Assembly: GCA_028712475.1 (NCBI GenBank)
Contig: JAQTQB010000012.1
Coordinates: forward strand, 8,029-72,028
Reading direction: 5' to 3'
Length of the DNA: 64,000 nt
Source of the DNA: Verrucomicrobiales bacterium
GTDB lineage: Bacteria > Verrucomicrobiota > Verrucomicrobiia > Limisphaerales > UBA11358
Shown here: one piece after another, positions 1 to 64,000 of the stretch
Position numbering within the stretch: position 1 is the first letter of the stretch
Layout of the letters: each line of letters begins with the position of its first letter
Translations under genes and position numbers: made by a program
The notes under the pieces: generated by a model
Told to the model about the DNA's origin: nothing
What the model saw: only the letters and a program-made list of their open reading frames with translations
Databases searched by the model: none

Positions 1-1
1 C

Positions 2-2401
2 TTTGAATTTTTCGGGCCGATCCCGACGTTTCTGCTTATGTCGCTGATCACGACCACCGCATTCCTGCTTGCAGCGCGGCTCAACGCGCTTGTCGTCGCC
101 ATCCTTGGCATGTTGGGCGGCTTCCTCACGCCGGTTTTGCTCTCGACCGGCCAGGACAACCCGCCCGGGCTCTTTGGCTACATCGCCATCCTCGACGCCG
201 GGCTGATCATCGTCGCGCTGAACAAGCGCTGGCATTTCCTCATCGCGCTCGCCGCGCTGGGCACGGCCATCATGCAGATCGGCTGGGCGGATAAATTCTT
301 TGAAAGTGAAAAATACTTTGAGGGTAATAAAATCCTCATCGCCCTCGCGGTGCTGCTGGGTTTCAACATGCTTTGGCTCGCGGCCAACTGGTTCGCCCGG
401 CGCCGCGCCCAGACAAACTGGTGGCTCACCGGCAGCAATCTCGCCCTCGCCGCCGTCGCGCTGGCGTTCACCGTGTTTTTCTTCTCGTTTCCTCCGCTGG
501 CGCAACGCCCCGTGCTGCTGTTCAGTTTTGTGTTCCTGATTGACCTTGTTGTCGCCGTGATTGCGTGGCTCGATGAAAAGACTTCTGCCGCCCAGCCGAT
601 CGCAGGGCTTGCAATCTTCGGCCTGCTTGCGCTGTGGACAACCCGGCATCTGACCGGCGAACTGCTCAACCCGGCGCTCGCGTTCTACTTCATCTTCGCC
701 GTGTTCCATTCTGCGCTGCCAGCGTTCCTGCAACGTCGCCGTGGCGTGACGGCGGGCGTATCCGCGCAGCTCAATCATTTATTCCCGCCGCTGGCGCTGC
801 TGCTTGTTCTCATGCCGATCTTCAACCTGGCGGAACTCTCATTTCTTGTCTGGCCGTTCGTGCTGCTCGTGGATCTGCTCGCCATCGCGCTGGCCGTGCT
901 TACGCGTGCGCTGCTGCCCGTGCTGGTCGTGCTGCTGCTCACGCTTGCGGCGACGGGCGCGCTCATCTTCAAAATTCCATCCGACCTCACCGGCCTGCCG
1001 GCTTCGTTCTTCCTGCTCGGCGCGTTCGCGGTCTTCTTCGTCGTCGCCAGCGTGTGGCTTGTGCGGAAATTCAAGCCGGACGTTTTTAAATCCGGCCTCA
1101 AGGCTACCGGCGACATCAACACGCCCGAATCAATGGCGGCCTTGCTGCCCGCAAGCTCCGTCGTGCTGCCGTTCCTGTTGATCATCATGGCCACGCTGCG
1201 GCTGCCGCTGGGCGACCCGACGCCGGTGTTCGGCCTCGCGCTGCTGCTCGTCGTGCTGCTGCTCGGCCTGACGCGAATCTTTTCGTTCGAGTGGATGCCG
1301 CTGGTCGGACTCATCAGCACCTTTGCGGTCGAATGTGCGTGGCACTTCAACCGGTTCGACGTGGCCAATCCAAACGTCCCGCCAACCACGCCGCTGACGT
1401 GGTATCTGGTTTTCTTCGCCGCGTTCACGGTGTTTCCGTTTCTGTTCCTGAAAAAATTCGCGGACAAGACGTTTCCGTGGGCCGCTGCCGCGCTGGCCGG
1501 GCCGGCGCAATTCCTCCTCATCTTCCGGCTCGTGAAAGTCGCGTGGCCTAATTCCGTCATGGGACTTCTGCCCGCCGCGTTTGCGGTTCCCGCGTTGTTG
1601 AGCCTCGTCGCGATTTTGAAAGCCGTTTCCGCCGAGACCAAATCGCGCATGGCGCAGCTTGCGTGGTTCGGCGGCGTGGCGCTGTTTTTCATCACGCTGA
1701 TTTTCCCGGTCCAGTTCGACCGGCAGTGGATCACCATCGGCTGGGCGCTCGAAGGCGCGGCGCTGCTGTGGCTGTTTCACCGCGTGCCGCATCCGGGTCT
1801 GCGGCTAACGGGCGTGGGACTGCTTGTTGCGGCGTTCGGGCGGCTAGCGCTCAATCCCGCCGTGCTCGAATACCATCAGCGCAGCGTCACGCCGGTTTTC
1901 AACTGGTATCTTTACACCTACGGCATTGCGACCGTTTGTCTGTTTGCCGGAACAAGACTGCTTGCGCCGCCACGGAACATGGTTTTGAAATCGAACTGTC
2001 AGGCCGTTCTGGCATCGCTCGGCACGGTGCTGGCGTTCCTGCTGATGAACATTGAGATCGCCGACTACTTCAGCGCGCCCGGATCAACGCTCACGTTCCA
2101 GTTCAGCGGCAGCTTCGCCCGCGACATGACGTATTCTATCGCGTGGGGACTGTTCGCACTGGTGCTGCTCGTCTATGGCATCCTTAAAAAAATTCCCGCC
2201 GCGCGCTATGCCGCGATGGCGCTGCTCTGCGTGACATTGCTGAAACTGTTTTTCCACGACCTGGCACAATTGGGAGGGCTTTATCGCGCCGGCGCGTTCG
2301 TCGTTGTGGCGAGCATTGCCTGGGGTGCGGCCTTCGCGTATCAAAAGTTTTTCACCGCCAGCAACAAAGCGAAGGAGGCAAACATTGAAAATGAGAAATG
2401 A
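2..2401 (+). CDS. polytopic membrane protein, DUF2339-like; 5' end probably outside the window
   Basis: The 787-aa ORF is almost entirely hydrophobic helices. The frame is open from base 2 to the first ATG at 38, so the true start is likely upstream. The family name is recalled from architecture plus the DUF3999-like neighbour and was not searched. Confidence 0.6.
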   Translation, partial: FEFFGPIPTFLLMSLITTTAFLLAARLNALVVAILGMLGGFLTPVLLSTGQDNPPGLFGYIAILDAGLIIVALNKRWHFLIALAALGTAIMQIGWADKFFESEKYFEGNKILIALAVLLGFNMLWLAANWFARRRAQTNWWLTGSNLALAAVALAFTVFFFSFPPLAQRPVLLFSFVFLIDLVVAVIAWLDEKTSAAQPIAGLAIFGLLALWTTRHLTGELLNPALAFYFIFAVFHSALPAFLQRRRGVTAGVSAQLNHLFPPLALLLVLMPIFNLAELSFLVWPFVLLVDLLAIALAVLTRALLPVLVVLLLTLAATGALIFKIPSDLTGLPASFFLLGAFAVFFVVASVWLVRKFKPDVFKSGLKATGDINTPESMAALLPASSVVLPFLLIIMATLRLPLGDPTPVFGLALLLVVLLLGLTRIFSFEWMPLVGLISTFAVECAWHFNRFDVANPNVPPTTPLTWYLVFFAAFTVFPFLFLKKFADKTFPWAAAALAGPAQFLLIFRLVKVAWPNSVMGLLPAAFAVPALLSLVAILKAVSAETKSRMAQLAWFGGVALFFITLIFPVQFDRQWITIGWALEGAALLWLFHRVPHPGLRLTGVGLLVAAFGRLALNPAVLEYHQRSVTPVFNWYLYTYGIATVCLFAGTRLLAPPRNMVLKSNCQAVLASLGTVLAFLLMNIEIADYFSAPGSTLTFQFSGSFARDMTYSIAWGLFALVLLVYGILKKIPAARYAAMALLCVTLLKLFFHDLAQLGGLYRAGAFVVVASIAWGAAFAYQKFFTASNKAKEANIENEK

Positions 2402-4616
2402 AATGAATTCGGAAGCGGCTTTGAAGAAGCCGGTCTGTCGCTTGTCGCAAATCACGTTCCCCCTTACCCCGGCCCTCCCCCTCGGGGAGAGGGGGCGGCG
2501 GGCGGACGCCTTCAGTTTTTTTAACAGCCGTCCGGTAAATCGAGCCGCAGTTTTTTCTCCGCGACGGGATGCAATTCTCCCTCTCCTCCGGGGAGAGGGC
2601 CGGGGTGAGGGGAAAAGGAGATCCCACATTTCGAGCCGCGTCGCCGCTCTGATCAGCTTGGTTTTTCTTTCCGCATTTTCCCTCCGTGCCGCCGCGCTGC
2701 CAGTCGAATGGCAGCACACGCAGCAATTTGACGTCGCCACACCTGGCCTCGTAAAGATCAGCCTGCCGGTCGAAACACTCGATGCCGCCCGGCCTGCGCT
2801 CGAAGACTTGCGGCTCTACGACAGCGCCGGCAATGAAGCGCCGTTTCTTATCACGCGGCCGGTTCCATCTGGAAAAATTATCCAAAGCGCGAAGTTATTT
2901 CAGGCTTCGCTCAACGCTGCGGCCACCGTCATCACGCTCGAAACCGGGCTGGCGCAGCCGCTCGATGGCGTCACGCTCGAAACCCCGTCGCAAAATTTCA
3001 TCAAGGCGGTGCGCGTCGAGAGTTCTGCGGACGGCAAAACCTGGCACATGCTCGTTCAAGGCCGGCCGGTTTTCCGCCAGCCCTATGGCGCGAATCAATT
3101 GCACGTCTCCTTTCCGCCGGGTGTTGCAAAATGGCTGCGGCTGACCGTGGACGACCAGCGTTCGCCACCAGTTCCCTTCACCGGCGCACGCGTTCATGCG
3201 GCGGCGGGCGAACCTGTGCCGGCTGAATGGTTGCCGGCGGCGATCACCGAGCGCGTTGAAAATCCCGGCGAAACCCGGCTTGCGCTGAACCTGGGCGCGG
3301 CCAATCTGGACATTGCGGCGGTGCAAGTTGAAACCGACGAACCGCTCTTCACGCGCACCGTCACGCTTGCCATGCCGCAAATCATGGAGAACGGAGTTGT
3401 TGAGAATGCAATTGGCCGCGGCGTGATTTATCGCGTGGCCATCGAGGGCCAGCCAGCATCGGCCAGTCTTTCCGTGCCGCTGGAAACGCAGGTCCGTTCG
3501 CGTGAACTGGTGCTGACCATCAATAACGGCGACAGTCCGCCGCTGCCCGTTCCCACCGTGCGCGTCGAGCGGCGTCCGGTTTATCTCGTGTTCCTTGCGC
3601 GGGCGGCGGGAACTTATCATCTGCTCACCGGCAACAGGCTTTGTGCCGCGCCGCGTTACGATCTGGCGGCGTTGGGCGCGGATTTGAAAAACGCCATCGC
3701 GACGCCGGTGAAAATTTCCGCGCCCGTAAACAATCCGGATTACCGCGCACCCGAAGCGCTGGCCGGGCTTGAAGTGGCGGGCGCGGCACTGGACATTTTC
3801 GCATGGAAATATCGCAAGCCGATGTTGAAGATTTCCAACGGCGGCGCGCAGCAATTGGAACTCGGCCTCGACGTGCTCGCGCACGCGGACGCGGGCTTCG
3901 CGGATTTGCGCGTGATGCGCGGCAGCAATCAAGTGCCATATCTCGTGCAACGCACGTCCATCAGCCGCGCGCTGAAGCTGACGGCGCTTCCGATCAGCGA
4001 CCCGAAAAATCCAAAGTTGAGTCGCTGGCTTATCCAACTGCCGGAATCCAATTTGCCGCTCACGCGATTGACTTGCACAACGATCACGCCACTGTTTCGG
4101 CGCACGCTGTTACTTTTTGAACAAGTGACTGACGAACGCGGCAGCACTTATCGCCATTCGCTCGGCAACGCCGATTGGACGCAAATGCCGGAACGCAAGG
4201 GGAATGAATTTTCAATGTCGTTCACCGGCCCGACGCAAAGCCATTTGTTGATTCTCGAAACGGAGAACGGCGACAATCCGCCGATTGCACTGAAAGATTT
4301 CACGGCGTTTTATCCGGCGACGCGCGTGTTGTTCAAGGCGAAGACCGGTGACGTGCTGTTTCTTTACTACGGCAATCCACGCGTGCCGCCGCCGAGTTAT
4401 GACTTGAGCCTCGTCGCCGGCGAATTGCTCGCCGCCGACAAAATGACGCCGACGATTTTTCCCGAAGAGCAGTTGAAAAAATCGTCGTGGGCGGAAAGCC
4501 AGGCGCCGGGCAGCGGCGGCATTGTGTTCTGGGGAATTCTCGCCGTGGTCGTGGTCGGATTGCTGGTCGTCATCATGCGGCTGCTGCCGAAAGCGCAGAC
4601 GCCGCCGGCGGCGTAG
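2391..4616 (+). CDS. secreted/anchored beta-rich protein, DUF3999-like; start uncertain
   Basis: Signal-like stretch RVAALISLVFLSAFSLRAAALP, a long beta-rich body and a single C-terminal TM IVFWGILAVVVVGLLVVIMRLL. It directly follows the DUF2339-like gene. The first ATG (2391) would translate the repeat element at 2458-2612. AAGGAG at 2615-2620 precedes in-frame ATT 2628, CTG 2649 and TTG 2658. Confidence 0.55.
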   Translation: MRNEMNSEAALKKPVCRLSQITFPLTPALPLGERGRRADAFSFFNSRPVNRAAVFSPRRDAILPLLRGEGRGEGKRRSHISSRVAALISLVFLSAFSLRAAALPVEWQHTQQFDVATPGLVKISLPVETLDAARPALEDLRLYDSAGNEAPFLITRPVPSGKIIQSAKLFQASLNAAATVITLETGLAQPLDGVTLETPSQNFIKAVRVESSADGKTWHMLVQGRPVFRQPYGANQLHVSFPPGVAKWLRLTVDDQRSPPVPFTGARVHAAAGEPVPAEWLPAAITERVENPGETRLALNLGAANLDIAAVQVETDEPLFTRTVTLAMPQIMENGVVENAIGRGVIYRVAIEGQPASASLSVPLETQVRSRELVLTINNGDSPPLPVPTVRVERRPVYLVFLARAAGTYHLLTGNRLCAAPRYDLAALGADLKNAIATPVKISAPVNNPDYRAPEALAGLEVAGAALDIFAWKYRKPMLKISNGGAQQLELGLDVLAHADAGFADLRVMRGSNQVPYLVQRTSISRALKLTALPISDPKNPKLSRWLIQLPESNLPLTRLTCTTITPLFRRTLLLFEQVTDERGSTYRHSLGNADWTQMPERKGNEFSMSFTGPTQSHLLILETENGDNPPIALKDFTAFYPATRVLFKAKTGDVLFLYYGNPRVPPPSYDLSLVAGELLAADKMTPTIFPEEQLKKSSWAESQAPGSGGIVFWGILAVVVVGLLVVIMRLLPKAQTPPAA
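2458..2612. repeat. composite ~155-nt element with GC-rich terminal inverted repeats (GEGRGEG-type)
   Basis: The left end ccccttaccccggccctc is nearly the reverse complement of the right end gagggccggggtgagggg. Each end also carries an inner ctcccc/ggggagag palindrome. A homologous copy in opposite orientation lies at 61918-62072. Confidence 0.7.
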
Positions 4617-4700
4617 GGCTGGGGCAGCCACCGGCGGGCGGCAGGCTGATTTCCATCTGGCCGGACTTTACAACCGGGCAAAATCCGCCAAGCTGGCCGC

Positions 4701-5876
4701 ATGAAAAAGAGCCTGATTGCCCTCATCGTTCTTTGCCTCGGTTTTTCATTGTTGACCGCGCACGCGGCAATTTCCACCACCACCGCACCAGCCGATAAAA
4801 ATTCGCCCGGCAAGGAAATGGCCCAGACCCTTTCCATGATAACCGGCGTGGCGATTTCACCGCTCATGGGCGTTGGCGTGGTCGGGGCGTGGGAATATTT
4901 TCAAGCCAAGACGCCCGAGCAGAAAGCCAGGCTCCATTGGTTTGCCAATCCGTGGTTCTGGATTCCCGCGCTGCTGCTCGTCACGGCGTGTTTCGTGAAA
5001 GATTCCGCCGGCGTCGTTTTGCCGCCGGTTTTGAAAAAACCCTTCGACGTGGCCGAAACCATCGAACACAAAATCAGCGGCCTCGTGGCCACCGGCGCGT
5101 TTGTGCCGATTGCCGCCTCGATTTTTCACGCCAGCGGCAGCGGCGATGGCGCGTTGTGGAGCGCCGCCGGTTTTGCGGCCATTGATCTCTCATGGCTTTA
5201 CAACGCACTGATGGTTCCGATTGCGATGGCGGCATTTTTCATCGTGTTCCTCGCGTCCAACGCCATCAACATCCTCATCCTCATCAGCCCGTTCGGCGTG
5301 CTGGATGCCGCCCTCAAGGCGTTCCGCACGTCCATCATCGCCAGCGTCGCCGTCACCTCGTTCGCCAACCCGTGGATCGGCGCGGCGTGGGCTCTCATCA
5401 TCATCCTGGTTTCCTGGCTCATCGCAGGCTGGTCGTTCCGGCTCTCGCATTTTGGACTCTCATTCATCTGGGATTTTGTCACGCTCCGTTCCAACCGCTT
5501 CAAACCGGACCCGACCGCGAACAAGATGTTTCTTGGCCGGAAAATAAACGGAGTTCCCGCCCGCACTTACGGCAGATTAAGCCGCGATGAAAAGGGCGGT
5601 CTCGTCCTGAAATATCATCCATGGCTCGTGCTGCCCGGGCGCAGCCTCACGTTGCCCGAGACAAAATACGCCGCCGGCAAAGGGGTTTTCTTCTCGGAAA
5701 TTTTGCAGCTCGACGGTGACAGCGCCAAGATCGCCCTGCTGCTGCCGCCGCGCTACCGTTCGCACGAATACGAGATCGTCGCCATCTACGGCCTCACGGA
5801 TGTGCGCGACACCGGTTTGCTCGCCGTGTGGTCTTGGATTAAAATGATGATGGGCTTCAAAACCAAGACCGCCTGA
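4701..5876 (+). CDS. membrane protein of unknown function (signal peptide plus several TM helices; possibly DUF4126-like N-terminal half)
   Basis: N-terminal MKKSLIALIVLCLGFSLLTAHA, then multiple hydrophobic helices and a soluble C-terminal ~130 aa. No catalytic motif was recognised. Confidence 0.5.
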   Translation: MKKSLIALIVLCLGFSLLTAHAAISTTTAPADKNSPGKEMAQTLSMITGVAISPLMGVGVVGAWEYFQAKTPEQKARLHWFANPWFWIPALLLVTACFVKDSAGVVLPPVLKKPFDVAETIEHKISGLVATGAFVPIAASIFHASGSGDGALWSAAGFAAIDLSWLYNALMVPIAMAAFFIVFLASNAINILILISPFGVLDAALKAFRTSIIASVAVTSFANPWIGAAWALIIILVSWLIAGWSFRLSHFGLSFIWDFVTLRSNRFKPDPTANKMFLGRKINGVPARTYGRLSRDEKGGLVLKYHPWLVLPGRSLTLPETKYAAGKGVFFSEILQLDGDSAKIALLLPPRYRSHEYEIVAIYGLTDVRDTGLLAVWSWIKMMMGFKTKTA

Positions 5877-5877
5877 T

Positions 5878-6420
5878 ATGGGAAGCGTCAACAAACAACT
5901 GGATAAATTTCTCCGCCAAAAGCCGAAGCTCGGCAGGGGCGTTTACATCGCCAAGACCGCGACCGTCATCGGCGACGTGACGCTCGGCGCGCATTCGAGC
6001 GTGTGGTATGGCGCGGTGCTGCGCGGCGACATCAACCGCATCGTCGTCGGCCATCACACGAACATCCAGGACAACTCCGTGCTGCACCTTGCTGATGATT
6101 TTCCGTGCATCGTCGGCAACTGGGTCACCGTCGGCCACGGCGCGATTGTCCACGCCTGCACCGTCGGCGACGAAACGCTCGTCGGCATGGGCGCGGTGAT
6201 TCTGGATGGCGCGGTCATCGGCAGGCAATCGCTCATCGGCGCGCGGGCGCTGGTGACGCAGGGAATGAAGATTCCGCCCGGCTCGCTGGTGCTGGGCGCG
6301 CCGGCGAAAGTGATCCGCAAATTATCCAAGCAAGAACGCGCCGGGTTGAAATGGTGGGCGGAAAAATACGTGGACAACTCGGCGTATTGCCTGAAGCACG
6401 GAATCAACGGGCAGGATTGA
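5878..6420 (+). CDS. gamma-class carbonic anhydrase / hexapeptide-repeat (YrdA/PaaY-like) protein
   Basis: Left-handed beta-helix hexapeptide pattern: VIGDVTLGAHSSVWYGAVLRGDINRIVVGHHTNIQDNSVLH...VGHGAIVHAC. 180 aa. Confidence 0.85.
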   Translation: MGSVNKQLDKFLRQKPKLGRGVYIAKTATVIGDVTLGAHSSVWYGAVLRGDINRIVVGHHTNIQDNSVLHLADDFPCIVGNWVTVGHGAIVHACTVGDETLVGMGAVILDGAVIGRQSLIGARALVTQGMKIPPGSLVLGAPAKVIRKLSKQERAGLKWWAEKYVDNSAYCLKHGINGQD

Positions 6421-6426
6421 GCGGGG

Positions 6427-6511
6427 CAATTTTGTAGGAGACGAGGTGACGAGACTCATTTCAAATCCGGGGCTTCAGTCAGAGCCTCCTCACGTCGGCT
6501 GCTACAATTTT
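6427..6511. repeat. palindromic ~85-nt element, family A (gtaggagacgaggtgacgag...gagcctcctcacgtcggctgctac)
   Basis: The imperfect inverted arms flank a tttcaaatccggggcttcagtca loop. Near-identical copy at 8618-8700, a third copy at 17406-17479 and a half copy at 61868-61905. Confidence 0.8.
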
Positions 6512-7842
6512 CAATAGACCAGCACCAGGACGGCTGCGTCCTGGGCGGATTTAACCACGTCTTCAAACTTCCGATCCGCGCTGACGGGGTCTTTCAGCTT
6601 GCTCGCCACGTCGGGGACGGACTCCAGGAAGCCCAGCAGAAAACTGCTCTTCACCGCGTAGTTCACATTCTCCGGCAACGCCCCGCTCGCGGCCAGCGCC
6701 GCCGCCGCATTCAGCTTGGCCGACACCACGCCCACCACATTGCCATGTTCATCCACCAGCGCGCCGCCCGAATTGCCCGGCTGCACCGGCACGCTGATCT
6801 GGAAATACCGCGCATCATCCGCCGCGCCGGAGAGCGACGCGATTTCGCCCCGCGCAAACTTCGGCGCGAACCCTTGCAGGCCGGTGTTGGGAAAACCCAC
6901 CGTCGCCACCGTGCCGCCCAATTTCACCGACCGGCTAGAAGTGATGGGCAAAGGCGAGAAATTAAGGTTGAATGATGAATTATGAAGGATGAAGTTAGGA
7001 TTTCCGGCCGTCGGCTTTTGCCCCGTTTCATCGTTCATAATTCTCCCTTCATCCTTGCCTGCGGCCCGCCCGTCCGCTTTCAACAAAGCCAGATCATTGG
7101 CCGCATCCACCTTCAACACCTTGGCGTCAATCAAACCGGCGCTCGTGAGCAAACGAACTTTCGTCGCATCCTTGACGACGTGATAATTGGAAATCAAATA
7201 ACCATCGGTCGTGATGAAAAAGCCAGAACCGCTGGCTGTCGGATCTTTTGCTGAAGCAGAAACTTCGAAACCTAATTCTTTATGCGGCTTAAATTCACGA
7301 GCCATCTGTTGTGCTTCTACAATTTGATTCAGCGTCATGTATTGGGCAAGTGTGTCCCTAGCGGCCTTTGCTCTAACACCAACTGGTTGCGATAATTTCT
7401 TTAAATATTCTATTTGTTCTGCAGTGATGTTTGGAAAATTTGTGATTGCATCCCAATTCATTTTGTCAGGAGAGGCGGCGGCGATATTGAACCATTTGTA
7501 GGCTTCGATAAAATCCTGACTTACTCCTTCCCCTTTCATATATTTTTCACCAATTGAGAATTGAGATTCGCTGTCTCCTTGATTCGCCGCGCGGAGATAC
7601 CACCTAGCTGCCTCGTTGGGATCAGGATCAATTCCTGAAATGGTTCCTATATCAAGAAAAAGTGCTAACGCGCGTTGAGAAAGTATTTCCCCATTTTCAG
7701 CACTTTTCCTAAACATTTGAACTTCGTTCTTCTGTTTGTCAGTGTTGTCAACGGTTGTCGGCGAGTTGGTTTGTGACGTAGCAGCCAATCCCAATATCAG
7801 AAACAGAAACAAAAAAACACAAATCAGCCAATTCGCTTTCAT
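6511..7842 (-). CDS. secreted Sel1-repeat / trypsin-like (S1C, HtrA-like protease domain) serine protease fusion
   Basis: Start chosen at the ATG giving signal peptide MKANWLICVFLFLFLILGLAATS. Sel1 signature AARWYLRAANQGDSESQFSIGEKYMKGEGVSQDFIEAYKWFNIAAA. Protease triad contexts NYHVV, DLALLK and GNSGGALVD. Confidence 0.8.
   Translation of the reverse strand: MKANWLICVFLFLFLILGLAATSQTNSPTTVDNTDKQKNEVQMFRKSAENGEILSQRALALFLDIGTISGIDPDPNEAARWYLRAANQGDSESQFSIGEKYMKGEGVSQDFIEAYKWFNIAAASPDKMNWDAITNFPNITAEQIEYLKKLSQPVGVRAKAARDTLAQYMTLNQIVEAQQMAREFKPHKELGFEVSASAKDPTASGSGFFITTDGYLISNYHVVKDATKVRLLTSAGLIDAKVLKVDAANDLALLKADGRAAGKDEGRIMNDETGQKPTAGNPNFILHNSSFNLNFSPLPITSSRSVKLGGTVATVGFPNTGLQGFAPKFARGEIASLSGAADDARYFQISVPVQPGNSGGALVDEHGNVVGVVSAKLNAAAALAASGALPENVNYAVKSSFLLGFLESVPDVASKLKDPVSADRKFEDVVKSAQDAAVLVLVY
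6950..7075. repeat. heptamer-periodic palindromic element lying in frame inside the protease gene
   Basis: gaatgatgaattatgaaggatgaag pairs with the ttcatcgttcataattctcccttcatcc arm. It is translated as ...NPNFILHNSSFNLNFSPL... between the catalytic Asp context and the rest of the protease domain. Confidence 0.6.
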
Positions 7843-7861
7843 GCCCGCAGAATAGTTGGTT

Positions 7862-8323
7862 TCAGTTTGCTGGCAAGCACCCAGAGTCGTCGTCCGTATA
7901 AATACTAGGCACATCTGGATACCACGCATAAGTAGAAGCAGGCTTGCCTCGCGTAAACAGCTTGAATCCGTGTTTTTCATACCAGGCTTCAAGTTTTTCT
8001 TGCTCCATAATGAGTGGTCCATCAGGAAGAGGCTTGTCCGGAGTGTAATACCTCACCTGACATGAAATACGAAAGTGATATTTACGCGAAAGTTCTTTCA
8101 AAAAATTAACGAGTGAATCCGCCGCTCTTCTGCTAGCGCCTGGCACTTTTTCCATTTTTGTAATCTCGATGTCGTCACCGTGCCAATTGATTAACGCAAT
8201 GGCTTGACCAAACTTTCGGAATTGGTCTGTGCCTTGCCATTTACCATTGTCATAAAAATGATCTTTGCAATGAGGTGTTGTATTAACCACCCATTCTTGT
8301 TGTGCCTGTTGAAGCGGAGTCAT
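7862..8323 (-). CDS. hypothetical protein, possibly GNAT-like fold
   Basis: 153-aa ORF, visibly AT-richer, 20 nt upstream of and co-directional with the protease gene. The C-terminal LEAWYEKHGFKL resembles GNAT motif B. Weak call. Confidence 0.4.
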   Translation of the reverse strand: MTPLQQAQQEWVVNTTPHCKDHFYDNGKWQGTDQFRKFGQAIALINWHGDDIEITKMEKVPGASRRAADSLVNFLKELSRKYHFRISCQVRYYTPDKPLPDGPLIMEQEKLEAWYEKHGFKLFTRGKPASTYAWYPDVPSIYTDDDSGCLPAN

Positions 8324-8329
8324 AATGCT

Positions 8330-9019
8330 AAGAATTCAAGCGCCCTTTGTCTGGTTCGTCCAACTCAAACTGCTTTTGGCAGCGGCAGTTTTCCCCCGGC
8401 AGCCGGAGGTCTTTGCGGACGGCCACCGGCGCAGCAACGTTGGTAGGGCGCGTCACTCCGTGCGCGCCGTCGGGCGGCGCTTGACCGGCGAATGTCTCAC
8501 CACGTTCGCGGCGTGCAGAGGACTGCCCGCCCTACCCAGCCAACCCGTCGTCGGTCCGGCCAAAGCGCGTCGCCGTTTGGACATTGCTGTGGCCGGGGAC
8601 GGCCACACTCCGCCGTCAATTTTGTAGGAGACGAGGTGACGAGACTCATTTCAATTCCAGGGCTTCAGTCAGAGCCTCCTTACGTCGGCTCCTACCATTT
8701 CAGGAACGACCGCCTTGATTCGTCCCAACGGGACAACCGGATATTAGCCAGACACGCCGTGTCTGGTTCGCCGTCCCAATGAAATCCGTCCTGGCGGGAC
8801 GGCGGAATCCATCGTCCTTTCAGGACGCGAATGTTTTGTCGCGATCAATCCAGCCACTTCGTAGCTGGCTAATTTCCACCGCGTCGCTCCGCAACGGGCA
8901 ACGCACCTGCCGCCACGGCTGCAATTTTTTATTTTCATTCCCGCCGAAGATGCGGGTTGGTTCACTTTCGCATTTTCTTTCTCCGGTTTTTCTCCCATCT
9001 TCCCTGCCACGAAATTTCT
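8330..9019. repeat. ~700-nt repeat-laden intergenic region
   Basis: Contains the family A copy (8618-8700) and GC-rich palindromic motifs (gtagggcgcgtcactccgtgcgcgcc, ggggacggccacactccgcc, gtcctggcgggacggcgg...cgtcctttcaggacgc). The only ORFs here are translations of repeats. Confidence 0.6.
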
Positions 9020-10849
9020 ATGGCTGAAAAGAACAAACACAATTACGACGAGAGCAAGATCAAGACGCTGTCTTCCCTTGAGCACATCCGGCTGCGCACG
9101 GGCATGTATATCGGCCGCATCGGCAGCGGCGCGCATCCCGATGACGGCTGCTACGTCCTGCTCAAGGAGGTCGTGGACAACGCGATTGACGAATACATCA
9201 TGGGCCACGGCAAGGAGGTCGAGATCAAGATCGCCGATGGCCGCGTCAGCGTGCGCGATTTCGGCCGCGGCATCCCGCTCGGCAAGGTCGTGGACTGCGT
9301 TTCCAAGATCAACACCGGCGCGAAATACAACGACGACGTGTTTCAATTCAGCGTCGGCCTCAACGGCGTCGGCACGAAAGCGGTCAACGCGCTTTCAAAA
9401 TTCTTTCTAGTGCGCAGCCATCGCGACGGTGAATTTGCCGAAGCGTCGTTCAAAGTCGGCAAGCTGAAGAAAGAGGACACCGGCAAAACCAAAGAACCGA
9501 ACGGCACATTGATCGAGTTCGAGCCTGACCCGGAGATTTTCAAGGAGAGCGAGTTTCGCGACGAACATATCGAACGCCGCCTGCGCCATTACAGCTACCT
9601 GAACACGGGGCTGAAGCTGATCTACAACGGCAAGACGTTCCAGTCGCGCCACGGCCTGATGGATCTGGTGATGGAAGACATGGCAACCGATGGCAGCGAG
9701 CCGATCTATGCGCCGCTGCATTACGCCGGCAAAACGCTGGAGTTTTGCTTCACCCACAGCAACTCGCGCTACGGCGAGACGTTTTATTCCTTCGTCAACG
9801 GCCAATACACGAGCGACGGCGGCACGCATTTGAGCGCGTTCCGCGAGGGCTTGCTCAAGGCGGTGAACGAGCATTGCAACGGCAAATACGAGGGCGACGA
9901 CGTGCGCGAGTGCATGGTCGGCGCGGTGGCGATCCGGCTGAAAGATCCGCTGTTCGAATCGCAGACGAAGAACAAGCTTGGCAACACGGAAATCCGCACC
10001 GAACTGGTGAACAACGTGCGCGAGGAGCTGCTGCATTTTTTCCAGCGCAACAAGGCGATCGCCGACAAGATCATCGAGAAGGTGGCCGACACGCAGCAGT
10101 TGCGGAAGGAACTGCAGGCGGTGAAGAAGCTCGCACGCGAACGCGCCAAGTCCATCACGCTGCGCATCCCGCAGTTGAAGGACTGCAAAAATCATTTCGA
10201 CAAGAAGAAGGAAAAGGGCAAGGGCACGATGGTCTTCATCTGCGAAGGCCAGTCCGCCGCCGGCTCGATCACGAGCTGCCGCGACGTGAACAACCAGGCC
10301 GTGTTCGTGCTGAAAGGCAAGCCACTCAACGTCTGGGACCTCAAGCGCGACGTGATGTATAAGAACGACGAGATGTATAACCTCATGCAGTCGCTCAACG
10401 TCGAGGACAACACCGAAGGCCTGCGCTACGACAAGGTCATCCTCGCCACCGACGCGGACGTGGACGGCATGCACATCCGCAATCTGATGATCACGTATTT
10501 CTTCCGCTTCTTCGAGCAACTCGTCCACGACGGCCACGTCCATGTTTTGGAGACGCCATTGTTCCGCGTGCGCAACAAGGAGAAGACGATTTACTGCTAC
10601 AGCGAAACCGAGCGCGACAACGCCGTGAAAGAACTCGGCGGCAAACCGGAGATCACGCGGTTCAAAGGCTTGGGCGAAATCAGCCCGAAAGAATTCGCGC
10701 AATTCATCGGCAAGGAAATGCGGACGAGCAAAGTCGAATACGCGCCGCGCGCCGAGTCCGGTCCGATCTTCAACTTCTACATGGGCAAGAACACGCCGGA
10801 GCGGAAGGATTACATCATGGACCGGCTCGTCGTGCCGGTGGAGGAGTAA
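9020..10849 (+). CDS. parE: type IIA DNA topoisomerase subunit B (short, ParE-like)
   Basis: GHKL ATPase and TOPRIM motifs: LEHIRLRTGMYIG, LLKEVVDNAIDE, FICEGQSAAGS, ILATDADVDGMHI. 609 aa from ATG 9020 and lacks the long GyrB insertion. ParE versus GyrB was not resolved. Confidence 0.85.
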   Translation: MAEKNKHNYDESKIKTLSSLEHIRLRTGMYIGRIGSGAHPDDGCYVLLKEVVDNAIDEYIMGHGKEVEIKIADGRVSVRDFGRGIPLGKVVDCVSKINTGAKYNDDVFQFSVGLNGVGTKAVNALSKFFLVRSHRDGEFAEASFKVGKLKKEDTGKTKEPNGTLIEFEPDPEIFKESEFRDEHIERRLRHYSYLNTGLKLIYNGKTFQSRHGLMDLVMEDMATDGSEPIYAPLHYAGKTLEFCFTHSNSRYGETFYSFVNGQYTSDGGTHLSAFREGLLKAVNEHCNGKYEGDDVRECMVGAVAIRLKDPLFESQTKNKLGNTEIRTELVNNVREELLHFFQRNKAIADKIIEKVADTQQLRKELQAVKKLARERAKSITLRIPQLKDCKNHFDKKKEKGKGTMVFICEGQSAAGSITSCRDVNNQAVFVLKGKPLNVWDLKRDVMYKNDEMYNLMQSLNVEDNTEGLRYDKVILATDADVDGMHIRNLMITYFFRFFEQLVHDGHVHVLETPLFRVRNKEKTIYCYSETERDNAVKELGGKPEITRFKGLGEISPKEFAQFIGKEMRTSKVEYAPRAESGPIFNFYMGKNTPERKDYIMDRLVVPVEE

Positions 10850-10899
10850 TTTGTGAAACGGATTGTTTCCGGTTTTGAAAAACGGTATTTAATTTGACC

Positions 10900-11682
10900 A
10901 TGCTCCCGCGACTGAAAGTTGTATCGGTAATCAAACTGCTTTCGAGTGGTCGCACAAAGCCATGCCTTGTTCTTGCCCAAGACGCAGATGGTGTGGGATG
11001 TGAAGTTGTTGTCAAATGGCGTTCAGGCCCGGAAACAAAAGACACAGGTGGTGTATGCGAACTCATTAGTTCACTGCTCGCTGATGATTTTGACCTGCCT
11101 GCGCCAAAAGCAATGCTGGTTGAAGTTGAACCCGATTTTCATCGCGCTGTTCCTTGGCCAGAGATTGCAAAATTAGTGAAATCCAGCGCAGGCCCGAATT
11201 TTGCCACCGCATTTTTACCAAGCATGACAACTTGGCCTGCCGGAAAGCCAGTGGCGTCATCGTTGCGCACGCGTGCTTCAGAAATTTTTGCTTTTGACGC
11301 CTTGATCGAAAATCCAGACAGACGAGTTGACAAGCCAAACATACTTTGGAGCGGCGAAGATTTGCGGTTGTGTGACCACGAGCAGGCGTTTTCATTTCTG
11401 CACGGGGTCGTCGGTTGGCGTCCAGCTTGGTCGGGTCAGGGGCTTGAATTTCTCCGCAATCATGTGTTTTATGTCCAGTTGAAAGGTCAGACTTTTGATT
11501 GGAGCAGGTTGACGGGGGCACTGGAAGCTGTAAGCGACAAACGCTTGAAAGAATATGCTTCAGCTGTGCCGGCTGAATGGCAGACAGGAAACAGTGCAAC
11601 CAGTCAGGTTTTAGACTATCTTAAAGACGCGCGAAAAAACCGAGCCGCGTTGTTTACGGCCATTGACCAAATATTAAAATGA
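10900..11682 (+). CDS. HipA-like serine/threonine kinase family protein (short form)
   Basis: Catalytic-loop-like FDALIENPDRRVDKPNIL, then LRLCDHEQAF (Mg-binding Asp context) and an N-terminal lysine context EVVVKW. The stop overlaps the next start (ATGA). Visibly AT-richer than its flanks. Confidence 0.6.
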   Translation: MLPRLKVVSVIKLLSSGRTKPCLVLAQDADGVGCEVVVKWRSGPETKDTGGVCELISSLLADDFDLPAPKAMLVEVEPDFHRAVPWPEIAKLVKSSAGPNFATAFLPSMTTWPAGKPVASSLRTRASEIFAFDALIENPDRRVDKPNILWSGEDLRLCDHEQAFSFLHGVVGWRPAWSGQGLEFLRNHVFYVQLKGQTFDWSRLTGALEAVSDKRLKEYASAVPAEWQTGNSATSQVLDYLKDARKNRAALFTAIDQILK

Positions 11683-12521
11683 AAACCACATATACATTCA
11701 CCATTCTGCGATATGTGCATGACATCGCGACCGGCGAGTTCGTCAACATGGGCGTGGCGCTTTATGCGCCAGAGGCGAAATATGTCAGCGCCATTTGCTG
11801 CCCGCGCTACGGACGTTTGAGCAAGATGTTTCTCGACGTAAATGGCGACCAACTTCGTCCGCTCATGCGTTTCATCCAGGCACGTTTCGAGGAATATGCA
11901 TTGAAGTTGAACGGCGAACTGCCATTGCAAGGTCAGCCAAAGAGCGTCATGGAAATTGCCGCCAACATTCTTTCCCGGGATGACAGTTCTCTGCAATGGT
12001 CAGAATCCGGCGGCGGCATTACGGAAAATCCGAGCGCCACGCTCGAACAACTTTATGTTCGGCTCGTTGAAAAATACGAGATGCGCGCACAACTGCCCAG
12101 CCGCACCGACGATGAGGTTTGGCGCGGCTTCAAGAAGGAGCTGGAAATGAAACAAGTTCTGGCAAAACTACAGCCGAAGCGAATCATTGCCAAAGATTAC
12201 GAACACGAGTTTGACCACGCATGGAAAAACGGAACGTGGAATCTTTACCAGCCTGTTTCATTTGATTTGATTGATGCAGAAAGTCTCCTCGACAAAGCCA
12301 ACCGGTGGCTGGGTCGCGCCACAATTCTTAAAGAGTCGCAAGAGAGATTTAAGCTGCATGTTTTGTTGGGCGAGCCTCGCTTGGAGAAATTGAAATCCTC
12401 ATATGGTAAAGCTTTGAACATTCTTAACCGTATGCCGGTGAAAAAGGAATTCATCCGTGAAGATGAAGCGCCAAAATTTTCCAGAGATCTGGCGGACGAA
12501 ATTCAACATCACAAGGAATAG
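11679..12521 (+). CDS. DUF3037 domain protein
   Basis: The N-terminus YTFTILRYVHDIATGEFVNMGVALYAPE matches the remembered DUF3037 hallmark (xxRYvPdxxrgEfxNiGV). 280 aa, translationally coupled to the kinase gene. Confidence 0.65.
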   Translation: MKTTYTFTILRYVHDIATGEFVNMGVALYAPEAKYVSAICCPRYGRLSKMFLDVNGDQLRPLMRFIQARFEEYALKLNGELPLQGQPKSVMEIAANILSRDDSSLQWSESGGGITENPSATLEQLYVRLVEKYEMRAQLPSRTDDEVWRGFKKELEMKQVLAKLQPKRIIAKDYEHEFDHAWKNGTWNLYQPVSFDLIDAESLLDKANRWLGRATILKESQERFKLHVLLGEPRLEKLKSSYGKALNILNRMPVKKEFIREDEAPKFSRDLADEIQHHKE

Positions 12522-12627
12522 GCATAATCTGGCAACCTCCCGTCGTTATCTGAGAAGCTTCCATTCTTATCTGGGATGGCGCGCCAAATAGTTATCACCC
12601 GCTTAGGCTTTTTTAGCCCAGCAAATC

Positions 12628-14742
12628 ATGTCAGCCAAACGCAAAAAAGATTCCAGCCAGCCTGAATTGCCCATCGAAGGCATAACACCATCCGCCCCGG
12701 TGAAAACTAAATCCACCGGGGCCAATGGCAACGGCGCGGATCACGTCATCGCCGAAACGGTCGAGGCCGTTGTTCACAGGCCGTTTGACCCCAAACAATC
12801 GGGCGGCGGGTTGCATACGCGCGTGGATCGCGGATTTCTGGATTACGCCAGCTACGTCATCCGCGACCGCGCGATTCCGAATCTCGCCGATGGTTTGAAG
12901 CCGGTGCAGCGGCGCATCATGTGGGCGTTGCACGAGAAGGACGATGGTCGCTTCATCAAGGTCGCCAACGTGGTCGGCCATACGATGCAGTATCATCCGC
13001 ATGGCGACGCATCCATCGGCGACGCGCTCGTGGTGCTGGCGAACAAGCGTTACCTCATCGAAGGGCAGGGGAACTTCGGCAACATCTTCACCGGCGATCC
13101 CGCCGCCGCGTCGCGGTATATCGAGTGCCGGTTGACGGAACTGGCGCGCACAGAAGTTTTCAACGACTCCATCACCGAGTTCATTCCCAGCTACGACGGG
13201 CGCAACAAGGAGCCTGTGTCGCTGCCGTGCAAATTGCCGCTCACGCTCATGCTCGGCACGGAAGGCATCGCGGTCGGCTTGAGCGCTCGAATTTTGCCGC
13301 ACAATTTCCCCGAACTGCTCGAAGCGCAGATCGCGATTCTGAAAAAGCAGCCGTTCAAGTGTCTGCCGGATTTTCCGACCGGCGGCCTGATGGACGCGCG
13401 CGATTATCAGGACGGCAAAGGCTCGGTGAAAGTCCGCGCCAAGATCAAGACGAAAGACGAATCCACCGTCGTCATCAAGGAAATCCCGCCGACTACCACG
13501 ACGGAATCACTGATTGCGTCCATTGAAGACGCGGTGCAGAAGGGCAAGCTCAAGGTCAAATCCATCAACGATTTCACGTCCGAGACCGTCGAGATTGAGG
13601 TCAAATGTCCGGCGGGAGTGGACGCGGAAAAGCTGGTGGATGCGCTGTATGCCTTCACAGATTGCGAAGTTTCCATCGCGAGCCGCATCGTCGTCATCAA
13701 GGACAACCGGCCGGTCGAGCTGACCGTGTCGGAAATTCTGCGCGAGAACACGGAACAGCTTGTCCGCATTCTCAAACGTGAGCTTGAGTTGCGGGAGAAA
13801 AACCTGCTCGACGAACTGCATTACCGCACGCTCGAACGCATCTTCATCGAGGAACGCATCTACAAGGCGATTGAGAAGTGCAAGACGAACGAAGCGGTTT
13901 TGGCCAGCGTTTATGAAGGCTTCAAGCCGTTCAAGAAGCAACTCGTGCGCGAGATCGTGGATGCCGACGTGGAGAAGTTGTTGCAGGTTCGCATCCGCCG
14001 CATTTCGCTGTTCGACATCAACAAGCATCGCGAGGAGATGGAGAAGACGAAGGCCGAACTCACCGGGACGCTTAAAAATCTCAAGGGTCTCACGCGCTAT
14101 GTCATCGGCCATCTGGAGGCGTTGCTGGAAAAATACGGCCCGCTCTATCCGCGCTTGACCACGAAATCTGCGCGTCACGAGGAAGTGGACGTGAAGGCGG
14201 TGGCGTTCAAGTCGTTCAAGGTCGCCTATGACCGGGAGACCGGCTACGTCGGCTACAAAGTGAGCGGCGAGGAATTCAAGCTCGAATGCACAAAGTTTGA
14301 CAAGGTGCTGCTCGTGTTCAAGGACGGCACTTACAAGGTCACTGAACTGCCGGAAAAGTTTTTCGTCGGGCCGGAACTGTTCTACTGCGGTTTGCCCGAC
14401 CGCGAAAAGATTTTTACCTGCGCCTACACGGATCGCAATGCGAGCTACCTGAAGCGGTTCACATTTGGCGGCACGATTTTGAACAAGGCTTATTCGTGCA
14501 TTCCGGACAAATCGCGCATTTTATTTTTCGCTCCGGAAACGCCAAAGCTGCTTTACGTCCGCTACAAACCCGCGCTGCACCAGAAAATCTCGCAGCAGAC
14601 CTGCGAACCGGAGCAGGTGGAGGTGAAATCGCCCAAGACGCGCGGACGGCAGCTTTCCATCAAGGACATTTCGTCCGTGACCGCCGAACCGACGCGCGGC
14701 TGGGATGAAAAGGCGGCAACGACCAAAATCGTGTTTGCGTGA
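12628..14742 (+). CDS. parC: type IIA DNA topoisomerase subunit A (short, ParC-like)
   Basis: LDYASYVIRDRAIPNLADGLKPVQRRIMWAL and the active-site Tyr context AAASRYIECRLTELA. 704 aa with a short C-terminal domain. Confidence 0.85.
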   Translation: MSAKRKKDSSQPELPIEGITPSAPVKTKSTGANGNGADHVIAETVEAVVHRPFDPKQSGGGLHTRVDRGFLDYASYVIRDRAIPNLADGLKPVQRRIMWALHEKDDGRFIKVANVVGHTMQYHPHGDASIGDALVVLANKRYLIEGQGNFGNIFTGDPAAASRYIECRLTELARTEVFNDSITEFIPSYDGRNKEPVSLPCKLPLTLMLGTEGIAVGLSARILPHNFPELLEAQIAILKKQPFKCLPDFPTGGLMDARDYQDGKGSVKVRAKIKTKDESTVVIKEIPPTTTTESLIASIEDAVQKGKLKVKSINDFTSETVEIEVKCPAGVDAEKLVDALYAFTDCEVSIASRIVVIKDNRPVELTVSEILRENTEQLVRILKRELELREKNLLDELHYRTLERIFIEERIYKAIEKCKTNEAVLASVYEGFKPFKKQLVREIVDADVEKLLQVRIRRISLFDINKHREEMEKTKAELTGTLKNLKGLTRYVIGHLEALLEKYGPLYPRLTTKSARHEEVDVKAVAFKSFKVAYDRETGYVGYKVSGEEFKLECTKFDKVLLVFKDGTYKVTELPEKFFVGPELFYCGLPDREKIFTCAYTDRNASYLKRFTFGGTILNKAYSCIPDKSRILFFAPETPKLLYVRYKPALHQKISQQTCEPEQVEVKSPKTRGRQLSIKDISSVTAEPTRGWDEKAATTKIVFA

Positions 14743-14823
14743 AGCGAGGTCGAACAGGCAATTGGAGTTGCCCGCATCCGCATCACTCCTTGAACAATGG
14801 GGCTCGGCAGAACGCGGGAAAAA

Positions 14824-16281
14824 TCAAGGCGCCAGCGGTTCGGCGTTGATTTCGATGCTGTTGGTGCCGGCGATCACCGCCGTTCCCGCGATGCGCGAGC
14901 TTGACCACGACAATTGATCCATCACCGCCGATTGTGACTGGCTTCCGCCGCCGCCGCCCCCAGCCAAACCGCTGCTGCCATCGGATGATTGCGGCGCGTT
15001 CGTCGCCGCGTTTGAAACCGCCAGCAGGTTTCCGGTGAACACCACGTTTTGTTTCAACGTCTGGTTCGTTCCACTCACGCGGAAGGAATATGTTTGTGCT
15101 GTCTGCGATTCATCCCGGCTGGCAATGGTTTTTGCCCGCTCAATTTGCGCCGTTGCGGTGATTATCGGAGGCGGCGCTGCCTTCGGGACCGGCGTATTTT
15201 GTGCGACCTCGCTTTCCGGCAGCAGCGAGCCGTCGTAAACCGAGCCGTCTGCGTCCACGACGCGGATCGCGTTTCCATTCTGCTGCACTTGAAAATTCAC
15301 CAGCACCGGAGCAGCCCTGGCCGGTGCGACGGTGTTCTTGAACGAGTTTTGCACACCGAATGCGAGAGGCTGCGAGGCGGCGGATGCGAATTGCATAAAG
15401 CCTGTCTGGGCGGCGAAATCTTTTTCAGCCGCGTTTCGCACTGCATCCAGCCGGTCAAAGTTTGACGCGGGAGCGGCGGGTTTGCTGGCTGCCAGTTCGC
15501 CGCCGCTTTGGGCAACGGCTCCCAAGCCGGCGAGTTTGGATTCATTCGGGCTGGCTTCGGATTTTAACTGCCCTGAAATGGGCGGCGCACCTGCGGCATT
15601 GCCGCTGACAACTGTGACTGCCGAGGGGACTTCTGCGAACTGCCGGCGCGCAGAATCGTCAAAGGCAACCAGTTGTGGCAGCCCGCGATTCGTCAGTTCA
15701 GAAAACCGCTTTTCTTTGACGATCTCGACGCGTCCGTCAGCGAACAGCACCGCGCGTCCTTTTTTATCCGTTGGCGAATACGCCAGCAAGGCATTGCTGG
15801 GCAATCCGTCCAGAGTTTCGCCGCCGGCGACGTAGATGAAGCGTTTGCCGCTCTCCGTGTCGGTCAAAATTTTGTCCGAGCCAAGCTGGTTTGTCAGCGC
15901 GTCGAGCGACGGCGGCAGCCGGCCATTATTTTCCTCGGCGGCCATCTGTGCGGCCAGGCCGATCTGCTTGAGGTTGTTCATGGCGGTGACTTGTTGCGAC
16001 TTGAATTTCGCCTTGCCCAACGCCGGCAAAAACAGCGTCGCGCCAAAGAAAATCATGAGCGCAAACACCGCCAGAAACGCCCACTGCCGGCGGAACAATT
16101 CCCACAGCGACATGTCCGCCTCTTCGTCCGGCTTGGGCGTGCTGCGGGCGACCTCGCTTTGCAGCATTCGGCGCGTCGCGGGATGCAGCTTGAACGCATC
16201 GCCCGCATCGGCGCGTCGTTTCTTCGCGTAAGCCCGCAGCAGTTTTTCAATTTTACGTTCCGGTTCCATTTCTTCGATCAT
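14824..16281 (-). CDS. membrane anti-sigma factor with a pseudopilin-like (H-X9-DG/DUF1559-like) ectodomain
   Basis: Its start overlaps the sigma gene stop (ATGA at 16278-16281). It has a cytoplasmic N-terminus, one TM (WAFLAVFALMIFFGATLFLPAL), then [23 protein letters not shown]...AVLFADGRVEIV and a poly-Gly tract. Confidence 0.6.
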   Translation of the reverse strand: MIEEMEPERKIEKLLRAYAKKRRADAGDAFKLHPATRRMLQSEVARSTPKPDEEADMSLWELFRRQWAFLAVFALMIFFGATLFLPALGKAKFKSQQVTAMNNLKQIGLAAQMAAEENNGRLPPSLDALTNQLGSDKILTDTESGKRFIYVAGGETLDGLPSNALLAYSPTDKKGRAVLFADGRVEIVKEKRFSELTNRGLPQLVAFDDSARRQFAEVPSAVTVVSGNAAGAPPISGQLKSEASPNESKLAGLGAVAQSGGELAASKPAAPASNFDRLDAVRNAAEKDFAAQTGFMQFASAASQPLAFGVQNSFKNTVAPARAAPVLVNFQVQQNGNAIRVVDADGSVYDGSLLPESEVAQNTPVPKAAPPPIITATAQIERAKTIASRDESQTAQTYSFRVSGTNQTLKQNVVFTGNLLAVSNAATNAPQSSDGSSGLAGGGGGGSQSQSAVMDQLSWSSSRIAGTAVIAGTNSIEINAEPLAP

Positions 16282-16898
16282 GGATTAGACGGGAAAACGT
16301 CCGGGGTTTCCCGTGAAAAGATTTTCCGCGCGATTTCCTCCAGCCGGTCGAGGCATTTGCTCAAGCGCGAACTGACGGTCTTCACGTTCAAATTCAACGT
16401 CGCGCTCAATTCTTCATAACTCAAGTCGCCAAAATAGCGCAGCTCGACGATTTCGCGGCACGGTTCGTCCAGTTGGTCGAGCGATTCGCGCATCAGGCCG
16501 ATCTGCTCGGCGTTCATCAGAAATTCATCCGGGCCGGGCGCGTTCGAGGGCGGATCGGGCAACAGGCCGGTCTCCGGATTTTCCGCCTGGAGCGAAATCG
16601 GCGTCTGCCCGCCGCCGCGCTTGGCGGCGATCCGTTTCTCGCGGAAGTCGCGCGCCTTGTTCGTGGCGATGCGGAAAAGCCACGTCTGAAACTGGCTTTC
16701 GCCGTTGAACGCATTGAGGCTTTTGATGACGGAGAGGAAGACTTCCTGGCAGATTTCATCCGCGTCCTCATGGCTGAAGTCGGGCGCGAGCTGGAAGATG
16801 AAACGCCCCGCCGCCGCGTAATGCGCGTCGAACAGTTTGTCCCACGCGTCCGCCTCGCCGCGCCGGCAGCGCGCCAGCAGTTCCATTTCGGAATCCAT
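16278..16898 (-). CDS. ECF-type RNA polymerase sigma-70 family factor
   Basis: Region 2 (ICQEVFLSVIKSLNAFNGESQFQTWLFRIATNKARD) and region 4 (REIVELRYFGDLSYEELSATLNLNVKTVSSRL). Confidence 0.9.
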   Translation of the reverse strand: MDSEMELLARCRRGEADAWDKLFDAHYAAAGRFIFQLAPDFSHEDADEICQEVFLSVIKSLNAFNGESQFQTWLFRIATNKARDFREKRIAAKRGGGQTPISLQAENPETGLLPDPPSNAPGPDEFLMNAEQIGLMRESLDQLDEPCREIVELRYFGDLSYEELSATLNLNVKTVSSRLSKCLDRLEEIARKIFSRETPDVFPSNP

Positions 16899-16972
16899 GC
16901 GGCTTGGACTCTATTTCAAACCGCCGCGTTTGAACAGAATTTCCCGGATCCGCCGCGCCAGCCGCGCCGCTG

Positions 16973-17014
16973 CATCCTCTCCGCCTCGAACGGGGAGAGG
17001 GTTTGGGTGAGGTG
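16973..17014. repeat. GEGRGEG-type GC palindrome (single arm pair)
   Basis: catcctctccgcctcgaacggggagagggtttgggtgaggtg. Same family as 2458-2612, 19269-19330 and 61918-62072. Confidence 0.6.
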
Positions 17015-17121
17015 TCGAATTCAACCACGAATAAACACAGATGCTTTCAACCGCGAACCACGCGAACCACGCGGACAAAATAAATCCAAAATCCCTTTCG
17101 CGTATTTCGTTTATTTCGCGG

Positions 17122-17631
17122 TTACAACAACGCCCGCTGAATCCGCCGCAGCAGACGCGCTTCGTTTTGTGGTTTCATGGTGGCCCGCCGCAAGGTGTGT
17201 TCCCAGATCCGCAGCACCCACCAATTGGCCGACCGCAAGGTCCGTGTCACCAAAAGATCGCGGGCGATGTTGCGGGCAAATTTGTTTTTCCAGAAGGCGC
17301 GGTTGCCCTTGGGATGGGTCCCGTGCTTGGGACAGCCATGCCAGAAACAACCGTCCACGAAGACCGCCGTGCGCGATTTGGGAAAAACAAAATCCACCCT
17401 CACCCATAGCAGCCGAGGTGACGAGGCTCCGACTGATTTTCGGATAGAAGAATGAGCCTCCTCACGTCGGCTGCTACGAACGGCGAGGGTGACCTGCCGC
17501 CGCCAGCCGGTGATTTTGTGCCGGCGGAATAGTTTTGCCAGCGCGACCTCCGTGTCCTGGTTTCCGCGCGAGCGGATGTGCGACATCACTTCCGAACGCT
17601 TGGATTTGGAAAACACATCAGCCATAGACAC
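17122..17631 (-). CDS. vsr: very-short-patch repair endonuclease (Vsr) carrying an in-frame repeat insertion
   Basis: KSKRSEVMSHIRSRGNQDTE, DFVFPKSRTAVFVDGCFWHGCP, NRAFWKNKFARNIARD and WWVLRIWEH. About 30 extra residues sit between GWRRQ and VDFVFP and coincide with the family A repeat. Confidence 0.8.
   Translation of the reverse strand: MSMADVFSKSKRSEVMSHIRSRGNQDTEVALAKLFRRHKITGWRRQVTLAVRSSRREEAHSSIRKSVGASSPRLLWVRVDFVFPKSRTAVFVDGCFWHGCPKHGTHPKGNRAFWKNKFARNIARDLLVTRTLRSANWWVLRIWEHTLRRATMKPQNEARLLRRIQRALL
17406..17479. repeat. family A palindromic element inside vsr
   Basis: atagcagccgaggtgacgaggctcc...gagcctcctcacgtcggctgctacga. Homologous to 6427-6511 and 8618-8700. Confidence 0.75.
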
Positions 17632-18031
17632 AGATTACACTAATTTCCACAGATTCAATCCGTGCCAATCCGTGAAATCCGTGTGTCGCTTCGCTGACGC
17701 CGTTCTTCGCGTCCAAAAACGAAGTTGAAGTTTCTGAAACAAGAGAAAACGAATATCAACTCTACCGTTTGTTCAATTTTACTCGGCAACCAAAGCTTTT
17801 TGTTTTACCTGGATCGCTTCGTAATACTTGTTCGCTCGACCCAATCCAGTATGCAGCACTGCCGCGCTGAAATTATTTCAGCCGGTTGATTTTGATTTCC
17901 TTTTCGACGGCCAGGAACTCATCGTAGATTGCGATGAGTTCTCCGTTCCCGTGGCGGACCCCCATCCAATGGGCGAGGGATACAAGAGTGAGAAGTTTTC
18001 CTTGCGTGCTTGGCACTCTTTTGCGGCCATG

Positions 18032-18277
18032 TCAGCGTTCCCTTTCCCGCTTCCGTTCCGCCATGAAGGTTTCCATCGCCTTGGTGCCTTTCAAGGAGCC
18101 GCGCAGGCTTTTGATGTAGGAACGGGTGATGGGTTTCAGCAGGATGCCTTCGGGAGTGGAAACGACCGTGGCCTTGGTGCCTTCCTCAATCTTAAATTCC
18201 TTGCGCAGGCGGCGGGGAATCACCACCTGGCCCTTCGTGCCGAAATTCACGGTCTCCAGCTTCAAGGTCGCAATCAT
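18032..18277 (-). CDS. AbrB/MazE/SpoVT-family antitoxin-like DNA-binding protein
   Basis: 81 aa. The swapped-hairpin motif GTKGQVVIPRRLRKEFKIEEGTKATVVSTPEGILLKP is followed by a charged tail. Confidence 0.7.
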   Translation of the reverse strand: MIATLKLETVNFGTKGQVVIPRRLRKEFKIEEGTKATVVSTPEGILLKPITRSYIKSLRGSLKGTKAMETFMAERKRERER

Positions 18278-18438
18278 GCAGGCAAGTTAGACCGGAATTC
18301 AAAAGCATGTCAAATCTGCTTCGTATGACTTGTTGACAATTGTAGCCGGCGCGGCGGGGCGGCTAAGTTTTCTTTCGTCCAAACCGGTTTTTAACAAAGC
18401 CATGGGAGCATTTTCGCCCGCCTCCCGTCAGACTGGAT

Positions 18439-21400
18439 ATGAAAAGGATCATGCTCGCATTGCTGGCCTGCGCGTTCACCAGTTTGGTCGCCGCAGGAAA
18501 ACCGGTTTCCACGCCGTCCGGCGACTTCGCCGTGCGCGAAATCCATTACGCCGCGCAACTCGCCGCCGACGAGGCGCGGCTCACGCTCAACCTTGAAGCC
18601 GATGCCACCGGCGCAAGTTCAGTGAAGATTCTGGAAGGCGACGTGGCCGTGCTGCCCGCGAAGTTGCCGGACGCGCTGAAAATCGTCCGCGACAAAAATT
18701 CCTACCTGCTCGTCGCGTCGCGCGCCGGCCATTTCAAATTCAGCCTGGAGGTCGTCGCCAAAATCCAGCGCGCCGAGCCGTGGAACCAGATTTCCTTCAC
18801 CGGCCCGGCGGCGACGATTGCATCCGTCACCGCGCAGGCCGCCGGCACGAACACCGATGTCCAGTTGCTCGCCGGCACGCTGCTGGAATCGTTCAAGACG
18901 AACGGCGTTTCCGGCGTGAAAGGTTTTCTCGGCGCGGAGCAAACGGTCGCGTTGCGCTGGCAGGGCAAGGTCACCGAAGTCGCACGCAAGGCGTTGCTCA
19001 CCGTGGATTCCGTCATCGCCGCTCAAGTCACGCCGACGGTCATCAAATACACCAGCAAGTTTCACTACGACATCGTGCAGGGCAATGTCGCGCAGCTCAC
19101 GCTCACGCTGCCCGCCGCGCAGGCGCTGACCAAGCTGGAAGGCGAACAGATCCGCGACTGGCACACGACGACCGTGGGCGATCAGCAAACGCTCACCGTC
19201 GAATTCATCAAGCCGCTGGAGAAAAGCTATGACCTCGTGATTTATTCCGAGCAGGCTGTGGAAGGCAGCCCCCTCACCCGTCCTTCGGACACCCTCTCCC
19301 CCATCGGGGGAGAGGGACGGGGTGAGGGGGCCGGCTTGAATACAGCGCTGAACCCGCCACAGCCGCTGGACACCGAGCGTGAATCGGGTTCGCTCACGGT
19401 CTTTGCCGAGGACACGCTGGTGGAAGTCGTCACGCTGAACGGATTGCGCCAGGTCAACGCGCCGGACAACGCCGTCGTCGCCTACCGCTTCAACGCGCGG
19501 CCGTTCGCACTCGCGCTGAAATTGAAACACATCGAACCGGTTGTCAGCGTGGCCGACCGCGTGAATGCCCGGCTCGAGGAAACGCGGCTCATCATTTCGC
19601 ACAACCTCGCGCTGAACGTCGAGAAGGCTGGAATCTACTCGCTGGAATTGACGCCGCCGCCGGGCTTCGCCGTCGCGGATGTTCGCGGTGACGGCATCGA
19701 GGATTGGAAATCCGGCGGCGACAAACTGACGGTGAATTTTTCCGCGCGCGTTCTGGGTGCGCGAAAGCTCGAGGTGCAACTGGAGCAGGCGCTGAAAACT
19801 TTTCCCAAACAAATTTCCGTCGCGCCGCTGCGCGTGACGGGCGCGGCGAAGGAAACGGCGGAGATCGGCGCGGCTTCGGCTGCTGGAATTCGCCTGAAAA
19901 CTTCGGAACTAAGCGGGCTGCGTGAAATTTCAGTGAACCGTTTGCCGGACCGCGCCGATGAAATCCTGGCGTTCACCGCCGAGCAGCCGGACTGGAAAGT
20001 TTCCATCGCCAGCGAACGCCTTGCCGCGCGCGTCGTGGCGGACGTTTTCAATTTGGTGACGATCGGCGACGGCGTGGTCGGCGGCAGCGCGACGATCCGT
20101 TATGGCCTCGTGAACCAGGGCGTGCAGGAATTCAAGGTGCGCGTGCCGGAGAATTGCAAGAACGTCGAGTTCACCGGCCCGAACATCCGGCGCAAGGAAG
20201 TGTCGGACGGTATCTGGACGATCGGCCTGCAGGACAAGGTCTGGGGCGGCTATACGCTGGTCGTCACCTACGATTTTCAATTCGACGCGAAGGGCGCGAC
20301 GCTGCCGCTGGGCGGCATTCACGCGGTGGACGTGGAGCGCGAGACGGGTTCGGTCGCGGTCACGACGGCGGCAAGTTTGCAGCTCAACGCAAAGATTTCC
20401 GGCGAGACGCTGCATCGCGTGGATGAGACGGAATTGTCCGCCGCCGACCGTTCGCTCGTCACGCGCGCGGTGATTCTCGCCTGGCAATACACCGGCGACC
20501 AATACGATTTGGCCGTGGCCGTGCAGCGTTTTGCCACCGAGCCGGTGCTGGAAGCCGTGGCCGACCGCACGCAAATCACCTCCGTGCTGACCGAGGCCGG
20601 CGAGATGCTCACGCAGGCGTCGTTCATGGTGAAGAACAATGAGAAACAATTTCAACGCTTTCAACTTCCGCGCGACGCGAAACTGTGGGGCTGCTACGTC
20701 AACGGCCAGCCCGCCAAGCCGGAACGCGACGGCGACTGGGTGCTGGTTTCACTGCCGCGCGATTTGAACCGCGACCAGGCGTTCGCCGTGGACATCATGT
20801 ATGCGCAGACGAACGGCGCGCTCGCCTCCACGTTCGGCAAGACGCTCGAACTTTCCGCGCCGCGCACCGACGTGCCAAACACTTACGCCGAATGGCAGTT
20901 GTTCGCGCCCGCGTCGCTGCGGCTGTCGGATTTCGGCGGCAGCATGAGCGTCACCCAGGGCACGACCTACGAACTGCTCGATGCGTGGGGGAAATTCCTG
21001 AAGTTCTACGGCGAAGTGCTGCGCGAGATGGGCGCCAGAATTCTGGTCTTCATCTTCCTCGCGCTGCTGGTCTTCGCGCTCGTCATCTTTGCGGTGAAAC
21101 GCGGTGCCAGCGGCGTCATCGAACTGCTGGTCGTCGTGGCCATTCTGGCCATCCTCGCCGCAATGATGCTCCCCGCGTTGAGCAAGGCTAAATTCAAGGC
21201 GCAAAGCATCAGTTCGATGAACAACCTCAAGCAAATTGGCCTCGCGGCAAGAATTTGGTCCGGCGACAATGGCGAGCGGCTGCCGGCCTCGTTCGAGGAG
21301 ATGAAAAACGAACTTGGCACGGACAAGATCACTTACGACCCCGCGACCGGCCAGCGTTACACCTATCTCGGCGGCGGGATGTCGCTGGACAGCCTCAAGC

Positions 21401-24400
21401 CCGATTCCGTCCTGGCCTACAGCACGATTGACAAGGGCCGCTGCGGAGTGTTGTTCGCCGACGGCAGCGTGCAGCAAATGACCGCTGAAAAATTTGCCGA
21501 GCTTTCGCAGCGCGGCCTCGTGCAGGTTGCCGCGCCGTCAGAACTTGCCGTGAGCCAGCGCGAGGTTGTCGCGCGCGGCCAGCTTGGCGACGGGCGGCCA
21601 GTTGCAGTTGCCGCTCCGGCGGGTCATTTTGCGGTGAACGGCACTGCGGGTGCAATGGGCGGCGGGGGCGGGGGCGGCGGCACAGCATTTTCAGTCGCGC
21701 CGCCCGCCACGCCAACGGCGTCCGGCATCCGTTCCATCCGCATTGAACTGCCGCAGACGGGCACGCCATTCCTGTTCACGAAAGTTTTGAACGTCCACGG
21801 CGAACCGCTTTCCATCCGCGCCAAAATGATTCCGCTGCACACGTTCCAGACGTTTCAAATGCTGTGGCAATCGGCGGCGTTTTTGCTCGGCCTCGTCGTG
21901 TGGTGGACGCAATGGCATCGCGCCAGCCGCAGCACGTTCATCCTCACCCTGGCGCTGGCGCTCGTCGCCGGCTCGGTGTGCAGCCTGTTGATCCAGTGGC
22001 GCGCGTTGCATGATGCGCTGATCGTCGGATTCCCGGTCACGGTCGTCGCCATCATCGCGCTGCTGGTCTGGAAATACTGGCCGCGCGGAACAAAGCCGGA
22101 AACAAAAGATGAACCGCCGATCATCCAGCCAACTGCGCCGGCCAATCCCATAGCCCCGTTGACCGCCGCCATCGCCCTGCTGCTCGCCATCAATTGCACC
22201 AGCGCATCCGCCGCCGAATCCGCAATCCGCGATCCACAATCGCAAATCGCCAATGCCTCGATTGTCTCCGCAGTTTATTCCGGCACGGTGAACGACCGCG
22301 TGGCGCTGCTCGACGCGACACTGCAATTTTCTGCGGTGAACATTGGCGACAACGTCCCGCTCTTTGGCGACGACGTGGCGGTGCAGCAGTTCACGGTGAA
22401 GAATGGCAAGGCGGAGCTTGTGCGCAACGGCGGGAGCATTTCCGCGAAGTTCGGCAGCAAGGGCAGCGTGACGTTGCAGGTCAAGATGCTCGTCAAAGTT
22501 TCCGGCGACGTGACGAAACGGCGGCTGACGTTCGCGATTCCCGCCGCGCTGTCGAGCCGCGCCGGATTTGCGCTCGCCGAATCCGAGGCCGACGTGGATT
22601 TCCCGGCGGCCATCTCCTTCAAGCGGATTTTGAAAAAGAACCAGACGCGCGTCGAAGCCGTGATGGGTTCCGCCGACCGCGTCGAGCTGCTCTGGACGCC
22701 GCGCGTGAAACGCGCCGAGGAGGTTGCCGCCACGGTTTTTTGCCGCAACGCCGCGCTGGTCACGTTCGGCGGCGGCGTGATGAACGTCCGCGCCACACTG
22801 GATTATCAGATCACGCAAGGCGAGTTGCGCCAGGCGCGCGTGCAACTGCCCGCCGGACAAAAACTGCTGCGTGTCGAGGGCCGCGACATCCGCACCTGGG
22901 AGATCAAGGAGGCGAACGGCGCGCAAACGCTCGTCGTGGACTTGATGAAGGGCATTCCGCTTGGCTGGCAACTGACGGTGGAAACGGAAAAAATCCTGGA
23001 CGCGCTGCCGGCGGACGCGGCGGTGGAACTGCCGCACGCGCTGGACGTGAAACGCGAGAACGGCCTGGTGGCCTTGCGCGGTTCGGATGAACTCGGGCTG
23101 TCCCTGGGATCTTCGAGCGGCCTGGAGCGCGTGGACGCGGAGGAATTTGCGCGGGTCAGCGCGGTGAAGGCGGACAAATTGTTCAGCGTGTTCCGGTTTG
23201 CAGACGCAAAATTTTCGCTGCGCGTTCGCGCCGAGGCGTTCCAGCCGGAGATCGAGGCCGTCGTGAAGAATAATCTCCGCGTGGGCAGCGAACAGATTTT
23301 GCTTTCGGCCCGGGTGGATTACACGATCAAGCGCGCCGGGGTGTTCGCATTGAAATTGGTTCTGCCCGACGGCTACCGCGTCGAGCGCGTGACCGGAAGC
23401 AACATCCAGCAGCAGGCCGAGCGGGTGGAAACAGGAGCGCCGGCCTCCGGCCCGGCCAGTGCGGCAAACGAATCGGAACGCGCCGGGTCGGAGACCGGCG
23501 CTCCACGGCGCGTGCTGGAGGTGACGTTGAAAGACCGCGTCACGGGCGCTTACTCGTTGAACGTCGAGCTGGCGCGCAGCTTCAAGGAGCTGCCGGGGAA
23601 AATTTCCATCGCGGGCGTGCATCCGCTCGGCGCGTCCAAGCTGACGGGATTCGTCGCGGTGTCCGCAGACGCGGGCGTGGCGGTGAAAACAGAATCGTTC
23701 GACGGACTGACGGAGATTCCGGCGGTGTCGCTGGCGGATTACGCGAACGCCGGTGGCGGCAGCGTGCTGGCTTACAAATTCATTTCCGCCGAGCCGAAGT
23801 CCGCGCCGGAATGGAAATTGAGCGTGGCCACGGAAAGTGTTTCCGCCTGGGTGCGCGCGGAGATCGTGAACAGCTTCACGCTCACCGAGACGCTCGTGAG
23901 CGGGCGCGCGCAGGTGCGCTACGAAATCGCCAACGCGCCGGTGAAAGAGCTCCGCGTGCGCGTGCCGGCGGAGTTCAAGAATGTCGAGATCACCGGCGCG
24001 AACATCCGCAGCCGCGAATTGAATGGTCACATCTGGCATGTGGAACTGCAAAGCCCGACCCGTGGATTTTATCTGCTCACCGTGACGTGGGACCAACCGC
24101 GCACGGCGCAATCCGGTGCGGTGGAACTGGTGGGAATTTCCGCCGCTGGCGTGGAACGCGAGTCGGGCTTGCTGGCGATCTCGGCGAAGTCGCCGTTGCA
24201 GGTCAGTGAATCGGCGGCGACGGATTTGCAGCGCGTGGACACGGGCGATTTCCCCGACTGGGCGGGCGTGCCGGACACCGCGACGACGCTGGCGTATCGC
24301 TACGTCCGGCCCGGATACAAGCTCGCGCTCGGCGTGCGGCGCTTCGACGACGCGGCGGTGCTGGAAGCGCTCGTGGACAGCGCCAGGTTCACCAGCGTCG

Positions 24401-25413
24401 TCGCCGATGACGGCCAGATGATGACGGAGATGGCTCTTACGGTGCGCAACAATGGCCGGCAATTTCTGGAGATCGAACTGCCGGCGGACGCGAAGGTGTG
24501 GTCGGCGTTTGTCGCCGGCCAGCCGGTGCGGCCCAGTTCACGCAATGGGAAACTGCTGCTGCCCATCGAATCGTCCGGCGATGGCGACATGACGGTGGAA
24601 CTGACCTATGTCGGCACGAATGTCTTTCCGCGCGCGAAAGGCTCCGTTGGATTCGTCTCGCCGAAGTTTGACGTGCCGTTGAAGAACGCGCGCTGGGAAA
24701 TCTATCTGCCGCCGGATTACGCCTATCAAAATTTCCAGGGCACGATGACGCGCGCGATCGCGTCCAGGCCGGAAACCGCGTCGTCGAGTTTCTCGCTCCT
24801 CGATTATTCGCGCATGGAACAGACCGGCAAGGAGACGGCGCGGGTGGATTTGCAGCGCGACGTGAGCGAGGCGCGGCGGCAGCTCGCCGGCGGCAACGTG
24901 CGCGTGGCCACCGAAAGTTTCAACCGCGCGAAGGCGAAATTTTCCGCCGACAAGGACGGCGGCGACGTCGTGAAAAAGCTGGAAAGCGACTTGAAATCCG
25001 CACAGGCGAGCAATCTCATCAACGCGCAGAACGATTTTGCCTACCGCAACAGCGGCTCGGTGGCCGCCACCGACCTGCCGGTGCAGAACGCCAGTGTGAA
25101 TTTGTATTACGACAGCGAATCGGCGCAGCAGCAATGGACGAAATTGCAGGCGGCGCAGGAGATTGTTACGGCCAGGGTGCAGCCGCTGCGGGTGAACCTG
25201 CCGGTGCGCGGCCAGCATTTCGCCTTCACCCAGGTGTTGCAGACGGAAGGCGGTCGGCCGATGACGATCCAGCTTTTCGCCGCCAGCACCAAGGCCGTGA
25301 GCTGGCCGATGCGCGGCCTGACAGCGGTCGGCGCGTTTCTGTTGCTTTGGGCGATGGTCGCGGTTTTGTCGCGCCTCACCTTGCGTGCGGACACAGTAAG
25401 AACATCAGTTTGA
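18439..25413 (+). CDS. giant (2324 aa) envelope protein: two paralogous beta-rich modules fused, with an internal pseudopilin-like module and 6 internal TM helices
   Basis: Signal peptide [20 protein letters not shown]. Module 1 (about 18526-21050) and module 2 (about 22260-25300) align along their length. Example pairs: [24 protein letters not shown] with [24 protein letters not shown]; [14 protein letters not shown] with [14 protein letters not shown]; [16 protein letters not shown] with [16 protein letters not shown]. The ORF is uninterrupted and ends in a C-terminal TM. Confidence 0.75.
19269..19330. repeat. compact GEGRGEG-type palindromic element in frame inside the giant ORF
   Basis: ccccctcacccgtcc...ctctcccccatcgggggagagggacggggtgaggggg, translated as [22 protein letters not shown]. 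The corresponding position in module 2 lacks it. Confidence 0.7.
21112..21540 (+). other. pseudopilin-like (type IV pilin N-terminal helix + H-X9-DG-like) module embedded in the giant ORF
   Basis: [49 protein letters not shown]...[13 protein letters not shown]. It is collinear with and similar to residues about 85-215 of the anti-sigma factor at 14824-16281. Confidence 0.7.
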
Positions 25414-25596
25414 TTTTGTTCGCGGCGTCACGGTCGGCTTGCTAGGTTGCGCGGGCATGAAAAATTGCGGAAACCTTTTCACGTCCGCGTTGTTTTAAAT
25501 GCCAACATCTGCCATGACCACCACCCATCTTGAAGCCCGCGCTCTCCGTGCCAAGTTGCGCGGGCTGGCGGCATCCGGCAGCAGGAAGGCCCGCGC

Positions 25597-26610
25597 ATGA
25601 GTGAGCAGAACCAGTTTCTCCTCTACACCGCGCCGGACGGGGCGGTGAAGGTGGATGTTGTCTTGAAGGACGAGACGGTGTGGCTGACGCAGAAAGCGCT
25701 GGCAGAGTTGTTCGGCGTGAAGCGACCGGCCATCACGAAGCACTTGCAGAACATCTTCGCCACCGGGGAGCTGGCCGAGGATTCAGTATGTTCCATTTTG
25801 GAACATACTGCCGGGGACGGAAAAACTTACTCGGCCAAATATTACAATCTCGATGCCATCATTGCCGTTGGCTACCGCGTCAACAGCTATCAGGCCACGC
25901 AGTTCCGCATCTGGGCGACGAAGACGCTGCGGGAATTCATTATCAAGGGTTTCGTGATGGATGACGAACGGCTGAAGCAGGGCAAGCAGGTCTTCGGCAA
26001 GGATTATTTCGACGAGTTGCTGGAACGCATCCGGGAAATCCGGGCCAGCGAGCGGCGGTTTTATCAGAAGCTCACGGACATTTACGCGCTGGCGGTGGAT
26101 TACAGTCCCGATGCGCCGGTGACGAAGGAGTTTTTCGCCACCGTGCAGAACAAGCTGCACTGGGCGATCACCGGCCAGACGGCGGCGGAGTTGATCTACG
26201 CCGCCGCCGATGCGACGAAGATTTACATGGGGCTGACGACGTGGAAGCACGCGCCGGGCGGAAAGATTCTGAAGTCGGATGTGACCGTGGCTAAGAATTA
26301 TTTGAGCGAGGCGCACGTAAAGGAATTGAACCGCATCGTCTCGGCCTACCTCGACCTGGCGGAGAACCGGGCCGAGCGGGGCATCCTGATGAAGATGACG
26401 GACTGGGCCAAGTTTCTGAACAGTTTTCTGGAGTTGTCGAACTACCCGATTCTGCAAGACAAAGGCAAGGTGAGCGCGCTGGAGGCGAAGCTCAAAGCGG
26501 AAGGCGAATACGAGGTGTATCGCCAGCGACAGGACGCCGAATACATCTCGGACTTCGATCGGGAGATCAAACACATCGAAGGCAGGAAACCCAAGCCGCC
26601 GAAGGAATGA
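25597..26610 (+). CDS. RhuM-family protein
   Basis: N-terminal LYTAPDGAVKVDVVLKDETVWLTQKALAELFGVKRPAITKHLQNIF and YNLDAIIAVGYRVNSYQATQFRIWATKTLREF are typical of RhuM-family proteins as I recall them. Confidence 0.7.
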   Translation: MSEQNQFLLYTAPDGAVKVDVVLKDETVWLTQKALAELFGVKRPAITKHLQNIFATGELAEDSVCSILEHTAGDGKTYSAKYYNLDAIIAVGYRVNSYQATQFRIWATKTLREFIIKGFVMDDERLKQGKQVFGKDYFDELLERIREIRASERRFYQKLTDIYALAVDYSPDAPVTKEFFATVQNKLHWAITGQTAAELIYAAADATKIYMGLTTWKHAPGGKILKSDVTVAKNYLSEAHVKELNRIVSAYLDLAENRAERGILMKMTDWAKFLNSFLELSNYPILQDKGKVSALEAKLKAEGEYEVYRQRQDAEYISDFDREIKHIEGRKPKPPKE

Positions 26611-26635
26611 ACCGCTTTAATTTCCAAGACATACG

Positions 26636-27586
26636 ATGACACCCACCAACATTGAAGCAGCCCGTGAAACGTGCAAGAAAATCGCGAGTAACATAGCAAC
26701 GATCATCCGCGGTCAGACGGACGCCACGCGCAACCTGGTCGCCACGCTCGCGGCGGGGGGGCATGTGTTGCTGGAGGATTTTCCTGGCACGGGCAAGACG
26801 ACGCTGGCCAAGGCGCTCGCGCGCTCGATTGACGCACAGTTCAAGCGCCTGCAATTCACGCCGGACCTGCTGCCGTCGGACATCCTCGGCGTGTCGGTGT
26901 TCAGCCAGCGCGACCAGTTGTTTCATTTTCACGAAGGGCCGGTGTTCACCAACATCCTGCTGGCCGACGAGATCAACCGCGCCTCGCCGCGCACGCAGTC
27001 GGCCCTGCTTGAGGCGATGGGCGAAGCGCAGGTGAGCGTGGAGGGTGAACGCCGGAATCTTTCGGAATTGTTTTTTGTCATCGCGACCCAGAACCCGGTG
27101 GAATTTCGCGGCACCTATCCGCTGCCGGAGGCGCAGATGGACCGGTTCGCCATGCAGTTCACGCTCGGCTACGTCGCGCCTGAAGAGGAAGTGGCCATCC
27201 TCACCGCGCAGCAGCACAATCATCCGCTCGATGAATTGAAACCCGTTGTGACGCTGGCGGACGTGCTGGCGCTCAAGCGCGCGGTCGAGGACGTGCGCAT
27301 CAGCGATGAATTGAAGCGTTACGCGGTGGACCTGGTCGCCGCCACGCGCACCGCGAGCGGGGTGCAACTGGGCGCCAGCCCGCGCGCGTCCATTGCCTTG
27401 ATGAAGATCGCGCAGGCGCTGGCGCTGTTCGACGGTTTTGATTTCGTCACGCCTGAACAGATACAGAAGCTGGCCGTGTCGGTCATCGCGCACCGGCTGG
27501 TGCTGGAGCCGCAGGCGCGCTTTTCCGGGGTGACGGCGCGCAGCGTGGTCGAGGACGCGGTGAAGAAATTGAAAGTGCCGGCGTGA
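26636..27586 (+). CDS. MoxR-family AAA+ ATPase
   Basis: Walker A LLEDFPGTGKTTLAKALA, Walker B ILLADEINRASPRTQSALLEAM. 316 aa. Confidence 0.9.
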   Translation: MTPTNIEAARETCKKIASNIATIIRGQTDATRNLVATLAAGGHVLLEDFPGTGKTTLAKALARSIDAQFKRLQFTPDLLPSDILGVSVFSQRDQLFHFHEGPVFTNILLADEINRASPRTQSALLEAMGEAQVSVEGERRNLSELFFVIATQNPVEFRGTYPLPEAQMDRFAMQFTLGYVAPEEEVAILTAQQHNHPLDELKPVVTLADVLALKRAVEDVRISDELKRYAVDLVAATRTASGVQLGASPRASIALMKIAQALALFDGFDFVTPEQIQKLAVSVIAHRLVLEPQARFSGVTARSVVEDAVKKLKVPA

Positions 27587-27595
27587 AAGAAAATT

Positions 27596-27689
27596 CAAAA
27601 TTAAAAATGTAAAATTAAAAAGCATTTTATGCGCGCCGCGAAATTTCCCTGCCTCGTTTTTTAATTTTTAATTTTGCATTTTTAATTTG
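27596..27689. repeat. AT-rich palindromic element built from (TTTTTAA)-type heptamers
   Basis: The arm caaaattaaaaatgtaaaattaaaaag pairs with ttttttaatttttaattttgcatttttaatttg. It lies between moxR and the DUF58 gene and reaches the DUF58 TTG start. A related array lies at 33634-33660. Confidence 0.65.
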
Positions 27690-29036
27690 CCGGTGAAGCC
27701 GATCTACCAATTGATTTACTGGGGCTATCGCGCCACGAGCGGCGGGTGGTATTGGGCGAGCCGGCGGTTCACGCTGGCGGGCTTGTGCGTGGCGGGCGGT
27801 TTCATCGTGGCGGGCGCGGTCGGCTCGGACATCGAGAACACCGTCATTTACCAGGCTTTCGCGCTGTTGCTGGCGCTGTTGCTCCAGGCCTTCGCGTGCA
27901 GTTTTTTCTTTCGCGCCAGGTTTTCCGCGACCCGTTCCCTGCCGCGATTTGGAACGGCGGGCCTGCCGCTTCAATATTCACTGCGGGTGAAAAACCTCAC
28001 CGCGAAAACCCAGGCCGGCCTGACGCTGCTGGAAGAAGTGGCCGACCCGCGCCCGAAGTTTCCAGAATGGCTGGCGTTTCAAATGGCCGAAAGCCGGCGC
28101 GTCCGCCCGTTCCGGGTCACACAACGGCGAAGGAAGAATCCGTTCCGGCTCGCGACGGTGAAGGAAATGGAAATGCCACCGATGCCGCCGAATGGGGAGA
28201 CCGAAGTGCGCGTGGAGGTTTTGCCCATGCGGCGCGGAGTCCTGCATTTCACAGGAGTGACTCTGGCGCGGCCCGATCCGCTGGGATTGTTCCGCTCGTT
28301 CGTAAAAATTTCCGCGCCGCAGACCGCCTTGATTTTGCCGAAGCGTTATCCGATTCCAACCATCGCGCTGCCGGGCGCGTTGCGTTATCAGGAAGGCGGC
28401 GTGGCTCTGGCGGCGAACGTCGGGCGCAGCGAGGAATTTGTCTCGTTGCGCGAGTATCGGCACGGCGATCCGATGCGGCACATCCACTGGCGGAGCTGGG
28501 CCAAGGTCGGCAAGCCCATCGTGAAGGAGTTCGAGGATGAATTTTTTGTGCGTCACGCGCTGGTGCTGGACACCTTCGACGAGGAGCCGAACAGCGAAAT
28601 TTTGGAGGAGGCGGTGTCTGTCGCGGCCTCCTTCGCCTGCACGATTTTGACGCAAGAATCGCTGCTCGATTTGCTGTTCGTCGGCAACCAGTCGTATTGC
28701 TTCACCGCCGGTCGCGGGCTGGCGCACGCGGAACAGATGCTGGAAATCCTGGCCTCGGTAAAAAATTGCGCGGACAAGAAATTCGAGACGTTGGAACACC
28801 TTGTCATCAGCCATATTTCAGCCGTGAGCGGCTGCATCTGCGTGCTGCAACGCTGGGACGAGGCGCGGAAAAGCTTCGTGAAGAAATTGCGCGCGCTCAA
28901 CATTCCGTTGCTGGTGCTGGTCGTGGTGGGGGCGGGCGAAAAGAAACCGGACGCCGGGCCGATGCGCGACGAGCCGGAAAATTTCCGCGTTCTGGAGATC
29001 GGTCGCATCGCGGAAGAACTGGCGAAATTACAGTGA
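27687..29036 (+). CDS. DUF58 domain protein (MoxR partner)
   Basis: Two N-terminal TM helices and the motif SLREYRHGDPMRHIHWRSWAKVGKPIVKEFE. TTG start in the ORF track. Confidence 0.8.
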   Translation: MPVKPIYQLIYWGYRATSGGWYWASRRFTLAGLCVAGGFIVAGAVGSDIENTVIYQAFALLLALLLQAFACSFFFRARFSATRSLPRFGTAGLPLQYSLRVKNLTAKTQAGLTLLEEVADPRPKFPEWLAFQMAESRRVRPFRVTQRRRKNPFRLATVKEMEMPPMPPNGETEVRVEVLPMRRGVLHFTGVTLARPDPLGLFRSFVKISAPQTALILPKRYPIPTIALPGALRYQEGGVALAANVGRSEEFVSLREYRHGDPMRHIHWRSWAKVGKPIVKEFEDEFFVRHALVLDTFDEEPNSEILEEAVSVAASFACTILTQESLLDLLFVGNQSYCFTAGRGLAHAEQMLEILASVKNCADKKFETLEHLVISHISAVSGCICVLQRWDEARKSFVKKLRALNIPLLVLVVVGAGEKKPDAGPMRDEPENFRVLEIGRIAEELAKLQ

Positions 29037-29041
29037 AAGCC

Positions 29042-29144
29042 AAACATCCAACTTTGAACATTCAACGCCCAACATTCAATGGGCGGACGGAGTTCGCTGG
29101 CTGCGTTCGATGTTCGAGGTTCGAGGTTGAACGTTCGATGTTTC
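29042..29144. repeat. heptamer-periodic palindromic element, family D (aacattcaac / gttcgaggtt arms)
   Basis: aacatccaactttgaacattcaacgcccaacattcaa ... ttcgatgttcgaggttcgaggttgaacgttcgatgtt. A sister copy lies at 54648-54743. Confidence 0.7.
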
Positions 29145-29151
29145 CCCGCTT

Positions 29152-31263
29152 ATGAAAACGCCGCCGTTTCTTCTTCTGGCCACCCTCGTTTTCTGGGGCT
29201 GGCAGTCGGGATTTTTGCTCGCCGGCGCAATCATGGGCGTTGTGCTGGAAAGCGCGCGACTCGTCAAGGTGCGGTGGGATTTGACGGAGGAGGATTTCCG
29301 CCGGATCTGGAATTTTTGCGTGCTGCTGGCGCTCGCGCTGGTGGTCTATGCCTTTGCCGCGAACGAGGAGGGCGGAGGATTGAGCGGTTTGCTTCAGTCT
29401 TCAGCCGCCGCAGCAACCCGCAACGCCGGCCTTTCCGCGACCGCGTTTCTGCGCTGGCTGCCGATGACGCTGTTCTTGTTCATCGCCGCACAATTGTTCA
29501 GCGAGCGAGGGGCCGTGCCGCTCTCGGCGATTTCATTCTTCGCCCGCAGGCGGAAAGGGAGCGGGACAGCGGAACGACATGTAAATGTTTCGTATCCGTA
29601 TTTCATCGTGTGCCTGTTCTCCGCCGGCATCCACGCAAACCAGGGGACGCACACGTATTTTTTTGGACAAGCCATCCTGATCGTGTGGGCCTTGTGGTCG
29701 TTGCGTTCGCGGCGGTTTGGCATCGTGGCCTGGCTGTGCGCGCTTGCGGTGGTGATGGGGATCGCTTACGCCGGCCACCTTGGCGTCAATCAGGTGCGGC
29801 AGATGCTCGAAGGTTACAACGCGCAGTGGATTGCGCGCTTCATGCGGCAAAGAACGGATGCCGCGCTAAGCGTCACGTCCATGGGACAGATCGGGAGCTT
29901 GAAATTGTCACCGCGCATCGTCATCCGGCTGGAGCCGAAAAATGGCGGCGCGCCGCCGGAATATCTGCGGGAGGCGAGCTACCGGAGCTACCGTTCGCTT
30001 AAACAAACGTGGCATGTGGGTGATTCGCGGGACGAATTCACGGATCTGCTGGCCGAAACAAATGGCACGACCTGGGTTTTGCTGCCCGGCAAAACCAACT
30101 CCTCGGTTGTCAACATCGCGTGCTACCTGAATGGCTGGTCGCGGGATCTTGACGCGCCAGATGGTTTGCTGCCATTGCCGGCGGGCAGTGGCCGGCTGGA
30201 AAAACTTCCCGTGTTTACGCTAAAAACCAGCAAGAACGGCGCGGTGCTGGCCGGCGGCCCGGGCCTGGTGATTTTTGATGCGCGTTACGGCCCAGGTGCG
30301 ACGATTGATTCACCACCAGCCAGCACCAATTTTGATCTGGATGTGCCGACCAATGAAGTTCCGGCGCTCGACCTGGTGGTTTCCGAAATGGACATTTCCG
30401 GCGCGAACACACGGCAGAAACTTCGCGCCGTCCAAAATTTTTTCGCGGGCAAGTTCACCTACAGCACCTGGCAGGGGCCGGACAAGGCGGCGCGCACGAA
30501 CGAGACCGTGCTGGGCCGTTTTCTGCTGAACAGCCGCAGCGGCCATTGCGAATACTTCGCCACGGCCACGGTCTTGCTGTTGCGGCAGTTGAACATCCCG
30601 GCGCGTTATGCGGTCGGCTACGTCGTCCACGAAAAATCCGGCCGCGGCTACGTTGTCCGCGAACGTGACGCGCACGCGTGGTGCCTCGCGTGGGACGATC
30701 AGGCCAAAGCTTGGGTGGATTTTGACACCACGCCGGGTTCGTGGGTGGCGGAGGAAGGCAAACGTGCGTCGCCGCTGGAATGGCTCTCGGATGCGCGGTC
30801 GTGGCTCGGGTTTCAGTTCGCAAAATTCCGCTGGGGCCAGACCAATTTGCGCCAGTATGTCCTGTGGGCGCTGGTTCCCGTGCTGGCGTTGCTGCTCTAT
30901 CAGATCATCTTCCGGCGCGGCCGCAGACGCCGGATGCGGCCAAAAACTGGAATCTCCGCCGCCGCGATTTTCTGGCCGGGTCTGGACTCCGAATTTTACC
31001 TGCTCGAACGCAGACTGGCCGCGCTCGGCGTGCCGCGGCAGCCCAGCGAACCGCTGTCAGACTGGCTGGCTCGCGCGCTGGCCGATCCGGCGCTGGCCGG
31101 TTTGCGGACGCCATTGCAGGAACTGTTGCGGCTGCACTACCGCCATCGCTTCGACCCGGCCGGCTTGAGCAACGAAGAGCGGGAAACGCTGGCTCGTGAA
31201 ACAAAAACCTGTCTAGACAGCCTGTCCATGGCGGCGGGGTTCTTACGCGCTGATCGGGCTTAA
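29152..31263 (+). CDS. transglutaminase-like membrane protein (TgpA-like)
   Basis: N-terminal TM bundle. Cys-His-Asp core contexts SGHCEYFATATVLLLRQLNIPARYAVGY, RDAHAWCLAW and VDFDTTP. One late TM. Confidence 0.85.
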   Translation: MKTPPFLLLATLVFWGWQSGFLLAGAIMGVVLESARLVKVRWDLTEEDFRRIWNFCVLLALALVVYAFAANEEGGGLSGLLQSSAAAATRNAGLSATAFLRWLPMTLFLFIAAQLFSERGAVPLSAISFFARRRKGSGTAERHVNVSYPYFIVCLFSAGIHANQGTHTYFFGQAILIVWALWSLRSRRFGIVAWLCALAVVMGIAYAGHLGVNQVRQMLEGYNAQWIARFMRQRTDAALSVTSMGQIGSLKLSPRIVIRLEPKNGGAPPEYLREASYRSYRSLKQTWHVGDSRDEFTDLLAETNGTTWVLLPGKTNSSVVNIACYLNGWSRDLDAPDGLLPLPAGSGRLEKLPVFTLKTSKNGAVLAGGPGLVIFDARYGPGATIDSPPASTNFDLDVPTNEVPALDLVVSEMDISGANTRQKLRAVQNFFAGKFTYSTWQGPDKAARTNETVLGRFLLNSRSGHCEYFATATVLLLRQLNIPARYAVGYVVHEKSGRGYVVRERDAHAWCLAWDDQAKAWVDFDTTPGSWVAEEGKRASPLEWLSDARSWLGFQFAKFRWGQTNLRQYVLWALVPVLALLLYQIIFRRGRRRRMRPKTGISAAAIFWPGLDSEFYLLERRLAALGVPRQPSEPLSDWLARALADPALAGLRTPLQELLRLHYRHRFDPAGLSNEERETLARETKTCLDSLSMAAGFLRADRA

Positions 31264-31363
31264 ATTTTTGAACCGGAGAAAATTAAATTAACGGCAGGAA
31301 TTAAAGCGCCCCCAATTTTGAAGGCCATCGTCCAGAATTTTCACGCTTTCCCGATGTTCGAGA

Positions 31364-31717
31364 TGGTGGAGGCGGCGGGAATTGAACCCGCGTCCCAAGT
31401 CAACCTGCCAGCCGCGACTACATGCTTATTTCGGATAAAGTTTTCTGCTGTGCGATACTGTCCGAACTCAAGTCGCACTGCCTAGTCCGCATGATAAGAT
31501 CTCGGCCGACAACGCGCAGTCTCCGTCATCAACCATGCCTGCTGTTGCGTTCCTCCACCGTAGCAGGTGTCCAGTGGTGAACGTCGAGGCACTTAGGCCG
31601 CGAGAGCTAGTTCTTGATTAGCTGTTTTGTTTTGATGCGGATGATTAACGAGGCCAACGCATCGTCCTCGGCATGCCGCCTCTGGCGTGTTCACATGGTC
31701 GAAACCAGTGCGCCCCC
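31364..31717 (-). ncRNA. ssrA: tmRNA (SsrA)
   Basis: The reverse strand starts GGGGGCGCACTGGTTTCGAC and ends GGGTTCAATTCCCGCCGCCTCCACCA. The acceptor stem pairs with a G3:U wobble. There is an internal in-frame tag ...GCT AAT CAA GAA CTA GCT CTC GCG GCC TAA (ANQELALAA-stop). The resume codon was not proven. Confidence 0.9.
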
Positions 31718-31785
31718 ACAGAGTGACATTGCCATCATCGCCTGATTTGCCTCAATGGTCAAGCCAGCCGATAACGGCAGCTTCG

Positions 31786-31816
<31 letters not shown>

Positions 31817-31854
31817 CTGTTTTCAGCTCGGCGTTCTCCGTGCTTCTGTGGCAA

Positions 31855-31895
31855 AAATAAAAAAGCGGAGCCGGAATTTCTTCCAGCCCCGCTTC
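31855..31895 (-). terminator. Rho-independent terminator downstream of groEL
   Basis: On the minus strand: agcggggctggaa-gaaa-ttccggctccgct followed by a T-run. Confidence 0.7.
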
Positions 31896-31919
31896 TGTTA
31901 TTCGGTTCCTCAATGTAGT

Positions 31920-31938
31920 GTTGAGCCTCTGGCTCAAC
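31920..31938. repeat. short hairpin gttgagcc-nnn-ggctcaac
   Basis: The same hairpin recurs at 37205-37223, with a variant gttcggcc-tgt-ggccgaac at 37183-37201. Each lies just 3' of a minus-strand gene (groEL, pyrE). Confidence 0.6.
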
Positions 31939-31968
31939 TCATCGGCGCACAGCGACGACGCTACAATT

Positions 31969-33630
<1,662 letters not shown>

Positions 33631-33662
33631 TCAGTTTTTAATTTTTAATTTTTAATTTTGAA

Positions 33663-33956
33663 TTACTCCAACACGGCGAGGATGTCTTCGCTGCTCAAGA
33701 TTTTGTATTCCTTGCCGTCCAGTTTGATTTCCGTGCCGCCGTATTTGCTGCACAGGATGCGGTCGCCCTTTTTGACTTCAAACGGGATTTTCTTGCCGTT
33801 GTCGTCGAGTTTGCCCGTGCCGAGCGCGACGACGATGCTTTCAGTCGGTTTTTCCTTGGCGGAATCGGGGATGATGATGCCGCCCTTTTTGACTTCCTTC
33901 TCTTCGACGGCTTCCACGAGGATGCGGTCGCCGAGCGGTTTGATGTTCAATGCCAT
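33663..33956 (-). CDS. groES: co-chaperonin GroES
   Basis: [37 protein letters not shown]. 97 aa, 41 nt upstream of groEL. Confidence 0.97.
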
Positions 33957-34029
33957 ACTTTTTTCTTTTGGTTGTTGTTTTGTTTGACTGCTTAATTAAC
34001 TCCCGCCGCCCGAGCGGCGGGAAAGTGTT

Positions 34030-34570
34030 TTAGTTTCGTGCCGCTTGTTTTCGGAGCGCGGCTGTGTGCGCAGCACCAGCCGCAGCAACGTCCGAAATTG
34101 TTTGCGGGCAATCCCAACGGGATTGAGTCCTCCGTCCCAGGGTTGCGAGGAACGAGCTACCCTGGGTCACCCGCGATAAATTCCACCAACCCCAACGGGG
34201 TTGCGTCACGGTTGGCCGACGAAATGCCGCAACCCCGTTGGGGTTGGAAAAAATCTGGACGACGTTCACCCAAGGCAGATCGTTCCTCGCAACCTTGGGC
34301 TTTGAGCCGGAACCCCTTTGGGATTCATTTGCCAGCCCGCTTGAATTTGCGCCCGCCGTTTTGTCCCGCAGGGACGACCGGCAATAGCCCGGCGTTTCAA
34401 CGCCGGGTTGCGCCGCAAAATGAATCGAGTCCCGGAGGGACGGCTGGAATGGACGCGCGATTTCGGCCGTCCCTGCGGGACTTGACGCGCAGGGCGATCC
34501 GTTCCCGGCGTTGAAACGCCGGGCTATTTTCAGGCTGTCCCTGCGGGACAAAGTTGTCTGCGCTAATTTC
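34030..34570. repeat. dense block of nested inverted repeat copies
   Basis: 34105-34210 and 34228-34335 are inverted copies (gcaatcccaacgggattg...caaccccaacggggttgcg // cgcaaccccgttggggttg...cctttgggattcatttgc). 34385-34560 holds inverted copies of aatagcccggcgtttcaacgccggg and gtccctgcgggac motifs. Confidence 0.75.
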
Positions 34571-34572
34571 AT

Positions 34573-35010
34573 TCAAATTACATGAAACCCGATTTCTCTG
34601 CGTTGTTCTTCTTTTTTGACTTCTTCGACGTAACACAAAATTTGAAGAGTATCTTGGTGGCAGAGAAGCAAACACGGACTGCCATCAATATCACCTTCAA
34701 TCAGTATTCCATGATGAGATTCTTGGGAAAGTTGTTTTACATTCACGCACGCCCCATTAGCTAAAACCGCTAGAACCACTGCCTGTTGATTTTGCGGAAG
34801 CTGTTTTTTCCAATGGTTGATTCGCGCAGCGAGCCGTGAAACCATCACACCTGCGGATTCAAACTTATGACGCTCTTCATTCGTGGGCATGCGAATGTGT
34901 TGGATTGGCGGATAATTCATTGCCGGAATCCTCAAGTTTGCAAAAGCGTCGGTCATGCCTTTTGCAAAAGCACTAATACCCGGCGCGTTAAAGTTTGAAT
35001 CGGCTGACAT
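34573..35010 (-). CDS. hypothetical protein (145 aa), start 3 nt after the dnaK stop
   Basis: The ATG at 35010 follows the dnaK TAA (35016-35014) by 3 nt. Visibly AT-richer codon usage. No motif recognised. Confidence 0.45.
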   Translation of the reverse strand: MSADSNFNAPGISAFAKGMTDAFANLRIPAMNYPPIQHIRMPTNEERHKFESAGVMVSRLAARINHWKKQLPQNQQAVVLAVLANGACVNVKQLSQESHHGILIEGDIDGSPCLLLCHQDTLQILCYVEEVKKEEQRREIGFHVI

Positions 35011-35013
35011 AGA

Positions 35014-36957
35014 TTACTTCTTCTCGTCCACGACTTCCGCGTCAATCACGCCGTCGTCCTTTTTCTTTTCTTCGGACTTCGGTTCGCCGCCTTCCGGCTG
35101 CGCGCCTTCGGCACCCGGCTGGCCCTTTTCCGCCTGCGCCTTCGCGGCAGCGACCTTGTAAAGTTCGGTCGAGACGGCCTGCCAGACTTCGTTCAGCTTT
35201 TCGCTGCTGGACTTGATGGCGGCGGCGTCCGAGCCTTTGAGCGCTTCCTTCACCGCGTTCATCGCCGTTTCAATCTTGCTCTTGTCGTCGGCAGAAATCT
35301 TGTCCGCGCTTTCCTTGAGCAATTTCTCGGTGCGATAAACGGAGTTGTCCGCCTCGTTGCGCGTCTGGATTTCTTCCAGGCGGCTCTTGTCCTCGTCGGC
35401 GTGCGCCTCGGCGTCCTTGCGCATCTTCTCGACTTCGTCCTTCGAGAGACCGCTGCTGGCCGTGATGGAAATCTTCTGTTCCTTGCCCGTGCCCAGGTCT
35501 TTAGCGCCGACGTGCAAGATGCCGTTGGCATCAATGTCGAAGGTCACTTCAATCTGCGGCACGCCGCGCGGCGCGGGCGGAATGTCCGCGAGATTGAACC
35601 GGCCGATGGTCTTGTTGTCCTTGGAGAACTGGCGTTCGCCCTGGAGCACATGGATCTCCACGCCCGGCTGATTGTCCGAGGCTGTGGAGAAAATTTCTGA
35701 TTTGCGCGCGGGGATCGTGGTGTTGCGTTCGATCAATTTCGTGAACACGCCGCCGAGCGTCTCGATGCCGAGCGACAACGGCGTCACGTCGAGCAGGAGC
35801 ACGTCCTTCACGTCGCCCTTGAGCACGCCGCCCTGGATGCCAGCGCCGACGGCGACGACTTCATCAGGATTCACGCCTTGATGCGGCGGTTTATCCACGA
35901 GCTTGTGCGCGGTCTCAACCACGCGCGGCATGCGCGTCATGCCGCCGACGAGCACGAGCTCGTCAATCTTCGCGGCGTCAATGCCCGCGTCTTTCAAGCA
36001 GGCTTTCACCGGCCCGATGGTGCGTTCAAAAAGTTTGTCGGTGAGCTGCTCCATCTTGGAGCGCGTGAGCGATTTCTGGATGTGCTTCGGCCCGGTGGCG
36101 TCCGCCGTGATGAACGGCAGGTTGATGTCGTAAGTCTGCGCGCTGGAAAGGGCGATCTTGGCTTTTTCGGCTTCTTCCTTGATGCGCTGGAGCGCGTCGG
36201 GCTGCTTGCGGAGATCCATGTTATACTCGCGCTTGAATTCATCGAGAATCCAGTCCATGAGGCAGTTGTCCCAGTCGTCACCGCCAAGATGCGTGTCGCC
36301 GTTCGTGGCCTTCACTTCAAACACGCCGTCGCCGATTTCGAGAACGGAAATATCAAACGTGCCGCCGCCCAAATCGTAAACCGCGATTTTCTCGTCCTTC
36401 TTCTTGTCGAGGCCGTAAGCGAGCGATGCCGCCGTCGGCTCATTGATGATGCGCAGAACTTCGAGGCCCGCGATGCGACCGGCGTCTTTCGTGGCCTGAC
36501 GCTGCGAGTCGTTGAAATAAGCGGGAACGGTGATGACGGCCTGCGTGATTTTTTCGCCAAGGCGCGTTTCAGCATCGGCTTTGAGCTTGGAAAGAATCAT
36601 TGCGGAAATTTCCGGCGGAGAAAATTGCTTCGGCTTGCCGTCCACTTCGACTTCGACCGCGACGTCGCCGTTCGCGGCCTTCACGACTTTGTAAGGCACG
36701 CGTTTGATTTCTTCCTGCACTTCATCGAACTTGCGCCCCATGAAACGCTTGATGGAATAAACGGTGTTGCGCGAATTGGTCACGGCCTGGCGTTTGGCGG
36801 CATCGCCAACCACGCGTTCGCCGGATTTTGTGAATGCCACGACCGACGGCGTCGTGCGTTTGCCCTCGGAGTTTTCCAGCACCAATGGTTCGCCGCTGTC
36901 CATGACGGCCATGCAGGAGTTCGTGGTGCCCAAATCAATGCCTAATACTTTTGCCAT
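35014..36957 (-). CDS. dnaK: molecular chaperone DnaK (Hsp70)
   Basis: [43 protein letters not shown]. 647 aa. Confidence 0.98.
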
Positions 36958-37182
36958 AAATTTATAAAAATTGGTTGAAATGAATTAACTGTTCACGACT
37001 TCAATGCAATAAGGATGCCGGGGGGCTCAATTCAGATAAAAACGAGCGGACTCATTGAAAACAAAAGGCGGAATGGGATTCGGTCACTTGCTGGAAAAGT
37101 TTCAAGGCTGTGTCAGGAGTGGCACAATGGCACAGTCATTGGGCGAATGGCGCAATTCGCATGGCGCAGTTGTGATTGTAGT

Positions 37183-37223
37183 GTTCGGCCTGTGGCCGAA
37201 CCAAGTTGAGCCACAGGCTCAAC
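37183..37223. repeat. two tandem short hairpins 3' of pyrE
   Basis: gttcggcc-tgt-ggccgaac and gttgagcc-aca-ggctcaac. Same family as 31920-31938. Confidence 0.6.
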
Positions 37224-37229
37224 ACTCCA

Positions 37230-37796
37230 CTATTTGCTGCCCGGTTTGACGGCGGGAATTTTAGCAAGGTCGGGCGGCAAATTCGCCGGCTCGAAGGTTT
37301 CCACCTGCAACGAAATCAAACTCACGAACGGCAGCCCAAAATTCACCGTGCCGTTGGAACGATCCACCACCATCGCCACGCCGACGACCTGCCCACCGTT
37401 TGCGCGGACGATATCCAAAGTTTCTTGAACGCGCCCGCCCTTGGTCACGACATCCTCCACGACGAGAATTTTTTCGCCCGCTGCGATCTTGAATCCGCGC
37501 CGAAGGACAAGTTTGCCTTCCTCTTTTTCGACGAAGATAAACCTCAAGCCAAGCTGCCGCGCGACTTCCTGGCCGATGACCAGTCCGCCCATCGCCGGCG
37601 AAACAACGGTGACTGCGCCGAGCGGTTTTAATTTCGCCGCCAGCGCCGCGCCGAGTTTTTCAACGATGGGCATCTGCTGGAGGGCGAGCGCGCATTGGAA
37701 AAATTGGCGGCTGTGCAAACCGCTGCGCAGAACGAAATGGCCTTCGAGCAATGCGCCCGAGTCGCGGAAAATCTGCAACGCTTCATCTTTTGTCAT
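37230..37796 (-). CDS. pyrE: orotate phosphoribosyltransferase
   Basis: The PRPP-binding loop KILVVEDVVTKGGRV and HFVLRSGLHSRQFFQ. Start set at the ATG giving MTKDEALQIF. Confidence 0.9.
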   Translation of the reverse strand: MTKDEALQIFRDSGALLEGHFVLRSGLHSRQFFQCALALQQMPIVEKLGAALAAKLKPLGAVTVVSPAMGGLVIGQEVARQLGLRFIFVEKEEGKLVLRRGFKIAAGEKILVVEDVVTKGGRVQETLDIVRANGGQVVGVAMVVDRSNGTVNFGLPFVSLISLQVETFEPANLPPDLAKIPAVKPGSK

Positions 37797-37812
37797 GGCG
37801 CGGATTTTAAGT

Positions 37813-37986
37813 CCAAAGCCCAAAGTTCAAAGTCTAAAGTCGTTCAATTTTGATTGGCACTGGTGGGGCGAGCGTCCTCGCGAGCCGCAACGTCGCTTTG
37901 ACAATAGCCGCCCGGGCTCGCGAGGACGCTCGCGCCACCCAGAATGCTTTCTGCTGGCTTCTGAATTCCGGATTCTGAATTCTTCC
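37813..37986. repeat. composite intergenic element: heptamer array + GC hairpin + heptamer array
   Basis: (ccaaagc/ccaaagt/tcaaagt/ctaaagt) at 37813-37840. Hairpin ggtggggcgagcgtcctcgcgagcc / gggctcgcgaggacgctcgcgccacc at 37862-37939. (ttctgaa/ttccgga/ttctgaa/ttcttcc) at 37959-37986. Confidence 0.7.
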
Positions 37987-37990
37987 GCGC

Positions 37991-38644
37991 GTGCCGAAGT
38001 GGATCAAACTCATCATCGCGGTTTTGCTGCTGCCCTTCTGCGCCGGTGCGGCGATGGCATTATTGAAAGTGCTGCATGCCTGCGGCGGCGCGGACACGAC
38101 GTGGATCCCCATTCTCGGCGGCGCGGCGTGCTGGATTGTCATCTTCTATCTGCTCCCGAAGCCGATGTGGATTTACGTTTTCGGCCATGAATTGACGCAC
38201 GCGCTGTGGACATGGTTGTTTGGCGGCGAAGTCAAAAAAATGAAGGTCAGTTCCAAAGGCGGCCACGTCATCATCTCCAAGACGAATTTCATCATCGCGC
38301 TCGCGCCGTATTTTTTCCCGTTGTATGTCGTGCTGGTCGTCGGCGTCTTCGCGCTGGGGAATCTGATCTGGAACTGGCACGGCTACCTCGTGTGGTTTCA
38401 TTTGTGCGTCGGCGCGGCGTATGCGTTTCACCTCACGCTGACCTTTCATGTGTTGCAGACGCGGCAATCGGACATCACGAGCCAGGGCTATATGTTTTCC
38501 GCCGTGATAATTTTTCTCGGCAACGTCAGCGTGCTGCTGTTCGGGATTCCGTTGCTGACGGCGAAAGTGGGAATGTTGAATTCGCTCGGCTGGTGGATGG
38601 AATGCACGGGCATGATTTTGCAATGGTTGCAGAGGGTGATTTGA
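37991..38644 (+). CDS. membrane zinc metallopeptidase-like protein (HExxH; M50B-like)
   Basis: GTG start, 5-6 TM helices, motif YVFGHELTHALWTWLFGG. Confidence 0.6.
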   Translation: MPKWIKLIIAVLLLPFCAGAAMALLKVLHACGGADTTWIPILGGAACWIVIFYLLPKPMWIYVFGHELTHALWTWLFGGEVKKMKVSSKGGHVIISKTNFIIALAPYFFPLYVVLVVGVFALGNLIWNWHGYLVWFHLCVGAAYAFHLTLTFHVLQTRQSDITSQGYMFSAVIIFLGNVSVLLFGIPLLTAKVGMLNSLGWWMECTGMILQWLQRVI

Positions 38645-38714
38645 GTCCGGGAAAATTTGTTAGCAATTCTGTCTTGAATTGTCCGGGTGTTTCGCTTCAT
38701 GCTTCACATCAGAT

Positions 38715-39179
38715 ATGGATTTGGCCGACATTTTAGGACGCGAGCAGATCGTCCCCGAACTGAAAGCAGCGAACCGCTGGGAAGCGATTGACGAACTCAT
38801 CGGCAATCTCGTGGCCACCGGCAAAATCCAGCCGGGCGACCGCGACGCCGTGACCGCCGCCGTCAAGAAGCGCGAAACCTCCATGTCCACGGGCATCGGC
38901 TTCGGCATCGGCATACCGCACGCCTCCACGGATTTGATTTGCGAAGTCGTTGGCGCGCTCGGTCGCTCCAAGTCCGGCGTGAATTTTGACGCGCTCGACA
39001 ACCAGCCCGTGAAGCTCGTCATGCTGTTCCTCGTGCCTCAAGGACAATTTCAGAAGCATCTCCACACGCTCGCCAACATCGCAAAACTTTTACACAAGGC
39101 CGATTTCCGCGAAGCCCTCGAAAAATCTGCCACTGCCGACGACATGCTCGCCATCATCCGCGAACACGGGAAAAAATAA
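38715..39179 (+). CDS. ptsN: PTS EIIA(Ntr)-like regulatory protein
   Basis: MDLADILGREQIVPELKAANRWEAIDEL and the phospho-His context GIGFGIGIPHAS. Confidence 0.8.
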   Translation: MDLADILGREQIVPELKAANRWEAIDELIGNLVATGKIQPGDRDAVTAAVKKRETSMSTGIGFGIGIPHASTDLICEVVGALGRSKSGVNFDALDNQPVKLVMLFLVPQGQFQKHLHTLANIAKLLHKADFREALEKSATADDMLAIIREHGKK

Positions 39180-39356
39180 AGCAGAACCGGACAAACGCAG
39201 AGGCGCCGAGGCCGCAAAGAGTCGCAGAGAAAAATTTCAGACAAAACTTGGTTTGCTGTTCAACAACTCCGCGCTTCTCCGCGTTCTCCGCGCCTCTACG
39301 TTCATCCTGAAAATTATCCGTGTCCATCTGTGTGCATCCGTGGTTAAATTTCCCCC

Positions 39357-41129
39357 GTGTCACCGCACAAACAAATTGAGTTGAAGCTGCAAGCCGCCGT
39401 CCGCGAAATTTTGCCGGATGCCGATGTCTCCGTCGTTTTAGTCCGTCCGTGCGACCCGAAATTTGGCGACTACCAGTCCAACGCGCTCATGTCGCTGGCC
39501 AGAACGCGCAAGCTGAATCCGCGCCAGCTTGCTGACGACACGCTCGCCAGGCTCGACGTTTCCGACGTTTGCGAGAAAGTGGAGATCGCCGGAGCGGGCT
39601 TCCTGAATTTTCGACTGAAGAAATCCGTCCTCGCGCAAACGCTCGAAGCCGCCGCGCGCGGCGAGCATTTATTTTTCACTAAAGCCGCCTCGCCGAAAAC
39701 GGTCGTCATTGATTTCAGTTCGCCGAACGTCGCCAAGCCGATGCACGTCGGCCACATCCGTTCCACGGGCATCGGCGACGCGCTCCAGCGCACGCTGCGT
39801 CTGCTCGGCCACCGCGTCATCAGCGACAACCACATCGGCGACTGGGGCACGCAGTTCGGCAAACTGCTGCTTGGCTGGAAACAAATTTTAAATCGCGAGA
39901 CCCTCGACCGCGACCCCATCGCCGAGATGGAACGCCTCTACAAAGTCATCAACCTCGAGTGCGACGCGAATCCCGCGCGGCTTGAAGAAGCCAAGTCGGA
40001 ACTGGTAAAACTCCAGGCGGGCGACGTGGAAAATATTTCCATCTGGCAGGAAATGATCCGCCTTTCGCAAATCCAATTCGACACGGTTTATTCGCGGCTC
40101 GGAGTAAAATTCGATCGCGCGCTTGGCGAAAGTTTTTACAATCCGCAGCTCGGCGAGGTCGTGAACGACTTGTTGCAATGCGGCATCGCGCGCGAAAGCG
40201 AAGGCGCGGTCGGCGTGTTCAGCGACGGCTCGCTGTCGCCCAAGGAAGACCCGTTTCTCGTCAACCGCGACGGCGAATGGGTGGCCGATCCCGCGCTCAT
40301 CCGCAAGAGCGACGGCGGTTTCAACTACACGACCACCGACCTCGCGACGGTGGATTACCGGTTGAAAACATGGTCGCCGGACGAAATTGTTTATGTCGTG
40401 GATGACCGGCAGTCCGGGCATTTCAAAAAGCTGTTTCTCATCGTCGCCCGCTGGAAACCGGACGCGGCCAAAAGCACGAAGCTCGTCCACATCGGCTTCG
40501 GAAAAATTCTCGGCGACGACGGCAGGCCGTTCAAGACGCGATCCGGCGACACGGTGAAACTCGGCGATTTACTAGACGAAGCCGAGGCGCGCGCGTTGAA
40601 AATTGTTTCCGAGAAAAGCTCCGAACTGTCCGAGGCGCAGCGCCGCGAGATTGCGCGCGTGGTCGGCCTCGGCGCGGTGAAATACGCCGACCTGCTGCCA
40701 AACCGCCAGAGCGATTACGTTTTCAGCTGGGACAAGATGCTCGCGCTGCAAGGCAACACCGCGCCGTATCTGCTTTATGCCTATGCGCGGATCAAGAGCA
40801 TTTTCCGGAAATCCGAAGCTGAACCCGCAATCCGCAATCCGCAATCCGCAATTGTTTTAACTGCGCCGGAAGAAATCACGCTGGCGAAACATCTGCTCAA
40901 CTTCGGCCTCACGCTCGAAGCGGTGGCGGAAGAATACCGTCCGAATTTCCTGTGCAATTACCTGTTTGAACTCGCGGGTCATTTCATGCGCTTCTTTGAA
41001 AATTGCCCCGTGCTGAAAGCCGACGATGCCGCCACGCGGAATTCCCGGCTGGCGCTGTGCGATTTGACGGCGCGCGTTTTGAAGCAGGGGTTGGAAACGC
41101 TCGGCATCGAAACCGTGGAGCAAATGTAA
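39357..41129 (+). CDS. argS: arginine--tRNA ligase
   Basis: The HIGH-type motif SPNVAKPMHVGHIRSTGIGDAL and the anticodon-binding C-terminus ending ETVEQM. GTG start. Confidence 0.95.
   Translation: MSPHKQIELKLQAAVREILPDADVSVVLVRPCDPKFGDYQSNALMSLARTRKLNPRQLADDTLARLDVSDVCEKVEIAGAGFLNFRLKKSVLAQTLEAAARGEHLFFTKAASPKTVVIDFSSPNVAKPMHVGHIRSTGIGDALQRTLRLLGHRVISDNHIGDWGTQFGKLLLGWKQILNRETLDRDPIAEMERLYKVINLECDANPARLEEAKSELVKLQAGDVENISIWQEMIRLSQIQFDTVYSRLGVKFDRALGESFYNPQLGEVVNDLLQCGIARESEGAVGVFSDGSLSPKEDPFLVNRDGEWVADPALIRKSDGGFNYTTTDLATVDYRLKTWSPDEIVYVVDDRQSGHFKKLFLIVARWKPDAAKSTKLVHIGFGKILGDDGRPFKTRSGDTVKLGDLLDEAEARALKIVSEKSSELSEAQRREIARVVGLGAVKYADLLPNRQSDYVFSWDKMLALQGNTAPYLLYAYARIKSIFRKSEAEPAIRNPQSAIVLTAPEEITLAKHLLNFGLTLEAVAEEYRPNFLCNYLFELAGHFMRFFENCPVLKADDAATRNSRLALCDLTARVLKQGLETLGIETVEQM
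40825..40852. repeat. (CCGCAAT)x4 heptanucleotide tandem repeat inside argS
   Basis: Four perfect 7-nt units read directly, translated as PAIRNPQSAI in a linker before the anticodon-binding domain. Confidence 0.9.
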
Positions 41130-41130
41130 G

Positions 41131-41865
41131 TCATTTGGCCGGCTTCTCGCCGTAATTGATCGCCATTGCGCCGCCGAGCAGATTGATGACGCGCACGTTC
41201 GCGAGTTTCAGGCTGCGCATTTTTCCCGCCACGGCCAGTTGCGCCGGATAATGTTTCAGCGATTCCAAAATGTAGGCGTAGGCCGATGCGTTGCCGCAGA
41301 ACAGCAGGCCGATGAGCGGGACGGAGCATTTCAGGTGGGTGAAATAAAGCGCGCGCCACAGGGCGTTTGCAGGCTTGCCAAAATCCAGCACGATGAGCCG
41401 CGCGCCCGGCCGTGCCACGCGGTGCATTTCATCCAGGCCGCGTTCCCAGCTCGTCAGGTTCCGCAGGCCGTAGCCCACGGTCACGATGTCGAAGGAGTTG
41501 TCAGGAAAAGGAATTTGCTGCGCGTCGCCCTGAATGAAAATCGGGTTTGGGGTCTGGGGTCTGGGGTCTGGGGTTTTGCTTCGTTCAGTGGCGACTTCGA
41601 GCATTTGTGGGCTGAAATCGAGGCCGGTGGTCTCCGCGCCGCGTTGTGCAAGCGCCAGCGCGATGTCGCCGGTGCCGCAGCACAAATCCAGCGCGATGTC
41701 GCCGGATTTGATTTGGGCAAGGCGGACGACGCGGCGTTTCCAGAGCCGGTGGAGGCCGAAGCTTTGCAAGTCATTGATCAAATCATAACGCCGGGCAATG
41801 GCGGCGAAGAGGTCGTTGACCTTCGCCGCGCGTTGCGCGCCGGGGGCGTAGAAAGTGTTGCTCAC
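41131..41865 (-). CDS. ubiE: demethylmenaquinone/ubiquinone C-methyltransferase (UbiE/MenG family)
   Basis: YDLINDLQSFGLHRLWKR, the SAM motif LDLCCGTGDIALAL and VGYGLRNL. Convergent with argS, 1 nt apart. Confidence 0.9.
   Translation of the reverse strand: MSNTFYAPGAQRAAKVNDLFAAIARRYDLINDLQSFGLHRLWKRRVVRLAQIKSGDIALDLCCGTGDIALALAQRGAETTGLDFSPQMLEVATERSKTPDPRPQTPNPIFIQGDAQQIPFPDNSFDIVTVGYGLRNLTSWERGLDEMHRVARPGARLIVLDFGKPANALWRALYFTHLKCSVPLIGLLFCGNASAYAYILESLKHYPAQLAVAGKMRSLKLANVRVINLLGGAMAINYGEKPAK
41549..41569. repeat. (GGGGTCT)x3 heptanucleotide tandem repeat inside ubiE (partial units extend to 41543-41577)
   Basis: Three perfect 7-nt units, translated on the minus strand as KTPDPRPQTPNP. 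Confidence 0.9.
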
Positions 41866-42006
41866 GCGGGCAGTCTAACACAGCGGCGGGAGGAAAAGTC
41901 AAAGCCGCAGAAATTGTGCTTTTTTTACCGATTAGGTTTTGTTAGTGTCCAACGCGGCCACTGCCCAAATGATGTGATGTTTTGGTTGAAGTCCGATTGA
42001 CCCGAT

Positions 42007-42417
42007 ATGAGCGCTAAACCGACTCCAGAAAAAAAGAAAAAGATTTTAGTGGTGGATGATAATGAAATCATCCTCAAAACCATTTCCTTGCGACTGCAGG
42101 GGGCTGGTTATGAGGTTGTTACGGCGTTGGATGGGTCAGAAGCGGTCTCGGCGGCACGCAAGGAGGCTCCGGATCTGGTTTTGCTGGACATCAGTTTTCC
42201 GCCGGATGTCGGCGGGGTGGAATGGGACGGCTTCCGCATCATGGAATGGTTTCGCCGGATGGAAAACGTGAAGAAGATACCGGTCATCGTCATCACCGGC
42301 GGCGAGGAAGTGAAGAGCAAGGAGCGGGCGATTTCCGGCGGAGCGGTGGCGTTTTTCCACAAGCCCGTTGACCACGACGATTTGTTGAAGGTGATCCGTG
42401 CGACCTTGGGCCATTAA
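42007..42417 (+). CDS. single-domain response regulator (CheY-like receiver)
   Basis: KKILVVDDNEII...PDLVLLDISFP...PVIVITG...AFFHKP. 136 aa. Confidence 0.9.
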   Translation: MSAKPTPEKKKKILVVDDNEIILKTISLRLQGAGYEVVTALDGSEAVSAARKEAPDLVLLDISFPPDVGGVEWDGFRIMEWFRRMENVKKIPVIVITGGEEVKSKERAISGGAVAFFHKPVDHDDLLKVIRATLGH

Positions 42418-42485
42418 ATGAACCGGTTTGAAATCGGGCTTGCAAATCCGTGCCGTTCGCGTAGTTTGCGCCCTGTCTTCTGGAA

Positions 42486-42562
42486 GCGAGCGTAGCTCAG
42501 CCTGGTAGAGCATCACGTTGCCAACGTGAGTGTCGAGGGTTCGAATCCCTTCGCTCGCTCCA
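42486..42562 (+). tRNA. tRNA-Gly (anticodon GCC), CCA encoded
   Basis: Cloverleaf folded by hand: acceptor GCGAGCG/CGCTCGC, D-arm GCTC-AGCCTGGTA-GAGC, anticodon arm TCACG-TTGCCAA-CGTGA, T-arm GAGGG-TTCGAAT-CCCTT, discriminator U, CCA. Confidence 0.93.
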
Positions 42563-42630
42563 ATTTCACCGCCGTAATTCTTTCCGTAAACCAGCTTGAT
42601 TTCCCCAAAAATGCAGGGAAAATTCCACGC

Positions 42631-42885
42631 ATGGCTTTACCAACCGAACCCGTCACCTTGAGCGTTGAACAGATCAACGAATTGAATCAGAAACTTTCCA
42701 CGATGCGTCACGATGTGAACGGCAAATTAAGCCTTATCACGCTCGCCTTGGGGGCATTCCAACTCCAGCCTGAAAGCGGCGAGCGGTGGTTGAACATCAT
42801 GGCCGAGCAGCCGCAAAAAATCGTCGCCGAGATCACGCAGTTTTCACGCGACATGGAAGCCGCCCTGCGGATTACGCGGCCTTGA
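42631..42885 (+). CDS. small hypothetical protein (84 aa) with an H-box-like motif
   Basis: Start set after the tRNA. STMRHDVNGKLSLITLAL resembles a histidine-kinase DHp H-box. Predicted helical. Weak call. Confidence 0.4.
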   Translation: MALPTEPVTLSVEQINELNQKLSTMRHDVNGKLSLITLALGAFQLQPESGERWLNIMAEQPQKIVAEITQFSRDMEAALRITRP

Positions 42886-42948
42886 AACAGTAAATTTAAT
42901 GCGGCTTTTGACTTTGGCTTTGGCGGATTTCTCCGGCACACTCGCAAA

Positions 42949-43524
42949 ATGGAACGGACTGAAGCCGAATTGATTGCCGCAGTGCTGAAGGGCGACGCCG
43001 AAAGCTTCGAGCCGCTCGTCCAGAAATATTCCCCCCGCGTTTTCGCCACCGCCCGCCGCTACGCCCGCCGCGAAAGCGAGGTCGAGGACATCGCGCAGGA
43101 AGTCTGGCTCAAGGCATTTTCCAAGCTCCACAGTTTCCGGGGCGAGGCGCCGTTTGAACACTGGCTCATGCGGATGACGGTGCGGACATGCTACGATTTT
43201 TTGCGCGGCCACCAGCGCAACCGCGAGTCGTCCTTCTCCGAATTAAGCGAGCCGGAAAACGACTGGCTGGAGCGTTTTGTGACGCAGCCGGAAACCGCGC
43301 CGCATAATGCGGACGCGGCAAGATTACTGGTTGGCCGCGTGCTGGAAAAACTTTCACCGCCGGCGCGGCTTGTCATCACGCTGCTGGAAATCGAGGATCG
43401 TTCCGTGAAGGAGATTGCCGAACTCACTGGCTGGTCGGTGCCGCTGGTGAAGGTCCGCGCCTTCCGGGCGCGCGGCGAAATGCGGAAAATTCTGGCGAAA
43501 ATGGCCAGCGAGAAGTATTTGTAA
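42949..43524 (+). CDS. ECF-type RNA polymerase sigma factor
   Basis: DIAQEVWLKAFSKLHSFRGEAPFEHWLMRMTVRTCYDFLR and LVITLLEIEDRSVKEIAELTGWSVPLVKVRAFRAR. Confidence 0.9.
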   Translation: MERTEAELIAAVLKGDAESFEPLVQKYSPRVFATARRYARRESEVEDIAQEVWLKAFSKLHSFRGEAPFEHWLMRMTVRTCYDFLRGHQRNRESSFSELSEPENDWLERFVTQPETAPHNADAARLLVGRVLEKLSPPARLVITLLEIEDRSVKEIAELTGWSVPLVKVRAFRARGEMRKILAKMASEKYL

Positions 43525-43564
43525 CCCGTCGCTCCAAGGCGGCGTCTGAAAAATTGGAACGCAT

Positions 43565-43876
43565 ATGAATCTGGTTGAACTGCAAAAGAAACTGATTGCC
43601 GCCGCTCGTGCCAATGTGCCGGGCGACCAGGTGCCGTATGCTTTTGAAAAACGTATCACCGCCCTGCTAGCCTCCCGCGTTGCCGCTGAAAACATGAATT
43701 TATGGGTGCGCGGACTCTGGCGCGCGGCGGTTTCGTGCGTCGCCATCACCTTGCTGCTCGGTGCGTGGGCGGTTCTTAATAATCCGGCGACAACGACCAC
43801 GGCCACCGACGACTTTTCGAAGAATTTCGAGAGCACGCTGCTGGCATCCGTGGATCAAAACGATCAGTCACAGTGA
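43565..43876 (+). CDS. putative membrane anti-sigma factor (103 aa)
   Basis: Immediately downstream of the ECF sigma gene, with a single TM AAVSCVAITLLLGAWAVL. The call is by position. Confidence 0.5.
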   Translation: MNLVELQKKLIAAARANVPGDQVPYAFEKRITALLASRVAAENMNLWVRGLWRAAVSCVAITLLLGAWAVLNNPATTTTATDDFSKNFESTLLASVDQNDQSQ

Positions 43877-44373
43877 ACTACTGGAAAGTCATCCTGGCGA
43901 CCGTGGTTATTTTTGGCGCGGGTGTTTTGACCGGCGGCCTGCTGGTGAATTACGTTGACCACTCGCACCCGCATCATTTGCCGGCGAATGCCTGGTCGCG
44001 CCCCGCAACGAATAATGCAACACAGCCACGTCAGCCGGATATTCCTCCGCCCCGCATGGCGGAAAAAATGAGCAAACAATTCGTGCAGCAGCTCAACGAC
44101 AAACTCCGGCTCACGCCGGAACAGCGTGTGAAAATTGAAAAAATCATCGCCGACGGCCAGGAACGCAACCACGAAATCTGGACGAACATCGCCCCAAAAA
44201 TGCGCGCGGTGATGCAGGAGGTCAACCAGCAGATTCGCGCGGAACTTACGCCGGAACAGTTGAAGCCGTTTGAAGAATTGTTGAAACACCCGCCGCGCCG
44301 TCCGCCGCCCGGCACCAACACCCCTCCGGCAAATCTGCCACCGCCACCGTTGACGAACGCGCCCGGCGTTTGA
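43873..44373 (+). CDS. periplasmic Spy/CpxP-like (LTxxQ) protein
   Basis: GTGA overlap with the previous gene, an N-terminal TM or signal anchor, LTPEQ motifs twice (RLTPEQRVKIE, ELTPEQLKPFE) and a Pro-rich tail. Confidence 0.6.
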   Translation: MNYWKVILATVVIFGAGVLTGGLLVNYVDHSHPHHLPANAWSRPATNNATQPRQPDIPPPRMAEKMSKQFVQQLNDKLRLTPEQRVKIEKIIADGQERNHEIWTNIAPKMRAVMQEVNQQIRAELTPEQLKPFEELLKHPPRRPPPGTNTPPANLPPPPLTNAPGV

Positions 44374-44374
44374 T

Positions 44375-45088
44375 TCATTCTCCGGCGAGCAGCGCGCCGA
44401 TTTTTTTCCGTAATTCCTTCGTCACAAAATCCACGGAGCGGTTGCCGTCCATGATCGTGAAACCGTAGGTCTTCTGTAATTGCCGGAACGCCATCTGCAT
44501 TGCGGTCTGATATTTCAAAAAGCTGTCGAACACGTCCCGGGACAGGCCTAGATCCATTCCGCTTTCCCAATAATCCAGAGTCGCGCTTTTCGCGAGATTG
44601 CGCTGCACGAGTTCCTGGGCTTCGACGGAGAGATAAAAAACCGCGTCGGGTTCGAGCGCGATGCCGTAAAGATTTTTCAACCACGCCCCGTTCATGCCGC
44701 GCACCATGTCACGCGCCATGAGCGTGTAAATGTAGCGGTCGGCCAGAACGATGAAACCCGCTCGCAATGCGGGCAAAATGATGTTTTCAAGCTGGTCGGC
44801 AAAATCCGTCGCGTAGAACAGGCTCAACGTCGAACGGCTCAAAATGTTTCCGTTCTGCGCCTGGTTTAACTCTTCGCTGACGAGCGTGGAACGCTTCAAG
44901 CCGACTTGCACCGTCGGGTGGCCGCTCGTTTCCAGCCATTCGACCAGCCGTGCGATTTGCGTGGAACGGCCTGAACCATCTGCGCCCTCAATGACGATCA
45001 ATTTGCCCTGGAGTTCTTCAAGTTTGACGCCCGGGATGCCGTGGCCATAAAAGCGGCGGCAGATTTTTTTGGCGGCGGAATTTTTCAT
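44375..45088 (-). CDS. dTMP kinase-like protein, P-loop GSGRST variant
   Basis: LIVIEGADGSGRSTQI (Arg replaces the P-loop Lys) and LADRYIYT (DRY motif). 237 aa. ATGA overlap with the upstream paralog. Confidence 0.65.
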   Translation of the reverse strand: MKNSAAKKICRRFYGHGIPGVKLEELQGKLIVIEGADGSGRSTQIARLVEWLETSGHPTVQVGLKRSTLVSEELNQAQNGNILSRSTLSLFYATDFADQLENIILPALRAGFIVLADRYIYTLMARDMVRGMNGAWLKNLYGIALEPDAVFYLSVEAQELVQRNLAKSATLDYWESGMDLGLSRDVFDSFLKYQTAMQMAFRQLQKTYGFTIMDGNRSVDFVTKELRKKIGALLAGE

Positions 45089-45834
45089 GCGGCCATGTCC
45101 TCCCCGATTTGCGACGTCCGCTCATCGGCGCGAACCGCCGGTGGCAGCGGCAGCGGGCTGCGGCGTTTGAATTTCGCCAGCGCGATTTTTTCGCTCACCA
45201 GTTTCCGCACCAGCACCTGTTGTTTCTCGACGTGCTGGTTCGCATCCATGACCATGAATTTAAATTCGCCGCTCATCGCCATGTATTGCTCCAGGATGCG
45301 GCCCTGAAAAATGCGGAAGCTTTCATACGGATCGCTCGACAGCTGTAAATCCATGCCCGCCTCGAAAAACTTCAATTTTGGCCGGCCATCGAGAATCCGT
45401 TGCAACGACACCTCCAGATCCGCCTTGAAGAAAAAAGTGAGGTCGGGCAGCGCGGCGAAATTATACAGCCCGCGCACCCAGTCCGGCGGACAGCCGCGCG
45501 TCACATCGCGCGCGAACGCGGTGAAAATATACCGGTCGCACAATACGACGTAGCCCGCGCGCAAGAGCGGCAGCAAATGCCGTTCGTAGCGGTCGGCAAA
45601 ATCCGTCGCGTGAATCAAACTGAAAGTGGTCGGTGTGAGCAGTTCTCGTTTTTTGCCTTTGCTGGTGGCGGATTTCACCAGTTCGGAGGAATTCCATTCG
45701 CTGAAATAGACCTTGATGCCCTCGGCTTCGAGCCAGCGTTTGAGCAGATAAATCTGCGTGGACTTGCCCGAACCGTCGAGACCTTCGACGGCGATCAATC
45801 GTCCGGGGAAATTCAGTTCCGCAAAAGTTTTCAT
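45085..45834 (-). CDS. dTMP kinase-like protein, canonical P-loop
   Basis: LIAVEGLDGSGKSTQI and LCDRYIFTAFAR. 249 aa with a C-terminal extension. Confidence 0.7.
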   Translation of the reverse strand: MKTFAELNFPGRLIAVEGLDGSGKSTQIYLLKRWLEAEGIKVYFSEWNSSELVKSATSKGKKRELLTPTTFSLIHATDFADRYERHLLPLLRAGYVVLCDRYIFTAFARDVTRGCPPDWVRGLYNFAALPDLTFFFKADLEVSLQRILDGRPKLKFFEAGMDLQLSSDPYESFRIFQGRILEQYMAMSGEFKFMVMDANQHVEKQQVLVRKLVSEKIALAKFKRRSPLPLPPAVRADERTSQIGEDMAA

Positions 45835-46042
45835 GATTCGCGCCTGCGCGTTTGATGATTGTCATGCAAGTCGTCGCCGGTCACAAGCGCAAGTTGAGGG
45901 TGCAAATTCTGCAATCGGCGGGGTTAAGAGATTGGACCAACCATATTTTGCCACGTCCTTGTGAAAAAAATCACAATAAAACTTGCCTCGTTTTTTTGTC
46001 AGAGTTAGGCTCTCACGGCTTCCATTTGGAGGCAGCGTGTCC

Positions 46043-46576
46043 ATGCAAACCCAAAGCGAAATCGGCTACAATTCAAAGATCGAAGGCGACGTGGTCATCA
46101 CGCGCATTGATGCCGCGCTTGCCTGGTTTCAAAAGAATTCCGTCTGGCCCATGCCCATGGGCCTCGCGTGCTGCGGCATCGAATTGATGGCCGTCGGCGC
46201 GAGCCGGTTTGATATTTCGCGGTTCGGCTCGGAGGTCATGCGTTTTTCGCCGCGCCAGTCGGATTGCATGATTGTCGCCGGCACCGTCACCTACAAGATG
46301 GCCGGTTTCGTGAAGCGCATTTACGACCAGATGCCGTCGCCGAAATGGGTCATCGCGATGGGCGCGTGCGCCTCTACCGGCGGGATGTATCGCAGTTACG
46401 CCGTGTTACAGGGCGTGGATAACATCATTCCCGTGGATGTCTATGTTTCCGGCTGCCCGCCGCGTCCTGAAGCTGTGCTGGATGCGCTGATAAAGATTCA
46501 GAACCAAATCGGCAAAGAACCCATTTTAGGCAAAATGAATCTGGTCGCTAAATTGACCGGCTCCTCGAAATCCTGA
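46043..46576 (+). CDS. nuoB: NADH-quinone oxidoreductase subunit B
   Basis: [15 protein letters not shown] and [16 protein letters not shown] sits ~10 nt upstream of ATG 46043. Confidence 0.93.
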
Positions 46577-46583
46577 ATTTCCT

Positions 46584-47162
46584 GTGCTTACCCTCGATTT
46601 AGCCAATCAACTCAAAGCGAAGTTCGGCGATTTTATCTCCGAACCGGTGGAATTTCGCGGTGAAATCACGGTCAAACTGGCCGACGCGGAACAAATCGCG
46701 GAAGTCTGCGGCTTCGCAAAAGCCAAATTGGGTTTCAATTATCTCGTGGACATTTCCAGCCTGGATAATTACGGCGAGGATCCGCGCTGGACGCTGGTTT
46801 ATGAGCTGCGTAATTTCGCGAACGGCGCGGAACTGCGCATCAAAACCGACGTGAGCGAGGAAAAGTCCGAGCTGCCGACCGTTCTTGGCGTGTGGGCCAC
46901 CGCCAACTGGCACGAGCGCGAAATTTACGACATGATGGGCATCCGTTTTCGCGGCCATCCTGATTTGCGCCGGATTTTGATGTGGGAAGGCTATCCGTAT
47001 TTTCCGTTGCGGAAGGATTTTCCGCTGGCCGGCAAGCCGACCAACGTGCCGGAAGTCGCGTTCACCGAAGTTTCGCCGATGGAAGGCGGGCCGTTTGTGA
47101 CGATTCCCAGCTCTGGCGATGCGATTGGCCGCGAACCGCGTGTGCGTAATCCCGAAGAATAA
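46584..47162 (+). CDS. nuoC: NADH-quinone oxidoreductase subunit C
   Basis: ANWHEREIYDMMGIRFRGHPDLRRIL. GTG start. Confidence 0.9.
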   Translation: MLTLDLANQLKAKFGDFISEPVEFRGEITVKLADAEQIAEVCGFAKAKLGFNYLVDISSLDNYGEDPRWTLVYELRNFANGAELRIKTDVSEEKSELPTVLGVWATANWHEREIYDMMGIRFRGHPDLRRILMWEGYPYFPLRKDFPLAGKPTNVPEVAFTEVSPMEGGPFVTIPSSGDAIGREPRVRNPEE

Positions 47163-47167
47163 TTCTC

Positions 47168-48439
47168 ATGGCCACTGTTCAAGACATTGAAATTCCGGAT
47201 TCCGCCGCCCGCGCGGCTGCGGCGCTTGAAGATCTTCAGGACATGCAGGGCGAGAAAATGGTGCTGAACATGGGGCCGTCGCATCCGGCCACGCATGGCG
47301 TCTTGCGCATCGTGCTGGAGATGGATGGCGAATTGATCACGAAGGCCGAACCGGACGTGGGTTATCTGCATCGCGGCGACGAAAAAATCGCCGAGAACAT
47401 GACCTACACCCAGTTCATCCCTTACACGGACCGGCTGGATTACCTCGCGCCGCTGGCGAACAACGTCGCCTACGCGCTTGCCGTGGAAAAATTGCTCGGC
47501 ATCCACGACAAACTGCCGTTGCGCTGTCAATACATCCGGGTGATGTGCGCGGAACTGGCGCGTATTTCCTCGCATTTGCTCGGCCTCGGCGCATTCGCGA
47601 TGGACTTGGGCGCGGTCACAGTGTTCCTGTTGACGTTCACCGAGCGCGAAAAAATTTACAACCTGGCCGAATCATTGAGCGGCGCGCGGTTCACGACGAG
47701 TTACACACGAATCGGTGGTTTGTCGCGCGATCTGCCGCCGGGCTGGGCGGATCAATGCCGCAAGTTTCTTGAAGAAGTCGGCATCAACATCAACGAGGCC
47801 GAAACGCTGCTCACGCGCAATCGCATCTGGGTGGATCGCATCCGGGATCTGGCCGTGATTTCCAAGGCGGACGCGATTGATTATGGCTTGAGCGGCCCGA
47901 ATCTGCGCGGCAGCGGCATCGAATACGATTTGCGCAGAGCGCAACCATATCTCTGCTACAAGGATTTGGAATTCGACATTCCGGTTGGTGCGACAGGTGA
48001 TTGCTATGACCGCTACCTCGTCCGCATGGAGGAAATGCGCCAGAGCGTCCGCATCATCCATCAGTGCCTCGATAAAATTCCCGGTGGCGCGGACAACAAA
48101 TCCAAGGAGCCGATCAACGTGGACGATGGGAAAATCGTTTTGCCGCCAAAGGAAAAAGTCATGTCGAGCATGGAAGAATTGATCCATCAGTTCATGCTCG
48201 TGACCGAAGGCGTGAACTGTCCGCCTGGCGAAATTTATTTCGGCCACGAAAATCCGAAGGGCGAACTTGGCTTTTACATCCACAGCAAGGGCGGCGGCAC
48301 GCCGTATCGCATGAAAATCCGCTCACCCTCGTTCGTGAACTTGAGCATCATCCCGAAAATTTTCCCCGGCTGCATGTTGAGCGACACCGTGGCAATACTG
48401 GGTTCGCTCGACTTTGTAATGGGAGAATGCGACCGATGA
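47168..48439 (+). CDS. nuoD: NADH-quinone oxidoreductase subunit D
   Basis: MVLNMGPSHPATHGVLRIVLE and the C-terminal GSLDFVMGECDR. Confidence 0.95.
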   Translation: MATVQDIEIPDSAARAAAALEDLQDMQGEKMVLNMGPSHPATHGVLRIVLEMDGELITKAEPDVGYLHRGDEKIAENMTYTQFIPYTDRLDYLAPLANNVAYALAVEKLLGIHDKLPLRCQYIRVMCAELARISSHLLGLGAFAMDLGAVTVFLLTFTEREKIYNLAESLSGARFTTSYTRIGGLSRDLPPGWADQCRKFLEEVGININEAETLLTRNRIWVDRIRDLAVISKADAIDYGLSGPNLRGSGIEYDLRRAQPYLCYKDLEFDIPVGATGDCYDRYLVRMEEMRQSVRIIHQCLDKIPGGADNKSKEPINVDDGKIVLPPKEKVMSSMEELIHQFMLVTEGVNCPPGEIYFGHENPKGELGFYIHSKGGGTPYRMKIRSPSFVNLSIIPKIFPGCMLSDTVAILGSLDFVMGECDR

Positions 48440-48921
48440 ATTTTGCCGCCACCAAAGAACTTGAGGCCGAAGTTGACGAGCTGATCACGCATTATCCGGT
48501 GAAGCGCGCCGCGTCGCTCATGGTGCTGCACGCGATTCAGGAACAGTTCGGCTGGATATCGCAGGAAGCGGTTCAGTGGACGGCGAAGAAGCTGGAACTC
48601 CAGCCGATCAACGTTTTTGAAATCCTGACGTTCTATCCGATGCTTCGGCAGGAGCCGATGGGCAAGTATCAGATCAAGGTCTGCCGCACTTTGAGCTGCG
48701 CGCTTGGCGGTGCGTATGAATTGCGCGAACATTTTTGCAAGAAGTTCGGCCTGGACGCACACAAACACGGTGCGCAAACGACGCCGGACGGAAAGTTCAC
48801 GGTGGAATTCGTCGAGTGCCTCGCGAGCTGCGGCACTGCGCCGGTGATGATGGTAAATGATGATTTTTACGAAGGCGTTTCGCACGCCAAGGCGGATGAG
48901 ATCGTGGGGGAATGCCAATGA
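48427..48921 (+). CDS. nuoE: NADH-quinone oxidoreductase subunit E
   Basis: 2Fe-2S cysteines in KVCRTLSCALGG ... ECLASCGTAPVMMVND. Confidence 0.93.
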   Translation: MRPMNFAATKELEAEVDELITHYPVKRAASLMVLHAIQEQFGWISQEAVQWTAKKLELQPINVFEILTFYPMLRQEPMGKYQIKVCRTLSCALGGAYELREHFCKKFGLDAHKHGAQTTPDGKFTVEFVECLASCGTAPVMMVNDDFYEGVSHAKADEIVGECQ

Positions 48922-48923
48922 AA

Positions 48924-48997
48924 TGGTTGCCCGACGTGGATTTGAACCACGACAAACAGATTCAGAGTCTGCTGTGCTACCGTTACACCATCGGGCA
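48924..48997 (-). tRNA. tRNA-Gln (anticodon CUG), CCA encoded, antisense to the nuo operon
   Basis: The reverse complement folds by hand: acceptor TGCCCGA/TCGGGCA (U1:A72), anticodon arm GCAGA-CTCTGAA-TCTGT, T-arm CGTGG-TTCAAAT-CCACG, then A-CCA. 74 nt. Confidence 0.88.
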
Positions 48998-49046
48998 GAT
49001 GGGCTGATCAAACTAGAGAGTTTTGGTGGAGAGTCAAGTTGCTGAT

Positions 49047-50480
49047 ATGGCGCAAGAATACAAATTGATTTTGAAATATGCCGATGAACCGGGTTACACG
49101 CCGGACATCGAGTGCTATTTGCGTCATGGCGGCTACGACGTTTTGAAGAAGGCGCTCGCCCTCCAGCCCAGGGATTTGCCGGACGGCAAAAAACTTTCCG
49201 GGCCGGAACAAATCCGCGAGGACGTGAAAATTTCCGGCCTGCGCGGTCGTGGTGGTGCGGGCTTTTCCTGCGGCCTCAAGTGGAGTTTCGTGGATCGCAA
49301 GAGCGGCAAACCGATTTACCTGATCTGCAACGCGGACGAATCCGAGCCGGGCACGTTCAAGGATCGCCAGATCATGTATAAGGATCCGCACCAGTTGATC
49401 GAGGGCATGGCCATCTCGTGCTTCGCCAACGATGTGCATCTCGCCTACATCTACATCCGCGGCGAAATGGTGGACGGCGCAAAAATCCTGAACCGGGCGT
49501 TGAAAGAGGCCCGCGCCAAAGGGTTCCTCGGTAAAAACATTCTCGGTTCCGGCTATGATCTGGAGATGCATGTGCATCGCGGTGCCGGCGCTTACATCTG
49601 CGGCGAAGAAACCGGCCTGATAGAATCGCTCGAAGGCAAACGGCCTTACCCGCGCATCAAGCCGCCGTATTTTCCGGCCGTGCTCGGTCTGTGGATGTGC
49701 CCGACCATCGTCAACAACGTCGAGACGCTCTGCAACATCAAGCACATCGTCGCCATGGGCGGCGCGGAATTCGCGAAGCTCGGGACGCCGAACAATACCG
49801 GCACGCGCATCGTCAGCTTGAGCGGACACGTCAAGAGGCCGGGCTACTACGAGATTGAAACCGGCAAGGCGACGATTGGCGAACTCATCAGCGACCCGAA
49901 ATTTGGCGGCGGTTTGCGTGACGGAAGAAAATTGAAAGCCGTCATTCCCGGCGGCTCGTCCGCGAAAGTTTTCAAGGCGGGCGAGAAGTTCAAGCTCAAG
50001 AAAAAGGACGCCGAAGGCAAAGAAATCCTGGTCGAGACCGACATGCTTGACCTGCCTTACGATTTTGATTCGCTGGCCGCCGCCGGTTCGATGAGCGGTT
50101 CAAGCGCGATCATCGTGATGGACGACTCGACCGACATCGTCGAGGCGCTCGCGAACATCTCCGAATTTTACGCACACGAAAGCTGTGGCCAATGCACGCC
50201 GTGCCGCGAAGGCTCGCTCTGGATGAGCAAGACGCTGCATCGCCTGACGCACGGCGAAGGCCGCGCGCAGGACGCGGATTATCTCGTGAAGATCGCCGAC
50301 AACATTCCCGGCGGACGCACGATCTGCGCGTTTGGCGAAGCCTGTTCCTGGCCGGTGCAAAGTTTTGTGGCGAAGTTCAAGGACGAATTTGTCGCCAAAG
50401 GCGCCGCCGATGAAGCGCGCCGCGCGAAGGAAGTTGCCGCGCCTGTTGAACAACAAGCATTGGCCGCCGCGCATCACTGA
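49047..50480 (+). CDS. nuoF: NADH-quinone oxidoreductase subunit F
   Basis: GLRGRGGAGFSCGLKW (FMN/NADH site) and ESCGQCTPCREG (4Fe-4S). An alternative TTG start lies at 49023. Confidence 0.95.
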   Translation: MAQEYKLILKYADEPGYTPDIECYLRHGGYDVLKKALALQPRDLPDGKKLSGPEQIREDVKISGLRGRGGAGFSCGLKWSFVDRKSGKPIYLICNADESEPGTFKDRQIMYKDPHQLIEGMAISCFANDVHLAYIYIRGEMVDGAKILNRALKEARAKGFLGKNILGSGYDLEMHVHRGAGAYICGEETGLIESLEGKRPYPRIKPPYFPAVLGLWMCPTIVNNVETLCNIKHIVAMGGAEFAKLGTPNNTGTRIVSLSGHVKRPGYYEIETGKATIGELISDPKFGGGLRDGRKLKAVIPGGSSAKVFKAGEKFKLKKKDAEGKEILVETDMLDLPYDFDSLAAAGSMSGSSAIIVMDDSTDIVEALANISEFYAHESCGQCTPCREGSLWMSKTLHRLTHGEGRAQDADYLVKIADNIPGGRTICAFGEACSWPVQSFVAKFKDEFVAKGAADEARRAKEVAAPVEQQALAAAHH

Positions 50481-50485
50481 TTTCA

Positions 50486-52171
50486 ATGTCAACCGCCGCC
50501 ACAACTGAAACGAAGCCCGCGCCGACCGCGATTGAAAAAATCAAGGTCAAGGTGGACGGGCGCGAAATCGAAGTGCCGCGCCTCATCGCGGACTGGTCGG
50601 GCAAGCTCACGCCCACGACGATGATCCAGGCGTGCGAGCTGGCCAAGACCGAGGTGCCGCATTACTGCTATCATCCGAAGCTGCCGGTCGTCGGCAACTG
50701 CCGCATGTGTCTCGTGGAATATGGCATGCCCGCGCTCGGCCCGGATCGCAAGCCGGTTTTGAATTCCGACGGCACACCGAAGATCGCCAAGATGCCGCGT
50801 CCGGCAATTTCCTGCGCCACGCCGATTTCGCCCGGCATGGAAATTTACACGACGACGCCCGCCGTGAAGCAGATGCGCGAAGGCGTCCTGGAATCGCTGC
50901 TCATCAATCATCCGCTCGACTGCCCGATTTGCGACCAGGCCGGTGAATGCAAGCTGCAGGAATACTCCGTGGATTACGGCCAGAGCGCGAGCCGTTTTGT
51001 TGAAACGAAGGTTCACAAGCCGAAGGCCGTTGATCTCGGACCGCGTATCATGCTCGACGCGGAACGCTGCATTCTTTGCACGCGCTGCATCCGGTTCACG
51101 AAGGACATCGCCGGCGACGATGCGCTTGGCATCATCAATCGCGGCAGCTACAATACGATTGCCACTTTTCCGGGAATGCCATTCGACAATAATTACACGT
51201 TGAACACCGTGGACATTTGTCCGGTTGGCGCACTCACGTCCAAAGATTTCCGCTTCAAGATGCGCGTCTGGTTTCTCAAGGAAACTAAGAGCGTTTGCAC
51301 GAGTTGCGCGACGGGCTGCAATGTGCTCATCGGTTCGCGCGAAGATAAAATCCAGCGCTACACGCCGCGCGAAAACGACGCCGTCAACGGTCCGTGGATG
51401 TGCGATGCCGGGCGTTTGAATTACAAATGGATCGGCCGTGATGACCGTTTGAAAGACGTTTTGGTGCGCGGACAAAAGACAACTTGGACGGCGGCGCTGA
51501 ATGAAATTTCCGACAAGCTGAAGAAATCCCAGGCTGGTTCCGTCGCTATTGTCGCCTCGGCGCGCCAGACAAACGAGGAGCTTTGGCTGATTTCTAAGCT
51601 GAAATCCAAGCTTGGCGCCATCAGCGATTCCGTCGCGCGCGTAGGCGAAAGCGACAAACTGCTCGTCAGCGCAGACAAGAATCCGAACACGAACGGCGCG
51701 CGGCTCACGGGAATTTGCTTCAGCGAGATCGGCACCAGCCTGCCGCAGATCGCGAACGGGATTGCGAGCGGCAAAATCAAGACGCTGATTGTTTTCGGCG
51801 AGGATGTGACCAAGCACGGCATCGGCGCGGATCTGCTTGGCAAACTGGACAACCTGATCGTCAGCGACATTTTGCCCAACGCGACCACGAAACTGGCGCA
51901 TTACATTTTGCCTGGTTGCGCGCATGCGGAAAAGCGCGGCTCGTTCACGAACACCAAAGGCCGCGTCCAGAAATTCATGAAGGCGGTCGAAGCCCCGGGC
52001 GACGCACGCGCCGAGTGGGAATTTTTGCATGACCTGGTTTTCAACGTCACCGGCCAGGACGGTTTTGTGACGATTGAAGGCCTGTTCAACGCGATGGCGG
52101 CGGATGTTTCCGCATTCAACGGTTTGACTTGGGCGACACTCGGCGACACCGGCGTGACGGTGAAAATCTAA
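50486..52171 (+). CDS. nuoG: NADH-quinone oxidoreductase subunit G (short form, 561 aa)
   Basis: CYHPKLPVVGNCRMCLVE, HPLDCPICDQAGECKLQ, CILCTRCIRF and CPVGALT. Confidence 0.93.
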   Translation: MSTAATTETKPAPTAIEKIKVKVDGREIEVPRLIADWSGKLTPTTMIQACELAKTEVPHYCYHPKLPVVGNCRMCLVEYGMPALGPDRKPVLNSDGTPKIAKMPRPAISCATPISPGMEIYTTTPAVKQMREGVLESLLINHPLDCPICDQAGECKLQEYSVDYGQSASRFVETKVHKPKAVDLGPRIMLDAERCILCTRCIRFTKDIAGDDALGIINRGSYNTIATFPGMPFDNNYTLNTVDICPVGALTSKDFRFKMRVWFLKETKSVCTSCATGCNVLIGSREDKIQRYTPRENDAVNGPWMCDAGRLNYKWIGRDDRLKDVLVRGQKTTWTAALNEISDKLKKSQAGSVAIVASARQTNEELWLISKLKSKLGAISDSVARVGESDKLLVSADKNPNTNGARLTGICFSEIGTSLPQIANGIASGKIKTLIVFGEDVTKHGIGADLLGKLDNLIVSDILPNATTKLAHYILPGCAHAEKRGSFTNTKGRVQKFMKAVEAPGDARAEWEFLHDLVFNVTGQDGFVTIEGLFNAMAADVSAFNGLTWATLGDTGVTVKI

Positions 52172-52172
52172 C

Positions 52173-53234
52173 ATGGACTGGAATTTCATCATCTTCAGCG
52201 TGGTTAAGATCGCCGTCGTCATCGGTGTGGTGCAGGGCATGGTCTCCTACACCGTGCTGGCCGAACGCAAGATTTCGGCGTGGATCCAGGATCGCACCGG
52301 CCCGAACCGGACCACGCCGCCGTTCGTCAAAGACATTCCTGTCATCGGCCCGTTTCTGATCCGGCTCGGAGTTTTTCAGCCGCTGGCCGATGGTCTGAAG
52401 TTCATGTTCAAGGAAGATTTCACGCCGGCGGGCGTGCGGAAGATTTATTTCTTTCTGGCCCCGGCGATTGCCGTCATTCCTGCGATGTTGACGGTGGCGG
52501 TGATTCCGTTCGGCTCGACGCTCGGCGCGCAGAAAATGGTGATCGCGGATTTGAACGTCGGCATTCTCTACACGTTCGGCATCGTGTCGCTCGGCGTTTA
52601 TGGCATCGTGCTGGCGGGCTACGCGGCGAATTCAAAATTCCCGTTCCTCGGCGGCATCCGTTCCAGCGCGCAGATGATCTCGTATGAAATCTCGATGGGC
52701 TTGAGCGTCATCCCGGTGCTGCTCATCGTGGGCAATTTGAACCTGGGCGAAATCATCAGATGGCAGGCCACCAATGGCTGGCTGATCATTTACGCGCCGG
52801 TGGCCTTCATCATTTTCCTGGTCGCCTCGTTCGCGGAAACGAACCGGTTGCCATTCGATCTGCCGGAAGCGGAAACGGAGCTCGTCGGCGGCTACCACAC
52901 CGAATACGGCTCGATGAAATTCGCGCTGTTTTTCCTCGGTGAATACTCCAACATGGTCGCGTCGGCGGGCATGATGGTGACGCTGTTTTTCGGCGGCTGG
53001 ACGCTGCCGTTCTGGGGCCTGGATCACGCGGCAGGAACGCTGGCCAGCGGCATCGCGCACATCCTGATTTTCCTGCTCAAGATGGGCGTGTTCATCGTGC
53101 TGTTCATCTGGGTGCGCTGGATGTTCCCGCGTTTCCGCTACGATCAATTGATGGACCTGGGCTGGCGACGTTTCTTGCCGCTCGCGTTGGTGAATATTCT
53201 GGTCACGGCAATAATTTTGTGGATGAGGGCTTAA
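52173..53234 (+). CDS. nuoH: NADH-quinone oxidoreductase subunit H
   Basis: LAERKISAWIQDRTGPNR and ETNRLPFDLPEAETELVGGYHTEY. Confidence 0.95.
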   Translation: MDWNFIIFSVVKIAVVIGVVQGMVSYTVLAERKISAWIQDRTGPNRTTPPFVKDIPVIGPFLIRLGVFQPLADGLKFMFKEDFTPAGVRKIYFFLAPAIAVIPAMLTVAVIPFGSTLGAQKMVIADLNVGILYTFGIVSLGVYGIVLAGYAANSKFPFLGGIRSSAQMISYEISMGLSVIPVLLIVGNLNLGEIIRWQATNGWLIIYAPVAFIIFLVASFAETNRLPFDLPEAETELVGGYHTEYGSMKFALFFLGEYSNMVASAGMMVTLFFGGWTLPFWGLDHAAGTLASGIAHILIFLLKMGVFIVLFIWVRWMFPRFRYDQLMDLGWRRFLPLALVNILVTAIILWMRA

Positions 53235-53792
53235 ATGATTGTTAATCGCAAACCATTGACGTTTTGGGAAAGGCTTTATCTGCCCGCGATAGTTGGCGGA
53301 TTCAAGGTCACGCTCAAGCACGCTTACGCCACGCTCTTTCAGGGCAAGGTCGTGACGATGGAATATCCCGAACAGAAATGGGCCGTGCCGCCGGATTATC
53401 GCGGCGCGCCTTATCTGGTGAAGGATCAGGAAGGCAACACCAAGTGCGTGAGCTGCCAGTTGTGTGAATTCGTCTGTCCGCCGAAAGCCATCCGCATCAC
53501 ACCGCCCGGTCCGACTGGCAAGCAGGCTGATCGCACCAACGCGGAAAAGATGCCGGCAGAGTTCGAGATCAACATGCTCCGCTGCATCTATTGCGGATTT
53601 TGCCAGGAAGTCTGCCCGGAAGAGGCGATCTTTTTGCAGAAGGATTATTCGCTGGTCGGCAGCAGCCGCGAGGAGATGATTTACAACAAGGAAAAACTGC
53701 TCGCGCTCGGCGGCGTCAGCCCCGGCATTCAGAAGTGGAAACTGAAACTGGAAGAAGCGAAGGCGCAGGAAAGCTTTCCGGTCAAACTCTGA
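53235..53792 (+). CDS. nuoI: NADH-quinone oxidoreductase subunit I
   Basis: Two 4Fe-4S motifs: CVSCQLCEFVCP and CIYCGFCQEVCP. Confidence 0.95.
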   Translation: MIVNRKPLTFWERLYLPAIVGGFKVTLKHAYATLFQGKVVTMEYPEQKWAVPPDYRGAPYLVKDQEGNTKCVSCQLCEFVCPPKAIRITPPGPTGKQADRTNAEKMPAEFEINMLRCIYCGFCQEVCPEEAIFLQKDYSLVGSSREEMIYNKEKLLALGGVSPGIQKWKLKLEEAKAQESFPVKL

Positions 53793-53794
53793 AA

Positions 53795-54331
53795 ATGGAA
53801 AACTTCCAAAATTTAATCAGCGAAACGATGCTGCCGGACATGATGTTTTATGTCTTCGCAGCGCTGACGCTGCTGTTCGGCGTCCTCGTTGTGGCAAATC
53901 CATTCAGCCGCAACCCGGTCACGAGTGCGATGTTTCTCGTGCTCACCATAATTTCGATGGCGGGATTGTTTGTGCTGCTACACGCGTTCTTCCTCGCAGC
54001 GGTGCAGGTCATCGTCTATGCCGGCGCGGTCATGGTGCTCTTCTTGTTCGTGATCATGTTGCTGGACTTGAAAGAGGAGCAGCATCGCAAGATCAAAATG
54101 GTGGCCATCATCGCCGGATTACTTTCGGTCGGAACGATCGTTGCCATCTTTTTGAAAAGTTTGCATGCGACTAACCTCAACGCGCACGCGTCACCCGTTA
54201 CCGAAGGCGACACCGCGCTGCTCGGCAAGCTGTTGTTCAGCCAATACGTCTTGCCGTTTGAAGTCGTCTCCGTGTTGCTGCTGGTGGCGATGGTGGGCGT
54301 GATTCTATTGAGCAAAAAGAACCTGAAATAA
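53795..54331 (+). CDS. nuoJ: NADH-quinone oxidoreductase subunit J
   Basis: Hydrophobic 178-aa protein in the J position. The start is set at the ATG after the nuoI stop (MENFQNLI...). Confidence 0.85.
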   Translation: MENFQNLISETMLPDMMFYVFAALTLLFGVLVVANPFSRNPVTSAMFLVLTIISMAGLFVLLHAFFLAAVQVIVYAGAVMVLFLFVIMLLDLKEEQHRKIKMVAIIAGLLSVGTIVAIFLKSLHATNLNAHASPVTEGDTALLGKLLFSQYVLPFEVVSVLLLVAMVGVILLSKKNLK

Positions 54332-54332
54332 T

Positions 54333-54638
54333 ATGCACGTCGGACTCGAACAATATCTGACCGTCAGCTTCCTGCTGTTCGCGCTGGGCCTGCTCGGCGT
54401 CATCATGCGGCGCAACCTGCTCGTGATCTACATGTCGCTCGAGCTGATGCTCAATGCGGCGAATCTCGCGCTCGTCTCTTTTTCGCGGTTCAACGACAAC
54501 CTGAACGGCCAGATTCTGGTGTTCTTCATCATCACGGTGGCGGCGGCGGAAGTTTCGGTCGGCCTCGCGCTGATCGTGGCGCTGTATCGCCGGCGCCAGT
54601 CCGCCCATGTTGAAGACCTGACCACGATGAAACTCTGA
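54333..54638 (+). CDS. nuoK: NADH-quinone oxidoreductase subunit K
   Basis: 101 aa, three TM helices, LELMLNAANLALVSFS...AAAEVSVGLALIV. Confidence 0.92.
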   Translation: MHVGLEQYLTVSFLLFALGLLGVIMRRNLLVIYMSLELMLNAANLALVSFSRFNDNLNGQILVFFIITVAAAEVSVGLALIVALYRRRQSAHVEDLTTMKL

Positions 54639-54647
54639 AGCCATGAA

Positions 54648-54743
54648 GAAACATTCAACATTCAACCTCCAACCTCCAACGCCGAACTTTCGGCGCGTAG
54701 CGGCATTGAGGGTTGGGTGTTCAATGTTGAATGTTGAATGTTT
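54648..54743. repeat. family D heptamer-periodic palindromic element between nuoK and nuoL
   Basis: aacattcaacattcaacctccaacctccaacgcc ... ggcattgagggttgggtgttcaatgttgaatgttgaatgtt. Sister copy at 29042-29144. Confidence 0.8.
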
Positions 54744-54749
54744 CCGGTG

Positions 54750-56615
54750 ATGAAATACGAAATTCTACCTTGGATAATCTTGTTCCTGCCGCTGCTTGCA
54801 ACGGCGGTCATCACGCTGTTCACGTTGCGCTGCCGCACGAAGAGCAGCCTCATTTCCATCAGCGCGGTCGTCACGGGCTTCGTTCTCACAATCGTTTTTA
54901 TCGCGGTCAACGGATGGCATCCAGTGGCCAGTGAAACCGCCGTCAACTGGCTTTCCATCGGCGACCTGCACGCGGACTTCGGGCTGAAACTCGACGCCTT
55001 GAGCATGATGATGATGCTCATCGTCACCGGCGTCGGCGGCGCGATCCACATCTATTCTTACAGCTACATGGACGAGGACGCTGGCAAGGCGCGTTTTTTC
55101 GCGTTCATGAGCCTGTTCACGTTCTCCATGCTCGGCATTGTCATGTCGAACAATTTTCTGATGATGTTCATCTTCTGGGAGCTTGTCGGCGTATCCAGCT
55201 ATCTGCTCATCGGTTTCTGGTTTGAGAAACCCAGCGCCGGCGACGCAGCGAAAAAGGCCTTCATCACGAATCGCCTCGGCGACTTTGGATTTCTGCTCGG
55301 CATCCTGATGGTTTGGGGGATTCTCGGCTCCTTGAATTTCTCCACGCTCCAAAGTTCCATCGTCGCCAATCCTGCCGCACTCGGAACGATGGCAACCATC
55401 GCCGGCCTTCTGGTTTTCTGCGGTGCGATGGGCAAATCCGCGCAATTTCCGCTGCACGTCTGGTTGCCGGACGCGATGGAAGGTCCGACTCCAGTTTCTG
55501 CTTTGATTCACGCGGCAACAATGGTTGCGGCGGGTGTTTATATGCTTTGCCGGACGCTATTCCTTTTCAACGCTGACGCGCTGCACGTCATCGCCTATAT
55601 TGGCGGCTTCACCGCGCTGCTCGCGGCGCTCATGGCCGTCCAGCAAAACGACATCAAACGCATCATCGCCTACTCGACACTTTCGCAACTCGGCTACATG
55701 GTCATGGCGGTCGGTTTGAACGGCCCGACGCCGGCGATGTTCCACCTGACCACGCACGCGTTTTTCAAGGCGTTGCTGTTCTTAAGCGCCGGTTCGGTCA
55801 TCATCGGGATGCATCACGAGCAGGACATCTGGCAGATGGGCAACCTGCGCAAGAAAATGCCCCTCACCTTCTGGACGTTCCTGATCGGCGCGCTGGCCTT
55901 GAGCGGTATTCCGCCGTTCAGCGGCTTCTATTCAAAGGATTCGATTCTCGCGCAGTGCTTGGAAGAGAAAAATTATCTGCTCTTCGGCGTCGCGGTTTTC
56001 GTCGCCGGGTTGACCGCGTTTTACACGTTCCGTTTGTTCTTTGTCGTTTTCTTCGGCAAGGAAAAATCCGATTACGCCAAGCACGCGCACGAATCGCCGC
56101 TGGTGATGACGCTGCCGCTCGTGGCCCTGGCGGTGTTCGCGGCCATCGGCGGTTTCATCGGCATCGCGAACAACTACGGTTCGCAGTTCGTTGCTGAACA
56201 TGAAACCCTTTCCCTCGCGCAACAGGTTTTGGAGCCGCTGCACGCGCCGGTTGCGATGCTGATCGGCATCGGCGTTGCGCTGGCCGGCATCTTTCTGGCT
56301 TTCTCGCTCTACAAAAATGCCGGCACGGATCCGCTGCCCGCGAAACTGGGCGGGCTGGCGACGGCGATGAAGAACAAATTTTACCTCGATGAGATTTACG
56401 AAGCCACGGTCATCCGCCTGCACGATTTGATTGCGACAATTTGCGATATGATTGACCGCTGGATTGTGGAGGGCGCGTGCATCGGGTTCGTGCGCGGGGG
56501 AACGGATCTGACCGGACGCGCGCTGCGCCTGGTCCAGACCGGCAATCTCCAGACCTACGCATTCCTGTTCGTGCTGGGCGTGGCGCTGGTGCTGTATTTC
56601 GTTTTGGGAAAATAA
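54750..56615 (+). CDS. nuoL: NADH-quinone oxidoreductase subunit L
   Basis: Antiporter-like subunit with MLIVTGVGGAIHIYSYSYM, WELVGVSSYLLIGFW and SAQFPLHVWLPDAMEGPTPVSALIHAATMV. The ATG at 54738 is possible but lies inside the repeat. Confidence 0.93.
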   Translation: MKYEILPWIILFLPLLATAVITLFTLRCRTKSSLISISAVVTGFVLTIVFIAVNGWHPVASETAVNWLSIGDLHADFGLKLDALSMMMMLIVTGVGGAIHIYSYSYMDEDAGKARFFAFMSLFTFSMLGIVMSNNFLMMFIFWELVGVSSYLLIGFWFEKPSAGDAAKKAFITNRLGDFGFLLGILMVWGILGSLNFSTLQSSIVANPAALGTMATIAGLLVFCGAMGKSAQFPLHVWLPDAMEGPTPVSALIHAATMVAAGVYMLCRTLFLFNADALHVIAYIGGFTALLAALMAVQQNDIKRIIAYSTLSQLGYMVMAVGLNGPTPAMFHLTTHAFFKALLFLSAGSVIIGMHHEQDIWQMGNLRKKMPLTFWTFLIGALALSGIPPFSGFYSKDSILAQCLEEKNYLLFGVAVFVAGLTAFYTFRLFFVVFFGKEKSDYAKHAHESPLVMTLPLVALAVFAAIGGFIGIANNYGSQFVAEHETLSLAQQVLEPLHAPVAMLIGIGVALAGIFLAFSLYKNAGTDPLPAKLGGLATAMKNKFYLDEIYEATVIRLHDLIATICDMIDRWIVEGACIGFVRGGTDLTGRALRLVQTGNLQTYAFLFVLGVALVLYFVLGK

Positions 56616-58172
56616 ATGACGACGTCCATTCTAACTTACATTTTAGGCATCCCGCTGCTGGCGGCGGTGCTGCTGGTCTTTGTGCCGGGCAATTACCGCG
56701 TCATCATCCGCGCAATAGCCCTTGCCGCGACGCTGGTCCCAATGGTGCTGGCGATAAAAATGTTTTGCCAGTTTGTCACCGGCCATGTGGGTTATCAGTT
56801 TGAACAGCAGATCCCGTGGGTTGAATCGCTCGGCATGAGCTATCACGTCGGCGTGGACGGCTTGAACGTCGGGCTGGTTTTGATGGGTGCGATCGTCGCG
56901 TTCGCCGCCGCATGTTGTTCCTGGGAAATCCAGACGCGCGAAAAGGAATTTTACATCCTGCTGCTCGTGATGACCGGCGGCATCCTCGGTGCGTTCGCGT
57001 CGCTGGACTTGTTTTTCTTCTACGCGTTCCATGAATTCGCGCTGGTGCCGACGTTCATCATGATCGGCGTCTGGGGCCGCAGCGAACGGAAGAATTACGC
57101 GACGTTCCAGATCACGATTTATTTGACCATTGGCGCGTTGCTGGCGTTGATTGGCCTCATCGCGCTTTACATCCAGTCCGGCGCGCATACGTTCGACATC
57201 CCGAAGCTGGTGGAATACATCGCGGCCAATCCGCTGGCGGCGAAGTCGCAGAACTTCATCTTCCCGCTGCTCCTGTTCGGCTTCGGCATTCTGGTTTCAC
57301 TCTGGCCGTTCCATTCCTGGGCGGCGCTGGGTTACGGCGCAGCTCCGGCTCCTACAGCGATGCTGCACGCGGGCGTGCTCAAGAAATTCGGTCTTTACGG
57401 CCTGATCCGCGTCGCGCTGCCGCTGATGCCGCAGGCCGCTCAAAGCTGGATGCAAATCCTCGCCTGGCTCTGCCTCGGCAACATACTTTACGTCGGCTGG
57501 GTTGCGATGAAACAGAAGAATTTGAACCTGCTCATCGGTAATTCCAGCGTGGCGCACATGGGCTTCATCTTCCTTGGCATCGCCAGCCTGAACCTCATCG
57601 GCGTGACGGGCGCGGTGCTGGTGATGATCGCGCACGGCTTCCTCGCGGCGCTGACGTTCGCCTTGAGCGGCTATATTTATCAGAAGACCGGCACGCTCCA
57701 GATCAGCGAACTGGGCGGCTTGTGCCGTCCGCTGCGCTTCATTGGGGTGACACTGCTTATGGCGGCGATGGCGGGCTGCGGGCTGCCGGGTTTTGCGAAT
57801 TTTGTGGGCGAAGTCACGGTGTTTTTCGGCGCGTGGCAAGTGCCGTCGTTGCGCGTGGTCACGGTGCTCGCGGTTTGGGGCGCGCTGATCATCGGCGCGG
57901 TTTACATGACACGCGCCGTCCGCAATGTTTTGCACGGACCGGTGCCGGAAAAATGGAGCAAGCTCGCCGATGCGACGGATGTCTGGCGCAAGCTGCCTTA
58001 CGCGCTGCTGCTCGTGAGCCTGCTGGTGTTCGGCTTTGTCCCGAGTTTGCTCACAGACAAAATCGTCCCGGATGCGAAAAAGATGGTTCAAATGGCGAAT
58101 CCGGTTTCGGACAAGCCGGGCGCGGTCGCCGTTTCTGAAATCCCAAATTTGAAATCCGCACTTCCAAATTGA
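56616..58172 (+). CDS. nuoM: NADH-quinone oxidoreductase subunit M
   Basis: Antiporter-like subunit, 518 aa, in the M position. HSWAALGYGAAPAPTAMLHAGVLKKFGLYG. Confidence 0.92.
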   Translation: MTTSILTYILGIPLLAAVLLVFVPGNYRVIIRAIALAATLVPMVLAIKMFCQFVTGHVGYQFEQQIPWVESLGMSYHVGVDGLNVGLVLMGAIVAFAAACCSWEIQTREKEFYILLLVMTGGILGAFASLDLFFFYAFHEFALVPTFIMIGVWGRSERKNYATFQITIYLTIGALLALIGLIALYIQSGAHTFDIPKLVEYIAANPLAAKSQNFIFPLLLFGFGILVSLWPFHSWAALGYGAAPAPTAMLHAGVLKKFGLYGLIRVALPLMPQAAQSWMQILAWLCLGNILYVGWVAMKQKNLNLLIGNSSVAHMGFIFLGIASLNLIGVTGAVLVMIAHGFLAALTFALSGYIYQKTGTLQISELGGLCRPLRFIGVTLLMAAMAGCGLPGFANFVGEVTVFFGAWQVPSLRVVTVLAVWGALIIGAVYMTRAVRNVLHGPVPEKWSKLADATDVWRKLPYALLLVSLLVFGFVPSLLTDKIVPDAKKMVQMANPVSDKPGAVAVSEIPNLKSALPN

Positions 58173-59623
58173 TGAACGCTTCCTTGATGACACTTGAAAT
58201 TTGCGTGATGGCGCTTGGCACGGTGCTGATGCTCGCGGATTTCTGGCTGCCGGACGAACGCAAAAAATTTGCCGGCTACGCGGCGGTGGCGGCGCTGACC
58301 GGACTTCTCGTCATCAGCTTCAGCGGTTGCGGCGCCTGTAGTTTGGGCGGCTCGGCGTTCAACGGCATGTTTGTGCAGGACGGGCTGGCGATTTTCTTCA
58401 AACGTTTCTTCATCGTTGCCGCTATTCTGGTGCTCTTCATGGCGGTGGAATTCTCTGACCGAATCGCTGGCGGCGTCAGCGAGTATTATTCGCTCATCGT
58501 TTTCGCGCTGTCGGGCATGTTGTTCGCCGCGTCGGCGAATGACTTCACGATGCTGTTCGTGGCGATCGAACTCATCACGATCACGTTTTACATTCTGACC
58601 AGTTTCCAGCGTGGCCGGCTCGTGTCGCTCGAGGCGGGCGTGAAATATCTGATCCTCGGCGCGCTATCGTCGTCGTTCATGGTGTTCGGCATTGCGCTGG
58701 TCTGGGGAACGACGGGCAAGCTGAACTTCAACGAACTCGCGGCCGTCGCGGCGCAGTTTGAGACCAGTAAAATTTTCCTGTTCGGCGTGCTGTTCATCCT
58801 GGTCGGCCTCGGTTTCAAGATCGCCGCGTTCCCGTTCCAGATCTGGGCGCCGGACGTTTATCAGGGCGCGCCCACGCCGACGACCGCATTTCTTGCGGTC
58901 GGCTCGAAAGCGGCGGGGTTTGTCCTGCTGCTGCGCGTCCTGTTCACCGCTGTGCCGACGGTGACGGCGCATTGGATGAACCTGCTCATCGTCATTTCCG
59001 CCATCACGATCCTTTACGGCAACCTCTGCGCGCTGCCGCAACGTAATTTGAAACGTTTGCTCGGTTATTCCAGCATCGCTCACGCTGGTTATCTGTTGCT
59101 CGGCGTGGCGGCGTTGAGCGCGAGCGGGCAATCGGCGCTGCTGTATTATCTGGCGGGCTATCTGTTCACGGTCATCGCGGCATTCACGGTCATCTGCCTA
59201 GTCACGCGGCATCTGGACAACGACGATGTTTCGGCGCTGGCCGGTTTGAACCAGCGTTCGCCCCTGCTCGCCTCGACCATGACGCTGGCGATGGCCTCAC
59301 TCGCGGGCATTCCGCCGCTGGCGGGTTTCTTCGGAAAATTTTTGCTGCTGAAGGCCGTCCTCGAACAGGGCGCGGTAAATCCCGGGTATTATTGCCTCGC
59401 ATTCACGGCGCTGGCGGGCGTGGTGATTTCCTTCTACTACTATTTCGGCGTCATCCGGGCGATTTACTGGAGCAAGAACGTGGTGGATGTGTCACCAATT
59501 CAGTTGTCCGGCCCGATCAAAGTCGCCGTCTGCATCTGCATCGCGGGGATGTTCTGGCTGGGAATTTTCCCGACGACGGCGCTGGACATGGCCAATGAAG
59601 CGGCGAAGGTGTTTGGCAAATAA
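58172..59623 (+). CDS. nuoN: NADH-quinone oxidoreductase subunit N
   Basis: Antiporter-like subunit in the N position. FPFQIWAPDVYQGAPTPTTAFLAVGSK. The ATG overlaps the nuoM stop; a TTG at 58169 is also possible. Confidence 0.92.
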   Translation: MNASLMTLEICVMALGTVLMLADFWLPDERKKFAGYAAVAALTGLLVISFSGCGACSLGGSAFNGMFVQDGLAIFFKRFFIVAAILVLFMAVEFSDRIAGGVSEYYSLIVFALSGMLFAASANDFTMLFVAIELITITFYILTSFQRGRLVSLEAGVKYLILGALSSSFMVFGIALVWGTTGKLNFNELAAVAAQFETSKIFLFGVLFILVGLGFKIAAFPFQIWAPDVYQGAPTPTTAFLAVGSKAAGFVLLLRVLFTAVPTVTAHWMNLLIVISAITILYGNLCALPQRNLKRLLGYSSIAHAGYLLLGVAALSASGQSALLYYLAGYLFTVIAAFTVICLVTRHLDNDDVSALAGLNQRSPLLASTMTLAMASLAGIPPLAGFFGKFLLLKAVLEQGAVNPGYYCLAFTALAGVVISFYYYFGVIRAIYWSKNVVDVSPIQLSGPIKVAVCICIAGMFWLGIFPTTALDMANEAAKVFGK

Positions 59624-59640
59624 TTTTTGATTCTGAAAAT

Positions 59641-59673
59641 AAAAAAGCGCAGGCAAGTTCGCCTGCGCTTTTT
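59641..59673. terminator. bidirectional Rho-independent terminator between nuoN and pyk
   Basis: aaaaaa-GCGCAGGC-aagttc-GCCTGCGC-ttttt. An A-run and a T-run flank an 8-bp GC stem. Confidence 0.8.
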
Positions 59674-59684
59674 GGAGTTGAATT

Positions 59685-61103
<1,419 letters not shown>

Positions 61104-61233
61104 GGCGGCAGGATAAAACGCCCGCGCGTGAATAAAAGTTTTAATTCAGGCCGGCCCGTTGCCGGGGCCAGATCAGGCTTGCCATCATTTGAACGCGCGG
61201 GCATATTTGCACCCTAACTTTGAATTAAATTTT

Positions 61234-61464
61234 ATGGCTGACGCTGCAAACAAATATCCCGAAAACACCCCCGGCAAATACTACGTGGACAACCAGTGCA
61301 TTGACTGCGATCTGTGCCGCGAAACCGCGCCGGACAATTTCAAGCGCAATGACGACGGCGGCTACTCGTTTGTCTATAAACAGCCGGGCACGCCCGACGA
61401 AGAGGCGCGCTGCAAGGAAGCCATGGAAGGCTGCCCCGTCGAAGCCATCGGCAACAACGGCTAA
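61234..61464 (+). CDS. small ferredoxin (single Fe-S cluster type)
   Basis: YYVDNQCIDCDLCRETAP ... EGCPVEAI. 76 aa from ATG 61234. Confidence 0.8.
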   Translation: MADAANKYPENTPGKYYVDNQCIDCDLCRETAPDNFKRNDDGGYSFVYKQPGTPDEEARCKEAMEGCPVEAIGNNG

Positions 61465-61664
61465 AATCCGCCCGTCAATTTCAAAAGCAAAACCCCGCTG
61501 GAATTTTTCGGCGTTTTTTTGTTTTTGAGAATCTACACGGCGGTTTTGTGGAAGGAAGCAGCGAAGCCATAATCGAGGCGTAAAAAGAAAGTGGTTGCAA
61601 ACATGGGGGAGGCGTTGGGGGAGTTTTTATTTCTCAGACGAAGGCTTCGCCGCAACTGAACATC

Positions 61665-61856
61665 ATGTCAATAAACACCAACTTAGCTGTTTCTTGGATA
61701 ATTCCTTCGACAAATTTTGTGATGCAACAAAGCTCCGACCTGACTTCGTGGGCGGACGTGACAAACGCGCCCGTGCTGAACCTCACCAACTTGCAGAATG
61801 AAGTCCTGCTCTCGCCGTCCAACAGCAGCAGTTTCTACCGGCTCAAAACGCCGTGA
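61665..61856 (+). other. 63-codon ORF resembling the C-terminal tail of large surface proteins (ends ...SSSFYRLKTP); possible gene fragment
   Basis: LAVSWIIPSTNFVMQQSSDLTSWADVTN...FYRLK recalls a C-terminal motif of PVC surface proteins. It has no signal peptide and no upstream partner. Confidence 0.3.
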
Positions 61857-61867
61857 AATAAAACCGC

Positions 61868-61905
61868 AGGAGCCGACGTGAGGAGGCTCACTTCAAAACC
61901 GGAAT
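61868..61905. repeat. half copy of the family A element
   Basis: aggagccgacgtgaggaggctcacttcaaaaccgg is the reverse orientation of the right arm of 6427-6511. Confidence 0.6.
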
Positions 61906-61917
61906 TTGATTTAACGT

Positions 61918-62072
61918 CCTCCCTCATCCCGGCCTTCTCCCCACGGAGAAGGAGAATCATTTGCCGTCTCTTTGAAAAACCTGCGGCGGGATTGTCCGGC
62001 CGGTCAGTCGTAAAAGTAAAATCAGACTTGGTTGTTCCCTCTCCTCGGGGGAGAGGGTTAGGGTGAGGGCGG
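61918..62072. repeat. second copy (inverted) of the ~155-nt composite GEGRGEG-type element
   Basis: The ends are cctccctcatcccggccttctccccacggagaaggag and ttccctctcctcgggggagagggttagggtgagggcggg. The spacer is homologous to the reverse complement of the 2507-2575 spacer (gaaaaacctgcggcgggattgtccggccggtcag versus gaaaaaactgcggctcgatttaccggacggctg). Confidence 0.65.
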
Positions 62073-62105
62073 GCTAACAAATTTACCGTCCTGCCTGACC
62101 AGCGT

Positions 62106-64000
62106 TCACGCCGCCGTGGAAATGACCGGCTCCAGCGGCAGGGAAACGCGGACGACGCCGGACTGGCCGGATTGCGGCGGGACAATTTCCAGTTTGCCGT
62201 GGTGCGTCTCGATGATTTTCCGGCTGACGGTCAGGCCGAGGCCGAGGCCGACGTTGCGCGTGGTGTAAAAGGCGGAGGGAACGCGCTTGGCAGCCTCGGC
62301 GGTGAAGCCGGAGCCGTTGTCCTGCACTTCAATCTGGAGATCCTGTCCGCCGTTTCTGCCCGGTTCGGTCTGCAGGCGGACATCCACGGTCGGCGTCTTC
62401 GGATTCGCCTGCAACGCGTTGAGCATGATTTCGGAAAGCGCGTGTTTGAGCGCGGCGCGGTCGCCGGTGAGGTTGATGGGCCGGCCGGCCTTTTCGTATT
62501 GCAGCTTTGCGGCCTCGGCGGGCTGGTATTTGCGCGCCTCCTGATAGGCTTCTTCAATCAATTTCCCGACCGGGAAAGTCTGCTGCTCGATGTAGCCTTC
62601 GCGCGCCAGGAAACGCATCTGGTTGACCAGCCGCGTGACGCGCGTGACGCCGTCGGCGAGCGCGTGGTCGAGCGATTCGCGAAATTCCTTGTTGCCGTAT
62701 TTTTCCGCGAGCAACTGCTGGTGTGTTGAGAGCGGCACCATCGTGTTGCCGATCTCGTGCGCCATGCGGTCGGCCATGGATTTGACAAGGCGCAGGTTTT
62801 CGGCCTCGACTTCCAGTTTTTGCAAATGCTCGGACTGGGTGAGGTCCTCGGCGGTGAGCAGCGCGGAAAACGGCACGGCGGCGTTCCCGCGCTGGAACGG
62901 CACGACGTTGATGTTATAGACCGTGCCGGGGGAATTCTCCGGTTCGTAACGGAACGGCCCCATCGCTGCGCCGGTTTTCAACACCTGGTAAATTTTCGCG
63001 CCGAGCGCCTGCGGCAGGTCGCTGAAATTCAGTTCGCCGGTGCGCTTGTTTTTCTGGCCGAAATGCCGGAGGGCGGACTTGTTTGCGTGCAGCACCTTCA
63101 AATCATGGCCGACGACAATGCACGCGCTGCTCAACTCGCGCAGCACGTCGGTCATCATTTCGCTGTTGCCCGCGATCTGCTGGTGCAGCCAGGTGTTGCG
63201 GAGCGCGAGGCCGACCTGTTCGAGCAGATGGAAAACCAGTTCCAGCTCGGCGTTGACGAGCGGTTCGCCGGTCACGCGGCCATCGAAAACGGCCACGCCG
63301 ACGATGCCGTTGCGGTCGGCCACCGGCACGGCCACCTGCGTGCCGAGCATTTCAAATTCCCTTTGCGTCTGGGCATCAGCGCGGGCTTCGTCGCTGTCCC
63401 GGCGCACAACCCGTCCCAGCCGGACAATCTGGCCGCCGATGCCAGAATCAAGCGAGAGTTCAACGTTTTCGAGCATCCCGGAAGAAAGCCCGATGGCTGC
63501 GGCGTAGCGCAGGCCCTTGCCGGCGTTCGGCGGGAGCGCCGTGTCCTCCGGCGAGCAGGGACGGTTCAGAAAAATGGCGGCGCGGTTGACGCCCAGCATT
63601 TCGCGGAGGAAACACAAGAACTGGCTCAACATCGCCTCGGCATTGAGCGAGTAGGTGAGGATGGACGAAAAATCGCGCAGCACGCCGAGCGTTTGCGCGG
63701 CATTGACCGGGCGGCTCTGGTTTTGCGCGGCTTCGACCGGACGGGAAAATGGAGTTTGGGGCGGCGGTGCGGCGGCAACGAAGCGGTGAACCGGAGGATT
63801 TTCCAGACGTTCCAGCAAGGTGTTCAAAAGCCGGCTGCGCACGGGCTTGGTCAGCACATGGGTGACGCCGTGCAGAAACGCTTCTTCTTCCCAGGCGGAT
63901 TCGCTGGCTGAAGTATAGACGACGATGGGCGACCGGGCATCGAAGCGACGGAGGCGATCAACAACCCAGACGATTTCAACATCCAACAGATCCGCGTCCA
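62106..64000 (-). CDS. sensor histidine kinase with an N-terminal receiver (truncated by the window), a GAF/PAS-like middle and HisKA + HATPase_c
   Basis: H-box MADRMAHEIGNTMVPL, and the N/G boxes ALSEIMLNALQA and DNGSGF...GLGLGLTVSRKII. The frame stays open past the listed TTG to the window edge (..DADLLDVEIV.. looks like a receiver domain). Confidence 0.85.
   Translation of the reverse strand, partial: DADLLDVEIVWVVDRLRRFDARSPIVVYTSASESAWEEEAFLHGVTHVLTKPVRSRLLNTLLERLENPPVHRFVAAAPPPQTPFSRPVEAAQNQSRPVNAAQTLGVLRDFSSILTYSLNAEAMLSQFLCFLREMLGVNRAAIFLNRPCSPEDTALPPNAGKGLRYAAAIGLSSGMLENVELSLDSGIGGQIVRLGRVVRRDSDEARADAQTQREFEMLGTQVAVPVADRNGIVGVAVFDGRVTGEPLVNAELELVFHLLEQVGLALRNTWLHQQIAGNSEMMTDVLRELSSACIVVGHDLKVLHANKSALRHFGQKNKRTGELNFSDLPQALGAKIYQVLKTGAAMGPFRYEPENSPGTVYNINVVPFQRGNAAVPFSALLTAEDLTQSEHLQKLEVEAENLRLVKSMADRMAHEIGNTMVPLSTHQQLLAEKYGNKEFRESLDHALADGVTRVTRLVNQMRFLAREGYIEQQTFPVGKLIEEAYQEARKYQPAEAAKLQYEKAGRPINLTGDRAALKHALSEIMLNALQANPKTPTVDVRLQTEPGRNGGQDLQIEVQDNGSGFTAEAAKRVPSAFYTTRNVGLGLGLTVSRKIIETHHGKLEIVPPQSGQSGVVRVSLPLEPVISTAA

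Follow-up and report, generated by a model that had tools for sequence, protein, structure and literature searches.

What are two additional genes doing between the genes for the B and A subunits of a type IIA topoisomerase, and how did they come to be there? The window analysed here (the whole stretch of 64,000 nucleotides from a Verrucomicrobiales bacterium) carries a parE-like gene for the B subunit (9020..10849, plus strand) and a parC-like gene for the A subunit (12628..14742, plus strand), and the insert between them consists of two ORFs only, hereafter the cassette. The preliminary description had parE ending at 10849, parC starting at 12628 and two same-strand genes between them, and the ORF coordinates agreed with this. 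The parE product matched the Pfam models DNA_gyraseB, Toprim and HATPase_c as well as NCBIfam gyrB/parE models; ATG 9020 is its likely start because the listed TTG at 8957 would add 21 poorly conserved residues. The parC product matched Pfam DNA_topoisoIV (E = 1.6e-106) and NCBIfam NF007209, "topoisomerase IV subunit A" (823 bits; cutoff 644). The 64-kb window is housekeeping-rich (groESL, dnaK, nuo) and is not a defence island, the closest candidate defence gene being a RhuM/PDC-S05 homologue 13 kb from the cassette.

The first cassette gene (10900..11682, plus strand) encodes a HipA_2-family Ser/Thr kinase, a predicted toxin (PDC-M66A / DS-6A / HipA of HipAD), and the second (11679..12521, plus strand) a DUF3037 protein, its predicted antitoxin or sensor partner (PDC-M66B / DS-6B / HipD). 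The kinase start was taken as ATG 10900 rather than the listed TTG 10894 because the former is kept in homologues. The kinase stop and the DUF3037 start overlap as ATGA at 11679-11682, as could be read directly in the sequence, and all three peptide motifs quoted previously, including LCDHEQAF, were present in the translations.

Identification of the products as a HipA-like kinase and a DUF3037 protein, proposed by eye, was borne out by profile HMM search. The kinase is minimal in length (260 aa) and matched Pfam PF20613, HipA_2 (E = 6.6e-18, 65 bits; cutoff 27), as its only Pfam family, not HipA_C or Couple_hipA; it also matched the PADLOC model PDC-M66A over its full length (E = 5.2e-64, 3-261 of 262 aa). 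When 57 homologues were aligned, residues K39, E54, N138, R141, N147, D159 and H160 were invariant and D140 was kept in more than 90% of the sequences; the Lys, Glu, catalytic-loop and Mg-binding residues of the kinase are all intact. Its AF2 model (pLDDT 94.5) has a fold resembling those of PI4KIIalpha, CtkA, HipT and Rio kinases. Sequence searches against solved structures, run with single sequences and with profiles for both proteins, returned nothing meaningful, and the kinase profile reached no solved HipA or HipT.

The DUF3037 protein matched Pfam PF11236 (E = 5.7e-16, residues 7-130) and, almost end to end, PADLOC PDC-M66B (E = 1.5e-82, 3-279 of 280 aa); 1608 homologues of this partner were found. 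It had no HTH match in Pfam. Its AF2 model (pLDDT 86) consists of two domains, DUF3037 at aa 7-130 and a C-terminal alpha/beta domain at aa ~160-280, and a fold search of the PDB with this model gave no significant match, the two-domain architecture with its flexible linker limiting such a search. The C-terminal half gave weak matches to restriction-endonuclease-like folds (best E 0.017, not significant), and the canonical D...(D/E)xK motif is not conserved in this domain. Pfam DUF1829, annotated in DS-6B, had no matches among 58 family members at E<=5, and we regard this annotation as weak and not defining because its HHpred probability is just 0.78; the hints of REase-like and DUF1828-protein-like folds are nevertheless compatible with it. 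At the same loci, DUF3037 proteins shared 67-77% identity as against 50-57% for the kinases. A simple antitoxin would not usually be better conserved than its toxin, and this pattern suggests that the DUF3037 protein has a role beyond neutralising.

Judged by sequence, the pair is an already published anti-phage system of toxin/antitoxin type, known as PDC-M66, DS-6 or HipAD. The kinase profile aligned with DS-6A in hhalign (probability 98.1%, E = 1e-13), with D139 of DS-6A paired to D140, and the DUF3037 protein aligned with DS-6B over aa 1-217 (probability 95.1%, E = 3e-8). In addition, DS-6A and DS-6B match the same PADLOC models, PDC-M66A and PDC-M66B. Anti-phage activity of DS-6/HipAD has been validated in E. 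coli, where the D139A mutant of DS-6A lost defence (DefensePredictor, Science 2026, PMC13092281); HipAD is also credited to Brenes and Laub (Cell Host Microbe 2025), as cited in PMC13092281. A HipA/DUF3037 pair beside Retron-Sda1 is likewise a stand-alone defence system, in which deletion of the kinase abolishes defence and deletion of the DUF3037 gene is toxic (PLoS Biol 2025, PMC12548924). Homologues from E. coli and Sphingobacterium are thus the source for anti-phage activity, for the need of the catalytic Asp and for the toxicity of DUF3037 loss (PMC13092281, PMC12548924). This membership supports the earlier suggestion of a toxin/partner or abortive-infection-type module based on a kinase. 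The same suggestion had called the mechanism undescribed, which is fair as far as the mechanism goes, since it has not been worked out, but the module itself is described; and the statement that DUF3037 has no assigned function no longer stands, given that loss of a homologue's DUF3037 gene is toxic (PMC12548924).

The cassette is compositionally foreign. Its GC content (0.488 at 10850-12627) lies well apart from the window mean of about 0.578-0.579 (sd 0.03) and at the 0.3rd percentile among segments of the same size, and GC3 is 0.437 in the kinase gene and 0.559 in the DUF3037 gene versus 0.838 in parE and 0.757 in parC. An AT-richness first noticed by eye was thereby confirmed by computation. 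Purifying selection acts strongly on both genes, indicating that function is maintained: measured against a homologous locus, L001, whose orthologues share 96-97% (ParE) and 94% (ParC) amino acid identity with the window, dN/dS was 0.09 for the kinase and 0.03 for the DUF3037 protein.

Comparison of orthologous loci agreed with the view that the cassette interrupts a normally contiguous B-A gene pair. Only one of 80 species-representative parC loci had the cassette at parC, and parE abutted parC in 34 of the 43 loci in which both genes were seen; empty sites in close relatives have 10-35 nt between the parE stop and the parC start. The cassette recurs between parE and parC in related genomes (L001/L088, L119, L123 and L125), a linkage confined to one subclade of closely related Limisphaerales, and it is scattered patchily over the ParE tree, with sister genomes having empty parE|parC sites. 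In other genomes the junction carries quite different cargo, and across this bacterial group insertions of many kinds are found there. The other gap genes of L001 (SEC-C, a small TA-like pair, PPK2-like, a permease) were absent from the other loci and from the rest of the window.

Elsewhere, cassette homologues with 75-87% identity adjoin recA/DsbA, SIR2/SEC-C and PLD-like genes, and the recA-linked locus L082 shows no synteny with the window outside the cassette. One relative adjoins a prokaryotic STING gene. Relatives also occur on plasmids and on 12 IMG/VR viral contigs (distant matches), and they are carried at the ends of proviral contigs; a tblastn search of the GenBank phage collection gave no match. 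The pair moves as a unit. In all intact homologous loci the kinase gene directly precedes the DUF3037 gene in the same orientation, the two overlapping or abutting, and in all kinase-anchored contexts DUF3037 is downstream. Among 39 non-redundant loci with upstream sequence present, 29 had an intact kinase abutting DUF3037, 7 had a frameshifted or truncated kinase beside an intact DUF3037 gene and 3 had no detectable kinase. This asymmetric decay, in which the kinase is lost and DUF3037 is kept, fits a toxin/neutraliser logic and, together with the purifying selection, gives it indirect support.

The borders of the insert were then considered. The left spacer (50 nt, 10850..10899, plus strand) carries a palindrome, GAAAC-N5-GTTTC, at 10855-10869; it is kept in other parE-linked cassettes (L001, L119 and L123), partly kept in L082 and missing from empty sites, and it moves together with the cassette. 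The spacer or its palindrome may serve as a promoter or operator. The right spacer (106 nt, 12522..12627, plus strand), between the cassette and parC, is not homologous to the sequence preceding parC in L001 or at empty sites, homology restarting at ~12625, and contains no parE remnant above shuffled controls. Counts from promoter and terminator scans at the locus equalled background, and no terminator-like site was found on the plus strand of the right spacer or at the cassette borders. Transcription reading into parC, as proposed in the preliminary description, is therefore plausible, since no terminator-like site would stop it ahead of parC. In both spacers, searches for Rfam families and tRNAs gave no match and RNA folding gave no significant structure. 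An integrase-borne genomic island or prophage was considered and rejected: there are only two ORFs, without flanking repeats or a border tRNA, the repeat search at the window's cassette ends gave chance-level matches only, and no integrase, transposase or phage genes were found in or beside the insert, nor att-type end repeats.

Cassettes in relatives are often bordered by duplicated 3' ends of the upstream host gene, which is parE in some and ppdK in another lineage. These duplications span ~30-270 nt (parE in L123 and L001; ppdK in L129-131). Scraps of parE were also found at the recA-linked locus (L081-83), and parE of L119 departs from the sister-genome sequence as it nears the cassette, as expected of a conversion tract. 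The duplicated gene ends point to integrase-free, recombination-based spread. A stronger version of this idea is that HipA_2/DUF3037 cassettes have a specific integrase-free route, landing just past the stop of a conserved, well-expressed gene, duplicating its last ~30-270 nt and later moving with a scrap of the old host gene; we consider this unlikely. Candidate routes would be Campbell-type integration of excised circles, one-sided homology capture during transformation and nuclease-assisted homing by the endonuclease-like domain of DUF3037. If a dedicated mechanism were true, it would be a new way for defence/TA islets to move and would explain the copy in the window inside the parE-parC operon. 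Comparable to TA islets are the "minimal mobile elements" of naturally transformable bacteria.

Taken together, the cassette is best explained as a member of the HipA_2-kinase/DUF3037 anti-phage system, present as a two-gene islet in the short parE-parC spacer of Limisphaerales, a reading to which we assign a probability of roughly three in four. The course of action that follows, including its trigger, substrate, abortive outcome and activity in the window's host, is one that we infer. The 260-aa kinase would be a growth-arresting toxin, and the DUF3037 protein, whose translation the ATGA overlap couples to that of the kinase, would bind and neutralise the kinase and may bind DNA as well. Phage infection would release or activate the kinase, which would phosphorylate a protein that is essential in the host (or phage). 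If HipA and HipT are a guide, this target would belong to the translation machinery, for instance an aminoacyl-tRNA synthetase. Growth of the infected cell would then stop and the infection would abort. We propose that the parE/parC site is simply where the islet could land, be transcribed harmlessly and spread via conserved flanks, with no functional tie to topoisomerase IV.

A different possibility is that the cassette is a selfish addiction (toxin-antitoxin) islet, kept since its loss kills and bringing the host no meaningful anti-phage benefit. It does sit alone between core genes, without mobile-element or defence genes, like chromosomal TA islets (PMC13617665), and the decay of the kinase in 7 of the 39 loci while DUF3037 persists is the erosion typical of TA systems. 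However, two independent studies found phage protection by homologues (PMC13092281, PMC12548924), there are relatives at the ends of proviral contigs and one beside prokaryotic STING, and purifying selection on both genes is strong, which makes a purely selfish islet quite unlikely. Still less probable is a decaying, inactive relic of an old insertion, to which we give hardly any credence: some relatives do have a frameshifted or truncated kinase, but the two ORFs of the window are full length, the catalytic residues are intact and dN/dS is 0.03-0.09.

The position of the cassette could also be functional, with the kinase regulating or targeting topoisomerase IV (ParE/ParC) or with the cassette co-opted for control of parC expression. 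There are toxins that target type IIA topoisomerases (CcdB, ParE toxin, FicT), no terminator-like site marks either border of the cassette within the operon, and the arrangement recurs in the related genomes listed above. Nevertheless, this linkage is seen in a single Limisphaerales subclade, other members lie beside unrelated genes or are carried by viral contigs and plasmids, the parE|parC sites of sister genomes are empty and the junction elsewhere carries quite different cargo; because the genomic contexts of the family are so diverse, we rejected the topoisomerase-targeting reading, and a functional position as a whole is highly improbable. Self-mobilisation, in which the REase-like C-terminal domain of DUF3037 acts as a homing-type nuclease and inserts the cassette at the 3' ends of conserved genes, would account for its patchiness among sisters, the conversion-like drift of the L119 parE and the duplicated 3' ends in L123 and L129-131, and draws on the weak PD-(D/E)xK fold matches and on the weak HHpred match of DS-6B to DUF1829, a member of the PDDEXK clan. 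Yet a canonical D...(D/E)xK motif is not conserved, the fold matches fall short of significance, homing normally creates no flanking duplications of 200-270 nt and homologue genetics assign DUF3037 an antitoxin role (PMC12548924), so that we regard self-mobilisation as very unlikely.

The preferred reading, an anti-phage islet, does not overturn current understanding; it extends a recently validated, widespread (1,608 homologues) kinase-based anti-phage system into Verrucomicrobiota. It also provides a clean natural case in which an essential operon accommodates a defence/TA islet, which is relevant for tools that scan defence islands only. For work on the kinase substrate, the trigger and the role of a DUF3037 partner so unusually conserved, the alignments of the family and the high-confidence structure models could serve as guides, and the gene-end duplications offer a testable lead on the movement of integrase-less islets.

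Among known systems, canonical HipBA does not apply, as the upstream gene is parE, the sole partner is the downstream DUF3037 and the kinase has 260 aa versus ~440 aa in HipA. With HipBA and HipBST the cassette shares a HipA-superfamily Ser/Thr kinase with a HipT/CtkA-like fold, and in those systems too a protein of the same operon neutralises the kinase; it differs in having no HipB (HTH) or HipS and in that the toxin gene precedes the partner gene. The Retron-Sda1-adjacent pair, likened by domains alone, has the same two domains, a kinase toxin and a DUF3037 neutraliser, whereas no retron reverse transcriptase or ncRNA (no Rfam match) lies near the window cassette. DS-6/HipAD resembles the cassette in its gene order (kinase first, DUF3037 second), 4-bp overlap, conserved catalytic Asp and profile homology. 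However, the window proteins share only about 23-29% identity with it over aligned regions, a level at which specificity, and even activity, could differ. Moreover, DS-6/HipAD belongs to Proteobacteria rather than Verrucomicrobiota and to a prophage or accessory region rather than a chromosomal site between two essential genes, and the weak C-terminal DUF1829 call of DS-6B (PDDEXK clan) is not recovered by Pfam in the window family. The window pair lies much closer to the PDC-M66 models (PADLOC-DB v2, 2023) than DS-6 does, both components matching at full length and high score with no difference at the sequence level, PDC-M66 itself being a bioinformatic candidate definition only. As for the site, lone TA systems between two core genes that spread by homologous recombination at their flanks are a described pattern (PMC13617665). 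Although 30-270-nt duplications of host-gene ends flank the insert in several relatives, where the islet model predicts none, the cassette is otherwise like these islets: a lone two-gene module with conserved flanks, free of integrase and transposase, patchy among sister genomes and replaced by alternative cargo elsewhere.

The cassette lies on the same strand as two flanking type IIA topoisomerase genes identified by ORF listing and Pfam, a parE-like B subunit gene (start probably the ATG at 9020, end at 10849) and a parC-like A subunit gene (12628-14742), whose product scored over the NCBIfam cutoff for topoisomerase IV subunit A. Gene 1 (10894/10900-11682) codes for a HipA_2 kinase of 260-262 aa, the predicted toxin, and gene 2 (11679-12521) for a DUF3037 protein of 280 aa, its predicted antitoxin or partner. 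Pfam searches (PF20613, E 6.6e-18; PF11236, E 5.7e-16, residues 7-130) upheld the HipA-like and DUF3037 assignments of the preliminary description; the peptide motifs quoted there were all found in the translations, and the ATGA stop/start overlap of the two genes (11679-11682) was seen directly in the sequence. The AT-richness earlier noticed by eye was also borne out and is extreme: the GC content is 0.488, where the window averages 0.578, and falls at the 0.3rd percentile of windows of equal size. Third-position GC (GC3) was 0.44 for the kinase and 0.56 for the DUF3037 gene, compared to 0.84 for parE and 0.76 for parC. Neither a terminator-like site on the plus strand at the two cassette borders nor a structured RNA at the cassette spacers was found, so that the cassette could plausibly be transcribed together with parE and on into parC.

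Occupancy of the parE-parC junction was assessed by a ParC scan of one genome per species, which yielded 80 loci and placed the source bacterium in the Limisphaerales (Verrucomicrobia subdivision 3). Only one of these, L001 (ParC 94% identical), carried the cassette at parC. Consistent with the claim that the B-A pair is normally contiguous, parE abutted parC in 34 of the 43 loci showing both genes, and gaps of 10-35 nt in close relatives indicate that the empty site is ancestral. Linkage of the two genes is unusually unstable in the window's order: it was intact in 8 of 27 informative loci of near relatives (67% or more ParC identity), the other 19 being gapped (4) or without parE within 2.5-10 kb (15), and the genes were adjacent in 26 of 40 loci of more distant phyla. 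At one locus, a 32-nt scrap of the parE 3' end was kept approximately 380 nt upstream of parC (L014). Other cargo at the junction included a PADLOC PDC-S31/DUF2971-like gene with a 464-aa gene weakly matching restriction endonucleases (L024:6463-8559), a Gp49/HigB-XRE pair (L060:8960-9653), a HEPN protein (L064:9468-9848), a four-helix-bundle protein (L067:9512-9907) and a secreted Zn-metalloprotease of about 900 aa (L019:7185-9839; L022:7153-9897). TA islets that stand alone between core genes and spread by homologous recombination at those genes are a described pattern (PMC13617665). As the occupancy observed here matches it, we read the cassette location as opportunistic rather than as a functional tie to topoisomerase IV.

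Parallel cases were found on metagenomic contigs, where parE-linked cassettes were present in L088 (same as L001), L119, L123 and L125, and probably in L124. In the ParE tree, cassette genomes (the window with L001, and L119) were interleaved with empty-site loci (L002, L004, L006, L007 and L061), implying that the cassette was gained more than once or lost several times. Identity of the L119 parE to that of its empty-site sister L004 falls from 97% to 83% toward the cassette, and over the same stretch its identity to the window climbs from 81% to 87%, a pattern that suggests, short of proof, that a recombination tract came in with the cassette. Between the window and L001, dS was 0.77 and 2.25 for the cassette genes, versus 0.38 for parE and 0.48 for parC; these raised values are compatible with allele exchange, although relaxed codon bias could also have raised them.

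Several cassettes were accompanied by duplicated ends of the neighboring host gene. In L123, intact parE, hipA and duf3037 are followed by a degenerate parE 3'-end copy of about 200-230 nt including the stop codon (z about 73 versus shuffles), giving direct repeats of approximately 200 nt at 570-768 and 2461-2668. In L129-131 the cassette belongs to another subclade (kinase 55% identical) and lies behind ppdK, whose final ~273 nt recur beyond it in a copy about 97% identical (L129:3628-3896 and 5650-5918). In L001, hipA is preceded by a degraded parE 3' remnant, and 31 nt of the parE terminus are repeated beyond a block composed of the HipA/DUF3037 pair and a RelE-like pair (5068-5168 and 7360-7390). 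The recA/DsbA-linked cassette of L081-83, which has a frameshifted kinase gene and no topoisomerase genes nearby, kept three parE traces (coordinates in L082, same in the other two): a 64-nt 3' remnant directly upstream of hipA (5102-5165), a 13-mer from the same region after the duf3037 stop codon (6841-6853) and a second degenerate 64-nt copy 3.6 kb downstream (10476-10539). In addition, a parC remnant (first ~24 codons) fused to a copy of the last parE codons (CCGGTGGAGAAATAA; L125:2508-2582, L124:1690-1764) precedes a peptidase S9 gene located between the cassette and intact parC, which is a further insertion at this junction accompanied by a duplicated gene end. No integrase was present at the repeat-flanked cassettes (L123, L129 and L001), and no duplicated host-gene end was found at the window cassette. 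The flanking repeats suggest Campbell-type or one-sided-homology integration, in which a single crossover of circular or one-sided-homology DNA bearing a 3' piece of the host gene would duplicate the gene end and would need no integrase.

At word-indexed search sensitivity, we detected 1,608 homologues of the DUF3037 protein and 94 of the kinase; in kinase-anchored contexts, the DUF3037 gene was downstream in every case. Homologues of 75-87% identity adjoin recA/DsbA, SIR2/DUF1186/SEC-C or PLD-like genes, remoter cassettes are located after a TPP enzyme gene, a sigma-54 gene or ppdK, and relatives also occur on plasmids of Vibrio, Hymenobacter and Rhodobacteraceae and on 12 IMG/VR viral contigs. 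A prokaryotic STING-domain gene (L129:6005-6961, minus strand) lies just past the ppdK remnant 3' of the cassette, which there adjoins another defence-type gene. SEC-C-motif/HEAT or DUF1186 genes adjoin cassettes in two unrelated contexts (L001:4068-4973, L084:1925-4229), which could reflect chance or a loose tie. Decay was surveyed in 39 non-redundant loci (within L081-L143) in which 800 nt or more were available upstream of the DUF3037 gene: an intact kinase gene abutted it in 29, the kinase gene was decayed beside an intact DUF3037 ORF in seven (two frameshifted, five truncated) and it was undetectable in three. Such loss of the kinase with retention of the partner is expected of a toxin/antitoxin pair.

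Purifying selection acts on both genes: dN/dS between the window and L001 was 0.09 (kinase) and 0.03 (DUF3037), and parE and parC gave 0.05-0.07. Within the same loci the partner is also consistently more conserved (67-77% identity) than the kinase (50-57%). Such conservation, together with kinase decay beside intact DUF3037 genes, is not usual in a simple antitoxin and hints at a further function. Invariant kinase residues in the homologue alignment were Lys39, Glu54, the catalytic loop N138-P-D140-R141...N147 and D159-H160-E161. Kinase sequence profiles reached none of the solved structures; the confident AlphaFold2 model (pLDDT 94.5, pTM 0.92) had PI4KIIalpha, H. pylori CtkA, Rio kinases and Legionella HipT as top PDB fold matches. 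The DUF3037 model (pLDDT 86) showed two well-folded halves with a flexible linker between them and had no significant fold match in PDB. Its weak PDB matches clustered on restriction-endonuclease-like nucleases (Can2/Card1, BstEII, R.BspD6I, EcoO109I and Mus81), and those in a viral library were unnamed phage-metagenome proteins, a DUF1828 protein and Rpb5-like folds. Since no conserved D...(D/E)xK motif was seen in the protein, it more probably has a binding function without catalysis.

Other features of the window were also recorded. A second low-GC patch (6511-8323, minus strand; GC about 0.42-0.45) contains a 503-aa Sel1-repeat/trypsin-like protease (GC3 0.56), whose protease domain weakly matched PADLOC RT-protease models, and, overlapping it, a 153-aa ORF that matched no family; the window being ~1.4 kb longer here than L001 between conserved anchors, the patch is probably another insertion. 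Between dnaK and groES, directly downstream of dnaK, a 145-aa ORF of very low GC3 (0.39; 34573-35010, minus strand) had no Pfam or PADLOC match; it may be another short piece of foreign DNA within a housekeeping cluster. A RhuM-family gene (25597-26610, plus strand; Pfam E 5.8e-111; full-length match to PADLOC candidate PDC-S05, E 7e-150) precedes MoxR-like, DUF58-like and transglutaminase-like genes. A Vsr very-short-patch-repair endonuclease gene, near which no methyltransferase partner was noticed, adjoins a 166-aa ORF of low GC3 (0.53) without a family match (17122-17631, minus strand, and 17828-18328, plus strand). RNA genes included a tmRNA (31364-31717, minus strand; tag peptide ANQELALAA), tRNA-Gly (42486-42562) and tRNA-Gln (48924-48997).

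The two window proteins matched the paired PADLOC-DB models PDC-M66A (E 5.2e-64) and PDC-M66B (E 1.5e-82) end to end. A HipA-like/DUF3037 pair in an operon adjoining Retron-Sda1 is a stand-alone defence in which kinase deletion abolished protection and deletion of the DUF3037 gene was toxic (PMC12548924). DS-6 of E. coli protects against phage and loses defence when a catalytic residue of its kinase is mutated (PMC13092281); it has been renamed HipAD (Brenes & Laub 2025, as cited in PMC13092281). The preliminary description was accurate in its observations and right in its general reading of a horizontally inserted kinase toxin/partner defence module, and its term undescribed does not hold for a system already published and validated. 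Two aspects of the family keep their interest: its biochemistry (the substrate, the trigger and what the strongly conserved DUF3037 protein does) and the duplicated gene ends that mark its spread. We compared the DS-6A and DS-6B sequences, taken from the publication supplement, directly with the window family. DS-6A matched a profile of 57 kinase homologues (probability 98.1%, E 1e-13), its mutated D139 (LNADR) falling on D140 (ENPDR) of the window kinase in the profile alignment, and DS-6B matched a profile of 58 DUF3037 homologues (probability 95.1%, E 3e-8, residues 1-217). A DUF1829 domain in the C-terminal half of the DUF3037 protein, called in the original DS-6 work at an HHpred probability of only 0.78, was not reproduced with 58 family members. 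DS-6A and DS-6B also matched the same PADLOC models as the window pair, and DS-6 has a gene order and 4-bp overlap identical to those of the window cassette. Given this agreement, membership in the PDC-M66/DS-6/HipAD family is well supported, and the window pair is a phylogenetically distant further member of a validated system, in a position that is unusual but explicable.

Follow-up and report, generated by a model that had tools for sequence, protein, structure and literature searches.

The two-module gene and its surroundings

The window, a stretch of 64,000 nucleotides from a Verrucomicrobiales bacterium, contains a single uninterrupted open frame of 2324 codons, referred to below as the giant gene, which is listed with its parts and neighbours in Table 1. 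The encoded protein consists of two large modules, A and B, which are separated by six hydrophobic segments and a degenerate pseudopilin-like insert. Genes for an ECF sigma factor and an anti-sigma-like membrane protein lie upstream on the opposite strand, and a RhuM-family gene and a MoxR-DUF58-transglutaminase triad lie downstream. A Pfam search with the two-module protein returned no family at E<=1, and no Pfam or NCBIfam family covers it, the NCBIfam pilin-type matches all being sub-threshold.

Table 1. Features of the giant gene and its neighbours (window positions)
Feature	Position	Strand	Basis or remark
Anti-sigma-like membrane protein, 485 aa	14824..16281	-	TM helix and pseudopilin-like ectodomain, paralog of the giant protein's insert
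ECF sigma factor	16278..16898	-	Sigma70_r2, Sigma70_r4_2, Sigma70_ECF
ECF-type promoter-like motif GGAGCATTTTCGCCCGCCTCCCGTC	18405..18429	+	ends 9 nt before ATG; conserved in orthologs
Two-module ORF, 2324 aa	18439..25413	+	one open frame
N-terminal signal peptide of module A, putative cut before GKP	18439..18504	+	hydropathy; model helix 2-13
Module A, predicted all-beta array, residues ~30-835	18526..20943	+	AlphaFold2, pLDDT mostly >90
GC-rich nested palindromic element, in-frame insertion	19262..19337	+	inverted repeats
TM1 (866-887), 5-residue cytoplasmic loop RGASG, pilin-like TM2 (893-916)	21034..21186	+	hydropathy, model, charge
Small alpha/beta pseudopilin-like, degenerate H-X9-DG-like globular domain, residues 917-1048	21187..21582	+	model, NCBIfam, BLASTP
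Disordered Gly/Ala/Pro-rich linker with poly-Gly run	21583..21732	+	pLDDT <50, residues 1048-1098
Membrane-proximal beta-hairpin of module A	21733..21834	+	model strands 1109-1115 and 1125-1132; motif
TM3, TM4, TM5 (residues 1138-1211)	21850..22071	+	hydropathy, model, charge
Cytoplasmic Pro-rich linker (residues 1212-1237)	22072..22149	+	frameshift-split here in some relatives
TM6, predicted internal signal peptide, residues 1238-1254, then SASA/AES	22150..22212	+	short h-region, conserved c-region
Module B, predicted all-beta array, residues ~1274-2101	22258..24741	+	AlphaFold2, pLDDT 85.8; paralog of A
Helical coiled-coil-like stalk of module B, residues ~2120-2242	24796..25164	+	four model helices of 15-31 residues
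Membrane-proximal beta-hairpin of module B and C-terminal anchor TM7	25210..25383	+	motif, model
RhuM-family gene, insertion specific to this genome	25597..26610	+	Pfam
MoxR (AAA_3), DUF58, TgpA-like transglutaminase/DUF4129	26636..31263	+	Pfam

Internal duplication and predicted fold

The initial annotation had described one uninterrupted reading frame in which residues ~30-870 and ~1275-2290 are collinear paralogs, each ending in the motif LP..G..F.FT.VL followed by TM helices, and this description is borne out. When residues 1-1000 were compared by BLASTP with residues 1201-2324 of the same protein, residues 49-848 aligned with 1294-2122 at 28.7% identity over 860 columns (E 3.5e-94). The motif is found twice, at residues 1104 and 2254, with a hydrophobic helix directly after each copy. 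Both modules are confidently predicted by modelling to be beta-sandwich arrays of ~800 residues, each ending in a hairpin and a TM helix. The palindromic element within module A coincides with a low-confidence loop of the model, residues 280-295, and the query residues of this region (275-313) give short matches elsewhere in the same genome and in related ones.

The region between the modules

The order proposed earlier for the region between the modules, namely two TM helices, an insert, three further TM helices, a Pro-rich linker and a sixth TM helix, could be located in its entirety (TM1-TM6, residues 866-1254). Since the number of TM segments is even and the protein begins with a signal peptide, both modules are predicted to be periplasmic. 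This agrees with their earlier placement on the same extracytoplasmic side, and the charge distribution is compatible with the prediction but not decisive.

The insert resembles the pseudopilins of type II secretion and the H-X9-DG (DUF1559-type) proteins known from Planctomycetes and Verrucomicrobia in having a hydrophobic helix followed by NNLKQIGLA and a small alpha/beta domain with VLFADGSV at its end. It also gives weak matches to the GspG (TIGR01710), PilA and H-X9-DG (TIGR04294) models. Unlike those proteins, it scores under the curated cut-offs (GspG E 6e-5, sub-threshold, for the pilin-like segment; 10.5 bits against 16.3 for TIGR02532, the GFxxxE model; 14.7 bits against 19 for TIGR04294), has no Gly at -1, is embedded midway in a polytopic protein and recurs as the ectodomain of the anti-sigma-like protein. 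Of the H-X9-DG-like domain that had been annotated, the small alpha/beta domain stands but the conserved His is missing from the window copy, and the orthologs carry H-X6-DG. The globular domain as a whole is missing from the orthologs in L016 and L017.

The pilin-like helix could in principle be a working prepilin signal. Prepilin peptidase would then cut within the short cytoplasmic loop that links TM1 to TM2, and a pseudopilin-module B protein, separated from module A, would be built into a fibre of the type II secretion or type IV pilus-like kind. In its topology a pilin-type helix preceded by the loop KRGASG matches a prepilin leader, the helix of the window copy contains a Glu, and the weak PilA and GspG matches point the same way. 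However, when the site is read in register (G/FTLIE) the window has Ala at -1, where Gly is required, the orthologs have Trp there (RRGWNG[VI]LTLL), and most orthologs carry Thr instead of the Glu at +5. The low GFxxxE score and the loss of the globular domain from two orthologs also speak against such a signal. Moreover, the three TM helices that follow the domain would block its extraction into a fibre. A functional prepilin signal is hence very improbable, in keeping with the initial view that the helix has no obvious prepilin cleavage site.

Distribution and age of the fusion

A further 18 loci, in 17 related genomes, yielded two-module frames of 2140-2607 aa. Of 301 genomes sampled from the phylum, 48 have matches, representing 40 of 149 genera, and in nearly all of these 48 both matches lie within one frame of 2000-2600 aa, single-contig genomes included. 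At least 109 loci in a species-representative genome collection encode a relative of the two-module protein. In a library search, two-module proteins make up most of the best 150 representatives, and 2755 representatives were found at E<=1e-30. The family is widespread in Verrucomicrobia and has no family description. In a tree the A and B modules are separated by a single branch (SH-aLRT 92) and have a parallel internal topology; as they form two parallel clades, the duplication is old. Proteins with a single unit of this design persist, for instance in Sumerlaeia. The single-unit relatives P0100 and P0101 follow this plan, running from a signal peptide through array and hairpin to a TM helix, and the shorter P0102 terminates at the hairpin motif without a TM helix.

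The genome that contains the window is a 29-contig metagenome-type assembly and the halves appear as two genes in some related records, which might suggest that an assembly or sequencing error has joined two neighbouring genes. Against this, the same architecture recurs in dozens of independent assemblies, single-contig genomes among them, and the natural split versions (L029 and L030, from unrelated genomes, and L031, a copy identical to L030 recovered from a second sample) result from frameshifts that fall within the cytoplasmic linker, immediately ahead of TM6, with the B frame running on upstream of the frameshift. The probability of an artefact is negligible, and the earlier claim of a functional fusion is supported. 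Where the initial annotation had asked whether the halves occur as separate adjacent genes in related genomes, some relatives are indeed split, but by these linker frameshifts, and the fused form is found in many. Judged from the sequence comparisons, the two-module protein is a genuine ancient fusion of two paralogous, membrane-anchored periplasmic proteins of Limisphaerales-type Verrucomicrobiota.

A predicted ECF-type promoter and the adjoining sigma and anti-sigma genes

The promoter-like motif in front of the giant gene has the consensus GGAG[CT]ATT-N12-CCGTC and, as it ends so close to the ATG, the mRNA is probably nearly leaderless. In orthologs it is conserved at the same place by the start codon, and it was found within the scanned region in 23 of 79 loci, compared with one match in 657 kb of background. 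Among 31 related genomes it is present in 17 of the 18 that have an ortholog of the sigma factor and in none of the 13 that do not. Nearly every match is followed, after 2-50 nt, by the ATG of a signal-peptide protein. The window's own 3.4-Mb genome has only two exact copies, the second of which precedes a DUF4139-like gene. A -35/-10-like element (GGAxC...CGTC) is thus found in a fixed place and co-occurring with the sigma gene, and the giant gene is predicted in silico to be driven by an ECF-type promoter, for which the neighbouring ECF sigma factor is the most likely reader.

The sigma gene adjoins the giant gene in L011, L012, L013, L016, L017, L018 and L019, and the anti-sigma gene adjoins the sigma gene in the orthologous loci. 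This pair is a more widely conserved neighbour than the MoxR triad. The initial annotation had not connected it to the giant frame. The anti-sigma-like protein has no Pfam or NCBIfam match, and its ectodomain aligns with residues ~896-1040 of the giant protein at 47% identity over 146 aa (BLASTP, E 4e-40). The periplasmic domain of the cognate anti-sigma factor would be a paralog of the giant protein's pseudopilin-like domain. In the eight loci on which this comparison rests, five genomes have the globular domain in both proteins and two in neither, and in one it was detected in the giant protein only.

The downstream triad

The triad that had been placed just downstream of the giant gene is present, with the RhuM gene in between. 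This gene is missing between the giant gene and MoxR in L011, L012, L018 and L019. The triad follows directly only in these closest relatives, four of the nine S1 loci examined, and is not beside the giant gene in L013, L015-L017 or the second subfamily. The upstream gene of the second subfamily is a fusion of an anti-sigma N-terminus to vWF_A/VWA/YfbK_C.

The initial annotation had also recorded an impression of BatD-like (PF13584, Bacteroides aerotolerance operon) or DUF4139-like (PF13598) modules, and a protein of this type could work with the downstream MoxR-DUF58-transglutaminase proteins in a Bat-like (aerotolerance-operon-like) complex. The giant protein shares with BatD and DUF4139 proteins the gross layout of signal peptide, beta-sandwich ectodomain and C-terminal TM helix, and it has MoxR and DUF58 for company in the closest relatives. 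The upstream fusion of the second subfamily brings in vWA domains, the usual partners of MoxR, and the sole other exact promoter copy precedes a DUF4139-like gene. However, no sequence or profile similarity to the module was detected: hhalign gave probabilities of 0.4% for BatD and 0.2% for DUF4139 against the module profile, in addition to the empty Pfam search. In the same genome, a six-frame search with the BatD model matches two other genes and not this frame, DUF4139 matches only a gene on contig C9, and a canonical Bat-like cluster with a real BatD sits elsewhere, on contig C9. With the triad also away from the gene in more distant loci, a Bat-like role is improbable and the impression is not upheld.

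TM6 as a probable internal signal peptide

The sixth TM helix had been called signal-peptide-like, and comparison with relatives strengthens this view. Across 131 proteins the hydrophobic segment of TM6 has a median length of 16 aa, compared with 19 aa for the other linker TM helices. A strict A-x-A follows TM6 in 47 of 63 distinct ortholog junctions and a loose -3/-1 rule holds in all 63, although the A-x-A count, unlike the lipobox count, carries no background rate and A-x-A-like triplets are common in Ala/Ser-rich segments. A lipobox ends the TM6 segment in 12 of the 131 distant two-module proteins, where 0.84 would be expected. With its short h-region and its conserved small -3/-1 residues or lipobox, TM6 has the features of a Sec-type signal peptide and, on these features, is a conserved internal signal peptide, newly recognised here. 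Met is absent from the linker-TM6 junction of the window copy (~1213-1268), which offers no obvious internal start for B.

Processing of the two-module protein into two subunits by signal peptidase is plausible. After membrane insertion, signal peptidase I would cut behind TM6 (between ASA and AES) and so set free unit B as a separate subunit, anchored at its C-terminus and still paired 1:1 with unit A; the chances that this cleavage takes place are put at about even. Alternatively, the protein may stay whole, with TM6 as a plain sixth membrane helix in a polytopic protein carrying two paralogous ectodomains, and with the A-x-A/lipobox pattern as an evolutionary relic without present function. 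Internal signal sequences are rarely cleaved in bacteria, TM6 has no positively charged n-region of its own, and the fusion has been retained for a very long time, which would be needless if the halves only required co-expression. Yet a relic does not readily account for a c-region motif conserved amid freely diverging flanks, for lipoboxes enriched ~14-fold at exactly the end of TM6 in distant members, for an h-region shorter than a normal TM helix, or for the persistence of frameshift-split versions in two unrelated genomes. An uncut protein is therefore somewhat unlikely, while still a serious contender.

Origin and possible role

The ancestral unit may have comprised a signal peptide or lipoprotein signal, a beta-sandwich array of ~800 aa, a stalk, a hairpin and a C-terminal TM helix. 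Two tandem paralogs of this kind would then have been joined via the cytoplasmic Pro-rich linker, which would have placed the former signal peptide of unit B (TM6) behind the anchor of unit A (TM3-5). In the window's subfamily, in addition, a TM hairpin appears to have taken the place of unit A's stalk; the second helix of this hairpin, with the small domain, would derive from an H-X9-DG-type pseudopilin whose prepilin-peptidase site was lost.

Taken as a whole, a fused two-module envelope protein that is driven by an ECF sigma factor, cut behind TM6 and used as a scaffold or sensor is the best explanation of the locus and is considered rather probable. Its weakest part is the role of the A/B pair as a stress-regulated periplasmic scaffold or sensor, which is suggested only tentatively; through the pseudopilin-like domain common to both proteins, the anti-sigma factor may be able to monitor assembly of the pair. 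A more far-reaching view, possible though on balance doubtful, is that of a natural bacterial membrane polyprotein, in which a single translation product, once threaded through the membrane, is cut at its internal Sec signal peptide to give 1:1 paralogs. For the lineages with the internal lipobox, internal lipidation by Lgt/LspA would follow. The complex of the window's subfamily would, moreover, be connected to an ECF sigma/anti-sigma pair of its own, with the shared, domesticated pseudopilin domain as an assembly sensor.

The predicted internal signal peptide, the predicted, conserved ECF-type promoter and the paralogy between the anti-sigma ectodomain and the insert are new here. The giant gene is among the largest of many soil and freshwater Verrucomicrobia and is present in about a quarter of the genera of the phylum. 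Its unit architecture, a likely processing site and a promoter motif together with the ECF sigma factor that matches it now provide handles on it, and the predicted regulon in this genome is small, consisting of the giant gene and the DUF4139-like gene. Processing at the internal signal peptide or lipobox, if true, would be a rare natural case of Sec-dependent polyprotein maturation in bacteria and would show how paralogous envelope subunits can be kept at 1:1 stoichiometry. That a pseudopilin domain has been put to new use as an anti-sigma sensor would bear on the huge H-X9-DG/DUF1559 expansions of Planctomycetes and Verrucomicrobia.

Comparison with known systems

For both modules the best Foldseek match in the PDB is ribophorin I/Ost1, the luminal domain of oligosaccharyltransferase (OST) in eukaryotes (E 1e-9 for A and 9e-9 for B; for example 6s7o_E, 8b6l_O and 6ezn_A), with probability 1.0 and ~430-450 aligned columns for either module. 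Like ribophorin I/Ost1, each module has the form of a type I membrane protein in which beta-sandwich domains precede a TM anchor. The match is nevertheless weak (TM-score 0.23-0.31, identity 9-12%, rmsd ~20 A), the module has double the length, OST partners are not known here and no Pfam family, Ribophorin_I included, matches at E<=1. Matches are likewise obtained with integrin alpha legs, alpha-2-macroglobulin/C3 MG arrays and mu-homology domains, and the resemblance, which says little about function, may be one of generic beta-sandwich pairs.

In the PFNA cluster of bifidobacteria (pkb2-fn3-MoxR-DUF58-transglutaminase), a gene for a large secreted or membrane-anchored beta-sandwich (FN3) protein likewise lies immediately upstream of the triad (PMC8430577). 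The parallel is one of gene order only, as the phylum and the ectodomain family are different and the regulator is a kinase rather than an ECF sigma factor.

The mechanism proposed for TM6 is that of FbcH, the cytochrome b/c1 precursor of Bradyrhizobium japonicum, reportedly described by Thony-Meyer, Hennecke and co-workers in 1989-1991 as a membrane polyprotein. Its second protein is said to retain an internal signal sequence and to be freed by demonstrated cleavage after membrane insertion. The proteins and their functions are unrelated, and cleavage was reportedly demonstrated for FbcH whereas here it is predicted. The two products of the giant gene would moreover be paralogous to each other, and some members of its family carry a lipobox in place of A-x-A.

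Architecture and fold of the two-module protein

The giant gene comprises 2324 codons in a reading frame that is open throughout. Its paralogous halves, modules A and B, are related by one collinear BLASTP alignment (residues 1-1000 searched against 1201-2324), in which residues 49-848 match residues 1294-2122 with 28.7% identity over 860 columns (E 3.5e-94). The frame, internal repeat, transmembrane (TM) segments and LP..G..F.FT.VL motif described in the initial annotation are all found. The motif occurs at residues 1104 and 2254, and in both module models it forms the first strand of a beta-hairpin leading directly into a TM helix. Membrane segments were placed from hydropathy together with structure models. 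Given the N-terminal signal peptide and the even number of TM segments, both beta arrays are predicted in silico to face the periplasm, which agrees with the earlier placement of the two modules on the same side of the membrane.

Positions of features in the window, the giant protein and related loci (window coordinates unless a contig or locus is named; a slash marks a cut)
Feature	Position	Location	Basis
Giant gene	18439-25413 (+)	window	
Signal peptide	residues 1-22	giant ORF	hydropathy and models
TM1	residues 866-887	giant ORF	hydropathy and models
TM2, pilin-like	residues 893-916	giant ORF	hydropathy and models
TM3-5	residues 1138-1211	giant ORF	hydropathy and models
Pro-rich loop	residues 1212-1237	giant ORF	hydropathy and models
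TM6, short sixth segment, then SASA/AES	residues 1238-1254	giant ORF	
TM7, final anchor	residues 2293-2315	giant ORF	hydropathy and models
Palindromic element	19262-19337	within module A	
ECF-promoter-like motif	18405-18429	upstream of giant gene	conserved block
Second exact motif copy	C9:319468-319492 (L117; L119:17469-17493, minus strand)	upstream of DUF4139-like gene	
485-aa anti-sigma-like protein	14824-16281 (minus strand)	beside ECF sigma gene	
vsr and AbrB-like genes	within 16899-18438	between sigma gene and giant gene	
RhuM-family gene	within 25414-26635	between giant gene and MoxR	
S2 anti-sigma-like fusions	L021:11157-15476; L022:743-3904; L023:862-4761; L027:12504-15278	upstream of S2 genes	
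Bat-like cluster	L119:321-4181	contig C9	

The AlphaFold2 models, built with about 100 homologs, are confident for both parts (pLDDT 84.3 for residues 1-1200 and 85.8 for residues 1254-2324) and show each module as an all-beta array, about 800 aa in length, in which several strands are very long. In module B the array is followed by a helical stalk (about 120 aa), the hairpin and TM7. In module A the stalk is replaced by two long helices (TM1 and TM2), with a small alpha/beta domain next, then a disordered linker rich in Gly, and finally the hairpin and TM3. Module A also carries a GC-rich nested palindromic element as an in-frame insertion, which corresponds to the sole low-confidence loop (residues 280-295) in this region of the model. 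Short sequences matching the element recur at unrelated sites in the same and related genomes.

For each module independently, the best Foldseek match in the PDB is ribophorin I/Ost1 (E 1e-9 and 9e-9), followed by integrin alpha legs, complement/alpha-2-macroglobulin arrays and mu-homology domains. As the TM-scores of the ribophorin I/Ost1 matches are only 0.23-0.31, the modelled likeness is an analogy of beta-sandwich pairs and does not constitute evidence of function. No Pfam family matched the module at E<=1 on the whole protein, and none was found on distant relatives or on members of S2, a second, distant subfamily of two-module proteins. The impression of a BatD-like or DUF4139-like module did not hold, as HMM searches of the genome with these Pfam models find other genes and miss the giant ORF, and hhalign of a 36-sequence module profile against the BatD and DUF4139 proteins of the same genome returned probabilities below 1% in both cases.

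Reality, spread and age of the fusion

In silico, the fusion of two paralogous units proves to be both real and ancient. In many of 30 related genomes, a six-frame search recovers the gene as a single open frame (2143-2613 aa) that contains two matched regions; 18 full copies (2140-2607 aa) were retrieved. When 1.8 billion representative proteins were searched with a profile, 2755 representatives scored E<=1e-30, and most of the best 150 of these have two matched stretches and 2100-2600 residues. Within the phylum the family occurs in 48 of 301 sampled genomes and in 40 of 149 genera, single-contig genomes among them, and nearly all 48 genomes have both matches within one frame of 2000-2600 aa. 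The recurrence of such frames, including in single-contig assemblies, upholds the earlier argument that the fusion is genuine. All named records with the family belong to uncultured Verrucomicrobiota (Limisphaerales, 'subdivision 3', Pedosphaera). Several public bins that carry a clearly verrucomicrobial giant gene are titled Bifidobacteriaceae, Klebsiella or Proteobacteria (for example L038, L061, L096 and L107) and are probably mislabelled. Literature searches found no paper on the two-module family, which is large and without a name.

Orthologs of the window gene form subfamily S1, with 45-74% identity in module A and 37-71% in module B, whilst S2 proteins are about 22-25% identical and possess the six-TM linker without the pilin insert. 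In a maximum-likelihood tree one branch (SH-aLRT 92) separates all A from all B modules, and S1 and S2 are nested in parallel on each side. The tree thus places the duplication, and most simply the fusion too, before the S1/S2 split. Some orthologs (L011, L014, L015, P0016, P0021 and P0065) have an extra N-terminal LamG/concanavalin-like domain of about 230 aa (PF13385) before module A.

Single-unit members of the family exist outside this group, namely P0100 (1155 aa, from a Sumerlaeia bin) and P0101 (1111 aa), both with the layout signal peptide, array, hairpin and TM. Within S1, two cases in which the halves looked like cleanly separate adjacent genes were examined, L029 (1406 and 1046 aa) and L030/L031 (1492 and 1022 aa, from two samples). 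Both turned out to be frameshifts within the cytoplasmic Pro-rich linker, with the B frame extending upstream through TM6. These frameshifts may be sequencing errors or real splits; the break point is exactly where the joining of two ancestral genes would fall.

TM6 as a probable internal signal peptide

The sixth TM segment had been described as signal-peptide-like, a description that comparison across the family bears out. In 131 two-module proteins, the segment that closes the linker has a median length of 16 aa, against 19 aa for the other linker segments, and a charged cytoplasmic loop rich in Pro precedes it. At 63 distinct junctions from S1, TM6 ends in a c-region, as in STATA/ADS, AGARA/ADF and SASA/AES; small residues occupy -3 and -1 in 63/63 and a strict A-x-A in 47/63, counted without a matched control. 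In distant members TM6 ends instead in a lipobox such as LLSGC, LTASGC or AAAGC. A lipobox regular expression matches 12 of the 131 proteins, where its frequency in the remainder of these sequences would predict 0.84, and several further examples are recognisable by eye. The A modules of S2 likewise begin with lipoprotein-type signals. In the window copy the linker-TM6 junction (residues about 1213-1268) contains no Met, and hence no obvious separate start for B.

The simplest reading of these sequences is that TM6 would be the retained signal peptide of an ancestral gene B, with its cleavage site still under selection. Internal-signal cleavage has a precedent in the cytochrome b/c1 precursor FbcH of Bradyrhizobium. 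There is perhaps an even chance that signal peptidase I cuts behind TM6, which would produce an A subunit and a B subunit, two membrane-anchored paralogs in a 1:1 ratio. Confirmation of such polyprotein processing would increase the interest of the system.

Predicted promoter and ECF sigma factor

In close relatives an ECF sigma gene and the giant gene point away from each other across a short spacer (137 nt in locus L012); in the window, vsr and AbrB-like genes are inserted between the two. Alignment of the upstream regions reveals a conserved block, GGGAG[CT]ATTT-N11-CCGTC, which ends 9 nt before the ATG and has the form of an ECF promoter, with a GGAxC-type -35 and a CGTC -10. With only 9 nt between the block and the ATG, the mRNA is probably nearly leaderless. 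Significance was judged from empirical background counts in place of E-values: the motif is found in 23 of 79 orthologous loci when a 370-nt region is scanned, compared with a single match in 657 kb elsewhere in the same loci. With two mismatches allowed, the window holds extra matches at chance level only, none of them upstream of the sigma gene or MoxR.

Across 31 related genomes the motif matches 36 times, against 5 matches for a reversed control pattern, and almost every motif match precedes the ATG of a signal-peptide protein by 2-50 nt. Targets in the loci examined are, among others, the giant gene (7 genomes) and a DUF4139-like gene (4 genomes). Of the 31 genomes, 18 have an ortholog of the sigma factor, and the motif occurs in 17 of these 18 and in none of the 13 without the sigma factor. 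This co-occurrence of an ECF-type promoter and a sigma factor, established in silico, is good evidence that the adjoining sigma factor reads the motif, with the giant gene as its neighbouring target.

The genome itself holds only two exact copies of the motif. The second lies 39 nt upstream of the DUF4139-like gene on contig C9, which encodes a secreted protein (frame of 498 aa; sub-threshold PF13598 score of 27.8 bits) and is followed by a family-2 glycosyltransferase gene; the pairing of motif and gene is kept in relatives G005, G007 and G015. The motif also stands 9-13 nt before the ATG of a secreted family (...GLIIVHD..., then Pro-rich) in L122, L126, L139, L142 and L147, from relatives G021, G026, G022, G005 and G028, and ahead of two other secreted families (L133/L140 and L124/L136). 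Its position before several secreted-protein families suggests that the ECF regulon is small and covers envelope proteins whose mRNAs are nearly leaderless.

The pseudopilin-like insert and the anti-sigma factor

Residues 893-1048 give only sub-threshold matches to GspG, PilA, GFxxxE (10.5 versus 16.3 bits) and H-X9-DG (14.7 versus 19 bits), and a PDB sequence-profile search finds nothing beyond weak GspG and geopilin matches on the pilin helix. Loop and helix have the sequence RRGWNG[VI]LTLLAVV... in orthologs, so that the canonical pilin register puts Trp at -1 (Ala in the window), and the Glu of that register is usually Thr. Processing by prepilin peptidase can therefore be rejected, in line with the reported lack of an obvious cleavage site, and the insert is read as a domesticated pseudopilin that is not a substrate of pilus machinery. 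Three further TM helices come after the domain, the globular part of which is missing in two orthologs (L016 and L017).

The 485-aa protein encoded beside the ECF sigma gene has a TM helix and ectodomain 47% identical to the insert (E 4e-40). Orthologous anti-sigma domains (L011, L012 and L018) are 49-65% identical to that of the window, compared with about 41-47% between paralogous anti-sigma/insert pairs. These identities indicate that the sharing of the domain between the anti-sigma factor and the giant protein is old and not due to recent conversion. In 5 genomes the globular domain can be detected in both proteins; 2 genomes show it in neither, and 1 shows it in the giant protein alone.

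Neighbouring genes

The giant gene had been placed just upstream of a MoxR-DUF58-transglutaminase triad, which is only partly general. In L011, L012, L018 and L019 the genes for MoxR, DUF58 and a TgpA-like transglutaminase directly follow the giant gene, with a spacer of about 110 nt before MoxR in L011 and L012; in the window a RhuM-family gene occupies this junction. Its absence from these four loci identifies it as an insertion in this genome. In L013 and L015-L017 the triad is not found next to the giant gene. Both junctions of the conserved sigma/giant/MoxR arrangement carry insertions in the window.

In S2 the upstream gene encodes an anti-sigma N-terminus fused to vWF_A/VWA/YfbK_C and is itself preceded by a distant ECF sigma factor; the fusions are 900-1400 aa long, with the N-terminal sequence …LTALLLGELP…. 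With the triad in some S1 loci and the vWA fusions in S2, a MoxR/vWA theme recurs around the family, yet there is no fixed operon. At another place in the genome there is a canonical Bat-like cluster, with genes for a further MoxR AAA_3 ATPase, a TPR/SH3 protein and a true, 594-aa BatD.

Proposed role and comparison with known systems

A tentative and rather less probable proposal than the cleavage itself is that the A and B subunits would pair into a periplasmic scaffold, the assembly state of which the anti-sigma factor might sense via the shared pseudopilin-like domain. If true, this would provide homeostatic control of the giant gene. New here are the signs of an internal signal peptide or lipobox, the promoter with its match to the sigma factor, and the quantified paralogy of the anti-sigma ectodomain. 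Fused paralogous envelope proteins, ECF-controlled envelope genes and domesticated pseudopilins are known kinds of thing, and the bifidobacterial PFNA cluster is a parallel to the giant-gene locus in gene order only (PMC8430577).
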